Assembly: GCA_951406725.2 (NCBI GenBank)
Contig: OX597827.1
Coordinates: 58,032,001 to 58,096,000 of the forward strand
Length of the DNA: 64,000 nucleotides
Source of the DNA: Octopus vulgaris
Taxonomy: Eukaryota
Direction of reading: 5' to 3'
Part shown: positions 1 to 64,000 of the stretch, one piece after another
Layout: the number at the start of each line of letters is the position of its first letter
How positions within the stretch are numbered: the stretch's first letter is position 1
Made by a program: the position numbers and the translations under genes
The notes under the pieces: generated by a model
Databases searched by the model: none
Told to the model about the DNA's origin: nothing
Seen by the model: the letters and a program-made list of their open reading frames with translations, nothing else

Positions 1-686
1 ACCACAAGTATGAAAGAACACTGGTGAAATAACCTTGTAAAGTCTTCCATAAAATGCTTGTGTAACAGAACAGACATAACAATCTGGGACAGAGGAAAGT
101 AACAATGCACAGATGTTGAAATCAATTGCCCAGCAGATATCAACATAATGTTTAAAGATCAATGGAAAGCGAAAATATCAATGCCATGCTCATGTGAAAT
201 TTGTAGTTACTTCTATAATTTTAGATTTCTGGTAATAATTATTAGGATATTTGGTTATGTGGCTGATTGTATCACTACTTATCGAGAGAAGCTGGGTTTT
301 ACAAAACCAGAAAGAACATACCTTATCAGAAGGTTACAGAAACGAGCTATCAAAGGAACAGTCAAAATGTATAAAACATCTAAGAAGTTCACCATGTAAT
401 AAGATCCGCGTATACAATGACATTCACATTGCATCCATGTGCATGCATATAAGCATGTACACATACAAAACTACCCTGCTAATGTCTAAATTACCATTAG
501 AATAGTCTTTGTAAGTTAGAAAGTGACTCTCCACTAGTGAGAAATCTGAAAAACCAGGAAATTTCATACATATATACTGTACATAGATGAAGGCATGAAG
601 TTCAAAACAGCACACACTGGTACCTTACATTTAGTTGTTTGAATTTCACATTCTCAACCATTAGGCTGGATACAAAGTGGTAAGAT

Positions 687-981
687 CAGTGCTTCTCAAA
701 CTATCTGATGTGGCATAGCAGCAGTTTTTTTTTTCCATTGTGCCAGAGACCAGTAATATTAATTTATACCGGAAACAATATATATATATAATGAATATAA
801 TAAAAGTTGACAAATTTTTTTTATCTTATATTTTATTTTGTAAACAAATAATACAATATTACATAAGCATTTGATAAACATTTTATAATGTTTCTTTCTT
901 TTCTGGAAACTCACTGCATACCGGCAGCTGATCGCTTGCGGACCAGTACTGGCCCGCAGACCACCACTTTGAGTAGCACTA
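687..981. mobile_element. hAT/Charlie-like non-autonomous element
   Basis: Termini CAGTGCTTCTCAAA ... TTTGAGTAGCACTA form an imperfect TIR. The TSD is degraded. Confidence 0.6.
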
Positions 982-2171
982 GTATAGACGATCTATTCAG
1001 AATATCTAGACAAATGTATAGGAAACCCAAGTGCACAAAGTTAGTAGTTAGAAGAAAAAGTAACAGAAAATTAAGGTTTTTCTTGTAATCATTGGAAAGT
1101 GGGTAGAGGGGTACTTATTGATGCTTATTTCCAATAAATACTTATTATACACATATTTACACACACAAACTGCTCAGGTACATACAAGCATAATTATAGT
1201 ATGCCTCAGGTTTTAACCTAATTTTGATTTTTTACTTTTAAACATGCTAATGATTTTATGAATTTCATAATCTTTATATTGATACTTTATACCAGAAGTA
1301 ATTTCATATTGCATAATTCTGACACACATGACAAAAAAGTCCTTATTTGACAATCATATATGTATTTACTCTTATATAACTTCATGACTACATAGTCATA
1401 ACATCTTTGAACCCTCTATAACACTCGCTGTTATAAAATTTCACAGAAATGCGTATAACTGAAGTGAAAATGGGCACTTGAACTCACAATTTTCCGCCTT
1501 ACAATTTATCACCAACTCTCAGTATAATTCCAAAGGTCAACCAGCACATAGGCGTCAATAAAAACCTTTCTACCCACTCTCTGATGACTACTAAAAAAAT
1601 AAATGATTTTCTTTCTCTGCCTCTACCTACTATCACCACACAGATTTCTCACACTTGTCTATATATTCCAAACAAAGGAATCACCTATATATCACCCTTC
1701 AGATCAAGTCTTATGATCAAAAACAAGAAATTTGAATAACCAGATATAGATATAAGGCGCAAGCTGTCATAATGACACAACATACACACACAAACACTTT
1801 TCACTCACTGTCTTTCACACATAGAAGATTTATCTTACTTCAGTGTATCTTAGTAATTGAAATAACACTGGGCAACCAGTACCAAAAGTAGCAGTCATAT
1901 ATTATCTCACTGAATGACAATATTTTAGTACAATGTCTTGTATTCATATTTCTGTATATATGTTTGATGTATTTATGCATGTGTCTGTTTGTATTTACAT
2001 CTATATGCTAGTGTGTGTGCAAGTGTGTGTGTATCCATACATAGTTGTTTATGTATGTATGAATATATGTTTTTTTTTAGTTTAATAAGATGTTCTCAAC
2101 CACTTATGAAATTGAATGTGATATCAGTGAATATTGGAAAGACAAACTAGTACATACTACTTTAATATATA

Positions 2172-2404
2172 CAGGGTTGGCCAAAAGTCACCCGACAGTA
2201 AACCAGAATTCCATAAATACTATCTGTAATTCTGTATTGACTTGAATGGAAAAATGTATTGCTCAAGAAGGACTTCAGTTTGAACAATTTTCATGATGTT
2301 TCATATTTAGATGCTTTTATTAAATTCATTCATTTGTTAAACATAAATAAATCTTGGAATTAAATGGTTTTGATTTACTGTGAGGTGACTTTTGGCCAAA
2401 CATG
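2172..2404. mobile_element. Tc1/mariner-type MITE
   Basis: ~33-bp TIR (CAGGGTTGGCCAAAAGTCACCCGACAGTAAA / TTTACTGTGAGGTGACTTTTGGCCAAACATG) with TA on both flanks. Confidence 0.85.
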
Positions 2405-3643
2405 TATAATACATAGATATATATATATACAAATATGCACAGACAAATATAACATCCTTTGTATAGGGATAATTGATGTTATCAACATAAGGTTGCTTAA
2501 CATGCCAGAAACAACAGCTAAATCACTTTCTAATCAAAAGTCAACATCTTAATTACTAAGGACCCATTGAACAATCATTGCCAGAAGGATTCTGAACTAA
2601 CAGGACTGAATCAAGGCTAACCCAAGGGCAAAGAACAACAGAAGCAAGTATAAGACGTGATGGTGGGATATTACTTACTGAGAAGTGGTGGTGAGATATA
2701 GTTCAATTAAGAGAATGTAAAATGTTCACTAATACCTGTTGTCTAGGAAGAATCTAGTTTATCTTCATGTTTGCAAATGAAAAGGTGAGCTGTGATGGCA
2801 AATTAAAATGTTTAACTTTGGGTTTAGAGATTGCTTGGGTGTTATTATGAAATCCAAAACAGTGTGTGTAAAAATGGTCACCTAAAACATTGCCCAGTTT
2901 CACTCACATATCAGGACTTACAAAGTTTACATTTAATATAATATACTAAGTTGCTGAAGTGCAATCAAAAGGATCGATGACATGCAGAAAGGGAGCCTTT
3001 AAAAGTAACAGACTAAGTCTTACATGAAGGACAGTTTCTAATTAAGATAAATGCAAGTTTTTGTCTCTTTTGAAAGAGAGGAGAGGATTAGGAAAGATAG
3101 CAGTTAAATGGTGAAATGAAATGAAAGCTGCACTAAATAGGTTGTGAAAAAGGAAAAGTAGATAAGTGAACACTCATAGAAATGGGAATCGTGTTCAGTG
3201 TGAAAGTGCAGAGGTTCTATCAATAACATGTGAAAATGACTACTAAAGTATGAAATATTAGGATTAATTTTTGCTATCATATGTTACTAGTTTCCTTGGA
3301 GTTTATTGTTTTATTAAAACAAGACAGGATAATTTGATAATAAAAGTTGAGATGTTTTATAATCATGCAAAGCTATCCAACCTAGATTTGAATGGAGAAA
3401 TCGAATATAAAAATATGAAATTTATAGTATTTTATATATATTACAAAGAGGTAAATGAAGCTGAACATGCAGAGAGAGTGTATAAGAATATTTATTTATA
3501 TAAATATTAATGCATTTAACCAGTTTCACATTTGTACGATTTTCAAAAGTGTCAGTTTTGAGGGATGCAGAGCTGTGTCATAGGTTTAAGGGTATAATCA
3601 ATTTATCCCGTCAAAATGACATAAAAGCTTAAAATCATTCACA

Positions 3644-3844
3644 TACCATATATTTGACAGAATATAAAACGCACTTTTTTCCTTAAAAAGATGTCTTAAT
3701 AAATCACTCCAGGTCCGATATGCAAGATTGCTCTGAAATATTACATGCTTTAATGCACTAAAAATTCTTTTTCCTGAATATGTGCTGCAGAAATTAGGGT
3801 GCATCTAATATGCCTGCACATTTTTTATGCCATCAAATACAGTA
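3644..3844. mobile_element. Degenerate Tc1/pogo-like MITE
   Basis: The left end TACCATATATTTGACAGAATATAAAACGCA resembles the reverse complement of the right end (TACTGTATTTGATGGCATAAAAAATGTGCA). Confidence 0.5.
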
Positions 3845-4101
3845 TATGAAATCGATCATTCTTGAATGAGAAATATTAAGAGAAGAAAACAGTATCAAAA
3901 TATGTTTTTAAAAAATCCTTAATTTTGGTATTCCTGATTTTTGTGACTGATAAGGTTCTAATACAGTCAAAGAAAGGGCTAAAGATTGATTTCAAAACAT
4001 TTTTACTAGAATATAAATTAACTGAAAGACTAGTAATATGACAATCATAACAGTAATGAAAACAGTAAATCAAATAATGATTTTCTATTCAGCTGGAAAT
4101 A

Positions 4102-4312
4102 TCAGCGATGGTGGGTGGACAAACACAGACACACAAACATATACACACACATACATACACGACGGGCTTCTTTCAGTTTCCATGTACCAAATCCACTCAC
4201 AAGGCTTTAGTGGGCCCAAAGCTACAGAAGAAGACACTTGCCCAAGGTGCCACGCAATAGGACTGAACCCGGAACCATGTGGCTGGTAAGCAAGCTACTT
4301 ACCACACAGACT
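4102..4312 (-). mobile_element. tRNA-derived SINE family A (partial)
   Basis: Reverse complement of the family head: GTGTGGTAAG...GGTTCAGTCC...GGCACCTTGGGCAAGTG. Confidence 0.85.
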
Positions 4313-4619
4313 GTGTCTATATATTTGGGTTTTTTTTTTTAATTAAAAACAAATCTTTAAAATATTAAACTGTGCAACAACAAAAAGTTCTTGCAAACAA
4401 AATACACTAGTGTATATAACATTTCTACTCAGAACTGAATGTTTTCTTTTCAAGCGATAGCAAACATACCCACAAAATTAAAACATTCTATAATACTTAT
4501 TTTCCCCCGCCACATCTTTTATTTTTCAGTTTAAAACTAAGTAGTGTACACCATTAGAATGAGAATACATGAAGCATATTTAGATAAAGTGGACTTCAAA
4601 GCACCTAGGCAATGTTTAA

Positions 4620-4838
4620 CTCTTTTGACACCAACCCACCCAAGACAGCTCCCTAGTTCAATGATACAAATTTTTTGTTTTAAAGAGATACAAGTTAAAA
4701 AGCTTTCATCGAAATTTTATATTTACTTATGTGCCAAACTCCATGCTTGATAAAGTTATTTTACTAAATTCTTGATTATTTTCATAATTAATTTGAATCA
4801 AGTCAGTGTATTTCAACAGAAATCTGGTAACAAAAGGG
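4620..4838. mobile_element. piggyBac-like MITE (TTAA TSD)
   Basis: TTAA|CTCTTTTGACACC ... GGTAACAAAAGGG|TTAA. Relatives lie at 15451-15642, 52852-53041 and 56942-57153. Confidence 0.75.
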
Positions 4839-5487
4839 TTAAATATTCATTTATAAATATTATTGTGATGCAATATGCCTTTATTCCCAAGGTTACCTAT
4901 AGGATGATTCTCACCTTCAATTACAGCTCCTTAACTTTTCACTAAACTCCTCTCCATCACAAATAAACAAGGAAACCCTGACAGATGAAACAATGTAATA
5001 AAAAAAAGACATTTTTTTAGTCTTATTTGCTATTCATTAAAAATGTAGATAATTGTTCCTTCTTTTAAGCATGTGTCATATGACTTTATTTTGTTAACTT
5101 CAGTGATGACTAAATTTTTAAAAAGTATAAATAATAATAATAAAATGACACTGCTATTCTGCCAGGTAAGTATGTTTTACTTTTTCTTATTACCGCTAAC
5201 ACACCTTTTATGACACTACCACCAAGCTACACTCAGCTGATGTATCTTTTCTTTCCCTTTCTCCCTACTTTTCGTCTATTTATTCCACCCATTTCTTCTT
5301 GCTTCTTCACATAAAGCTTTTACTGCATTTCTCAACCAGCTCCCACCTTAATCTTTTCCTTTCTTTTTTGCTCGTTTGTTTATTTTATTTATTTATTTAT
5401 TTATTGTTAGGAATGTAGCTTAAAATCAAGGCAAGCTACATTTCTACCAGAGTAGCAACACCAAAATAAGCAAATACAAGTATAGAC

Positions 5488-5650
5488 ACAGGCATGGCTG
5501 GGAGATGAAGAAGCTTGCTTTGCAACCACATGATTTTAGGTTCAGTTCCACTACATGGCACCTTGGGCAATTAATTGTCTTCTGCTCTAGCCCCAAGCTG
5601 AAGAATGCCTTGTGAGAATTTGATAGATGGAAAATGTGTATGAAAGCCAT
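5488..5650 (+). mobile_element. SINE family A 5' fragment
   Basis: CAGGCATGGCTG...GGTTCAGTTCCACTACATGGCACCTTGGGCAA. Confidence 0.8.
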
Positions 5651-6286
5651 ACTGACACCCTAACCACTAAGCCATGCGCATCCACTATATATATATATAC
5701 ATATATATAATGGCTTTAAAATAACATAGTAGGGTAGGTGCTAGAGGCCAGATCTGGTTGATTTGAACATAAACAAGTAGAATATTTGGGCTGGATTTGA
5801 CCACTTTAAATACTAAAGGGTTAAAATGGAGAGAGAGAGAGAGACATCACACCCAGAATAATGTAGTCCTGAACACAGTATGCCCAAAAAACAAGATGAC
5901 ATGGACTTGAATAATTTTGTTCATAGGTCTGCTCAATCAGAGCTGATAAGGGGCTAAACAAAAAAATTACTTGTTGGCATTTAAGAAAAATAAAAATAAA
6001 AAATAATTGAACACTTTATGAAAATATTCATGTAACCATCCAATCCACATGGCATAGAAGCGAATGTAATGTCTAGGATTTAATTCAGGGCGAAAGCAAA
6101 TCTAAAGTACATAATACACGGTAGCTGAAGAGTACTGTTAACATATGAAACTTTAAGCCTTGACAGACAGTCAAAATTGCTGCCTACACAAAATCACACA
6201 ATCTTACATATATTGTATTGCATTTTTAAATACAGGTACAAAACAAAAAACTAAGTATAAGCATCACATCACGCAACCCCTCAGAT

Positions 6287-6512
6287 CAGTGGTTCTCAAC
6301 TGGAGTTCATATAAAATTTTGTTGTTAAAATTTATGTGCAATGAACTGGATATGCTTGTACAATGCACAAAATATCAACAATTTTTTTTATACAATTCCT
6401 AATGTGTAATTATAAAAAATAGGATTTTTTAAACATCAAATGGTTTTGAAGGTCCACCCCAGTAACATAAGAATCAAAGGGGCCCACACATAAGAAATAT
6501 TGCGAACAACTG
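6287..6512. mobile_element. hAT/Charlie-like non-autonomous element
   Basis: Termini CAGTGGTTCTCAA ... TTGCGAACAACTG. Confidence 0.55.
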
Positions 6513-7197
6513 ATTTACATGGGTGAACTAACAAAGGGAACCTCCAGGCAGTCATAGAAAATATTTCATTACAAGTAATAAAAATAAAAAGAAAACAAAC
6601 ATGTTTCTGATATAGTATAATATGAAATGAATGTGGATCAAATACAGTTTGAGATCAAATTCACTATAGGTATTTTGCTGAGTATTTCGATAATATACCA
6701 AATTTTATGAGCTTGAGTTCACCTTGTGGCTTCTAGCAGGTTCTGAGTGTTCTGAAACTATTACCTCTGACAATGGCTTATCTCAATAGCTTAGAACCAT
6801 AAAATGCAAACTTAGCACTAGCTCTTTTAGCATGCTGACTACCCTGTCAAAGGTAATGAATATCCATATTGTTTTGAATTAAATTGTGTATTATTTCATA
6901 GCTTCAAAATTTCATTGATGTGATTGCTTATTTTTAGAATGACATTGTTAGGTAGATGTAAGAGATCAGAACTGGTTGGTTTGAACACAAAACAGGTACA
7001 ATATTTTGGCTGGATTTAAATGCTAAAGGGTTAACCTTTTTGGAAATTCAAACCATGAAGTCAAATTGGCCAAGTGTTGGATGATAAGCAGAAATAGTCA
7101 ATAGTTTATACTTCATTTATTACTGTCTCTATGACAAAGACAGCTTTTTCTGGTTCTCTCCACTTAATCATAGATAAATACTATATGCATGTACATG

Positions 7198-7320
7198 TGC
7201 AGGCGTGGCTGCGTGTTAAGAAGCTTGCTTACCAACCACGTGGTTCTGGATTCAGTCTCATTGCATGACACATTAAGCAAGTGAGTAAATTTGATAGATA
7301 GAAACTGAAAGAAGTCTATC

Positions 7321-7354
<34 letters not shown>

Positions 7355-7475
7355 ATACATATACACATGTGTGTGTGTGTATACATATACACATGTATGT
7401 GTGTGTATTTATGTGTCTTTGTCCCCACCATCAGTGTTTGACAACCAGTGTTGGTGTGTTTATATCCCTGTAACT
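7198..7475 (+). mobile_element. SINE family A (internally deleted)
   Basis: GCAGGCGTGGCTGCGTG head, internal TA/TG microsatellite, TTGACAACCAGTGTTGGTGTGTTTA body. Confidence 0.8.
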
Positions 7476-7882
7476 TGGTTGGCTGATTTTGGGTTCAGCT
7501 CTACCTAGTGGTTAACTTGCACAAATTGACCCAAAAACCTTGAGTAAAATTTTGTGTGAAAGTCAGTCAGGAACTGTCATGCAATGTATATAATCCATCA
7601 CCTGGTTTATTAAACACTTGACTCCTGGGTGCCTTCCAAGATACCTACGCTGTTATAAGCATTTAGGCCAAGTCTCAGGTCTTGAAAACTCAAGACATGG
7701 ATCATGGGCACCACCCTCATTTCCTCCATCACTAAAAGTTACTGAAACAAGTCTTATAAATGATAAGTATCATTTAGAGTAAGATTACTTATCCAGTATG
7801 TGTGGGGTAAATAGGCTTGCTTTAAAACCAATCTCAACTTTTTGCGCGATATCAGATTTTGACTATGTTGTTGCTGAAGTGT

Positions 7883-8047
7883 GGCACAAGGGCAGGCATG
7901 ACTGTGTGGTAAGAATCTTGCTTCACAACCACATGGTTCCAGATTCAGTCCCACTGCATGACACCTTGGGCAAGTGTCTTTTACTATAGCCTCGGGCCAA
8001 CCCAATCGTTGTGACTGGATTTGACAGACAGAAACTGAAAGATGCAA

Positions 8048-8089
<42 letters not shown>

Positions 8090-8330
8090 TACATACAAGT
8101 GTGTGTCCTTGTGTTGGTGTTTATCTCCCAGCACCGCTTGACAACCGGTGTCGGTATGTTTACATCTCTGTAAGCTAGTGGTTCAGTATAAGAGACTGAT
8201 AGAATAAGTAGCAGGCTTAAAAAAAAAAAGAAAGAAGTACCGGAATGAATTCATTCAACTAAAAGTTCTTTCAAGGCAGTGCCCTAGCATGGCCACAGTC
8301 TAATGATTGAAACAAGTAAAACAAAAAAAG
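7883..8330 (+). mobile_element. SINE family A, near full length
   Basis: tRNA-like A/B box head, CORE-like ACCTTGGGCAAGT, internal microsatellite, 3' end GCATGGCCACAGTCTAATGATTGAAACAAGTAAA. Confidence 0.9.
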
Positions 8331-9068
8331 ATATTTACTGTAATTAGAATGAGCTTTCAATGAAGAGGATTGATCAGCCCAGTAAGAGAAGCTTTAAAAC
8401 TATTTTTAAAATGTAATAAACTATAGCCGATATGAAGTAATTAGGAAGTGGCAAATTACTTAACTGCAAAATGATTAAAGTCCTAAGAAATTAAGACCAT
8501 ATATTATTAAGAGTTTTCCATTTCAGATCACTATTGATGAAAGCAAACAAAACTGTTAGAACCAATTTACTGACACATAATACCGCTAAGCATGTTTAGT
8601 CGCTTTACTTTGTGGAAAGTAGATTATGGGACTAGAATTGATTGGGCCAATGCATATGAGTAACTAGGTCACATGGCAACAGCCTTACAGTTAAGAACGG
8701 TATCCAGATTGAGCAACCTTTTAAAATATTCAACAGATTTTTTTTGTTTTTGTTTTTTTCCTTGTTAAACAGGAGAGAAGAAGGGTAGTGTGTGTTTGTA
8801 CAAAAAGCTCAAAATATTCTTGAAAACAGGTCAACAAGCAGCAGAAGTAAAACTGTAAACAATAAAGAAATAAAAAAATTTTAAACAGAGATGAGTCATC
8901 GCTGGAAAGATCTCACTCCAAAATAAACTTTATGAAGCGTTATTAAAAAATGGGTCATTTTATATTTTGATGTACATGGTTACGTCATACACATTCTTAA
9001 ACATACTATCCCAGTCTGGAATAAATGAATAAATTAAATAGATCAACAAATTCGATTGTTCACAATAA

Positions 9069-9099
9069 TATATACACACACACACACACACATATATAC

Positions 9100-9152
<53 letters not shown>

Positions 9153-9357
9153 TCATCATCATCGTTTAACGTCCGCTTTCCATGCTAGCATGATATATAC
9201 ACACACATACACACACACATATATACATATACACACATACATACATATACACACATACATACACACACTTACATACATATACACACACATACATACACAC
9301 ACATACATATATATATACACACACACACATATATACATACACACACACACACATATA

Positions 9358-9392
<35 letters not shown>
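9069..9392. repeat. Compound (TA)/(CA)/(CAT) microsatellite with an RTE-type tail fragment
   Basis: Seen directly. The embedded CATCATCGTTTAACGTCCGCTTTCCATGCTAGCATG recurs at about 42030, 50250 (reverse) and 57280. Confidence 0.9.
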
Positions 9393-9395
<3 letters not shown>

Positions 9396-10504
9396 ATAAG
9401 AGTAGATCGTATATGAGTGGGTATATATTTGTAAAAAAGAAGTTTGAAAACGCCACTATATTAGATAAATTTTAATTTTACATGTTTATATATATATATA
9501 TACACACACACATACATACATACAAACATACATACAGTGAACAGCAAGTCCATTTAAATTGTATTAAATACTTAAGTTAAAGGTTCCACAACAATGCTAT
9601 AATATCATTGGTCACACATTTTACTCGAATAAATTTTAGAAAAGATGCCTCACCAAACACATCATTCTGATCATGATGTCATAATGCTATATATCTGAAC
9701 AGCCTTCTCTAGCTATAAATAAATGTTGCCAGTCTCATTTGATTTGTATGTATCAATTCAAAGTGAGGATAATGTTTCACATGTAAGGCTGTGTCCAAAG
9801 GTAAGGTAGACTTGCAATTGCGGTTGGAAATTCTCAAATACTTATATAAGGAGACTGTAGGATTGCTATTCATTTAAATGGAAAAAAAATTCTCTAAGGA
9901 ATGTATGAATAGGAAAAACAATACTTTTTTTTAAACTAGATATTAAGCTTAGAGGGGAAGGGTGTGCTTTGATATTCAAGCATTTTATAAGGGTATCAGG
10001 AATGTAATTGAAGTGAAATTGATTTAAAGAACCCAAATCTAATTAAGGTATTAGTTTGACAAGAGCTTAACCTTATACTCTATAGTATGCATCATAATAA
10101 AAAAAAGAAATTTTAATGAAGGTAGTATGATTAAGTAATCAAAGATAATAGCTTTTGTTGAAGGTAATATACAAGATTATTATTTTGTTTTGGAAAAGTA
10201 GTGTATGCCAATAATTAAGTGCATGCATCGATTGTTATTACTTGCTTTATTTTCACATTATTTGGCTATATGTATCAAAGTTCTTTGTCACATCTTGTGA
10301 TTTGTTCTCTGATCTAAGCTGAATGTGTTCAATTTTCAAGCAATCGATTCTTATTTGTTGAGTTTATTCATTTACTCTCTAATTATATTGCTGTTAGCTT
10401 TGCACTGACAACAAGGTAGATGGAATTGAATATTCTGTACATCAGAGTTGATAAATAGTATGGTCATAAATGTTGGGTAATGACTGAAAAAACATGATCA
10501 CAAA

Positions 10505-10810
10505 TACAAGAAGGATCTCTGGTGTAATATCACTTAACAGGGAGTCTCTCCAGATTGAGCCATTACAACTCTGTATTGAGAAGTCATGTGATTAGAAAGT
10601 CATAGATTAGAATTGTAAGATAGATTCTTCAAGCTGAGCCAACTGGCAGGATAGTTAAGGGTAAACCAAGAACTAAGTCTATGGATATTATCTTCAGTTG
10701 GTCATGCTTGGGAATCTAGCTGGAAAGTCTAAGGACACTTGTTTCTGATAGGACTATGGAGTTGCTGCTTGAAAACTCTACTCCTATGAACATTCTAGAA
10801 AGTGGGTGGA
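10505..10810 (+). mobile_element. Degenerate RTE LINE 3' fragment
   Basis: Nucleotide similarity to the reverse complement of 20210-20520 (GATTCTTCAAGC, TGGTCATxCTTGGGAATCTAGC). Confidence 0.65.
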
Positions 10811-11114
10811 GACATTGATAGATAAATAAAGAGAATGAAAAATAATGTTTATCTTTCTTTTAAAATGGTCACTTATGATATAGAACTAAGATTTATAATT
10901 CAATTCATTGTGCAGATGTTTCATTTTATGTATTTGGTTCACTGGGACCAAATTTCTTCCCATCAAATGGGTGGAGCTGTTCTCAGTAAAGGATCAACAA
11001 ATATAAACATTCTTGGGGTTAATGGCTTTGTATCTTGGTGTACTAATAATCTCAGTCCCATAAGATATTTATTATACATCTGATATACATATATCTGGGT
11101 ACCCACATAGTTTA

Positions 11115-11309
11115 CTTCTTTTCTTTTATCTTTCCCAGTCATTGGACTGCAGCCATGCTAGGGCATCATCTTGCAGGGTTTAAAGACTGGTACTTATTCT
11201 ATCAGACTCTTTTGCCAAATCCCTAAGTTATGGAGAAAAGTAAATAAACCAACGTTGGTTGTCAAGCAGTGGTAGAAGTAAACACAAACACACATACATG
11301 AATAAATAA

Positions 11310-11350
<41 letters not shown>

Positions 11351-11485
11351 TATACATACACACATATACACTTTCAGTTTCTGTCTACAAAATACACTGA
11401 CAAGATTTCAAGTCAGCCCCGGTCTAAAGTAGAAAATACTTGCTCATGGAGCCACACAGTGGAACTGAACCCAGAACCACATCTG
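11115..11485 (-). mobile_element. SINE family A
   Basis: Reverse-oriented body and head with an internal (TA)n. Confidence 0.8.
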
Positions 11486-13382
11486 TACCTATGTAGCCAC
11501 ACCAATATGGAAGCTCACATTATGACAATTTAAATTTGAAGTACATAAAAAAATATAATTTAATTTGAAGAAACAAGGAATTTGTTAACAAGAATTGGTT
11601 TTCATAGGATCTAGAAGCTAAACAAGATGAATACAGAGATCAAAAAGCAAAAAATATTTCTATAATGCAATAACTGCCATCAAAGCCAGTCGATCATTTA
11701 TTAAAGAGTCATGCAAATCTAGCTATATAATCTTAAGAGACCAAAATTCAATAGAATAGGCCCTAGATGATTATTGTCATCAGAGATGAATAGTGGAGTG
11801 CAGGGAAATGCAGTTGAACATATTTTGCACATTATCACACACAAAAATAAAGCTAAAAATGTTCCACATAATCACATCTAAAGAGATTTTAGGTTTTGCT
11901 GTATGATCAATCAAACCATCATAATCATCATCATCTAAGGTCCTCTTTTGAATGTACATATCAGGCCAAATTTGTTGAGGCAGGTTTTCTACAGTCAGAT
12001 GCCCTTTCTTTTGTCAAACATCGTGTGTTTCCAAGCAAGGTTAAATTTCCCCGTGGCCAGATGTGCTCTTCACAGAAGACAGGAAACAAATGACTTCACT
12101 TGTATGATGCTCATTTACTACAATTATGTGACACAAGGGTAGACACAAATACACACATAAATATACATGTATATATGACAGGCTTCTTTCAGTTTCTGTC
12201 TACGAAATCCACTCAGACTGCATTGGCTGACCTGGAGCTATAGAAGAAAATACTCACATAAGGCACTGCACAATGAAATTGAACCTAAGACCATATGATT
12301 GGGAACCCATAACTAAGCCTGCTAATCAACTAAACCTAAATGACTGACATAGTCAAAACCTTTCAGTAAATAAAATACTTTGCTCAATCCAAACTTTCCA
12401 TCATCACAACTAAGGCTTCATTAACTTCTTTTAAAACTGATGTATAGCTAACTTCAGAGTAATTGCAGCTCAAAGAATTTAAAGCAACTTACCAGAGCCT
12501 CATTTCTGTTTGGCTACAGGTTATATTTTACTTAATGCTATTTCAGTTAATAATGATAATGGTTTTTGCTTCATTTATGTACAAGTCATTATTATTGCTG
12601 TACCAGGTGAACTTTAGTAGTATGAATCATCATTTTCTATGAACAGGTCAATCTCAGATGTATTATGAGTAAACTTCCCTATATTATTACAGCAGAATGG
12701 CATAGCAATATATGTATAGCAGGATTAGAGAGTAATGAGCTTAGAATGTAGCCCTTTGACAGTCATGTGCTTATTTTAGGAAGAGGATTTATAACTGCCT
12801 ATTTTTAATTATGAAAAAAGAAAACCAAAATTGGATTCCTTTGCAGGTGAAATTATTTACTCGTGTTGACTGAGATATAGTCTGGAAAGTGCACAATTAC
12901 ATAATTACTGCTTATATCTAAGTATAGTTAGGCTTTCATCATTGTTTTAATGTTCACATTTCCATGCTTGCATGGGTTGGATGGAATCTGCTGAAGTGGA
13001 TTTTTTTATGGCCAAATACCCATCCTGTCACTAACCCTCACCTGCTTCCAATTATAATATTATTCCTTCCATGACCAGACACGTTTTCACAGAATATTGG
13101 AAACAAAGGACACTGCTTGCATGATGGTGACACTTGTTTACAACTATCACACAATGTTAATACACACAAACATACACATATATACAAATATGACAGGCTT
13201 TTTTGGGGGGTCTATCTACTAAATCTACTCACAAGGCTTTGGTTGGCCCAGGGCTAAAGTAGGAGGCACTTGTTCAACATGCCATACAGAGAGACTGAAC
13301 TCGACTTGTGGTTGGGAAGTAAACTTCTTACTGCACAGTCTTGCCTGCTTCATGATGAGTAACTAATAATGCAGGCTAGAGT

Positions 13383-13485
13383 GATCTTGGCCACCAGCTT
13401 GGCCTTGTTGTTGCAGGCAGAGCAGTTGGTATCTCTCAACCACACCTCACACATTATAATCTATGGGATTACAATCAGAGAAATT
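13383..13485 (-). mobile_element. maT transposase fragment
   Basis: Reverse complement resembles 14770-14860 (GATTGTAATCCCATAGATTA...GTGTGGTTGAGAGATACCAACTGCTCTGCCTGCAAC). Confidence 0.7.
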
Positions 13486-14224
13486 GCAAACTCCAAGAAG
13501 TCAATGATGGTAGCCCATTACTGATTTTATGTTAAAGTAGGAACTCTGATAATTTTATTTGATGGAATGTTAGAGCAATGACACGATACTTTTTACATGT
13601 TATGGAGGACATTTTAGGCACAAATAATAAAACAAAAATTTCACGTCATTTAAATGGGCAAAAAAAAAAAAAGTTTTGCTAGAATTTTTAATCAAAATCT
13701 TTTATGTCAAAATAATATAACAATAATTAATATAGACTGTACATATTAGAAATTTTTTTAGACAATTCTATCTGCTAGCTTTGTAATAATTACATTTATT
13801 TTGAGGGTTGCCATTCTTAAATAAGAGACTGAGTTACATTGCATAAACAAAATGTACTTGTTTAGTACATTCAAAACAGACAATTTAATTATAGGTACCA
13901 TACATCAGACAAAGGCAAACTAGGAAATAATGACACCAAAACACATGATATATGGATCAAAACAAATTTTAAAAAGAAAAGAAAAAAACAAAGTGAATTT
14001 CATGTTATGACATGAAATATAATGGCACAGATTTCATACCAAATTACCAAAAGTTTGCTAAGGAATGTTTATAATATTAAGGCTAGTGCAGATCAGCCAA
14101 CAACTAGACAGAACATAATATATTAAGGAATGCTCCAAGTATCTACTTCAGAGAAATATCCTAAATATTTCCCTGAAACTCAAAATATAGAATAAGTTAT
14201 ACAAAAATAGGTCAATTACATATA

Positions 14225-15074
14225 TGGCGTTTGGGTTAAATTTGATGGTTTTTTTATATCTCCTTTTTTTTTTTAGAAACAGCTTGATGTATTGGAGAGC
14301 ATAAAGACAAAAGCTGTAGTTGTTGAGAAAAAGTTAGCTGACATGGTGGACTCGAAGCCATCTGAATATTGGAAAAGTGTTACCTGTGTCATGATTTGCA
14401 CCAGGTGTCAAAATGCTGACATCATGACAGCTGATTAATGCTCTGGGAATAGTGTCAAAGTAAGACATGACATGGATAGCTGCAATAAAGACTGTAAAGC
14501 TGTGGCCAGCCGGAATGAACACGGTAGGCATTCTAATTGTTTTGCACACTGGAATTCAATCCCACATGCTTGAACAGGGCCTTAGGCATAAATCAGATGG
14601 CTATGTAAAGCTGCTAGAGTGATCAAACCCTGGTTGAAGAAAGAGTTACTGATGGAGGGCCATATGTGTGGCAGCAGGATTTAACTCCTGGTCATACCGC
14701 CAGAAAGAGTCAGAAGTGGTTGCTGGAGAATTTCTATGATTCCACCAGCCCTAATTCCTGGTCTCCAAGTTACCCTGATTGTAATTCCATAGATTACTAT
14801 GTGTGGAGTGTGGTTGAGAAAGACACCAATTGTTCTGCCTGCAACACCGAGACCAAGCTCAAGGAGAGGTTTGAAGATCTGCCCAAGTACACTGTGAGCA
14901 ATATATATACACAGGTTTCAGAGCCTTCTTGAGGCTATGGTGGAAGTTGAGTAAACTGTTATCGCTCAACCGTAATCTAGTTGATAGTTTTTGGCTTTTT
15001 AACATACTTTTACTTTTGGATGGAATACTGTGCTTTCTTTTCCTTTTAAGCTATCAAATTTAGTCTGGACACTA
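14225..15074 (+). mobile_element. maT-family (DD37D) Tc1/mariner relic, internally deleted
   Basis: ORF 14666-14932 (WQQD..PGHTARKSQKWL...WSPSYPDCNSIDYYVWS) has 37 residues between the last two catalytic Asp. Degenerate TIRs share TAAATTTGAT and are flanked by TA. Confidence 0.85.
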
Positions 15075-15450
15075 TACACACACATATGTAAATATATAAA
15101 ACTACAATAACATTAAGCAGTGATTTCATAGTTCATAGACTGTAGTCATGCTGGAGCACCAGCTTGAGAGTTATTAGTCTTTTATCTTGTACTTATTCTT
15201 AGTCTTGTAAGAAACAAAAGGCAAGTTGATTTTAGTGTATGTAAAGAGAGATGATGCAACTGGAACAAAATACAAGATATTTTTGTCCATCACAGTGAAA
15301 CGAATTTATTCACCTCACATTGATATGCACACATACAGATACGATGAAGTTCACTTCTTCTAAATTTCATTCACAAGATATTAGTCAACCAAGATGGTAT
15401 GCAACAGGATCAAACCCACAACCATGTGATTGCAAATTGACGTTCTTTAA

Positions 15451-15642
15451 CCCTTTCATTACCAAACTGGCTCTGAGTACAAATGTCTTGTTTTCATAAG
15501 TTTTGAATTAAAATCTTAGTCACAATTTATGTTCCTAACACTAGCTGAGTGATAACTAAGTTATTTTACGAAATTCTTTGTTATATTTAAATTAATTGAA
15601 AGAAACACAGAGCATCTCAAAATAAATACGGTAACAAAGGGG
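15451..15642. mobile_element. piggyBac-like MITE
   Basis: TTAA|CCCTTTCATTACC ... GGTAACAAAGGGG|TCAA. Confidence 0.7.
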
Positions 15643-17934
15643 TCAATGACAAAGTTATACCGGTTATTCTTTTTTCCATTTCAGGCTTTGGACTGCAGCC
15701 ATGTTGGGGAATCAACTTGAAATGTTTTGTCTCGTACTTATTTTATTGACCTTGTAAGAAATGAAGAGTTAAGATATCTGATATAAAAGGAAACATGTAT
15801 AGCACAAGGCAATTTTGTTTGGTACACCAATTTGGTTCCTTCTGCACTGGGCTTCTCCAGTAGTTGCCTTTGAACATTCCCCATACCATGTTTTGGTAAA
15901 ACAAAGACTTTGGCGGAAGTCACTACATGTAGCAGGGGTTGTTGAAACCAGAATCATATCACTGCAAAATGAACTACTTAAACCAAATAGTCATCCTTGT
16001 GTCCCAATTAAATATGCTTTTTTTTATGTAATAAAACACATTAGTGTTAAGAAACACAGCTATATCATCATCCCTTAAACTAGCTAGAAATATTTAATGT
16101 ATTTGATAGATCAATGAGATTAAATCATTGATGTTGTAGAATGAAAGAAACCCTACCCATCTTAAATAAATTTATGCACGTATTTGCTCACTGAGATTTT
16201 TTTTTCTTTCCATTTTTTCCTTTTGTGTACAATCAATATCTTTCTTTGATAATGAGAACAATGTTCAGAAAGACAGCAGATGCTAATGCTATTACTTTCT
16301 CGGACTGTGCTAATTTCAACTACTATTTGTTTTTCAGTTTATCCGCCTTTGAATTCTGAATCAGTTATTGTATGAAAATATGAGTAATTTCTCTCAAAAT
16401 TTTCACATTACATAATAATAATCATATGCTAATTATACAGATATTATCAGTTAAAAAATGATGAATCAAGCACTGATAAATGAAACTGATTAAAATATAG
16501 GGGAAGATTCTGAGTATAGGCCATAATTTTCCAGTCTAAGATGATTAAGATAAGATGCGGAAAATTTTTAAAAGGGTACACAATTAGACCTCAGTTACCC
16601 AAACAAGTTAGGTAGGGTGTATTTTGTACAGATATTTGGTCTGGTTGTAAACCAAGGACACCACACTGAACATAATTTTCATAAGCATGCATATATACAG
16701 AGTTTGTTGTTTTTTGTACGAGTTTTAAATGCTATACTCCTCCTATACAATCATGTATGTCTTTTCAACGTGATCCAGATGTAAACTTTCATTTTCCTTT
16801 TTACTTGGATTGTTAACGGTGTTCATTTTCTCTTCACAGACATAGTAACAGCAACTTGATTACTTGTAATAGATACATATTCAGAACAAGTTGTAGAGTC
16901 AAAAGGAAACATCACTGATTTAGCCATGCTTTTAAATTTTTCAGCATGTCAATCATTCTTGTGCTAAAATTAATTTCGCACAGTATAAAGTGGCCAACAA
17001 GCTAGTAGGCCTTTGGACACGTTACTTTTAATAACTAAATGAAAGATGCGATTGTCACATCAGTGTCTGTAACAGACCTCTTTGATGTAACATTTTTACA
17101 TGTTCTTCAGTAATTCAAAGTCACTTTTAATTATTGCAGATAAAAGATAAAATGATAGCACCAGCATTAACTGTGAGTTCAGGTTACAAACAATATTGCT
17201 AATTAAATATTCACAGAAACTTGAGATTTTGTTCAGATAGCAGCTCGGAACAAAATCAAGAAAGAATGACAACATCACTGATTTGGGTAGCTGATAATTG
17301 AAGACATCTATTTGGATTAATAGCTGTTTAGATAACCAAGATCTGACTGTTGTTAAAATAGAGAAAATGAAACTAAAATTTAAACTAAGCTGACAAAAGT
17401 TGCTACAAAACCAAAGCAGTATTAGTTTCATTTATTAGAAACATATGAATAAATTTAATATACGTTGTCAAGGCTAAATATATATATAAAAAAAACAGCT
17501 ATACTAAAAGGAAAAAAAATTCTTTGTATAAATTAGATGTGTGTGAACCTAATAAATGAAATAATTTCATTCTAAAGCTGTGACAGTAAGCAGTTCGTTT
17601 CAACAGCCTCAACTCTTGAGACAACAAATACACTGTTTTATCTAAAAACATCCAGAAAACCTAGTTATCAAAAAGAATGACACAAAGCTAGATAAAGACA
17701 CTAAATGTTGATAGTTTCCAGAGAATTGATAAGGAAACTACAAGATACTGTAATTAATTCTTTTATTGTAGGCTAACAACTTTACATTGGTATATTTACT
17801 TAGTAATTTAGTCAGTCAGTGAGCACTTCTACTGTGAAGTTCCTAGAGTTGTACATTATTATACTCAACCAAAGTCAAATAAAAGAAAAATTAAGTTACA
17901 AACTAACAGTTATTTACTTTTACAGTATATCTTA

Positions 17935-18230
17935 GCTTTTACTTGTTTCAGTCATATGACTATGACCATGCTGTGGTACTGCCAGGAAGGATTTAGTTGA
18001 AGGATTTTGCCCCCAGTACATTGCAGGCATGTAAACAAAACAACACTAGTTGTCAAACACTAAGGAAACAAAAGCACAGACATATACAATGTAGCTTCCA
18101 CAGTTTCCATCTGTCAAATTCACTCACAAAGCATTGATCAGCCCAGAGTTATAAGAGAAGACACTTGCCCAAGGTGCTGAGCAGTGGGACTGAACCTGAA
18201 ACCACATAGTTGCAAAACAAGGTTTTCCTA
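17935..18230 (-). mobile_element. SINE family A
   Basis: TTTTACTTGTTTCAGTCAT...ACACTTGCCCAAGGTGC...GGGACTGAACC. Confidence 0.85.
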
Positions 18231-19074
18231 AGCATTAAATATTCATATATCCAAAGGTCTTACATATATTAATAAAGGAAAACTGAAAGAAGAGAATGGC
18301 AGTATTACAAATCACACAGCTGATGAAAGCATCAAATTTACTAGTAAAACTGTGTGAATGATGACAAATTGACAGTTTCAAAGTGCACAGAGTGATTTTT
18401 GTACCAATGTCAATTTTTATGACACCTATATATGTGCAGAACAAAATGTCTAAGTTCAAATCAAGATATGAACAAAATAATTCCCTTAAAATCTAGTAAA
18501 CACTTCCTTTGCAAAGATACAAAAGTTGAACACAGTTATCTCTCGATAAATTTGTGTTCAAACTTCTGTAAAATATGTTTAATTCCACACAAAATAGACA
18601 GTACTGTAAATAGTCAAACAGATCAACAAAACTGATGAACAACCCACATAAGTAACAATGTTACATGCATTAATAGGCTTAAAGAAAGCAGACAGACATC
18701 TAAGAAGAGTTTCTAGAAACAAAAGATAATGCCATTTTCTTTAATAGAATAAGCTGAAGATGAAGAAATGGATATTAGCAGTTGTGTACTGATAACATCA
18801 GTAAAAGTAAACAAAAAAGATTGTTATGCAGTAGGCTGCTAAAATTTAAGAATCTAGTTACAGACTAATGTATTAATGGGAAAATACTATTATACTGAAC
18901 ACTAAAAGACAAAATGCTAAGATAACCACATGAATTCTGAATTTAGAATTTCTTTTTGGCTTCCAAGACAATTTGCTAAATGAATACACAAAAAGCTTAG
19001 TCAGATTTTGAAATCGCTTTGGTTCAGACGAAAGGGCTGAGCCTATAGTCTTAGCAGACCTTCTGATACTGAGG

Positions 19075-19305
19075 TAAGATTAATGAAGTTAAGGTTCCTC
19101 TTGAAGATGTATGAACAAAAGGACTAAAAAACGAGCAGGAGAGAATTCTAAAGAGCAGATGTTCGGAGTGGAGGGAGAGGAAAGTCTAGGTGTAGTGGTT
19201 AGTGTAGAGTATGGAGAAGAGGCTTACATGAGTGATGAGAGAAGCATAGATGGATGAGCGAAGAGGGCTTAAATGGAGATGGTATGAAACCAGCTAGCTC
19301 TGATA
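19075..19305 (-). mobile_element. CR1/L2-group LINE ORF2 3'-end remnant
   Basis: Minus strand gives SELAGFIPSP...RTSAL*NSL...FKRNLN across frameshifts, matching the typical RT..LWN.LP...FK C-terminal signature. Confidence 0.6.
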
Positions 19306-19834
19306 AATACAAATGAATTGCAAAGTACAGCCATTTTGCAAGAGCTTAAAGTATGCCACAATAAAAGAATGTCCACTCAGTTCATATTAAAAACCTATGC
19401 CTACTCAAATACTTCTGTTATCAAGATGATGACTTAAAAAACAAATGCAGAATAATAGCAAGGAATTTTGACAACTGAAATCAGTTCCAACAGATAACAA
19501 TGGATTGTCAACAAAGGAAATACACCAAGTTGAGCTTCATCCAGCAGTAACAGCAGCAGTCCAGGCGATAGGAAAAAAAGCAAGAGTATAGATTTATTGA
19601 ATTTATCATTTGCTTCACAACTGACAAGCAAGATGAAATTGAATGTTTGTGAGTTAAGATCAAAGAATGCTTACACAAGAACAAAATGAGCAAATACTGA
19701 ATGGTGGTAGTCAAGGTGAATACACAAAGCAAAGAAAATGGTGAAAAAGAGAAAGATCAACGGCAAGCGATTTGAGTATATACTATCACACAATATGAGC
19801 ATATACTATCATCAGTCATCATATACAAAGACTT

Positions 19835-20055
19835 GGTTTCAAATTTTGGTACAAGGCCAGCAAGTTTGGGGGTGGGGTGGGGGTACGTAGATTACAGGAG
19901 GGATCCTATTGTTCAACTGGTACTTATTTTATTGACCCTGAAAGGATGTAAGGCAAAGTCACCCTTGGTGGATTTTGAACCGAGAAGGTACAGATGGATG
20001 AAAGGCTGCAAAACATTTTGCCTGGCATGCCAACAATACTGCCAGCTAGCTACCT
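19835..20055 (-). mobile_element. SINE family B
   Basis: Reverse complement of the element at 40548-40770. Confidence 0.8.
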
Positions 20056-20199
20056 CAGTCATCAAATACAAAATATTGAAATTTATTCAAAATAAATAAA
20101 TTTCCAACTTTGAAAAAGAAGGTAGTAAAATTTCTATCAGAACTGGGCATAAATTTATATCCATCTTCACTGACCACTATTCAAGAGAAGATCATGGGA

Positions 20200-20640
20200 A
20201 AAGTCCTCAGACACCGCTTCCATAAGGTCCTATTACACTTTCTGGCTAGATTCCCAAGTATGACCAATTGAGACTATGGATATCATCAAACCATCTTATT
20301 CTACTTCCTAGGTCTCCTGTCAATTGGCTTGGCTTGAAGAATCTGTCGTGCAATTCTTTGCAGCAACATTCTAATCACATGCCCATAGTACAAGAGCTGT
20401 AACTTGTCAATGCAGAGAAGTGGCAGCTCAACTTGGAGAGACATCCTGATCTCTGAGCTACATACCCTGTCAAGTAATGTCACTCCAGAGATCCTTTAGA
20501 GGAACCCCAGTTTTTGCTGCTTGTATTCGTGAACATCTTTCAGTCATTACCTAAAATTAATGACCAATGAATAAGGATAGGCACAAAAACTTAACTGAAA
20601 ACAGTGAGTTTGGCATTTTTGCCAACACTCCTCTTTTGAT
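20200..20640 (-). mobile_element. RTE LINE ORF fragment
   Basis: LDRVCSSEIRMSLQVE...QLLYYGHVIRM...ARQILQAKPIDRRPR, typical of the RTE C-terminal region. Confidence 0.85.
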
Positions 20641-20794
20641 ATTGTTAGACAACATATAATATTGGATTAATTATGTAGAAAATAATATTTTATTTCATAT
20701 ATTTCATTCACTTTATAGGCTAACCGTAACTATACACCAAGCTCTATGCAATCAAATTTTAAGTGAATGTCATTACTTAATTAAAAGAAGGAAA

Positions 20795-21128
20795 AGACCC
20801 CCTTTGGTCATGAACGACCATGAGATTGCACCTAGAAAGTTACCCTCTGAGGTACAAGACTGGGCAAGGTTATTTATGGAAGACCAGCAGTTGCCCAAGT
20901 ATACTAGCCTCTCCTTTTCACACAACTGATGTTACCCAAGGGAAAAAGGAAAAGCTGGTACAGCTAGATACCAGTGATGTCGCAACTCATTTCTACAGCT
21001 GAGTGAACAGGAGCAATGTGAAATATAGTGTCTTGCTGAAGAACACAACACACAATCCGATCCAGGAATCAAACAACTATTCATGATTGTGAGCCCAATG
21101 CTATAACCACCGAGTCATGAGCCTTCAC
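20795..21128 (-). mobile_element. tRNA-derived SINE family C
   Basis: Reverse complement shows a TGACTCGGTGGTTATAGCA A-box head, TTGATTCCTGG B box, and GCAAGACACT...TTCACTCAGCTGTAGAAATGAGT central domain. Confidence 0.75.
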
Positions 21129-21189
21129 CATTGTTTAATTTGTCCTTATTTAATTTCATCTAAATGCCACTGGCTTCATGTACACATAT

Positions 21190-21738
21190 TTGTGGATAGT
21201 TGATGTGGTGCTGATGAAAGAGCAATAACTCTTGAAATATGCATATACACCTATTACCTTTTTTTTCCCCCTATCTTCACTCACACTGTATTCGTTTATG
21301 AAATGTTGTAACTTGCAATGCTGGCTCTGAATTCTATAGGAAACCTACAGAGATAAACTTAAAAGTGAATACTCCACACTACTAACACAAGGTAAGACAA
21401 TATTGACTTGTAAACTTTTAAATATACTTGGTAGTATATTATGTTTGCACAACGAAATACTGTGCCTTTGCCAGCAATTAATATGTATGTACCAGTTGCC
21501 AAGAATGTGTTTAATATGTAAATTAGTCTATCCAATTGTGTTACATCACTAAACTTAGTGGGTATTTAAGCAATGTGTTTGTGGATAGTTGACAGGTTGG
21601 ATGTGGTACTGATGAAAGAGCAGTAACTTTTGAAATATGTATATAAGCCTATTGTTTATTTTTTCTATCTTTGATTGCATTATTTATATAAATGTATTCA
21701 CTTATGAAATATAATTTGTAGTGTTGGCTCTAATTCTA
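21190..21738 (+). mobile_element. Penelope-like pseudo-LTR remnant (two direct repeats, each with a hammerhead motif)
   Basis: Direct repeats at about 21190-21337 and 21579-21738, each with CTGATGA-AAGAG-loop-CTYTT-GAAA-palindrome-TA. Confidence 0.7.
21207..21251 (+). ncRNA. Minimal type I hammerhead ribozyme motif
   Basis: GGTG CTGATGA AAGAG CAATAA CTCTT GAAA TATGCATA TA CACC. Stem I is GGTG/CACC, stem II is AAGAG/CTCTT, and stem III is palindromic. Confidence 0.75.
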
Positions 21739-22100
21739 AAAAACTGATAAAGTCTGATAACACTGAAACCTGTCAATAGTCCCCTTACTAAAGAAAAACC
21801 ATCAAAGTTTATGATTTAATTTAGTAAAGTCTATTCTTGATTTCTCAGAATTATCTCTCCTTTTCTTCGAGAGTTACTATTACCTACCATCAGGATTTTG
21901 TTTTCTTTCTCCAACTTCAAGAGAAATTGAAAAACAACATTCAGTACATTATCTTTATCATATTTTAAATGTGTCTCTAGCCTATTTGGGGTATGTCTCT
22001 TAAATAATTACACTGTGTTACAAAAGCATTATTATTATTATTATGTATTTATTTATTTACTATTTTTGGTCAGTAAGTGTTATGACCTTATTTGCTTCTG

Positions 22101-22460
22101 TCTAGAAATCAAAAGAAATGACAAAACTATTCCCTTCAAACTTTGCTTTTGTGACCAGGACATCAATGTTTTGAAATTGACCTATTTTCCATAAGATTTC
22201 TGACAGATTTAGCGCTAAATTGCTGAAGCAGAAATATTGTTATAGCAAATATTCTTTTCAATACCATGGGTTTGCTTGCCAGTTGCTTGACCTTAATCAC
22301 TCGAGCATGTCCGTTGGTGGCTGACAATATGTGCGCCTCTGATCATGAGCAGCAGTAGTTGGGGAGCATCATAGCAATTGAGAGAGATTCTCTGGGGTTT
22401 GAATAAATGTAACAAAGGCAAAATTTGAAGGAAATATTAGCCATTTTCCATACTTTTTAG
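22101..22460. mobile_element. Non-autonomous DNA element with ~50-bp imperfect inverted ends
   Basis: CCTTCAAACTTTGCTTTTGTGAC versus GTAACAAAGGCAAAATTTGAAGG. Confidence 0.6.
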
Positions 22461-23506
22461 GGGCAAGCAAATATGAAATAACAGTTGCTACCCAAGGACA
22501 AAAATCGTGTGACAGTGTCATTTAAAAAAAAATATTTATGAAACCTCTCTTTGCTATAATAGAATATTATAAGGTTATAAAAGTAAACATTAACCTATAA
22601 TTATATTAAACTAAACCAAATGTAAAAACCAGTAACTCATAAATTTTATAGAAGAATACCTAGCCACAATAGATTAAAACAGTAGACATAAAATAAGACT
22701 GTAATAAACAACCATTTGACCCTGACCTTCAAGAGTGCACACTAAGTGGTACATATGGGTACTTGAATCTGTTTATAGGGGTACTGGTTTAGGAGAGTTT
22801 CAGAAGGCTCACTGGGCACTGGTTTTCTGCGTTTATAAAATTTTGAACTTAAAATGATCAACAAATAATATTTACGACACAACAACTTAAGTTGTTCAAA
22901 AGGTTATTATTATATTTAATACCTTCGTTATTTTAATAAGGATTATTTTCAAACTTCAATATAAATTTTCAAAACTTAAAGCAAACACATTTAGTTTCTT
23001 CTCATCTTGAAATGCGTCTTCTAAATAAGGCTACGGGGTTGTCTCATCTCTACAATATAATTGCGGAATAGTGTGAATTGTTATGTCATGATATAACGTC
23101 ATATAATGAGAAAAAAAGCAGTTGTTTATCGCAGTAACACAGTAACATGATACTAAGATATGTGAAACAGACAGATAAATGGACGAATTTGATGGAAATA
23201 ATAAATAAACTAGTAAATTTTTACCCGAATTTATCACAAACGAACACAAAAATTTAATAAATACTCGATCAATAGCATCTTCCGAAGGTCCTTAATTTTC
23301 AGTAAACAAAGCTATCTTGATACCCTACGTATTTTTTGTTTATTTAAGAAATCGATCATTTGAGTATATACTTTTCAAATTAATTCCAAAGGGTTCGTTA
23401 TAGTAAAAGTCGAAATAAAAGAATATGTAAATATATTTATATACATTAATTTTTTTTAATGTGAACAGTTAGGAATTTAAACAAGCGATCAACAACTAAA
23501 TCGAGT

Positions 23507-23568
<62 letters not shown>

Positions 23569-24287
23569 ATATGCGTATATAATAATGTACAGGCCATTCT
23601 TATAGATAACAATGATTAACAATGGATATTTTGTGACTACTTAATCTCGTGCTCAAACGAATAAAATTATATATTACTACGTAGTAATTATCTTAATATA
23701 AATATAACAAGAACAATTCAAAACAGCTGAAATAATAATCCACAGTGATTCTATTACGGAAAATGTAGAAGATTTAAAATTCATTTTAAAGATCGAGGAG
23801 GGGAAAAAAACGTAACGGTTTCGATATTTCCCACTCTAAATCGTTTAAACTTTAAAGCAACCCCAAATAAAACGGTTATAAAATGAAACTTTGTAAATTA
23901 TCTACGTTAGAATACATTATTTACAATCGATCAGTATTGACAAATTGATATAACGTAATGTTAATTGTTGAGTTGCATCATTATTTTAAATATATCTATA
24001 TTTGAATTCAAATTTACTAAAGCCATAAATCTGATGACAGGAAAGCCAAGAGAAAAAAAAACCTGTGAATTGTTGTCATACCTATCACCCCGTGGGCGAT
24101 CTAACGATCCTATTTGATCACAATCTGACAAGTTATTATACCTCATTAAGTTAAAAAAACGACTACATCTGAACAGATAGATGAATAATATTCATAATTA
24201 AGAGAAATCAATTATATATTGTAGACATTATATATTGAAAACATTAAGTTTCGAACACGAAGGAGAGAGGGGGAAATGACTGGAATA

Positions 24288-24295
24288 ACTTCCGG
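24288..24295 (-). promoter_or_regulatory. ETS/GABP-type site in early REEP intron 1
   Basis: ACTTCCGG (CCGGAAGT on the minus strand) within the CpG-retaining zone. This is a motif match only. Confidence 0.35.
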
Positions 24296-24608
24296 TTGTT
24301 CTCCATTTCATGGCCAAATATGAAGTTTTACGTAGGCGAGGGAAAAAAATCTGTTAAAACTCATTTATAGTCGTGAAAATAGCTTAAATTTTATATTCTC
24401 TAATAAGAAAAAACTTCCTGAAAATATTTCGCTGACCAGTTAGTTGGAAAAAGTGTTTCCCGACGGCCGTTAATTAGATGGTAATTGCTTGATCCTTAAG
24501 TCTATAAGAACAACACTTCTCAAAAAATATATATATATTAAAAAAAGGGATTTGGGTTAGACAGCGTTATACAATAAAGAATAGATAAATAAGGCGTTAT
24601 TTACTTAC

Positions 24609-24640
24609 ATAACTATACGAGATATTAAACTGGATACCAT
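24609..24640 (-). CDS. REEP: First coding exon of a REEP1-4 family (receptor expression-enhancing, ER-shaping) gene
   Basis: Minus strand reads ATG GTA TCC AGT TTA ATA TCT CGT ATA GTT AT|GTAAGT = MVSSLISRIV plus 2 nt. This matches the REEP1-4 N-terminus (MVSWIISRLVV / MVSWMISRAVV). It has a consensus donor, and the 32-nt phase-2 exon matches vertebrate REEP exon 1 as I recall it. It lies next to KDM3, as in vertebrates. Exon 2 was not found in the window. Confidence 0.88.
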
Positions 24641-25706
24641 ATCCACACACTACACGCAACTAAAGTAATTTTACGCCACGATCAACGGATCTGATTTAGT
24701 CTTTTCCTTTGAAAGTAAGGAGCTTCACAAACAATCTTTATGCATTACATGGCGGCTAATCGCTGACGTCATTATCATATGACAAAACGCCGCAGATTCA
24801 CTTGTCAAAAAAAAAACTCAACTAAGTATTTAGTTTCGCATTGTAAACAAATCGCTTATTAAATACATGTTAACGCAATATTATTTGAAATGAATTATAC
24901 AATGAAATAGTTTTCATATAGAAGCTGAAAGAGGCTTTGTAAAAATGTCGTCTGCTCGTTTAATTTTTTTTTTTTTTCCTTTCGACTTTCAATTCCCGAT
25001 TTGAATGCATTTCGTGATTCTTTATTAATCAAATAAGTTGCAGATGCATAAATTCATAAAAACGTTTAAATTTCTGGAATTTAACTAGTAAAGTTTCTAA
25101 TATTCAAAACCAGATTAAAATAAAATGCCATTTTTTCTTTCTTTTTCCTTTTTATTTTAAATGTTGCACGTAGAACTATTTGCAGAAGTGTATGCGGAAT
25201 GATTTGAAGTGGTGATAAAGCTTGTTACACTTCTGCTAACATGCTGATAACATTGAAACCATATCACATTCACACTAACGCAAACCGCATGTGTTTTCTT
25301 TTATTTCTCTGGAAATTTTCTTATTTACTCAGTGCTATTTATTAATTTATTTCTGTGATATTTAAGAAATCGACTAATCAACTGTGAAATGATTATATTT
25401 GATATTTGCTTTTTTTTTTTCAAACTGATATAGAATAATTTTCTCGTTTGTATTTGTATAAAATTTGCTGATAGAATGCAAAAGAATTTATAACAATAGC
25501 AAAAAAGCAATGTTATTGTAGCTTTAATCTATTTGGACCGTCGCGGAGACCATTTCTAACTTGACCTCGTGACCGCCCCACTTTCAGTATATTCCTACAC
25601 CCCATAACATTACGCGAAAGACATTCCATGAGATTTAATGTAATGTGTGTGTTTTGCTGAGCTGATGGCGAAAAAAAAACCGCACCATGGATATATAACG
25701 TAAGAA
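24641..25706. promoter_or_regulatory. Bidirectional promoter and 5' UTRs between REEP and KDM3
   Basis: 1066 bp between divergent ATGs, rich in CpG and free of recognisable SINEs. Motifs: YY1-like ATGGCGGC (24749-24756), CRE palindrome TGACGTCA (24764-24771), GC box CCGCCC (25573-25578), Inr-like TCAGT (25584-25588). Confidence 0.8.
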
Positions 25707-25862
25707 ATGGCGTATAAATACCGGGAAGAAATTGTCGGGAAAAGATTTTTGTATGTTTCTGGTCCTGGAAAATTAAAACTTGCGAAAATTTCTGACTGGG
25801 AATGGCGGTCTGGTGTGGTTCGAGCTGTTTCTGGCAAGGATACGACTAACGTAGAACTCTCT
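25707..25862 (+). CDS. JMJD1C: First coding exon of a KDM3/JMJD1C-family JmjC histone H3K9 demethylase
   Basis: Translates to MAYKYREEIVGKRFLYVSGPGKLKLAKISDWEWRSGVVRAVSGKDTTNVELS, followed by a GTAAGT donor at 25863 (phase 0). It resembles the human JMJD1C N-terminus (MAVETRAELVGKRFLCV...WRAGVIRAVSHRDSRNPDLA). The expected next exon (xxVEFD..W...W) was not seen. Confidence 0.92.
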
Positions 25863-26254
25863 GTAAGTGATGAAAAAAAATGTTATTGTTTTATTTTAGA
25901 AAGTCCATAAGGAATGCATGCTTTCGTTGTTGTATTAAAAAAAATATATATATATATACATATATATATATATTGTTCTGATTTTTATTTTATATGATAT
26001 TAGTTTCTCTAAAGTTTTCTGCTAATTCTCTGTGGATTTTTTTTTTTTTCGTTTTTTTTAGAAGATTAACTGTAAATGTTAGCAATAATCGAGTTTTGCA
26101 AAAAATAAAGAAAGAATTAAGTAACAAAACTCCCCGCACATTCACACACATACATATATACATACACACGCTCTGCATCTCTATTATATGTGCATGCATA
26201 TGCACATATATCCACATATGCTATGCATTCATGTAAATAAGAAAAGCTTCATGT

Positions 26255-26560
26255 TATGTATGTATATGTATATATGTGTATGCTAATGTATGTATATATA
26301 TGTGTGTGTGTATGAATGGATGTATATATATATATATATATACATGTGTATATGTTTGTGTATAAACGAGTATATGTGTGTATGAATGGATGTGTGTGTG
26401 TATATATGTGTATGTATTAATGTATATATATATATGTACATATGTGTATATATATCCACATGTGTGTATGCATGTATAGCTACATGTGTACATATGTATT
26501 TATATGTCTACTTGTCAATGTATATAAATATACATGCATATATATTTATATAATACACAC
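26255..26560. repeat. Degenerate (TA)/(TG) microsatellite
   Basis: Seen directly. Confidence 0.9.
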
Positions 26561-28714
26561 ACAAGAAGCACAACTATCACAGATTTTAAAAATGAATTAA
26601 ATGAAGAAAAATTACAAATTCAAAGACCTTTTATTAAGGGGTGGGTTAATTATTACAAGTTGAATGTCAAAGAGTTAAACTGGCCGTTTTTTTTTTCTAA
26701 ATATAAAATTTACATTGTCTCTTTTTGCTCTCCTTTGCTCTATCTCTGTCTCTCTTTCATCTGAACATATTGAAAAATATTATCTAACTTGCTTAATTTT
26801 TTTTTAAATATTTCATTTACTTTTTACTATTTACTACAATTTATTCAACTATTTTATTCGCGAGAAGCTTTATAAAAGAAATACAAAAAAATCGTTGTCA
26901 AGTCTGCGCTTTGTTTTATTTAAATTAATGTCTTTCTTTTGTAATTTATTTTGTAATTCAGTGTAACTAAATGTCTAAAAGCTGGTCTGGTCTGGTCTGG
27001 TCATCGGTCAGTCAGTCGGTCAATCTCTAGCAGTTCTTTATTATTATTACTATTATTATTATTATCATTATTATTGTAGTTGTTGTTTCCTTTTTTTCTC
27101 CCCCCCCCCCTTTTGGTTTGGTTTAGAAACGAGCGTCTGCATTTGACAGACGGAATGAAGAAACATTTTGAATTTTTCCAAAACTGGAAAACGATGTTGG
27201 TTGAGAGATTTCAGTGTTTAAGTGGTGCGCGCGAGCGTATAATAATGTGTGTGTGTGTGTATATATTTGTGTATGCATGTATGTATATTTGTATGTGTAT
27301 GTATATTTGTATATGTGTGTGTATATTTGTATATGTGTGTGTATATTTGTATATGTGTGTGAACCATGGCTTTTTATTTGAATCTGGTGTCGAGTAAGCT
27401 TAATGTGTTAATGTAAAAATTAGTATGTAACACACGTATGGATGCATGAGTTTGTCTTTCTTTCTTTCTCTCTCTCTCGGTCTCTCTTCCCCCCCAACTT
27501 AGTGATCCATTTATTTATACAACCAACCTTTCTCTGTCTATTGTATTTCCATTTAAGTACTAGCTTCTCTCCCCCCCACCTCCATTACACTCCCGATCGA
27601 ACAGAAAACCCTATCAGCAAAAAGGCGTTCCAGTCGTGACCATACTGTCTTTTTTTTGTCTTTGTTTTTTATTTCATGTAAATAATCTAGGACCAACCAC
27701 ATTGATCAATGTGGTGTTTCTTCGTTTATTCAAGGACAGTGGGTGAGCTGATTTGTAGGAACAATTTGGCTGCTATTTCTTGCTCGTCGATCGCCCCGCA
27801 TAGAGAGAAGAAGAAGCTCCCTTTCCTCAGTTCGTATTTTGCCATTCGATTCAACCATGTGTTGAGGGACCTATTTAAGTGGGCGACGTTGTACCGAACG
27901 GTTTTAAGATACACCACCGCCACTTTCATCATCACTACTACTTAAGCTAGCTGTCTGTCACTTAACACTTTATTTTTCACACTGTTGCCACCATCCGTCC
28001 ATCCATCCATCCATTCTTCCTTTATTTTATTTTTCGTTTATAATTTTCTTTTCCTCTTTATTCTCCAGTCTTTTTTCTACCACAACTTCCCCTTCTGTGC
28101 TTCTTCACCATCAACACCACCACGACCACCACCACCTAGCTCATTTCAATGCAACTTGCTTTATCACCATCACCTTTGTGTATTTTTCCACACACTTCTC
28201 TACTCTACTCTATCTTCTACGTATTCTTTTCCCCCCTCCGTCCCATCACCGTGCTTGTTCTGTCTGTTACCGCGCTTGTCCCCTTCATCTCCATCTTTAC
28301 CGTCGCCACTTGCCAAAATACCATTCTCTCCTTCTCTCTTTCTCTCTCTCTCCTCAACACTTATTTTTTTTGCAATATCATTTGTCGCTTTATTCCTATG
28401 CTAGTTTCAATTGATTTCTCGCTCTTTTTTCCTTTTTTTCCCCCCCATCAACCACCACCACCACCACACTACCATTACTTCAATCTATCATTTGACGTTC
28501 TTTCCTTTCCTTGCCGTCACCTGATTCTTCTTTTTTTCCCTTCTCTCTCCCCAGTTTTCCAGTTTCAATTGATTCCTCCTCTACCAACACACTACAACAC
28601 ACTTCTCGCGCTTTCCTTGTCCATTACACCCCTCTTTTACCAATCTTTCCATTCACCATCACCGACATCACTACCAACTAGGCTCCTCTACAAGACTAAC
28701 CAACTCTAAGTGAG

Positions 28715-28890
28715 CTCTCGACTCGCTAGAAATAACAGCCAAATCTTCCTCCAACCGCGTCTTACCGCCATAAATAAAACGACAGAGACAATGTAGTCAT
28801 AGTTATGAAAATAAGACTGAATGGTCACGATTAGAACGCCTTCTGTAATAAGTCTGATCGATCAGGGTTGATTTGAAGTTAAACAACTGC
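28715..28890 (+). mobile_element. SINE-like 3' fragment, family D
   Basis: GCTAGAAATAACAGCCAAAT...GATCAGGGTTGA...AAACAAC. Related pieces lie at about 2495-2640, 5850-5960, 37350-37405, and reversed at about 27760. Confidence 0.55.
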
Positions 28891-29289
28891 AAACTGCAGA
28901 CGATTTTTCCTCTTCCAACCAGATTGCTTTATTCTCCTGAAACTTCACTCCTGACTCCCTGCTTGTTCCCTACTCTCCGCTTCATTCATAAGAAACTCTT
29001 TCACAACCGATTAAGTTTACTTATTGGTCGTTGGCGGCGGCGAAAGGTGTTGCAGATGTGCTAAAATATCTGCTGTAGACATTTCTTATTATAGACCCCT
29101 CTCTCTCTCTTATAATAAAAGAATTACATCCAAATTGTCTGTCCAGAAGCCCCATGGCTTCTAATACTGTCTCCATGTCTGATATTTCTAAAAGAAGCAA
29201 TTATTGCTAAAGCCGTTTTATTCAACAGAAAACTCTTTGTATCCCTTCATTTCCTTTTTTTCCCATTGATAAATATCAACACCCATTGC

Positions 29290-29332
<43 letters not shown>

Positions 29333-32111
29333 TGATTGATTCCAGTTATATGAGCTGTGCCATGCTGGGCACCGCTTATATATATATATACATATAGATG
29401 AGATTTAAAAGAAAATAAATTGTATAAAATTTAACGGGTTTTTTTTTTCCAAATTGGAAATATTCGTGTTCACGACTTGTTTCGTGACTTCGAGAAAGGC
29501 ATGAATGTCACAAATTCCCATGTGTTTCTCTCAATAAATCTGAAGCTTTATGTCTATATAAGGTATTGATATTTTTACTAAATTCCTTTTTATAATTTTC
29601 TCTTTCTCTCTCTTTCCGGACCATCACACCTAAATAAACTGGTATATTTTATCATCTTTTGTTTGACTGAACCAAAGCTTGATTCTTGAGTAAATTTAAT
29701 AATAATAATAATTATTATTATTATTATTTGGTAATTTATTATTGGGGCTGATTTCATCGATCCATACCTCTCCTCAACCTTCGCCAAATTTCTGAATTTG
29801 TCTGCTAAGAGATTCAGTGTTGTATATATTATGAAAGCACTGAAATATAATTTCTTGGTTAAGTAATATGCGCTTGTCCATTCTGCCTTTTGACCATATT
29901 GCCTGGTCTCTCTCTTATCAGTGAAAATATTTTTCATTGTCTCCCATGTTGCTTCATGAAGAGAATAAATCAGTAATCATTTTGATTACAAATAATTTAA
30001 CTCGAAATTCTTAACCCAGTTGTCTGCTTTTGGTGGTGGTGGTAATGGGGGTATTTTGTTTTGTTTTTTTTTCTTTTTCGGGTCAAACGTTTCTCTAGAC
30101 TTTCTAAATTCTCTTTGTTATTGCATGATCTTATTTAATTACATATATAACAATTATATATAAACTCATGTTTTTATATGATAATAATAATAATAATAAT
30201 AATGTGCAGTTCATAGAATTTATAAAAATATGAACATTTTTTTTTTGTTTTTAGTTTCTTTCTCTTTCCCCTAAAACTTAATATTGATTTTTAACAAAGG
30301 TGTTTTTGTTTTTTGTTATAAAATATAAATTAAGTTTTTGCCTTAATTTCTCCTCACATTTTTTACTTTGCGAGCTTAAAGTTTCATTTATAAGGTATAT
30401 TAGGTCAATCTCAATTCCTTTTGGAATCGTTTAAAAGAGAATGTTCTTATCTAACGGTTTTTTTTTTTAACTTTCTGACAGCATAAACCTCTTTATCTTC
30501 TTCTAAGTGATTGAATGAGAACATTTTTTTTTTTCTTCTTTTTGTAAAAGGAAATATATTTTATCAGTATCAAGAGAATGATAGTATTGCTTCGTTTTTC
30601 CATTCTTTTTTTATTTACTTTTTCTAATTTCCTTTATCAGCAAAGGAAATCTATTTTAGAAATCTCGAGTTTAGTTGAAATAATTTATTCTGACAAATCT
30701 GTTGTTATCCTAATTATATTTCTCCAGTTATGAAATTATAACACACCCCTCCTCTTTCTTTTCCAACCTAATTTACTCAACAGAAGCAAATAGTTTTTGT
30801 TACTATTGTTAGAAATACAATTTTGTTTTTTAATATACATATTAGTCTAATATCGGTTGGGCTTCTTTTATCTTAGAGATATTTTTATTTCACTTTATCT
30901 GTTCCTATACATGCATACACACATGCACATATGCGTATATATTCATAGATTCATACGTACGTACACACATAGACATGCATACATACACAAATATATATTT
31001 ATATATATGTATGTATGTATAAAGAAGTGCTAACGTGCTTGCTTAATGGATAATCTTTTCTTGCGTAAGATTCGAATAAAGTAATTTCATGGGCTTGGGG
31101 AATCTGGTTAAACGAAGCGGTAGCTGATAGTTTAAGAATCAACTTTTCTTTTTTTTTTGCTTCTTCCTTTTTCCTTTATCTCGCTTCCAATTAGGAAGAA
31201 GCGAACGAAAATGTGTGCACACTTGTGTGTGCATAATGTTTTATGGAACAGTTGGGTCGCCAATCAGAATCTTTTCCTATCGACACACCTACTGAACTGG
31301 GTTGCTGCTGCACTGGCTGATTGCTTGTAACCCATTTATTTACACGCTTGTCTATATCTTATTTCTTTCATGAAAACCCCCACCCACCCCGCTTCTCCGC
31401 TCTACCCCGTCGTGTTCCTATACGCTAAACAATGTCCAGTGGATTTTGTAGTCCAGAACATAGGCCGAGTATATTAAAAACGAAGTGCCGTTGTATCAAT
31501 GTGTGAATGTGTGTGAGAGAGAGAGGTTAGAAAATGAAATAATAATGGAAAAGTTCTTACTTCATTAAAAATGAAGTGCTGTAGGTTTGTGCGAATAAGT
31601 ATTATATCTCAGAAAGTTAATTGTTACTTATAACAGTTAAAAAGTATTTAAGGTTCTTCGGACGTTTTGCCGAGTGAGAGTTTTTTTGGGGGGTTTTTTG
31701 CTGATGCTGGTGTTTAAAACCTATTTCACTATTCGTTTATTTTTGTATATTGATAACCACTGTAGCCATAGTTTTCATGATGCTTATGTAGCTGAGACAA
31801 CTGCATTTTAGGTATTAAATTTATATAACCTTTGTTTCCATTCCTGAGTTTAAACTCTTGTGTTGCTAGAATTTTTTTCTCCGCCTCTAAATCTCTTGTC
31901 CTTCACTTCCCCCTTAAATTTCTTTACCCCTCCCATAGTTTTATGAATTTAGAGCACATTTATTTAATATTGTTGCATATTATATTCTTCTCAAACCTCT
32001 ATAACAGATTTTTCCAGAAACTGGTTATACTAGCAGTTAAATTATCAAAATCGCAGAAATATTCAGTAACTTGATTTTTCATTAAAATATTGAAAATTAC
32101 GTGTGTGTGTG

Positions 32112-32143
<32 letters not shown>

Positions 32144-34871
32144 TGATGTGTTATGAGTTTATGGAAAGAAATCCCATAAAACTCAACAATTTTGTTAAAA
32201 ATGGAGAAAAGATGTGTTAAAATATATAAGAATTTTATACATACATATATATCTTTATCTATCTATATATATACACCTAGTAGGAAAGATTTATGTAAAC
32301 TGGTATTTTTTTTCCTTGGTCGTGCAACATTGTGTACAGAATTTAAAATTTCAGTTTTGATATTAAGAAATTGATACGATCCTTTACATTTCCTCTTTCA
32401 AAAACAAAACTTGTTTTATGATATAATCCCGTTTTATTTTTCAATTCGATCTCCCTTTTTTTTTTTTAAATTAAAATATATATATAAAAAAAAAGAAAAG
32501 AAAAGAGACAGTGAGGGAAAAAATATGCATTAAATCTAAACCTGAAACGATACTGGTATATATGAGTAGTTCAGTTGAACTGTGAACATTCTAAAATTTC
32601 ATATGTTAAGACACGTTTAGATTTAGAAAACCTAATTGATTCATGCTTTGAACTAAATCATCCAAAGGTGAAAAAAATCGATACCTTTATGCATTTGTTC
32701 CTCTGCTGTATCATGAAATTCTGGCTTGATGTACAAGATGTTCTAAAATTAATGCTATATTTTCTATATAGAATTACTGTACATTTAGAATATAAATTTT
32801 TTTGTTTTATAAACCATTTTTTTTTTTTCTGACAAATTTATTTTTACTTCACACCTCTTCAGCTTCAGAAAAAAAAAGTTTTATTCACTAAAACACTATC
32901 ACAAATATTGTTGTTTATATTATTAGTGGCTGCTATTGAAAATGTATTTGTGAAGAGTTTCTGCATAATGTATGCCTGTTTGTGTTTCATATACTAATTT
33001 ATTGTTAAATTATTAATTTTATACACATTGAGAGAAGGGATGAAGTAACAGGATTATGTATGAAAGTTATTATCTTTTTAAATATACATTTCTTTTTGTC
33101 CTTGGATAAAAACTAAAGATAAATTTTATCAGAACTGTATTACTACTATCAATAATTGTTTCATTGTGTATCAAAATCAAACTATCACCGTTGCTAAAAT
33201 TGTTGATCTAGCATGTAGGTTAACTTTCTATTGCCATATAAAATTTTACATTAAGTCAGCCTTGTCTTCCTTCTTCTGGGAAGAAAAATTGCTGAAGTAC
33301 TTACTGTCTATAACATCCCTACCAGGTGATACCAGGCTGACTTGTACCTTTTTTTAAAAACATTTGACTGACACTGTAGTAGCTTCCTGGCAGTATTAGA
33401 TCTTTATTTAGTACACTAACTATATTGATAAAAGAGATCAAACCAAGAGGAATCGCGTACATATTAGTTGTTAAAATCTGTGTTTCATTCATTCAGCTTT
33501 ATTTAAATTTTGATTGCAACAACAAAATAAAATTTATAAAAAAAAGAAACAATTTTGCGAAAGACTATCCGATATTTTAACCAACATAGATAAAATGCAA
33601 AAGTTGGTCAACTAGCCTTTTGTTGTCTCTAAAACACGATAACTGTTACTGATAGTTTAGCCTAAGAGATCAAACATACTACAATAGACTGCATAAATTA
33701 TCTCTGAAATTGAAGTTGATGGAAGGGGTGGGGGGCGCGCGGAATGTTCTAGCAGCAACAATGTGAATTCTTTAGCTTAGATAATTTGATCAATATTTAA
33801 AGAAATTGCTCACCAAGTTTTCTTTTTCGCTCTCTTTTTTTCCGTATTTTTTTTTTTTCGAGCTTTTATAGCAAATGTTGGAAGTATGTTTTGTGTTTAT
33901 TAACAATATATTCAGAAGAGAATATCGTATAGAAATTTAACTAACATTTGATATAACTAATCCGAAGAGCTTGACAAATCTCTCACGTGTTAAGTAAGAG
34001 ATTGTATTAAAAGTTTAACTTTTACTATAACCTTAATGCGATATAATTGAAAATAGTAATAATAATGATTGCATATTAGATTATTTTACTTGAGGAATCA
34101 TTTGCAATAAATTTATTCAAATCTTTACATAATTGGGTAATTTTTAAAACATTTTTATTTGTAGAATGGATTTAGCTAAGTGGTTTGTTAGCTGTTTAAA
34201 TGTGAATTTAAAAAATGCCATATTCGCAAAAAAAAAAAGGAATTTAAAAAAGAAACAAATATAATTGACAGACTTCTAAATCTAATTGCGATCGTTAGCA
34301 GATAAATTGCAACTTACAAAAAAAAGAAATTGATTTACATTAGTAATAGTAATAATAGTTTGGCACGCGTGCGCGTGCACGCACGCGCGTGCACACAAAC
34401 TCTGAAAGCACGCATTGTGACACGCGTACAAGCTTATACAGAAATATACGCGGGTACGAGCAAAAAAAGACATAAAGCAATTTATTTCAAAATAGAAAAA
34501 TCTTAATATATTCATGAAAGATTGTATTTGCCAATCTTGTCATTCTGTACTACTGCGCGCTACTAAACTCTAAAGTCTTAAAACTGCTTGCTGCTATTAT
34601 TATTATTATTGCTACTACTATTCGCCAGCGTTACTACAGTTGCTATAATGCCAACGTCATTGAAACTACTACGGAATACCATTATTACCATTCCTCCTTT
34701 ATTATAACTGACAGAAGCTACTACAAAACTATACTATAAATCCCACCTCCTCGAAAAAAACAGAAGGAAAAAAAATTATGGTTTTCTTTCAGCAGATTTT
34801 TAAAAATTTATTTTATATAATTTATGTATTGAAATCAGAAAACTAAAAACTCAGTAATATTGTTTTTGTAT

Positions 34872-34916
<45 letters not shown>

Positions 34917-37771
34917 CACACACACACATATACAGAGAGAGAGAGATTAGTTGTGAATTTTGAACCCCACTTGTGTGTGCTTGTGTCTGTAACAGATTTG
35001 CCGAGTTGCTACCAAAAATGGCATAAAAATAAGTCGATTATTATTATTTTGTCGTCAGATATAAAATTCACAACAAATAAGACAAAATCATAATTAACAT
35101 CTTACGATTAATTTTAACAAGTGGTATTGATAATGATGACGTTACACTTCAAATGACATATCGAATAGTTTATGCTAGCTATTTTGGTACATACACACCA
35201 CATCAAACTGTCTCAAGCTTATTCAACTGGTTGAGGTCATTGACTTCTACGAGTTCTCGATATTTTTCTGCGATAAGAATATGATTTCGCTTGCTAGTTA
35301 GTTGTGGTAGTAGTAGTAGTAATAGTCATTTGCATATATCTGTACAATAAAAATTAAGAATTTTAGATAAAGATAACATTTTTTTTTTAAATGATAATTT
35401 TGATTGTGGCAATTATGAATTAAATTTAAATATATGCATTTTTAAGTTGGCTGGCTTCATTTGTATTTTCTAAAGGGATTATATAATTTTCATTCTAACA
35501 ATTTTTATTATCGATTTTTATTCAGTATTCTAATAAATTTACTGAAATTATAAAATATAAAATGTTATGTAATAAGCTACTAATCTGATTTTTTTTTTTT
35601 TTTTACTTTTAAACATGAATAATTTGTACCTATACGTCTCGTGTGTGTGTGTGTGTGTATTTTGATACCTATGATGGGCATATTGGGGAGTACCATATAT
35701 TTTCAAAGAAACTATTATTAATTGGAGGGTTTAATTATGATGAAATATGTTTATATTTGTAATTTGATAGTTAACGAAAATTTTAAATATTATTCTTTAG
35801 TCTTTTTATTACAAAAGCAAAATATTAAATTCCACTTCAGAAAATGTAATTGTAATAATATTATATATTATAAATTTCTCAGAAATTAAAATGACGTTTC
35901 CCTGAAATTAATATTCTTACATATGTTTATACTTCTTTGTTCCTTGGCAGTTGACAGAAATTTTCATTTTTAATTTTCTAAAATCATTGTAGCTAGTTTT
36001 TTTCTTTTTTTTTTTTCTGCATTTCTCAAGTCAGAATTTATTCTTTTCATTCAGTAATTATTCATAACTATTTAGCTACTGCAGTTTTAATCTTTACCCT
36101 TTTGTTTCAACATTGTTAGCAGCAGACACTTTCATTTAAGAAGCTAAGAATTTGGAAAAGGAAGCTTATTTAATTATATTTTTGAAAATTTTTGCAAACT
36201 GTTAATTCTAATTCAAATGTCACTTTATCAAGCTTCTATTTAATCATAATAGAATGTTTTATTTGAAGATGTCAAATTTTATTTTGTTTGCTTGTTTTTT
36301 TAGGCAATTCAATATGCATTTCAATATTATTTCTTTGATCTATAAGCTATTCGTAGTCGTCCAGCTGGTTTCCTATGATGCCATTAAGTTTAAGTTAAAT
36401 ATTCAAACTTGCTATATAATGTCATCTATTATGAGTCTAGAATTCCTAAAGTCTGGTTTTAATTCCCTTGTCAGTTAGATTCAGACTTTTTGGTATAGTG
36501 TTTAGAGTGACTATTAGCATCTAATTTTTCTCTCCAAAAACATTTGCCTTGTTTTCTATATAAAGGAAATATCATTATGTCAAGAATTCCTTTCTTTTTC
36601 ATAATTTAAAAAAATTTTTATTCTAAAGTAGTTTAATTTTTGAATAAACATTTACTTAATTTTATCAAAACAAACCCAGAATTAGCAGCTACATCTGATG
36701 ATTGAAAGAGAAAGATACCTTGGAAAATGTGAACTATAATATTCAAAAGATTGTGATAGATATGGCTGTTTACTTTGTGACAACATGGTTTTGGCATCTC
36801 TCCTGTGTTGGCACCTTGGCCAAATAATTTCTACTGGAGCTTTGGGACGTGGAATGGGGTAAACAGAACCTGTATAGCCTCTGGTCACATGTGTGTATGT
36901 ATGTATGTATATATGATGTTATTGACTTAAACTTTTAGTACAGGCATTGCTGACAGTCATTGGTTTTAATATCTAGGATATTATAATTTGTCAGTGATGG
37001 TCATACTAGCCTACAAGTTGACAGCCATCATGTATGTCAGTCTGTCTGTATGTATCCTCACATAATAAGCTACTACACAGCATTGTGTGTGTATGCATGA
37101 ATATTGATGTTCTCCAAGTCCATCTCACCATAATCGTGATGTTATGTTTACATTCACTGTCAACATTCTGTAGCTCTGTGCTTTCAAAAACTAGTGGAAT
37201 AAAAAATAATACCTTACTTGAAAAACAAGGGTTGACTACAAGAAGGATATCCAACCTTAAAATGCTACCTCAGATTAGTTTCTGTCCAACCCATAATAGC
37301 ATGGAAAAATTGGACATAAAATGGATGAAAGAATGAACAAGATGATCATAGCCCAAATGCTTTTGATCATGGGCTGCTCAATCAGTTGACCTGAAGCTCA
37401 ACAACAAAAAGAAATAAAAAAAACTGCCTGTTGTAAAACTGCCATATTTGATCTTTTAGATATGAGCATTAAAATTATGGGTTAATCTGTTCTTAACTGG
37501 TAATACAAACAAAGAAAACTCTAGCTTTTATTTGATAATCTGCCAGTTTCTGTTTCATATCATTGTTCTTTTGTGATCTATTTTGTTTTTGTTGGTGTAT
37601 CTCTAACCCCCAAACTGCTCTCTCCGAAAAGAATTTATACTTACTGTTATCACTATCTTTTGTTTGAACACAAAGATAGGTTTCTGAGAGATTAGCTATA
37701 GTATCATCATTGCCCTCATCACACTTCTGTTTTTTCATGCTAGCATGGATTGGATAAAATGTCACAGTCTA

Positions 37772-38797
37772 ATCTGAAATTATTACCCATGTAGACATGT
37801 AACCTGTAATATGGTTTGTGTCTCACTCTTATGTCCCATTTTGGAGTCAACTAAATAAATCTAGTTAATGCCTAGTATTTATTTCATTGATTACAAAGCC
37901 AACATATGATGCACTTGTGTTTGGCAATTTCCAGAGACATTTTATCTTTTATTGATAATCATTTTTCTTGAAGAAGGAACATAAAGTTTAAAGACGATAC
38001 TATCATCTTGCACACAGCAACAAAGAAAACTGACTAGTTTCAGTGGTGTTTATGTCTTACATTGAAGACTAAATACTCATTAACATGTTACTAGCACTAA
38101 GGAAGTATTTCAATGCAGAAAAACTGAAGAGTCTTTACCATTTATCAGTTTTTAATTCAGAGATATTACTCTCCTTGATGGATAGATTGTGATGCAGCTT
38201 ATGTAATCCACACCTAACATGTTTGTTCTTTTTTTTTTTTTTGCATGTTTTCTATGGCTGGATGATCTATCTATCACCAACCACTTTAATAAGTGAATTG
38301 TTTTTTGTACCAACAACACTATAGAAGTTGTTCTTTGCAAGAAGAATAAAAAGAAAATCTACCTATCAGTTCTTATTTGGGTTTTTCTACCCTTCTAGAT
38401 AGTTTTTAGAGTTCATGTTTTGCATGTTCCATTTTTTCTTTTTTTCCATGGTTTCTATAGTTTGGTGACCTTTCTATTCCCAACCATTTTACATAGTTAT
38501 ACTACATACCACTAGTACAGAGAAGCTGTCCTGTATGTGGAAAGCTGAAGAGTTCCCATTATTCTGTGTCAGTTCTTATCTGAAATTATTACCCATGTAG
38601 ACATGTAACCTGTAATATGGTTTGTGTCTCACTCTTATGTCCCATTTTGGAGTCAACTAAATAAATCTAGTTAATGGCTAGTATTTATTTCATTGGTTAC
38701 AAAGCCAACATATGATGCACTTGTGTTCGGCAATTTCCAGAGACATTTTATCTTTTATTGATAATCATTTTTCTTGAGGAAGGAACATAAAATTTAA
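37772..38797 (+). repeat. ~220-bp near-identical direct duplication (37772-37991 and 38578-38797)
   Basis: Both copies run ATCTGAAATTATTACCCATGTAGAC...GAAGGAACATAAA with only a few differences. Confidence 0.95.
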
Positions 38798-39994
38798 TTA
38801 GAATTTCATCTAGTATTGACTTTTATCATCATACTTGTACAGTTTCCCTATGATATATAAGTTGAATAAAAATTTTGTGAAGTTACTAATATGATAGTGT
38901 AATAAAGTATACTGCATTTGTCAGTTCTACGATACAACAATATAATTTGATAACTATTCGCTTTGTTGTTGACACAACTATTTTATTGTTTGGATAAAAT
39001 GTATTCAGTGCTAATGCTTCAATAATTTCATTTGAAACAGAATATCACATAAAGCTGAAGCAGGTTGTACATACATACCATTGCTGCTTGTGACAAAATT
39101 AATTCTATTTGCTGTTTAGTAATGCCAGAAATAACTGCTTAATATTTTGGAAATTTTTGTAGTAAGAAGGCATTTTCTTTGTACAAATTTTCCTATTTCA
39201 TTAATAGACACCATAATCAGTTGTGAATAATTATCTTTCTTGAAAATTTTATAGTGGTTAATAAAGATCTTTGTCTGATTTCTTTTTTTCTTTCTCATTT
39301 TTTTTAACAAAGAAATTCGTTTTCTGGTGTACTTCCCAGACTTCGTTTATGTGGCTTTTTTAAAGTATCCTAAAAGCTAACTGATTAATGGCAGATCATT
39401 TCATTGACATTCAAACCATAATGACTGACCAACTCTATAACATTTCAAGAGGAGTGTTCTGCAGCTGCTTTGACATTTTTAGAAACATTAGTTCCAGTTT
39501 TGCTAGGGAACTTAATATTACAAAAAGAACAAATAGTTATAAATCACTGTGACCTTTGAGAAGCTCCTTTCAATTATCCACCTGTATTATTTTAAATATA
39601 TGCTTTATTCTTCCTTTTTACTTCAGGCTACTGTTTTATTCTCATCACCAAACTAGTTTTCTCAATGTTTAGATCAGCTAAATTACTAATTTGTTGGAAC
39701 CAGATTGTTTCTAGAACCACAGATAGTCTAGATAGTCTGCTATTATTCATTTAATGTCAGTATTTTTATTTTATCAGAAAGAATAACAGTGATATTGGAT
39801 TTCAATTCTGACCCATTAAAATATGGAAATCTTTTTAGTTTCATTATCTTGCAGCCCCCCCCCAATCTCGTATATGATCTTTAATTCATTTTAGTTCCTT
39901 TAATTTAAAGTATAGATTTATTAATATTTATACTGTATAGCAATTTGGAAGAAAACAAGAAAAATGGATAAGGACTACTTATCTATTGGTAGTG

Positions 39995-40560
39995 TGTCGA
40001 AATGTTCCTAGTCAGAATAATTTTTATTTTGCATTGCCACACACAAATCACCTACATGTCGAGAGTAAGTATTAGATTATTTTAGAATGCAAAATGGACT
40101 CGTCCTCTCCAGGAGAATGTTTGCATCATGTAACTGAAGACCTACTTATAATGGCAATACCGGAGACAAGTTAAATGTAAGAGTTACTGTGCTTGGTTTA
40201 GCTCATTACATTGCATTCTTGGTTGGGTTGGCTTTCTTTCATTCTACTCTAATATGGGAATAAGGCGATGAGCTGTCAAAATGTTCCTAGTCAGAATAAT
40301 TTTTATTTTGCATTGCCACACACAAATCACCTACATGTCGAGAGTAAGTATTAGATTATTTTAGAATGCAAAATGGACTCATATCCTCTCCAGGAGAATG
40401 TTTGCATCATGTAACTGAAGACCTACTTACAATGGCAATACCGGAGACAAGTTAAATGTAAGAGTTACTGTGCTTGGTTTAGCTCATTACATTGCATTCA
40501 ACTTTTGGTTGGGTTGGCTTTCTTTCATTCTACTCTAATATGGGAATAAGGCGATAAGCT
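39995..40560 (+). repeat. ~280-bp tandem duplication
   Basis: AATGTTCCTAGTCAGAATAAT...GGGAATAAGGCGAT occurs twice head-to-tail. Confidence 0.95.
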
Positions 40561-40770
40561 GGCAGAATTGTTAGCATGCTGGGCAAAATGCTTAGTGGAG
40601 TTTTGTCCGTCTTTATGTTTGTTCTGAGTTTAAATTCTGCTGAGGTCGACTTTGCCTTTCATCCTTTCAGGGTTGATGAAATAAGTACCAGTTGAGCACT
40701 GGGGTTGATGTAATCAACTTACTCCTCCCCCAAAATTCCTGGCCTTGTACCAAAATTTGAAACCAGTATT
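40548..40770 (+). mobile_element. SINE family B, full length
   Basis: GCTGGCAGAATTGTTAGC head, GAGTTTAAATTC B-box-like motif, central GAGGTCGACTTTGCCTTTCATCCTTTCAGGGTTGATGAAATAAGTACCAG. Copies also at 52305-52505 (-) and 54390-54570 (+). Confidence 0.85.
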
Positions 40771-42013
40771 TATAGCCCACTGAGATAATCGGTTTATTGT
40801 ATCACATTCATCAAATGTTGAGCTTGTCAGCTGAAACAAAAGAAGTTAATATTTATTTCTTATCAAGTATTCTAGACATATTCACAATCTTTGTAATATT
40901 GTTAATGATTTATGAAAATAACATGCAGAATACATCTTTCAAATAGATGTTTTGTTTCTTTGTGTATTTACATTTTTATTGTTTCAAATCTAAGGTGGCT
41001 TATTTCAGTTACTATTCTATCAATCACCTTGATATAATATTATCAAGATAGAGTTTTAGTCTTTCTCCAGTTTCCCATCGATTCACAAAGCAACACAAAT
41101 ATTCATTCTGATGCATTTGTTATTTTTAAAAGCTACACTTTCAGACTTCAACCAATTAACACATCTCTTGTAGCAAGAAGGAAAAAAAAAAAAGAAAAGG
41201 AAAGGAAGCAAAAAAAAAAAAAAAGAAAGAAAGAAGAAAAAAAAGAAAAATCTCAAAGATTACAACCTTGAAATGTCAGCAGAGTAAAGTTTTGAAGTGT
41301 CTGCTTCTGAAACTGCGAAAAGATCTTCAATTTCCCCTCACAGTTGAAATTTCCACTTAGGACAGGAGCAGTTAGGCAGTTAAAGTCGGAGTTATTGATA
41401 TTCATAAAATATGAATGAGGCCTTTAATGTATGGATTGATTCTCTTTTTTTAGTAACGTGTAGTAGATGCATAATCAAGATTGGTCTTATAATTCACTGT
41501 CTTCATTAATTTATATACTTTATTTTAATCATGGGGAAAAAATAGCTTATTCAATCATTGGTATTCTTACATGTAGAAACGAGGAAAAAAAAAATCTAGT
41601 TTCTTCCTTGTTTCTAGATAATAACCTTACCATATGCTCTTCAATACATTTCAAACTATTTCTTTGTCCACATGACAGAATGGGCAACACTTCTGTTCTT
41701 CTACAATTGTTAAATATTCAATTAAATATATCACAACTCCTTGACTATACAACAACTAACAGATATTTTTATTTCAAGGAATTGTAAACTGTGAATCTGC
41801 AATTTTTTTATTGTATATATCAGGGTATATATCTGTGTGTGTGTGCATACCTGAATATGTGTAAAAGTATGTGTATGTCTGTGTGCATGTGTGCGCGCGC
41901 ACACACACACACACACACAGTATATGGCTGTATATGTGTATATAGAAATAGGTAAGACTTTATATATAAAGTGAGAGAGAGAGAGAGAGACATACACATG
42001 CATGTATATATAT

Positions 42014-42152
42014 CATCATCATCATCATCATCATCGTTTAACGTCCGCTTTCCATGCTAACATGGGTTGGACGATTTGACTGAGGGCTGGCAAACCAGAC
42101 TCCAATCTGATCTGGCAGAGTTTCTACAGCTGGATGCCCTTCCTAACGCCAA
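42014..42152 (-). mobile_element. Retroelement 3' tail ending in (GAT)n
   Basis: Reverse complement reads GGCGTTAGGAAGGGCATCCAGCTGTAGAAAC...GGACGTTAAACGATGATG, the same family as 50020-50286. Confidence 0.85.
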
Positions 42153-42240
42153 TATATATATATATATTTATCATCATCATTTAAAGTCCATTGTCCAGCA
42201 TGGACAACAAACAGACTTTAAATGAATTTTGCTTAAATGT

Positions 42241-42617
42241 ATTCTTTTACTTGTCATTTGACTGTGGCCATGCTGGAGCACCACCTTTAGTTGAGCAAAT
42301 CGATCCCAGGACTTATTCTTTGTAAGCCTAGTACTTATCCTATCAGTCTCTTTTGCCGAACCACTAAGTTATGGGGACGTAAACACACTAGCATCAGTTG
42401 TCAAGCGATGTTGTGGGGACAATCACACACGCACACACACATATATATACATATACATACGATGGGCTTCTTCCAGTTTCCATCTACGAAATCCACACAC
42501 AAGGCTTTGGTTTGCTCAAGGCTATAACAGAAGACACATGCCCAAAGTGCCATGCAGTGGGACTGAACCTGGAACCAAATGGTTGGTATGCAAGCTACTT
42601 CCTACACAGCCATGCAC
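42241..42617 (-). mobile_element. SINE family A, full length
   Basis: Complete reverse-complement copy of the 7883-8330 type. Confidence 0.9.
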
Positions 42618-42974
42618 ATTAATTAATGACAAAAAACATGACTTGCGTAATCATATTCAATGGCTTAAAGCCCTTTCCACCAAGCGAATATCATGAAGAG
42701 GCATCTTATTGCTTCATCAGAGCCTTCTCAATGTGTGTATATATATTATCATCATCATCATCATTTTAACACTCGTTTTTCCATGCTTATATGGGTCAGA
42801 TGAAATTTGTTGGACAGCCTTTTTTGACACAAGCAAGAATACAGAAGTGGGCATTAAAATGCCAATTATGATGATGATATATATTTGTGTATGTATGTGT
42901 GCGTGTATATGTATATACATATATATATATATATAAGTCCAAACCATGCCAGCATGGAAAGCAGACATTAAATG

Positions 42975-43295
42975 ATGAAGTCCAGAAAGGTACTACCTCT
43001 GTTAGTATTGAAGGACCTCTCCCTCAGAGTGAAAGGCAGATTGTACGATGCTTGTGTGCAAACAGCTCTGCAATGTGGTAGTGAGACATGGGCTATGACT
43101 ACTGAGGGTATGCGAAGACTCAAAAGAAATGAAGTCAGTATGCTCCGCTGGATGGGTAATGTCCATGTACATATACATTGGAGTGTATGTGATTTAAGAG
43201 AAAAACTGAGTGTATGAGGCATCAGATGTTGTGTGCAAGAGAGAAAACTACACTGGTATGGCCATGTAATGCATCTGAATGAAGACAGTTGCTAG
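42975..43295 (+). mobile_element. RTE LINE ORF fragment
   Basis: LSLRVKGRLYDACVQTALQCGSETWAM...MLRWM...DLREKL, then after a stop LHWYGHVM. Confidence 0.9.
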
Positions 43296-43564
43296 AATGT
43301 CAAGGGGTGAAAGGTTGTTTAGCTAGCTAGCTTAGGTCAGGATGCATATACATATATTTGTACATACACTCACACAAGAGATGTTGACCCACCCACCCAT
43401 ATGGTCAATTTTAGTAGCTTGTATAATTTATGGTTGGAAGATAATCTCACCATAAGTCTGTCATCGCAGTCACCTCAAGTCTAGGGCAGCTCGCAGTCAG
43501 ACTGACCGTTATACAAAATAAAAATTAATACCATATCCATCTTCTGGTTACTTAAGAAATTATT

Positions 43565-43614
<50 letters not shown>

Positions 43615-45171
43615 TATACACATAAAATGGACCATTTTAACCTCTATATCTGAGTCTCTGTAGTCTGCTCATTTCTGTCTCTCTCTCTCTCACTCCCCAC
43701 CTTATTCCTTATTATTGATATTCATCACTCATGTTCTCTCCTGTCACTCTGTTTCTTCAATTACTTCTTCCATTACCCAATGATCATATAGCCATGTGTC
43801 ACTCTTATTAATCTCACCTCTGTTACCCTCTTACTCTGGTTCTTGCCCATTTTGTTCTGTTACATTTTTGGTCATGTGTTTTGTATTCAATCCCCCTTAC
43901 CAATATCTTAATTTAACTACTTCACAATCATTTCTTTCTATTCATTCCCTTCACCAACAACCATCATACAACTGCCTACCACATTCTCTCTTCCATTACT
44001 CTTCTATAACATTCCTACTCTGGTTTTCTTCTATAATTTTCTCACATCTATTATTTCTTCACTCCTATCACCTTGGCCTTCTTCAATCTCACCATCTTCT
44101 TACCCATTTGTATAGAAAAAACAAAAAAGAAGCAAATGAATGAAGAACACAGTGAAGAAGTAATACTTTAATTTTTCTGGGGATGAAGGAATAAATGAAG
44201 AGAGTATTCTTTAGTCATGCTGGAATAAAACAACTCCTCCAGTACTTGGTGCCTTGATAAAATACATCAAGTACACTCTCTAAAGTGGTTGTCGAAAATA
44301 ATGGCATTTAGGTATAGAAATCTTTCAACAAATAAAATATATGGGTAAAATGTAATCTTTATGGCTATAACTCTGAATAAAAACCAATTTAAATGGTGAC
44401 AACCCATTTAATGCATGCCACCAAGCAGACATAAGATGGTGATGATAGTGTGTGTGTGTGTGTGGTGTAAATAGTAATAGAATAACTTGGTTTGAAAGAC
44501 AGCTTAAATGAAAAATAGTTTAAGCTTATGTGAAAATGCAGTACTACTGATGTTCTCTTCCTAATGATCCATCTATAGATGTTCTTAGCTAAGAGTTTGC
44601 AACATTATCCAGTGTTCTTGGTCTGGGGCAGATCTTTGACCAGAAGCCATGTTCTCAATAGTCTTGTAGTCACTAAAAAAAGCTAGATGTAGATGAATAG
44701 TTTATGAGAACCAAGCATACCATGTGCAGAAATGCTATTATCAAATAATGTAGTATGTTGATATCCATCAGAGTTCAGTTCTCAGCCCTTATGATTGATT
44801 AATTTTTTAAGCCATAACAGAGTTAGCCATGAAGCTTCTGTATTTTGATGACCTTATTCTCATAACTGAATCTCTTTCTTTTTTTTAATTGTTAGAAGTA
44901 AATCAGTAATCAATAATTCCAAGCAATATTTTTTCTTATGTATTTAACATTTGATAATCTTTAGTCACTTTCTGGTTTATTGTACGTCTTCAATAGAGAC
45001 GCTAGGATTCCTTCTTTATACTATTTCAAAGAAGAGGAATTTTGTGTTGCTTTGTTTCCTGAGAAAGAACTCTAAGAAATATGATAAAGTTTATATATTG
45101 AGTTCAGAATAAAATAATGATGCTTAATTATTTTCCTGCTAATGTTTGGATTAGTTGATCGGATCTTTTAT

Positions 45172-45428
45172 ATTTTACTTGTTTCAGTCATTAGACTGTA
45201 GCCATGCTAGGGTACTGCCTTGAAGAATTTTTTAGGCTAACAAATTGACCCTAGTACTTATTGTTTTTCAAACTTTGTTCTTATTCTGTTGGTCTCTTTT
45301 GCCGAACTGCTAAGTTATGAGGATGTAAACACACCAATGCTGTTGTCAAGTAGTGTAGGGAGGACAAACATAAGCACACACGCGTGTGTATGTATATATG
45401 TATATATATATGTGTATGTGTGTGTATG

Positions 45429-45466
<38 letters not shown>

Positions 45467-45895
45467 AATGCAGAGTACTAAAAGCACAAGTTCCACTGGG
45501 TTGGACATGTCACAAGGTTCACAGACAGCAGGTGAACTGGTGCAGTTGCTAAGTGGTATCCAAGAGACCAGAAAAAACCACTTGGAAGGCTGCCATGATG
45601 ATGGGAAGATGATTTAGTCAAGCAGTTTGGGTCAAGATGGAATAGAATGATGCAATCAAAACAAAATTGGAAGTGCATTGTGACAAGCAGTGTAAAATAG
45701 CACCTAATGGCCTGGTCAATAGTGTGATATATGATGAGTTTTTTTCAGTTTCTATCTACCAAATTCATTCACAAGGCTTTGGTTGGTCTGAGGCTCTAGT
45801 AGGCAACACTTGCTCAAGGTGTAATGCCATAGGACTGAACCAAAAAACATTTGGTTGGGGAGCAAATCTCTTACCATATTGCCACATTTGTGCCT
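45172..45895 (-). mobile_element. SINE family A interrupted by an RTE fragment
   Basis: SINE 3' half at about 45172-45390 and 5' half at about 45730-45895. Confidence 0.8.
45472..45700 (+). mobile_element. RTE LINE fragment nested in a SINE microsatellite
   Basis: FHWVGHVTRFTDSR*TGAVAKWYPRDQKKPLGRLP**WEDDL matches the RTE WAGHV.R..D.RW....W.PR..KRP.GRP..RW signature. Confidence 0.8.
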
Positions 45896-46859
45896 ATTCC
45901 AATATTTTGGAAAACTTCTATTTCTACTTTTACTTTTCATTTGGTTTCTGTCATTTTAACTACTCTGTGTGTTGATTTTGTGCTCAAAAGACAAACTGGG
46001 CAATGCATGGCTGTTGCATTCATATCTTGTCCATTGTGTGATGTTGAATGTTTTTTAACTATCTTTTGCAAATAAAAGTCATGTTAGGATTGGCTGTTTT
46101 TAAGCTGAAGCTGGTTTGTCAATATGGTGGATGGTTCATTCATCTTATTTTAGGGAATGAAGCTTATGAAGAAGGCTCGAGTAGGAAAATAATCAAATAT
46201 TCTTTCATCCATGGAATGGTTAAAATGGCTGAAAACTAAGAAAATAAAATGCTGAAATGGAAATTTTCCAATACATTGAAATATCTGATCGCCTGTTCTT
46301 GGTTTAGGAAGGAAAATAATTACCATTCATGTTTAATTCATTTTGACATCATTTTCCTTCTACCTCTTCTGAATTGATATTACACAATGCAATCCCAGAA
46401 TTGGCACTGAAGATGCACAATATGATGGAACTGAACCACCTGCAGATTTAGAGATTGTTCGATATTAAATATAGAAGAAATAATATATAGCCTTGAATTA
46501 TTAATTATTTGCTTGTAACAACCTGAATAAAAAAAATAACTTCCTCATATGCTTCTTTCTACATAAGATGTATGAACCATTCTCTATTTTGGCAAAGAAA
46601 TTTCAGTCAAACAGCCAATTGCACCGTGGCTTCTATTTACATGAACTTGGCTATGGCATATTCAACGTTGGAGAATGGTTGAAATAAAATATGAGAGCCA
46701 TGTGTTGTTCAGCTCACACTTCAGGAACATAAACACATGGAATGGTTAAATAGCTGAAGAAAACAAAAGACAATAAAGCTAAAACTAATATTTTCCGAAA
46801 TATTAAAATGTCTGATTAACTGCCTCAAGCTTTAACAGCAAAAGAATTATTATTCCTTA

Positions 46860-47242
46860 TCTCTCTCTATATAAACGGCAGTTTGTCTGTGCGTGTTTCT
46901 GTGTGTCTGTTTGCTGTACCCTCACCCTGACCACGGCTTTCAACCGATTCTGACGAAACTTGACACACACATAGCCCAATGTCATAATTCAAAACTAACG
47001 TAGCGAAAATTTTGAAAAGTTCCCCCAGTTCTGAAAAAAATCGATAAATTCGACATGGGGTCGAGAATCAGAAACACAAACCGCAAACTGTCTAGGGGAC
47101 GCAACTCCACCTTTTTTCACTCTAAAAAAAAATTTACCATCATTTTTTTCCATTTTTTTGCTATTTTTTGGCTATAACTCTCTAAAAATGCTTTATAGTT
47201 ATTTCCCTTACAAACCTGAGCAACGCCGGGCGATACTGCTAG
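46860..47242 (+). mobile_element. Non-autonomous Helitron
   Basis: A|TC start, subterminal GC-rich hairpin CCTGAGCAACGCCGGG, and CTAG|T end. Confidence 0.85.
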
Positions 47243-47629
47243 TGTTATTCTAAATGTGTTGACCTTACTGTTTTTATACCATTTTTTTTTCTTTTTCTGA
47301 TAATGAAGCAACACAAATTCTTCTTGGGAGAATTGCTTTCCTGAGACAGTTACTGCAGTGTAGGTCTTTCCATGTTTGAACGTACAGGAACATGTTAAAT
47401 GTAATTGTACAATCTATATTTCAACCATCACTATTTAGTGTGCCTCTAATTAATGAATTCCAGCTTGACAAAGCTTTGCACATGACAGCAAATGTTTTAT
47501 TTGCTGTTTAAATATATGATTGACAGTTTCTTAGTGGATAGTGAATGATAGATTTGGTGTCTTTTGCTGGTGAAGTATAACACAGAAGCATGTATCTCAC
47601 CATCAGATGACATTGTTCATAATTCAGGT

Positions 47630-48085
47630 CTGTAGTTAAGAAACTTGCTTCCCAACCATGTGGTGCTGGGTACAGGCCCACTACATGGTACGATGGGCAT
47701 GCATCTTCTATTATAGCTGCATGTCAAGCTTTGCAAATAGATATGGTAAATGGAAATTGAGAGAAGCCCCTATGTAGGTAATGTCTGAATGTATGTACGT
47801 ACGTACTTATGTATCTATCTATCATATATGTGTGTGTGTGTTTGTGGTGTGTATCCTTGTCTTGTCACCATATGGTGATTGTAAATGTGCATCATCATAT
47901 GAGTGAGCTTGCGCATTTCCAGTTATGTATGACAAACATGTCTGGCTATAGGAAAATTTTAACCAGCTTGGAAACAGATGAGAGTTGGCAATAGGAAGGA
48001 CATCCAGGCATAGAAAATCTACCACAGCAAATTCTATTTGACTCCTGTAATCATGGAAAGGTGGACATTAAATGATGAGGAGAAT
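47630..48085 (+). mobile_element. Degenerate SINE with a family A head and a (GAT)n-type tail
   Basis: CTTGCTTCCCAACCATGTGG head and AGGAAGGACATCCAG...GGACATTAAATGATGAG tail. Confidence 0.7.
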
Positions 48086-48169
48086 GAGACAGTTACTGCA
48101 GTGGCTGTCTTTCCACATTTGAGTGTACACAAACATGTTAAATACAAATATACACAACTTTATTTTATA

Positions 48170-48547
48170 CTAGCAGTATCGCCTGGCATTGCTCGGGTTT
48201 GTTTCGACCCTTTAGAATTGGAATTTTTGAAAAGTAAAAATTTTGCATTATGTAGCTTGTTATTCTCTTTAAGTGAACATTTTTCTGGTTGAAATACACC
48301 GAAAAATGACGACACAGCAGTCAAAAAATCGTAAAAAATAGAAAAAAAGCACCTTTTTGGTGTAAATAATTTTTGGTCTTAACATGGTCCTATTTGAATT
48401 TTATCTTCTATGGAATGAAGAGCAAGCCTTCTTCTATCATACTCTCAATTTTGGTCAACTTGCGCTGCAAAGTCTCGGAGAAGAAAGTGTTAGTTGAAGA
48501 CTACTAAACCTGCCACACACAGACAACTTCAGCTTTATATATATAGA
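48170..48547 (-). mobile_element. Non-autonomous Helitron
   Basis: Reverse complement begins A|TCTATATATATAAAG and ends AAACCCGAGCAATGCCAGGCGATACTGCTAG|T. Confidence 0.85.
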
Positions 48548-49164
48548 TTACATGCAAAGTAAAGTGAGGCTGGATAGAAAGAGAAAACATCTTTGTCATG
48601 GATCCCCCACTCCCAGTTCATTATAAAGAAGTTTATTTCTTTATTTATGTATTTTTTATTTATTTGAATCTTACCATACTCATTTGCCCTTGTTTTAATT
48701 TTTAATTTTGATTTTTATCTTTTACGACAAATTTTTCTTAAACTTTTGATTCCTAAAATGGCCTTTCTTCTTTGACTGCGATTATTATACCTATTTCCAT
48801 GTATGTAGGCTTTTGTTTTGTTCACTTTTTGTCTTTAATGTTTATATTTTTTATGTCAGTCATTTTCATCTAACAAGTTCCTGTTATTTTGCAAAGTAAT
48901 AAACCCCTCTCTAATCAGCTTTAAATGTTTATTTGATGAACTTGTAAATAATTATGACTGCATCATTTATAAACATTTGTAAGCTATCATATTGTATGAT
49001 GATCGATTACATGAAACTCTAAGTAACAGTTTGTGAAGTTTTTTCAGTTTCAATAAAGCACTACTTTATTTATCTTTGGTGTTTGAGTGCTATTTTGTCT
49101 GAATTGTTTTGCACCTGTGTGCTTGCACATATGTACAAATACGCACACACTTATGTGTATGTAT

Positions 49165-49935
49165 ATATGAGGGGGTGCCCAAAAGAAACCAGAATTTTGC
49201 AATATTATTTTATTCACTTAGTTTTACATGTTTACACTTTTATTGCTTTGAAAGTATTATCAATTTGAAGCAATGCATAAGTCCAGATGGGTTTTCTGCT
49301 GTTTGAAGCAGTCCTGGAACTTTTGTGAAGTGATGCCTTTTAATGCCTCTGTCAAATTTTTCTTCTCCTCTTCCACATCAGCAAAACGTTTTTCCCTTAA
49401 GGATATTTTTCATTTGGGGTAACAAAATAAAGTCACATGGAGCAAGATTAACTTCCAACTGTTCTTTCAGTTCACAACATGTGCTCAGTCATGACTGCTT
49501 TTGATTTTCCATGAGCAAGTGAAGCACAAATTTTGCTGCAATTCTTTTCATTCAGAATTCCTCATTCAAAATTCATTGGCAGGAACTCCAGGACACACCA
49601 AACAAGTTTGTCAATTGTTCAGTGATGGCCTTCCAAGATCAGTTCATGAATTTTCGTGATGTTTTCATTCATTTGGAGGATTGATGGTCACCCTGAATGA
49701 GGTTGGTCTTCAAGTGACCATTCCTAAAGCATGAAAACCACTGCTCATGGCAGTGACCTTGTAAGCAGTTTGAAGCATGATAACTGTTTTAGCCATCATT
49801 TGCTCCAGCAGAAAACAGAATTTCAGGGAAGCATGTCCCTTTGTTTCAGCCATTACAAAAATCGACAAACAGGGAAGAAGCATTGCAAAACAAAGACACA
49901 CTATGTGGCAGTATGACTCCACTGGATGCCTGAGG
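49165..49935 (-). mobile_element. mariner relic, deleted and degenerate
   Basis: Minus strand gives ASLKFCFLL...KTVIMLQTAYK..AMS and EDQPHSG*PS (mariner HTH region). Terminus TATGAGGGGGTGCCCAAAAGAAACC. Confidence 0.75.
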
Positions 49936-50019
49936 GTTGCATCAAGTGTCTTCTAGTAGCATACATGCACACACACACATCTACGATTGCCCTGTTTTGG
50001 TTATTTATTATTTTTTTTA

Positions 50020-50286
50020 CCAGTGCTGCCTTGACTGGCTTCCGTGCCGGTGGCACGTAAAAAGCACCAACCGATTGTGGCCGTTACCAGCCTCGCCTGG
50101 CACCTGTGCCAGTGGCACGTAAAAAGCACCCACTACACTCACGGAGTGGTTGGTGTTAGGAAGGGCATCCAGCTGTAGAAACACTGCCAGATCAGACTGG
50201 GACCTGGTGCAGCCTCCTGGCTTCCCAGACCCCGGTCGAACCGTCCAACCTATGCTAACATGAAAAACGGACGTTAAATGATGATG
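50020..50286 (+). mobile_element. Retroelement 3' portion with (GAT)n tail
   Basis: Two GTGGCACGTAAAAAGCACC subrepeats, then GTTAGGAAGGGCATCCAGCTGTAGAAAC...GGACGTTAAATGATGATG. Confidence 0.85.
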
Positions 50287-50873
50287 CTGGTAGAAGGCAT
50301 CTATGGAACCTTCCATGCTGGTAATGACTAAAAACCAAATGCAATTCCTCCCCACCTCCAGTTGAAGACCCCAGCAGCAGCACAAACAGGGAAGGGCAAC
50401 ACCAGACAGACTAGCTGAGAAGGTGCCAATGTAGACTATAACTGAGACAGCAGCAGGTCAAACAATTTTAATACCTGACTCTGTCTGGTTCTACATATAT
50501 TGCTGAGCCTGGTCATGAAACCATAGCTTGTGGGTTACTCTTTATCAAGTTAAGAGTTATTGTAAACAAATTCATGCCATTAGCATTTTCTCTTGCTGAT
50601 AGTTTGTTCAACAGTATTTGTATTTTATATGCAGAGATTTCTGCTGGAGTATTTTTGCTCATCCATATTGTTGCTATTCATAACTAGCCTCACAAAATTT
50701 CCTCTGTTTCTATGAACATATATTGATCACTTTTAGTTTTGCCTACTGGTGAGAATATGTTTCACCGAGGAGGTCAAATATGACTGCAACATTTCTGTCA
50801 CTGTCATCAGTCAGCTTAAATGTCAAATTTAACCCCCACTTCTGCAGTCATCTTTCTTAGTTTTAGGTTTTAA

Positions 50874-51093
50874 CCCTTTAGCATTCAGATTAATCTGTCT
50901 GCTGTAATGCTTATTTATCCACATGGTTTCAAATTGATCATACATTATCTAGTAGCTTTGTGATTTCAATGATGTAATTATTTATGTTTAGAATGACATT
51001 GTAGTGTAAGTGTGAGAGGCCAGATCTGACCAGTGTGAACATAAAATAGATCAGATATGTGGGCCAGCTATGGCATGTTTGAATGCTAAAGTG
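50874..51093. mobile_element. piggyBac-like MITE, second family
   Basis: TTAA|CCCTTTAGCATTCA ... TGAATGCTAAAGTG|TTAA. Relatives end at about 5820 and 7030. Confidence 0.8.
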
Positions 51094-52851
51094 TTAAACA
51101 CCTCAGAAGGAATTTTTGCTCACTGTTTGTATGGATAATGTCAGTTAATCTAAAGTTTTCAACTTAGAATATTGTGTATAAGACACCCTACCATATTTGA
51201 TTTTAATGCAGATATTCTGTCTGTTTTTTCTCTTTCTCATTGAGCCTTTTCTCCCTTACCCTTTACTGTAGAGTGTTACTATTTAGCAAGTTTAATTCTC
51301 TCTGAATATTTATAATTATCAATTAGGTTAGGAGGGAAAATAAGTTTTCATTCACAAGATATTTGGTTTTGTTTCTTCTCATTTACTGAATGGTGGGGGG
51401 GAAACCTCATTCAATTGCCTTTAGATACTTAAGAAATAATAAGTAGGGTGAACTCATGAATATCTCCATAGAATTGATATAAATGATGAAATGCTGAAAA
51501 CATTAGAGTTTGTTCATTTTAGATAGATGGCTTTAATGTGCAATATTTTGCAGGAATTATTTGAACAGCAGCTTTACAACTGGATGATTTACTTGATATA
51601 AACTATTCCATTTTGAAATACCATATCTGATCTTAAATTTATAGACAAAGCAAACAGTGCATTATGCTTTGCTTAGAGAAAGAATGCTATGTATGCTTGT
51701 GCCAGAATTCCATTTCTTGTTGCTTTGGTTTAATAGCCTCAACACATAGTATTCAGTTGCTATACTTTGTGTAACCAATCTTATAATAGAGGGTATTGCC
51801 TCTAGGCAGAAATGCAGTTTGAATAAATAGACTTCACATTTAAACTCGTCACACTTATCAGGCAGCTGATCAATAGAACATTGGAGGAGCATTTCTTGTA
51901 GCAAAATGGATAGAGAAATAGCCTTGGTATAAAAATTTCAGTGTGTGCTGATATATAGATGCATTTACATTTTGATGCATTCCATTTCCTGCTCTGTTTA
52001 TAGGCAAATTATCTCATAGAGACATAGGAGTTGAACTATTGATTAATTATGTTTTGTGATATCTATTTGTAAGAAACTTTAAATTTATCTGCCAAAAGCC
52101 TCATGACCTAAGCTGATTCATTCATTTCTAATCCAGACAGTTGCTTGTTAACACTTCTGTATTTTCTTTAATGAAAGAAAATTTCTTGTGACTATAGTAT
52201 TATAGTGTGGCAGAAATATTCCAGAAAAAATTCTTTATAGTAATTGCATCTTGCTTTAATTTTTGCCAGTTAATTATCAGTGAGGTATAGGAATTAAATA
52301 TTGATTACAAATTTTGGCACAAGGCCAGCAATTTCAAGGGAGAGGATAAGTTGATATAATCAACCCCAGTGTTCAACTGATATTTATTTTATCAATTCTG
52401 AAAGGATGAAAGGTAAAGTTGACCAAGGCAGAATTTGAACTGAGAATGTGAAAATGGCAATGGCAATGAGCAAAATACTAGCAATTTTTCCAGATCACTG
52501 CCTTATGTGAATTAAATATTAGTACTTGTAAGGTGAGTTATATTCACAAGTTACTATTTATTAGATGAAACTGAAGAATTTAATAAACAAAACAGTTAGT
52601 TTGCCCAACTAATAGTATGTTGTTAGTTTTCTCTCTCTCTCTCAAGGTAATTAATTCCATTTTTTCTCAGAAGTAGAACCAATGTAGAATGTGGTATCAG
52701 TTTGTTCATTTGGGCCATTTAGTTTTTTACAACACAGGAGATATAATAATGTTCTTTTACATTTTTTTTTCTTTTCTCCTTCCCTTAGCAAAATTTTTAG
52801 TGACAAGGAATACAAGTTCATATACATAATGAGCAAATTTGTTAAACTTAA

Positions 52852-53041
52852 TCCTTTTGAAACCAAATTTCTGTTAAGATACACAGTTTTGTTTTCAATT
52901 ACTTTTGAAAATAATGAAAAATTTAGTAAAACGACTCTGTCGTTAAAATGCTTGTATATGAAACACAAATTAACATGAAATTTTGATGGACAGTTTTGAG
53001 ATCACCTTGAATTAGTCTCAGGTGGGTTGGTATCAAAAGGG
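52852..53041. mobile_element. piggyBac-like MITE
   Basis: TTAA|TCCTTTTGAAACC ... GGTATCAAAAGGG|TTAA. Confidence 0.75.
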
Positions 53042-53170
53042 TTAATTTTGAGGTCATTATTGAGGGGATTACTTTCTTTTTTTGCTTGCAATTTTAAGAA
53101 TTTGGTCGTAACAATTTTCTCCATTTAAATTTTACGTTTAAATTATGTTTCAGGTTAATGATCTGCTGTA

Positions 53171-53201
<31 letters not shown>

Positions 53202-53458
53202 TCAAAATGAAATTACTTAGATTTTTGACAGTTGAGGAAATTGCCTTTTTTTGTCTTTCTTCATAGTGTTATTCTTTTAATTCTGCTCTTTTGATTTAAA
53301 TTGAATTGTCATTTTGAATGTGATGATATCACCGAACTATTGGTGTCTGTCACTATTTCTAATTTAACAATAATTCTTTTCCATACTATTTACTCTACCT
53401 CCATCTTTTCCTTCATTTTCTGTCTTTACTGAAAAGTAGATGCTAAAATGCTGGTTTT

Positions 53459-53496
53459 ATATATATATATATAATGTGTGTGTGTGTATGTTTGTG

Positions 53497-53527
<31 letters not shown>

Positions 53528-54036
53528 GTATGTATATGTATGTATGTTTGTATGTATATGTATGTATGTTTGTATGTATATGTATGTATGTTTGTATGTA
53601 TATGTATGTATGTTTGTATGTATATGTATGTATGTTTGTATGTATATGTATGTATGTTTGTATGTATATGTATGTATGTTTGTATGTGTATGTATGTATG
53701 TTTGTATGTGTATGTATGTATGTTTGTATGTGTATGTATGTATGTTTGTATGTATATGTATGTATGTTTGTATGTGTATGTATGTATGTATGTATATGTT
53801 TGTATATATATGTATGTATATGATTGTATATATATATATGTGTGTGTGTGTGTATGTATGTTTGTATGTATATATATGCATGTATCTATATTTATGTATA
53901 TACATATATATATTGTATATATGTGTGTATATGTATGTATATATGTGTGTGTGTGTGTGTTTATATATATTTATAGTTATAGATACATATTTATACACAC
54001 ATATTTATATATTAATATGTACATGCACACACACAC
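53459..54036. repeat. TA/TG microsatellite containing a 22-bp higher-order minisatellite
   Basis: Unit TATGTATGTATGTTTGTATGTA/G repeated about a dozen times over about 53513-53785. Confidence 0.9.
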
Positions 54037-55270
54037 ATTTTTGTTCGTGTATGTATTACTTAATATGAGCAAAAATTCTTGTCAATCTATTCTTTTGATT
54101 TTGTTATGAAATTGGTATTTTTGTATGAGAATGTGGAGTAAAAGTATAGGACTGCCAGCAGTAATAGGAAGTTGACAGAAAGAAATATATAGATATAATT
54201 CAAACTGTTCCATGTACTTAAGATACTTTTGCATGAATAAGCAGTTATTTTTTTGGATAGAATTCTGCAGAATTGGCATTATAAATAAATTTTTTGTGAA
54301 CATGCCCAAAATAGATCAGAGTTTGTTGAAGGAAGTTTACAGAAGAAATAACCCTGACAATACCTCTAGTTTTTATTATTATTATTATTGTGCTGGCAGA
54401 ACCATACGGAGGAATTTTTTTCATTTCTTTACATTATGAGTTCAAATTCCACTGAGGCCAACTTTTCTTATCATCCTTTTGGGGTCAATAGAATAAGTAT
54501 CAGTTCAGCACTGAAATGCCTCCCCATCGACTAGCCCCCCCCCCCCCCAATTTTAGGCCTTGTATCTGTATGAGAATGGAGTGTTGTTGTTATTAGTCAG
54601 ACCATATTTCCTTTTATTTCCATAAAATGGGCTTTCCATTGCTTCTTATAATTCGTTGATAATATGCTGATTAATTTTGGGGATGTTAATTCTCACATAT
54701 TGTAGCATTGTTTCATATAATCATTGTGAATTTTAGCTGCAATTCTGATGTATCAATTTGGAAATTAAAACTTACATCTCTTTAAGAGACATAGTTCTTG
54801 GTAGAAATTGTTGCTTTATAAAGACGCTTATGAATGTTTCATATGTTCACAGAGTGAATTAAGATTACAGGACCTTCTTTTGAAATTTTTGACTTTACCC
54901 CACATCCAGTCTACACTGTAAAAACCATACAAAACTGACCTCACCTATATTGGTGCCACCTAAAAAGTACTCAGTTCACTCTGTGGGTTGGTTGGTGTTA
55001 GGAAGAGCATCCAGCCATAAAAACCATGCCAAATTAGACACACACCCAAGTTTATGAATATTTTTCTCCCTTTAATTTGTCTATTGTTCAAATCAAATTT
55101 GGATTATCTTCCTCTTTATCAATTATTTATATATACAAAATAGATGAGGAGCTTAACAGAGAGAAAAACTCTTCTTTCTGTTAGTTTCATTTACTGCTAT
55201 GAAGTTTGAAGTTCTCTTTTCTTTTTTTATAAATTGAAGGATTTAAAATTTTTTATCTTTTTGAGCTTAC

Positions 55271-56448
55271 CAGAGGATGGGATATGACATACAGATTGCT
55301 ATATATTTAGGATCTTTTCCTTTTGACCTACAGATTTAAAAAATAATTTTTTGTAACTATACTCTTTCAAACTTCGTATACTGGGAGAATGTGTCATATA
55401 AAACGCCTTTTACTCCTAGCATTTTTGAGAAAAGTTTATGTTTATAAAGTTATTTCATATTGAAGTTCTCATATTTGTGTAATTTCAACCAACCAATGAC
55501 GTGTATTCAGCTGAATAAAATTACTGCCATTGTTTGTCAACAACTATCGGTGGTGTATTTTTCATTTGTCACTGTTATTTATGACATTGTTTATGCATTT
55601 GTACTGGTTTTAGCTTTAAGGTTTTAGGGTTAGGGTTTTACGGTTAGGGTTAAGGTTTTAAGGTTAGGGTTAGGGTTGTAATAAATAACTGACAAACGAA
55701 ATAACTTTATAAACATAAACTTTTCTCAAAAACGCTAAAAGTAAAAAGTGTTTTATATGACACATTCTACCAGTATACGAAGTTTAGTTACAAAAAATTA
55801 TTTTTTAAATCTGTTGGTCAAAAGGTAAAGATCCTATATTTAAGCTTGTTGTTTGTGTCTTTTACACACTACAGTTTCATACAAGTACTAAACAGTTTTT
55901 AGATTATATCTTTCATTTACTTATTGTTTAATTAACAGTAAGAATAATTGTGTTTATGCTTTTGAGTTTCATTTGATAGATGTAAGCTGCTTTGGTATTA
56001 GAGAATAGCTACAATATGATCCTGAGTTATAATTATTACCTTGTGTACTTTGATCAAATATTTGTGTATTTTGATCAAATATTTTTACAAAATCCTTTAA
56101 TAAACAGGTGTCTGTTTTATTACATGATAAGTGTTACTAAGAACAGAGGATGGGATCTGACATAGAGATTGTTATATATTTACGCCTGTTGTTTGTATTG
56201 TTTACACTCTTCAGTGTCACACAAGTACTAAACAGTTTTTAGATTATGTCATTTATTGACTTATTGTTTAATTAACAGTAAGAATAATTGTGCTTATGCT
56301 TTTGAGTTTCATTTGATGGATTTAAGCTGCTTTGGTATCAGAATAGCTACGATATGATCGTGAGTTGTAATTATTACTCTGTGTACTTGAAGAAATATTT
56401 TGATAGAATATTTTTACAAAACCCTTTAATAAACAGGTGTTACTAAGA
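55271..56448 (+). repeat. Diverged tandem duplication; copy A (55271-56143) carries an insertion that copy B (56144-56448) lacks
   Basis: Both copies start CAGAGGATGGGAT and end GTGTTACTAAGA. Confidence 0.95.
55310..55834. mobile_element. Long-TIR foldback (possibly Mutator-like) element with internal TTAGGG repeats
   Basis: Arms at about 55310-55456 and 55698-55834 (GGATCTTT...AAAGATCC), 8-bp TSD TATATTTA, and a degenerate TTAGGG array at about 55616-55677. Confidence 0.9.
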
Positions 56449-56941
56449 GCATCTAATTTCCGTGAAAATAGATCCATCCGGAATACAAATATGTTAATTC
56501 TAACACTCAGTTGAATTGTACAACAGTGTTACACATACAAACCCCCCAGCACCTCCCCGACAGACAGGTGGGCAGGCAGGCAGACAAACAGGCAGCAAAT
56601 CTTTAAGTCATACATTACAAATGACTGCAGTATTTAGAACCATAAAAACCTGCAAAACCTTCTTGAGGTTTAAAGGATGATGACCAAAACAAGATGCTTT
56701 CCTTTACGATCTTGCTACCAAGTAGGTGGCTAATCAACATTTACTCTAGATTAAAAATGGGAAAGAGAGCAACATATTAATTAACTTTTGCAAGATAACA
56801 GTTGACAGTGACCAGGGTTTCAGCTTGATTGCCTTCATCAAGCAGGCTACCTGAAACTTTGAAGTCACTCTCAACCTTTTCTCTGTTAAAGTTAATAAAT
56901 GTGTACTCTTCTGAAAAGTATTGAGTAGTCCTTCGATTTAA

Positions 56942-57153
56942 CCCTTTTGTTACCATGCTTCTGTTGAAACACACTGCTTTTAATTTCAGTTAATTTTGAA
57001 AATAATAAAGAATGTAGTAAAATAAGTTTGTTATATTAAGCTACTGTTTGAAATATAAATTAAGAAATTTTGATGGAAGGTTTTAATTTGAATCACCTTA
57101 AAATAGGAAGTTTGTATCTCAGGTGGCTTCAGACGGTTTGGTATCAAAAAGAG
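56942..57153. mobile_element. piggyBac-like MITE
   Basis: TTAA|CCCTTTTGTTACC ... GGTATCAAAAAGAG|TTAA. Confidence 0.75.
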
Positions 57154-57477
57154 TTAATGTTAAATTGTTTTTATATATAACCCCGTATAAAAACAAACAT
57201 TAATTTATGTAAACCTACATGGTAAACATAGAAACAAGGAAAATTTAACTATTTCTCTGTATATAATAATTCATCATCATCATCATTTAGTGTCCGCTTT
57301 CCATGCTAGCATGGGTTGGACAATTGTATATATATAAAGATATGTTTATGTGTGTATACATGCATATATATATATATACATACATATACATATATATACA
57401 TACATATACATATATATATATATATACATACATATATATACATATATATACATATACATATATATATACATATATAT

Positions 57478-57534
<57 letters not shown>

Positions 57535-57581
57535 GTGAATTGAAGAAATGGAGCTGAACGCAGATTGAACAGAAATCGTTT

Positions 57582-57675
57582 TATTTCATTCTACACGTGT
57601 TTCGAAAGGCACAATTTACCAAAATCCGATTGAATAATGGGACCATATTGTGTCTTTCTCTTCAGGAAGAAAATA
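57582..57675 (-). ncRNA. Type I hammerhead ribozyme motif (minus strand)
   Basis: Reverse-complement copy of 57786-57879. Confidence 0.8.
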
Positions 57676-57684
57676 GGAAATTCC

Positions 57685-57775
57685 TATTTTCTTCCTGAAG
57701 AGAAAGACACAATATGGTCCCATTATTCAATCGGATTTTGGTAAATTGTGCCTTTCGAAACACGTAGAATGAATA
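57685..57775 (+). ncRNA. Hammerhead motif with shortened stem III
   Basis: CTGAAGA at 57695-57701, GAAA at 57757-57760, then CACGTA (2 nt shorter than in the adjacent copy). Confidence 0.6.
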
Positions 57776-57785
57776 AACGATTTCC

Positions 57786-57879
57786 TATTTTCTTCCTGAA
57801 GAGAAAGACACAATATGGTCCCATTATTCAATCGGATTTTGGTAAATTGTGCCTTTCGAAACACGTGTAGAATGAAATA
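57786..57879 (+). ncRNA. Type I hammerhead ribozyme motif
   Basis: Stem I TATTTTCTTC/GAATGAAATA; core CTGAAGA (57796-57802); stem II GAAAGACACAAT/ATTGTGCCTTTC; GAAA (57858-57861); palindromic ACACGTGT; predicted GUA cleavage after 57869. Confidence 0.85.
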
Positions 57880-58082
57880 AAACGATTTCTGTTCAATCTG
57901 CGTTCAGCTCCATTTCTTCAATTCACCAATAATATTTTAATTTCAATTATCCACACCAACGCACGGTTGCAACACCATATGGTTGTACCTCCAACCGTGC
58001 TGTTTACTGCTGTGATTTTTGCTACTAAGGTATCGGTTAAACTTTTGATTAATCTACTACAAGATTATTCATCTTTCTATTT

Positions 58083-58122
<40 letters not shown>

Positions 58123-60296
58123 TATATATATATACACACACACACATATAATATAAAGTGTGAAATTACTTTAGTTTGATTTGGATTTCTAGATCCTTCC
58201 ATTTCTATTCATGTTCTAGAAATCACTTATCTATGTTTGGCATATTTTCAATATCCAGACTTTCATTTATGTACTTTCACATGTATTATATTTTCAAGTT
58301 AAAACAATCTGGCATGTTCTGACCTCTGATTGATAGTGTTAAAGATTTTTCTTATTAACACATATTGGTTTTGGCTTTGTTTTATGGTTGGATTCTCTTC
58401 CTCTCACCAATAACTCTACCAAAGTGGACTGGGTGTGTTTACTGTGCCACTAATGCTAGTGAACTTGTTCTGCTTGTTTACACTATTATTGGTTTTGTTT
58501 CAGAATATTTGATCTCATAGATGAGTTGCCATCACTCTAGCATAAGGAGTTGCATCTCAACTGAGCAGAAGTTGGCAAGGAATAAAGGGGATAGATAGAA
58601 AAGGAAAAAAGTGCATACTCAACTGCATAAGTTGCCAGTATAGATTGAGTTACTTCATGGGAGGGACTGATAGTTGTGATTGCTTTTCGAATAATTCATG
58701 CTACTAAGTTCATTTTTCTATTTTCCATGAATATAAACAGCTACTTTTGTGTCTACTAAAGTTTTACTATCTTTTGTTTGTGATTTGTTTAACAGCATGT
58801 TAACCTGATGTCAATATGTAACTCTTTCCTCAATTACTTTACTTATTGAGTCTTAAGATTCAATGTAAATGCATTATTGTTTATGGTACTGTTGCCACTA
58901 ATCTTTATTAGTTTAGTTTTTTTAAGCTGAAAAGTTAATAGTCAAAAATGACAAGGAGATATTTATATTTTGCAAAATATATATTAGCAACAGAAGCAAC
59001 AAGCTAACTGGCTTACTGTGACACTAGTGCCTGTTCTGGCACTGACAATCTATATATCACTGGTGGGGAGATGAATCACTGTTGCCTCTAGTGGTTAAGT
59101 GTCTGTCCATCATTGACAAGACCAAACAAGATTGAAATCATGTGATCTGATTGTCTTGGTGCGAGAGGTAGTGGGGATTTATCGCCCTGCTAGCAATATA
59201 AACAAAAGTGTATTTGGCACCAAAAGACCAATATGAAAGCTTTTCTCATGATAACTACCACAGTAAAGTTTGTTCTAATAGGACATCACATTTAAGTGGA
59301 GATAAATAATACCTCTCATATTTTACACTTATTGCTCTGACAACTTACCCAAGAGTATTAAAGTATTATAAGGTTGCTCAGATATAGGAACTAGAATTCT
59401 AGATCCAAAGAGAGGAAACATTTTTAATTTGTTTTGGCAAAAGTGGACCAAGGCTTCTTAATGCAATATTGCAGAAATTGGAAAGTATAATTTGTTTGGT
59501 ATCCTTTTCTTGTTCACTGGTGTTATATAAATATTGAAAGTATTTTTAGAAGATAATTGCAAAACATTTGTCAAGTAAAAAGCAATCAAGGAGTTTATTC
59601 TCTTGCTGAAATCTGCTTCTTGTATTCAAAGTGATAAGAAATTAAAGTTAGAAATGCATTTCTAAAAGGAACCCTATCAACTGCACAATCATATGTTCTA
59701 ATGGAGATACATATAACACTTTGAAATGTACAGTGAATTGCAGTAGCTAATTTTAAAAGAATGATGGAGTTTGTATGAATCTAGATATCCTTGGAAATAA
59801 AGAATGCCAAGGCACTGTATGGAATGACTGTTGTTGAGTTCATTCATGCTGCTTAGAGACCAGAAATATATCTTTGCTAACAATAGGAGTTTTTAAATAA
59901 GCTGCATATGAATATCAGTATTTCAAGAAAGATATCTTGAAAAATAAATTAGCCGTAACTTATTTAAGAAGCAAAAACTATTGTTCATATTGTGTCGCAT
60001 TTACTTTGAGACTGTAGTCTTTCATCCATTTATTGCTTTTTTCTTTTTTTTTTTGATAACTCCAGAAAATTTAATTCGAGTGTTTAACATTACAAGAGTA
60101 GATGTAATGTGTGAAAACAATAGCTCTCCTCCTGAGAATTTCACTTCCCGCTCTCAAGGGAAAATCATGAAAGATAAGTTGGAAGAACACATTATCTAGT
60201 TAAAAGGTGATATTAAAATAATAAAATATGTAAAATTGAACAGGAATTCTAAAATCTGAGCAAAAGAGTAGAGAAATGCTGTATGAATCTGCCTGG

Positions 60297-60646
60297 TAGG
60301 CAGTTATGGCTATGTGGTAAGCTTGCTTCCCAACCACGTGGTTCTGGGTTCAGTCCCACTGTGTAGTACCTTAGGCTGACCAAAGCCTTGTGGGTGGATT
60401 TGGTAGACAGAAAGTGAAGGAAGCCCATCATATATATATGTATGTATATGTTTGTGTGTCTGTGTTTGTCCCCCACCCCGCTTGATGTTGGTGTGTTTAA
60501 GTCCCTATAACCTAGCAGTTTGGCAAATGAGACCAATAAAATAAATACCAGGCTTACAAAGAATAAGTCCTGGGGTTGATTTGTTCGACTAAAGGTGGTG
60601 CTTCAGCATGGCAACAGTCAAATAACTGAAACAAAACAATAAAAGA

Positions 60647-60648
<2 letters not shown>
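60297..60648 (+). mobile_element. SINE family A, near full length
   Basis: TGGCTATGTGGTAAG...GGGTTCAGTCCCACT...CAGCATGGCAACAGTCAAATAACTGAAAC. Confidence 0.9.
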
Positions 60649-60702
<54 letters not shown>

Positions 60703-60765
60703 GTTAATAAGTATTTGTATTAATGACCTGGTGGTTTCAATGTTTACCATAGCTTTAAGAGCATC

Positions 60766-61110
60766 TTTTACTTTTCACTTTTCTAATCATGATGCTGCTA
60801 TGATGGGGCATCACCTTGAAGAGTTTACTTTAAGAAATTAACCTCACTATTTATTTTAAGTCTGGTACTCATTCTATCTGCTTCTTTTGCTGAACCACTA
60901 AGTTTCAGGAATCCAAACAAGCAACACTGGTTGTCAAGTGTTTTTGGAGGAGAAACACAATACTAAGACACACACACACACACAATGGGTTTCTTTCAGT
61001 TACCGACTACCAAATCCACTCACAAGACTTTGGTCAGCCTGTGCTCTTGTCCAAAGTGTCACACAATGGGACTGAACTCAAGACCACATGGTTGGAAAGG
61101 AAGCTTCCTA
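60766..61110 (-). mobile_element. SINE family A
   Basis: Older reverse-oriented copy about 120 bp after the previous one. Confidence 0.8.
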
Positions 61111-61503
61111 TTAAATGTTTTAGGATGATTGATGTAAGTTGTGCTTTAAAACTATTTGATTTCAGGCTCAGTGTAAATTTTTCTGGCAAATTTATCAGAA
61201 TGCATTGAGTAAAATTTTATAATTTAGTATTTCTAAAAAAATTTAAGTAACAAGGAACAATCCAAGGTTAAAGCTAAAAAATCATATGACCCAATAGATA
61301 ACTTTATTATTTATTTTACAAGTCCTTGATGACATTGCAAACTGTTTGGTTCAGTATGCAAAGAAAGATGGCTAGAAATTCAGAAGTAATGTGTTTAAAG
61401 GAAAATAACAAAGCAAAACAAAAGCAGTTTAGTTAGTAATATTCCAGATAGGTGACAGCTAACTCAAATTTCCACCTTGTTTCACATTTATGTGCTTACT
61501 CCG

Positions 61504-61559
<56 letters not shown>

Positions 61560-61569
61560 TTATATATAT

Positions 61570-62842
61570 TGGGTCATCCCATAAATAATGTTTTTTTATA
61601 CTTCTTTTATTTTTTCAAAATTAAGATAAACAAAGTTCTTCTTTAATCTAAAATATACTCTCCTTCATTTTCTACAATACTCTTCTATCTGTCTGGTAGA
61701 ATTGTAGGGGCCCTCTTCCAAAATTCCTTTGTTCATGATGAAAAATACTCGTCTAATACTTTTCTGACCTCATCTACAGAATTCATATGTTTTCTGTCCA
61801 AATGGTTTTGAAGACTGCGACATAAATGATAATCAGATGGGGCAATGTCTGATGAATATGGTAGGTGGGGCATTGTTTCCCATTTAAAATGCTCCAGCCT
61901 TTGGAATGTCATCCTCGCTGTATGTGACTGAGTATTATCCTGATGGAAGAACAACTTTCGTCTGGAAACCAAAGATGGTCGTCTTTCTTCTAGTGCTGAC
62001 TTAAGCCACTCGAGTTGTCTGCAGTAGATCTTCTTTGTTATCTTTTGATTTGGGTTTAAAAGTTCAAAGTGGACTAAACCTTTCATAATCCCACCAAACT
62101 GATAACAACACCTTATGTGGCTGAAGACCTTCTTTAGCCTGGTGTGCCTGTGTTTCTCCTTTTCCTACCCAGTGTCTTTGGTGCTTGACATTTATAGAGA
62201 ACCCATTTCTTGTCATCAGTCACTATTCTGTCCAAAAAAAGGTTCATTCGTGAGAAATGACAACAAAGAAGAGCACACATCCATTCTTTGTGCGCAATTA
62301 GACTCTGAAAGTTCATGGGGAACCCACTGACCCAATTTGCTGACTTCTCCAATGGCACGCAAGTATCAATGAATGGTTGAATGACCAGATCCAAGCTTCT
62401 CTGCTAGTTCCTCAACAGTCACGATGGGATTTTGTTCCAACATTTGCAGGGTGTCTTCAAGCTCTACAGACTTTCCAGGGTGAGGTTCATCTTCTAAACT
62501 GTAGTTTCCGGCTCAGAATTTCTGGAACTACCATTGACACTGGCTTATGCTTATTGTCTGATCCCCATATACCGCATTAATATTCCTCACAATTTCCATT
62601 GCGTTGCTGCCTTTATTGAACTCAGAAAGCAAAATATACTGAATATGTTCCTTTGTTACTTCCAACACAGCTTTGAAAAAGTAACTGTTAAAATTGAGCT
62701 GCACTCTTCAAAACTTGCACTGAGAATAAGAACAAGGTAAAATTATTACCTGCTTTTAAGTTGATGCAGGTAGTTTATCCTGTCCCCTCTGACTTTTAAT
62801 TCGTGGAATTGAAAAAAAGCCCATTATTTATGGGATGACCCA
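61570..62842 (-). mobile_element. Full-length mariner element (DD34D), inactive
   Basis: Perfect 21-bp inverted termini TGGGTCATCCCATAAATAATG, inserted in a (TA)n tract, about 1.27 kb long. Confidence 0.95.
61643..62664 (-). pseudogene. mariner transposase pseudogene
   Basis: Contains WVPHEL, IVTDDKKWVLY, and HQDN...PYSSDIAPSDYHL (D34D spacing). The start is mutated to TTG, and there are in-frame stops and frameshifts. Confidence 0.92.
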
Positions 62843-63494
62843 TAATATATATATATATATATATATATGCATATATGTATGTATATGCATGCACACGCAC
62901 ATATCATTTAAAGACTGCTTCTTTGTGCTTGCATTGGTCAGATGGAATTTGTTGAAACAGATTTTCTACAGCCCAACTCCCTTGCTGTTGTCAGCCAACA
63001 ATTGTTTTCACATAAAGTAATATTTTCCCCCCATGTCTAGATATGTTTCCATAGAATTTTGGGGATGGACGCTACTTGCATGACAGTAACACTCGTTACA
63101 ACTACCACACTATTTCATAGTAAGGAGACAGTAACACACATTCACACAGAGCCACATGTATACATATGCATATGTATACAATGGGCTTCTTTCCGTTTCC
63201 AGCTTTGAAATCCACTCAAGGCTTTGATCAGCCCAGGGCCCTCTCAACCACATGGTTCTGGGTCCTACTGCATGTGCGTGTGTGTGTTTGTGCCTATGTG
63301 TATATATGTGTATGTGCTTTACAAAATGATGAGATTGTGTACATACACACATACCAAGCCAACTTATCCCCTCCCCTGAAATTGCTGGCCTTGTGCCAAA
63401 ATACGAAACCAATATTTTGTTTTCATTTTTTTGTGCTTAAGAACAGTCTGTTGTATATGAGCTCAAAATCTGTATAGTTTGGAGTTAAATTTTA

Positions 63495-64000
63495 TCTTTT
63501 ACTTGTTTCAGTCTGTGGTCATGTCGTGCTTGAGCACTGTCTTGAAGGATTTAGTCAGACAAATTAATCATAGTATTTTTTTTTCCTTTTAACCCATATA
63601 TGCCCATTAAAAAATGAAGTCTTAAAATTTCACTGTATTTAGATTAAACGTTACGATAAGCTTTCACAATCTGGAAGAGAAGGACAGTATGCAACTGTTA
63701 GTGATAGGTATCGACTACCCACTGAACATTTCGTATGCTCATGTTCAAACAAGTAGGAGCTGATTTTGCGTTATGAAAATGCAACCAGGGGTATATATGG
63801 GTTAAGTTTGGTACTTATTCTATTGGGCACTTTTGCCAAACTGCTAAGTTATTGGGATGTAGACAAATTAACACTGGATGTCACATGGTGCAGGCGGGAA
63901 CATAACAAACACAAAGGCGCACAAAATCATTTATATGTATACACACACAGAGATATATACCTGATGGGCTTCCGCACAGTTTCCATCTACCAAATTCACT
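63495..64000 (-). mobile_element. SINE family A, interrupted by the MITE and running off the window
   Basis: TTTTACTTGTTTCAG 3' end; the sequence resumes with GGTACTTATTCTATT after 63805. Confidence 0.8.
63593..63801. mobile_element. piggyBac-like MITE nested in a SINE
   Basis: TTAA|CCCATATATGCCC ... GGGTATATATGGG|TTAA. Confidence 0.85.

Follow-up and report, generated by a model that had tools for sequence, protein, structure and literature searches.

The 64,000-nt stretch of Octopus vulgaris DNA analysed here (the window) is repeat-rich, has a GC content of 32%, and carries two first coding exons placed head to head: on the plus strand the opening exon of a KDM3/JMJD1C-family gene, assigned by homology, and on the minus strand a micro-exon that very likely begins a gene of the REEP1-4 type (Table 1).

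Table 1. Features of the divergent locus and its surroundings, in window coordinates
Feature	Position	Strand	Basis
Putative first intron of the left-hand gene, >24.6 kb, running out of the window	1..24608	-	No later exon found; AT skew +0.060
CpG-retaining domain, ~14 kb, lopsided, extending some 10 kb into the first KDM3 intron	22001..36000	.	CpG o/e
Putative 5' splice donor GTAAGT of the micro-exon	24603..24608	-	Sequence; intron positions 1-6 conserved
Micro-exon, 32 nt, ten codons + 2 nt, phase-2 intron	24609..24640	-	Sequence and homologous exons
Spacer between the start codons, 1066 nt; would hold the divergent promoter and the 5' UTRs of both genes	24641..25706	.	Skew, CpG
YY1-like motif CATGGCGG	24748..24755	+	Motif, picked after viewing; weak
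CRE-like palindrome TGACGTCA, 124 nt upstream of the micro-exon ATG	24764..24771	.	Motif scan
GC box in a GC/CpG-richer patch near the KDM3 start	25573..25578	+	Sequence
KDM3/JMJD1C first coding exon, 52 codons, start of DUF7030	25707..25862	+	Pfam, relatives
KDM3 first intron, >38 kb	25863..64000	+	tblastn; AT skew -0.078
Transposase fragment	61733-62164	-	Pfam Transposase_1, E 2.1e-08

By homology, the right-hand gene is a member of the KDM3/JMJD1C family. Its first exon matches the Pfam entry DUF7030 (E 1.1e-18, 67.5 bits against a cut-off of 27), ends at a phase-0 GTAAGT donor (25863-25868) and is identical to the first 52 residues of the protein P0001, which then runs into PWWP_KDM3B; relatives known at full length, which are named KDM3A/B or JMJD1C, combine DUF7030 with PWWP, Tudor and JmjC domains. 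P0001 has no relative in the PDB and only leads below 0.9, of the Tudor/Spin type, in the ESM Atlas, and Rfam gave no match. Two short, weak KDM3 matches in viral contigs were not used. Searching the 38 kb to the right of exon 1 by tblastn with ten KDM3 proteins, some of them full length, returned no further KDM3 exon. On the other side, the 24.6 kb left of the micro-exon yielded no downstream REEP motif, and the 186 of 289 minus-strand open frames searched there (frames of at least 34 aa) gave no Pfam match above the curated cut-off, the single match below it being ascribed to chance. Because no later exon of either gene lies in the window, both first introns would extend past its ends.

The left-hand exon reads MVSSLISRIV, that is, ATG and nine further codons, followed by AT, with an in-frame stop four codons 5' of the ATG. 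By itself such a pattern is weak evidence, as ATG, 29 nt and GTRAG occur in this order five times in the 64-kb window. We therefore compared the exon with metagenome contigs around KDM3 exon 1, of which 19 were returned and 18 counted; the remaining one, L019, was a false match (72% GC, an 11-residue match) and was dropped before counting. In seven of the 18 (L003, L005, L006, L008, L010, L013 and L017) a 32-nt exon ending in AT|GTRAGT lies upstream of KDM3 on the opposite strand, its peptide scoring 29-36 against that of the window, and none of 200 shuffled locus sets gave a micro-exon match scoring at least 25. Recurrence at the same length, phase, strand and side thus places the exon above chance.

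The pattern of conservation is that of protein-coding sequence. Across the window and six loci (L006, which is closely related to L005, was excluded from these figures), identity at codon positions 1, 2 and 3 is 0.47, 0.91 and 0.24, that of the flanks of the exon is 0.29-0.30 and, on the donor side, that of intron positions 1-6 is 0.95 and of positions 7-30 is 0.30. The codon-position pattern, the conserved donor and the unconserved flanks together point to a coding exon under purifying selection, and the micro-exon is almost certainly real and conserved. The initial annotation, which had proposed this exon with its donor sequence, its distance from the KDM3 start and its membership of a conserved head-to-head pair, is confirmed on each of these points, the pair recurring in mollusc-like and insect-like loci. 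A first exon of 32 nt escapes annotation based on open reading frames, which is one way in which surveys of gene pairs may overlook such links.

Start-to-start spacing is 342 nt in L003, L005 and L006, 470 nt in L017, 600 nt in L013, 663 nt in L010 and 4835 nt in L008, so that, with the window included, seven of eight loci fall within 342-1066 nt and six within 342-663 nt. All eight loci having both exons are divergent. After close relatives were merged, 12 lineage groups remained, half of them positive for the micro-exon. The other six lack it in the DNA covered, three of them spanning just 86-631 nt upstream of KDM3; the remainder, L001/L002 (1.8-1.9 kb), L009/L015 (up to 1.7 kb) and L018 (4.0 kb), cover more upstream DNA than most positive spacings would need, which suggests that the pair is broken there or wider apart. 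L001 (1366-1405, about 1840) and L002 (1267-1306, about 1730), both mollusc-like, have a 41-nt non-coding block in common and, some 86 nt ahead of the KDM3 ATG, a GTGAGTA that resembles a donor. Across the loci, a search for a conserved intron in the 5' UTR of KDM3 found none, a clear acceptor being present in L017 only. In L004 (87-1103), which covers just 86 nt upstream, KDM3 exon 1 continues into the next domains without the first intron, and this may mean that the intron was lost, that the copy is a retrocopy or that the contig derives from a transcript.

KDM3 exon 1 also indicates where the loci belong. That of L008 is identical to the exon in ant and bee, those of L005, L003 and L017 are 77-87% identical to cockroach, and that of L013 is 79% identical to a gastropod; for the window exon, identity is 71-73% with gastropods and 73% with a cockroach, and L010 reaches at most 62% identity to any named protein. 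In a tree of 52 columns the window exon groups loosely with molluscs, and L010 joins the long branch L018, a placement that is not firm. L010 carries the full pair and a CRE-like site (1340-2190) and could be a deep lineage dating the pair further back. Judged from these first exons, the loci show that the pair already existed in the ancestor that molluscs share with insects.

The partner of KDM3 is very likely of the REEP1-4 type, an assignment built on the general features of the family and on two published points. The peptide, the 32-nt length and the phase all appear to fit the N-terminus and exon 1 of REEP1-4, and the exon opens directly with a hydrophobic segment (ten residues, mean hydropathy 1.4-2.1). 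As for the published points, exon 1 of human REEP1 has fewer than 60 coding nt, c.60 lying in exon 2 and intron 2 beginning after c.105 (PMC2492855), and the available text of PMC3411107 places human REEP1-4 in paralogons with HR, KDM3A, JMJD1C and KDM3B. Beyond that bound on exon 1, the papers searched, including the main text of PMC5279100, gave no human REEP exon boundary or N-terminus. The available text of Yalcin et al. 2017 (PMC5576921) treats Drosophila ReepA (CG42678) as the single orthologue of REEP1-4, the expected kind of single-copy invertebrate gene that such a micro-exon would begin; Kdm3 is absent from that text.

Ten residues are too few for a family search: a simulated ten-residue profile yielded 3-8 bits, a score that HMMER's filters discard, and the ESM Atlas returned no usable match for the exon. 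The TB2/DP1/HVA22 domain (PF03134) was not matched in the 186 minus-strand frames left of the micro-exon, as would be expected if intron 1 is long, and no later REEP exon or motif was found in the 0.5-5.1 kb beyond the micro-exon in the seven positive loci. The 14-3-3-binding lynchpin motif, which according to the accessible part of PMC3411107 distinguishes REEP1-4 from REEP5-6, would lie in a later exon beyond the window. A search with an exon-2 motif pattern returned one viral and 35 prokaryotic loci, all of them chance matches once translated.

Between the two start codons, strand composition and CpG content both change. Cumulative A-T skew, with tandem repeats masked, peaks at 24945, between both starts, and the skew is positive in 18 of 24 bins to the left and negative in 33 of 38 to the right (Table 1), its sign also flipping in four of five other loci. 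Long-term divergent transcription is expected to leave such a flip; a permutation of the bins (0 in 20000) is given no weight, because the bins are not independent. In 250-nt bins, the CpG observed/expected ratio of the spacer runs from 0.84 to 1.98, whereas the window as a whole has 0.36, and the seven 2-kb bins of the surrounding CpG-retaining domain have ratios of 0.62-1.24, with 0.10-0.59 in the other 25. This domain would fit germ-line hypomethylation and may be a long unmethylated regulatory region.

One element shared between spacers is a CRE-like octamer, one of two such sites in the 64-kb window. In six of the eight loci it precedes the start codon of the micro-exon by 79-139 nt, and it is absent from L013 and L017; the shuffle P is 0.003-0.0095 per locus, with 1-2 such sites per whole source, for a pattern that was made wider by one letter after the loci had been viewed. 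In the insect-like L003, L005, L006 and L008 it is accompanied by GTCACGTG about 20 nt beyond it, and in the 342-nt spacers it is central. In each of these four insect-like loci, a word similar to the YY1-like CATGGCGG but in opposite orientation is found 89-97 nt away from the micro-exon's start codon.

Distance to the KDM3 start, by comparison, ranges from 230 to 4697 nt (0.9 kb in the window, 4.7 kb in L008), and the CRE-like site, as far as these sequences tell, tracks the micro-exon and not KDM3. L008 (5166-10000), of ant/bee type, has a spacer grown to 4835 nt with the motif cluster kept beside the micro-exon, and within that spacer an AT-rich tract of 2.5 kb separates two patches rich in GC. 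The varying distance and the two patches argue against one compact shared core promoter. In the window, the patch with the GC box is a possible separate core promoter of KDM3.

For vertebrates, a REEP1-4/EGR/KDM3-family paralogon has been published by Tinti et al. 2012 (PMC3411107). In its accessible text, that system resembles ours in that the same two families adjoin, which places their linkage in a pre-vertebrate ancestor, with amphioxus orthologues in a legend; it differs in concerning human chromosomes, with nothing on orientation, promoter sharing or protostomes, whereas the pair described here is directly head to head at 0.3-4.8 kb in mollusc-like and insect-like animals. The available part of PMC3216519 places HR outside the clade formed by the other three KDM3 members and amphioxus, which calls for caution over the four human pairs listed in the initial annotation. 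The initial annotation held that the linkage predates the protostome-deuterostome split, and this is the simplest reading of the mollusc-like and insect-like loci together with the vertebrate paralogon, so that a bilaterian age is likely; the loci themselves are insect-like, mollusc-like and, in one case (L010), unplaced, and none is a sure deuterostome.

Among the literature searched, mostly open-access texts available in part, the linkage is treated solely in PMC3411107. Neither the pair in invertebrates nor its promoter was found in the main texts of PMC3514665, PMC9023564, PMC13508932, PMC13652810 and PMC3216519 (the supplementary list of PMC3514665 may name it), the pair is absent from the supplements of PMC9023564, PMC2871058 and PMC13508932, and the accessible portions of PMC3476715, PMC13458517, PMC4214198 and PMC3851471 contain nothing on its orientation. 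What we add is the head-to-head layout in invertebrates and the conserved CRE-like site. A neighbourhood described for vertebrates is thereby carried over to molluscs and insects as a tight head-to-head pair, which supplies the arrangement ancestral to all four human REEP/KDM3 pairs.

The pair is an ordinary example of hundreds of ancient head-to-head pairs and no new kind of system. In the part of Irimia et al. 2012 (PMC3514665) available to us, nearly 600 ancient pairs are described, mostly 5'-5' (54.8% in human, 68.6% in Lottia), and as a class they are enriched for this orientation, short spacers and co-expression. Like those pairs, of which HSPE1-HSPD1 is one, REEP and KDM3 are unrelated genes, divergent across phyla, with what may be a short spacer and with a candidate conserved non-coding element; unlike pairs of the HSPE1-HSPD1 type, the partners have no evident common pathway. 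Unrelated neighbours across distant phyla are found here in the window and six of 12 lineage groups, with vertebrates added from the accessible text of PMC3411107. Irimia et al. count spacers of <1 kb between transcript starts, and our 342-4835 nt are ATG-to-ATG distances only; their intergenic element corresponds here to the CRE-like site in six of eight loci, tied to one partner and found with a pattern widened after viewing.

Survival of the pair in a rearranged cephalopod genome, which the initial annotation had put forward, was overstated, such survival not being rare. Schmidbaur et al. 2022 (PMC9023564, in its available parts) report 275 ancient blocks kept in squid and co-expressed above simulated blocks, a comparable case of ancient local linkage outlasting genome rearrangement, although their method requires at least three genes and neither gene name appears in the text or supplement files. 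Given these blocks and the roughly 600 ancient pairs, survival in a rearranged mollusc genome is expected of some pairs.

As a whole, we find the locus best explained as an ancestral divergent REEP1-4/KDM3 pair held by overlapping promoter space, a reading to which we give a probability of about 60%. A REEP1-4-type gene would be transcribed leftwards and KDM3/JMJD1C rightwards from one CpG-retaining region of ~1 kb, both genes starting in a short stretch and then entering very long first introns. With long first introns on either side, a harmless break would be possible only inside the small spacer; if the spacer carries promoter sequence for both genes, a break there would damage that promoter space. 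The CRE-like site, ~80-140 nt upstream of the REEP start, would be the oldest visible element, most likely driving REEP, and may help to keep the region open for KDM3. A pair held in this way would be expected to show modest co-expression, and a shared pathway is not needed. What keeps the pair together, like the low methylation of the spacer and the start of transcription within it, is something we infer, and shared promoter space is, by a small balance of the evidence, probably the main reason for retention. The further proposal of the initial annotation, a shared promoter coupling the two functions, fits the data only loosely: the CRE-like site follows the micro-exon and not KDM3, and the length of the spacer ranges from 342 to 4835 nt. 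Spacers of 342 nt with a conserved CRE-like site nevertheless provide a small, testable case for why unrelated genes stay adjacent.

The pair may instead have been retained passively, by two independent promoters that present a breakable target of only 0.3-5 kb between long genes, with the CRE-like site being REEP's alone. We consider this possible, with the odds well against it. That the site goes with the micro-exon rather than with KDM3 speaks for it, as do the 14-fold variation of the spacer, the separate GC-rich patches in L008 and in the window, and the three lineage groups without a micro-exon within 1.7-4.0 kb. Two of the four human REEP/KDM3 pairs are presumably head to head no longer, and in Drosophila the two genes are not known to be linked; both points would count in the same direction. 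Against passive retention, the spacer has stayed at 1066 nt although the neighbouring introns exceed 24 and 38 kb, 342 nt in L003, L005 and L006 leave space for little beyond one promoter, and, in the accessible text of PMC3514665, co-expression of conserved 5'-5' pairs taken together exceeds that of matched controls.

A further reading takes the spacer as a bidirectional promoter centred on the CRE-like site, over 550 million years in age and recognisable to this day in molluscs and insects, through which one bZIP signal, of the cAMP or ER-load type, would induce both REEP and KDM3. We regard this as unlikely. If it were true, a bZIP-driven bidirectional promoter would form a hard-wired link from ER remodelling to H3K9 chromatin, variants at human JMJD1C-REEP3 would affect both genes and, should L010 prove non-bilaterian, the promoter unit would be older still.

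Also improbable is a selected regulatory unit, in which a bZIP factor at the CRE-like site (of the CREB/ATF, CrebA or XBP1 class, going by the sites that these bind) co-induces ER shaping and an H3K9-type chromatin regulator. Occurrence of the site in six of eight loci, with GTCACGTG in four of them, and its central position within the 342-nt spacers would suit such a unit; its absence from L013 and L017 would not, nor would the 0.9 kb and 4.7 kb that part it from the start of KDM3 in the window and in L008. CRE sites are, moreover, common in housekeeping promoters. The H3K9 activity of JMJD1C is itself disputed, even for the mouse protein, in the available text of PMC5029890.

Finally, it is very improbable that the micro-exon is the conserved first exon of a non-REEP gene, for although it offers just ten residues, no family match and no downstream exon in the window or the loci, its peptide, length and phase appear to agree with REEP1-4 exon 1, and the published human exon bound and the paralogon independently suggest REEP.

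Other features of the window lie apart from the pair. Within KDM3 intron 1, positions 28001-29000 show strong pyrimidine skew (GC skew -0.57, AT skew -0.25) with CAC/CAT runs, and the open frames in this segment have no Pfam match. At 57526-57935, a perfect inverted repeat of 156 nt, its arms 98 nt apart, is overlapped by a perfect 85-nt direct duplication (57681-57765 and 57782-57866); the structure is due either to a recent fold-back duplication or to misassembly. Dispersed short repeat families (D9-D12, D15 and D17), SINE-like, occur beside AT/AC microsatellites, with SINE-like examples at 4145-4294, 12161-12310, 18072-18221, 42445-42594 and 45717-45866.

Follow-up and report, generated by a model that had tools for sequence, protein, structure and literature searches.

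The question raised by this locus is whether a mirror-image set of hammerhead ribozyme motifs in an intron of a KDM3-family gene acts on its host as an RNA switch or was left there by a transposable element. The window analyzed is a stretch of 64,000 nucleotides from Octopus vulgaris (assembly GCA_951406725.2, contig OX597827.1, positions 58,032,001 to 58,096,000, forward strand), and coordinates below are those of this stretch unless a parent unit, a protein, or another locus is named. The first-pass annotation had described positions 57526-57935 as a mirror-image cassette of three hammerheads on both strands inside a long hairpin, the sense motifs of which could cut intron 1 of the KDM3 pre-mRNA while an antisense arm could sequester them.

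The insertion extends over 562 bp (57526-58087) and has (TA)n on both flanks: a (TA/TACA)n microsatellite at 57327-57525 forms the left part of the target, as seen in the sequence, a repeat scan, and a table of flanks (with an element border ambiguous by a few bases), and a (TA)n run at 58088-58114 forms the right part, as seen in the sequence and the same table. Judged by its sequence, the insertion derives from a young Penelope-like element (PLE) and is truncated at its 5' end; a natural 3,623-nt unit (L045:4135-7757) was taken as the reference for this element. Copies of this family stop either at a short site (3469-3473) or at a long site (3622-3623) of the unit, the two sites being 154 nt apart in the parent. 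At the KDM3 locus, a short arm on the minus strand (57526-57681), which is an inverted pseudo-LTR (pLTR) copy of parent positions 3314-3469, stops at the short site; it is followed on the plus strand by a middle partial tandem copy (57681-57781, three small deletions relative to parent 3316 to about 3419) and by a long arm of pLTR plus tail (57779-58087, parent 3313-3622) that stops at the long site. The plus-strand tail between the two element ends occupies 57936-58087, corresponds to the 154 nt of the parent, and is predicted to be structured. The 155-bp inverted repeat and the partial tandem copy of the first-pass annotation are both real, the arms at 57526-57681 and 57780-57935 being 100% complementary over 156 nt and the direct copies, offset by 101 nt, sharing an identical stretch of 85 nt. 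Its element end at 57935 was placed too early, the 152-nt tail having been missed and the element reaching about 58087. The claim of a young insertion agrees with the long arm, which shows 1 mismatch in 309 nt against other copies. The junction between the arms is near-symmetric. A reading as a MITE was ruled out, because the arms are unequal in length and map to the 3' end of a retroelement. Elsewhere in the window, a diverged direct repeat is seen at 56002-56145 and 56340-56451 (spacing about 330 nt, blocks 90-93% identical), and fragments resembling Tc1/mariner transposases were recognized by eye at 61733-62164 (minus strand) and 14618-14932 (plus strand).

An assembly artefact is extremely improbable as the origin of the palindrome or of the middle copy, because the arms stop at the two fixed sites of the family with (TA)n on both sides, as in 48 other loci, and a read fold-back would not yield such asymmetry. 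What speaks for an artefact comes from the middle copy, where GT is missing from the palindrome and two single nucleotides are missing from the 3' strand of stem I. Each of these three deletions removes one repeat unit, all fall within 20 nt, the variant junction occurs once genome-wide, and the same GT loss recurs at two other loci in one arm each. To a consensus error limited to these deletions we give a chance of about one in three. In contigs from four sequencing runs, no piece was found across the inversion or the tandem junction, and one run is without cover at 57758-57776, which is uninformative either way. At least half of the sampled words of 57530-58085 are present in 20 of 24 listed runs from 10 studies under six organism labels, so the family may be common to several related species; among the runs listed, none carrying these words is an RNA run.

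The Penelope-like pLTR origin proposed in the first-pass annotation was supported by a genome search that recovered a parent element with a reverse transcriptase (RT) and a GIY-YIG endonuclease (EN). Exact words matched the genome 1,854 times across the predicted hammerhead cut site and 1,718 times at the long end, and the DNA search gave 1,159 candidates, of which 40 were scored. At L045 the order is inverted pLTR, pLTR, ORF, and pLTR, the ORF of this locus being interrupted, whereas 16 of 20 long stretches checked keep it open over at least 890 aa. The layout is that of an EN+ PLE, with partial-tandem pLTRs, an inverted 5'-truncated copy, and one end extended by a tail. At L068-L069, L070, L071, and L195, two to three full units stand in tandem and are candidate read-through donors, and at L044:2581-4503 a different Penelope-type RT with a Pfam RVT_1 match adjoins a copy of the KDM3-locus family.

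The parent protein is a single ORF of 895 aa in which YRDD is present. Its AlphaFold model (mean pLDDT 79.9) has telomerase RTs (TERTs) as its top seven Foldseek matches in the PDB, and a profile comparison matches the protein to another PLE RT with a probability of 88%. Residues 765-895 reach 0.94-0.96 to clusters named GIY-YIG in Atlas features, with a Pfam share of only 11%, and the GIY-YIG signature (AVY/YVG, R, E, N) aligns with that of homologues, placing the EN at 775-895. Pfam gave no RT or GIY-YIG match for this protein, and a PDB sequence search likewise named nothing. Two long N/S-rich inserts, predicted to be disordered, are seen at residues 488-557 and 633-765.

According to the available text of Craig et al. 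(2021, PMC8557442), the Hydra clade of PLEs is defined by a C-terminal EN, DKT, RWK, CxxC/CxH, a CxCX5C linker, (TA)n targets, and a length generally <3 kb. The element described here is like this clade in its single ORF with the RT followed by a C-terminal GIY-YIG, in its DKT motif (SDKTRN at 121-126), in the CxxC and CxH that surround the conserved E and N in place of CCHH (CNLC..E..N..CPH), and also in its canonical pLTR hammerhead, acac/gtgt-type stem III, and (TA)n insertion. Unlike the clade, the RWK position reads RIRWL, with RW retained and K replaced by L, and the unit of 3,623 nt exceeds the limit of about 3 kb. Moreover, the linker is lost, one of its four cysteines being left in the printed open-frame copies, inside a 130-aa stretch predicted to be disordered, whereas the linker pattern is found in 80 of 82 homologues with a C-terminal CxxC. 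The RWL, the 3.6-kb unit, and the single linker cysteine suggest that the element is Hydra-like rather than a member of the clade. By eye, it was also set apart from Hydra-1_Obim, both hammerhead and protein differing from the sequences given in the supplement of PMC8557442, as far as available. A sister family (L229-L234, 58% identical) is also without the cysteine linker and has a hammerhead with a long stem II; its printed copies have TA-rich sequence downstream. At least five other Hydra-like families with open frames of 718-850 aa are present in L229-L258, and several of them have hammerheads with an 8-nt stem III, for example ACATATGT and ACAATTGT.

The three CTGAAGA...GAAAC...GTA cores reported in the first-pass annotation, one minus and two plus, were located at 57592-57665 (minus), 57695-57766 (plus), and 57796-57869 (plus). 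Shuffled sequences give a mean of 0.11 matches to the core pattern and none of 100 reaches three, although the three cores are copies of one motif and not independent observations. Copy 1 (57592-57665) is intact and antisense to KDM3. Copy 2 (57695-57766) retains its core, while stem III is shortened to ACACGT and the 3' strand of stem I is damaged; the palindromic stem III ACACGTGT, which had been attributed to the motifs in general, is thus present in two of the three cores and absent from the middle one. Copy 3 (57786-57879, plus strand) can adopt an intact type I fold composed of stem I (57786-57795/57870-57879), the core (57796-57802), stem II (57803-57857), GAAA (57858-57861), and the palindromic stem III (57861-57868), with a predicted cut after 57869. 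In this copy, 11 of 12 positions pair in stem II and 9 of 10 in stem I, with a 2-bp stem III within the palindrome. The elements of a type I core (CUGANGA, GAAA, NUH, and three helices) are found in copies 1 and 3. The type I fold of copy 3 lies 1.8 kcal/mol above the minimum, and folding of the monomer is no better than that of shuffles (z -0.55). The search with hammerhead models suggested earlier gave weak support, since over 2.5 kb Rfam returned 45 matches, all generic hairpins and none a hammerhead, and Hammerhead_1 (RF00163) on an isolated copy scored 14.8 bits (E 0.47), below the gathering value of 34, with the long stem II scored as an insertion. Two more hammerhead-like motifs, with CTGATGA, a short stem II, and GAAATATG..., lie about 400 nt apart on the plus strand upstream of the KDM3 coding exon (21197-21250 and 21595-21650), and are probably pLTR remnants of an older Penelope family.

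With respect to the host, the first coding exon of the KDM3-family gene (DUF7030) was placed by a homologous protein at 25707-25862 on the plus strand, the DUF7030 and PWWP_KDM3B exons being both on this strand. Some 6 kb separate the window end from the next exon, so that the insertion falls within the first coding intron; the claim of a location in intron 1 therefore holds with a numbering that counts coding exons. Two of the cores are consequently in sense, which speaks for a fold-dependent switch. Also, competing folds do exist in silico: without the left arm, a hybrid hammerhead can form from the middle core and the GUA of copy 3 with a 6-bp stem III, at -40.5 against -42.2 kcal/mol, that is 1.7 kcal/mol above the minimum. 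Moreover, the stems covary weakly with those of the sister family (2 compensatory pairs among 3 sequences, 47 of 500 shuffles being as high); within the family itself, variation was too low for a comparison of stems. However, the fold favored by prediction silences the intact motif. In sense RNA the left arm pairs with copy 3 with a probability of 0.999 (predicted energies of -323 kcal/mol for this pairing and -311 kcal/mol for that with the middle copy), copy 3 is already fully paired in a predicted transcript ending at 57885, and the left arm would leave no copy free except the damaged middle one. In addition, metazoan PLE hammerheads alone cleave poorly (PMC4209133, available part) or need the protein of the element (PMC11167929, available part), the insertion is recent, and its layout is generic to the family: far from being a special cassette, it belongs to a set of about 1,700-1,850 exact matches in the genome, with the mirror layout in 48 of 69 sampled loci. 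Burial of the intact hammerhead in a predicted 156-bp duplex makes a regulatory role unlikely, and a switch acting on KDM3 would be an unlikely function of this sequence; to the reading of the first-pass annotation, with sense hammerheads cutting KDM3 intron 1, we attach a very low probability. The predicted hammerheads are likely passengers at this locus, which, taken alone, is an ordinary intronic transposon fragment of the sort that a known kind of element usually produces.

What the family as a whole shows is a strict rule for its ends. In a sample of the first 100 of 1,854 exact matches, from chromosome C1, merged to 69 loci and with one tandem array left out, 48 loci are inverted and combine a short with a long end, none is long/long or short/short, 4 are inverted with an odd end, and 17 are single-armed, the last class being subject to a 24-nt detection limit for the second arm and the samples coming mostly from one chromosome. 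Among the first 100 long-end matches, no opposite-strand pair was found within 20 kb. All 49 long ends, and 47 of 49 short ends, run into (TA)n sequence. Also, a second family, whose protein of 727 aa is about 40% identical and whose linker motif was matched in 3 of 12 loci, has 3,935 exact matches and a 70-nt tail; by eye, its 23 insertions comprise 17 short/long, none of the same type, 1 odd, and 5 unpaired, a count in which four pairs were deduced from matches separated by 3-4 kb and two may go back to a single duplicated event. In three loci of this family (L269, L281, and L287), the junction of short inverted insertions falls each time on a CTAG palindrome that precedes the hammerhead core by 14 nt, which could be a preferred joining site or a propagating mini-element. 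Regarding the tail, its fold in the window family has a z of -4.3, the matching stretches of two other families giving -0.85 and -0.05, and a conserved tail structure was not found across the three families folded.

One way to obtain an inverted arm is by fold-back, in which the first cDNA is copied on itself, or by self-priming on an antisense template as in the rotifer Penelope, and this was proposed from palindromes at inverted junctions (PMC3846280, available part). Here, the alleles common to both arms, the near-symmetric junction of the window, and the near-coterminal arms of 9 of 43 simple C1 pairs (within 20 nt, against about 2.7 expected) would agree with it. In the other pairs, the long arm extends >20 nt further 5' in 11, whereas in 23 it is the short arm that extends beyond the long arm, although the long arm has the tail. 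Since a copy cannot contain sequence missing from its template, fold-back is contradicted as a general rule. Moreover, in 9 of the 43 pairs the long arm lies wholly within the tail and nothing is common to both arms, minimal insertions of 24+35 and 27+97 nt keep the end rule with no sequence common to the arms, and a fixed second end is not predicted by fold-back, which we consider improbable. Separately, arm 5' ends cluster at parent 3230-3238 and 3305-3335, near CCATGG and GGATTTCC, and these may be joining palindromes or RNA 5' ends.

Although probably primed independently, the arms seem to come from a common donor. In 86 junction pairs, including matches chosen for their similarity to the window, overlapping arms agree at 497 of 503 polymorphic sites, compared with 61% between loci, a level that none of 2,000 permutations reaches. 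Sharing of alleles by the two arms could also be explained by two RNAs of one active donor or by later gene conversion, as agreement of alleles cannot separate one molecule from two sisters. Overlaps of up to 2.4 kb, which on a single RNA would require strand displacement, favor dual priming from two RNAs of one donor locus or a later homogenization of the arms. Nonetheless, if the two RNAs were free, the constant pairing of one short with one long end (48 of 48 cases) would be left unexplained; co-terminating arms are also in excess, and we regard this version as unlikely, if a little less so than fold-back. BLAST shows an overlap of 1-20 nt at 57 of the 86 junctions and may overstate microhomology.

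Paired priming from one RNA is the reading we prefer. For the window, it is quite probable that a single break was primed at both ends and that the two resulting cDNAs met head to head to form the insertion, with the hammerheads likely being passengers. The RT-GIY-YIG protein would cut both strands of (TA)n, and of the two target 3' ends one would prime at the short site and the second at the long site, the donor RNA probably being one molecule held by a dimer. Both cDNAs would end early, at the KDM3 locus just 5' of the hammerhead, and the RT on the long arm would have jumped back once at a GATTTC microhomology, producing the middle copy. Finally, the two cDNA 3' ends would anneal over a few bases, and fill-in would give the mirror. 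Against this reading count the 17 single-armed and the 4 odd-ended loci, the near-coterminal pairs, and a tail that folds strongly in one of three families. The hammerheads would be copied because the short site is 65 nt downstream of them, and wherever an arm spans the GUA site, its template RNA would have been uncut. As to hammerhead cleavage as a source of template 5' ends, no peak of arm 5' ends was found at the predicted cut site in 25 extra loci, chosen mostly for lacking an exact match across it, and among these both arms begin at or after the site in L212 only. Full-length copies begin on both sides of the predicted cut site, and exact words number 2,627 downstream, 1,854 spanning, and 1,849 upstream of it, counts that are confounded by subfamily variants.

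As a general account, PLE inverted insertions would be the product of paired target-primed reverse transcription, with one RNA and two fixed start sites, one per break end, a proposal that we hold with slightly better than even confidence. If true, the tail would be a spacer between two priming sites and not an optional extra, hammerhead cleavage would be dispensable for integration, and paired priming would replace self-priming as the account of PLE inverted repeats. Moreover, (TA)n would be targeted without the cysteine linker that had been proposed to do so.

It is already known that pLTRs can contain hammerheads, that PLE ends can be inverted or in partial tandem with a tail on one side, and that an octopus has Hydra elements; recently active Penelope families in an octopus have also been described (PMC13282606, available part). 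In the literature searched, mostly open access, neither a strict short/long rule nor a dual-priming account of PLE inversions was found, and these may be in print. The available text of PMC8557442 names the formation of tandem and inverted PLE structures and the finding of microsatellites as an open question. In this context, the footprint of this young family, in which many ORFs are open, is strict and countable: one short and one long end with the same donor alleles and an optional overlap. It allows a direct biochemical test of an open mechanism.

In twin priming of LINE-1, the second target strand primes a second cDNA, leading to an inversion joined by microhomology, with a variable second site and arms without overlap. 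In contrast, both sites are fixed here and the arms may overlap by kilobases. Within PLEs, the hammerhead differs in its stem II, a 55-nt arm here compared with stems of 4-9 bp with short loops in the table of PMC8557442 (available part). The non-LTR retrozymes (bioRxiv 10.64898/2026.07.22.740005, available part) are, like the insertion described here, short non-coding PLE-derived units with type I hammerheads; however, they form tandem arrays with a complete hammerhead per unit, whereas here the tandem copy is one, partial, damaged, and unique. Identity with a retrozyme was ruled out, the middle unit being damaged and single in the genome. The Penelope of Adineta vaga (Arkhipova et al. 2013, PMC3846280) has, like this family, head-to-head inverted pLTRs with a tail on one, palindromes at the junctions, and N-rich inserts in the ORF. 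Nonetheless, the available part of that report treats the tail as optional and attributes the inversion to self-priming, while here every one of 48 inverted insertions with two canonical ends has exactly one tail. Finally, in PAc, the Poseidon element of the anole Anolis carolinensis, the protein cuts and extends both strands in vitro, is predicted to be dimeric, and uses two RT start sites that bound the tail, the choice of start site being the same on both strands and hammerhead cleavage being unneeded for integration (Frangieh et al. 2024, PMC11167929, available part, which does not take up the formation of inverted insertions). The octopus family resembles PAc in the two start sites bounding a tail, the AT-rich target, the use of both strands, and a hammerhead upstream of the start sites, and differs in the tail itself, which here measures 154 nt and stops 45 nt short of the ATG, whereas that of PAc measures 30-40 nt and lies inside the ORF.
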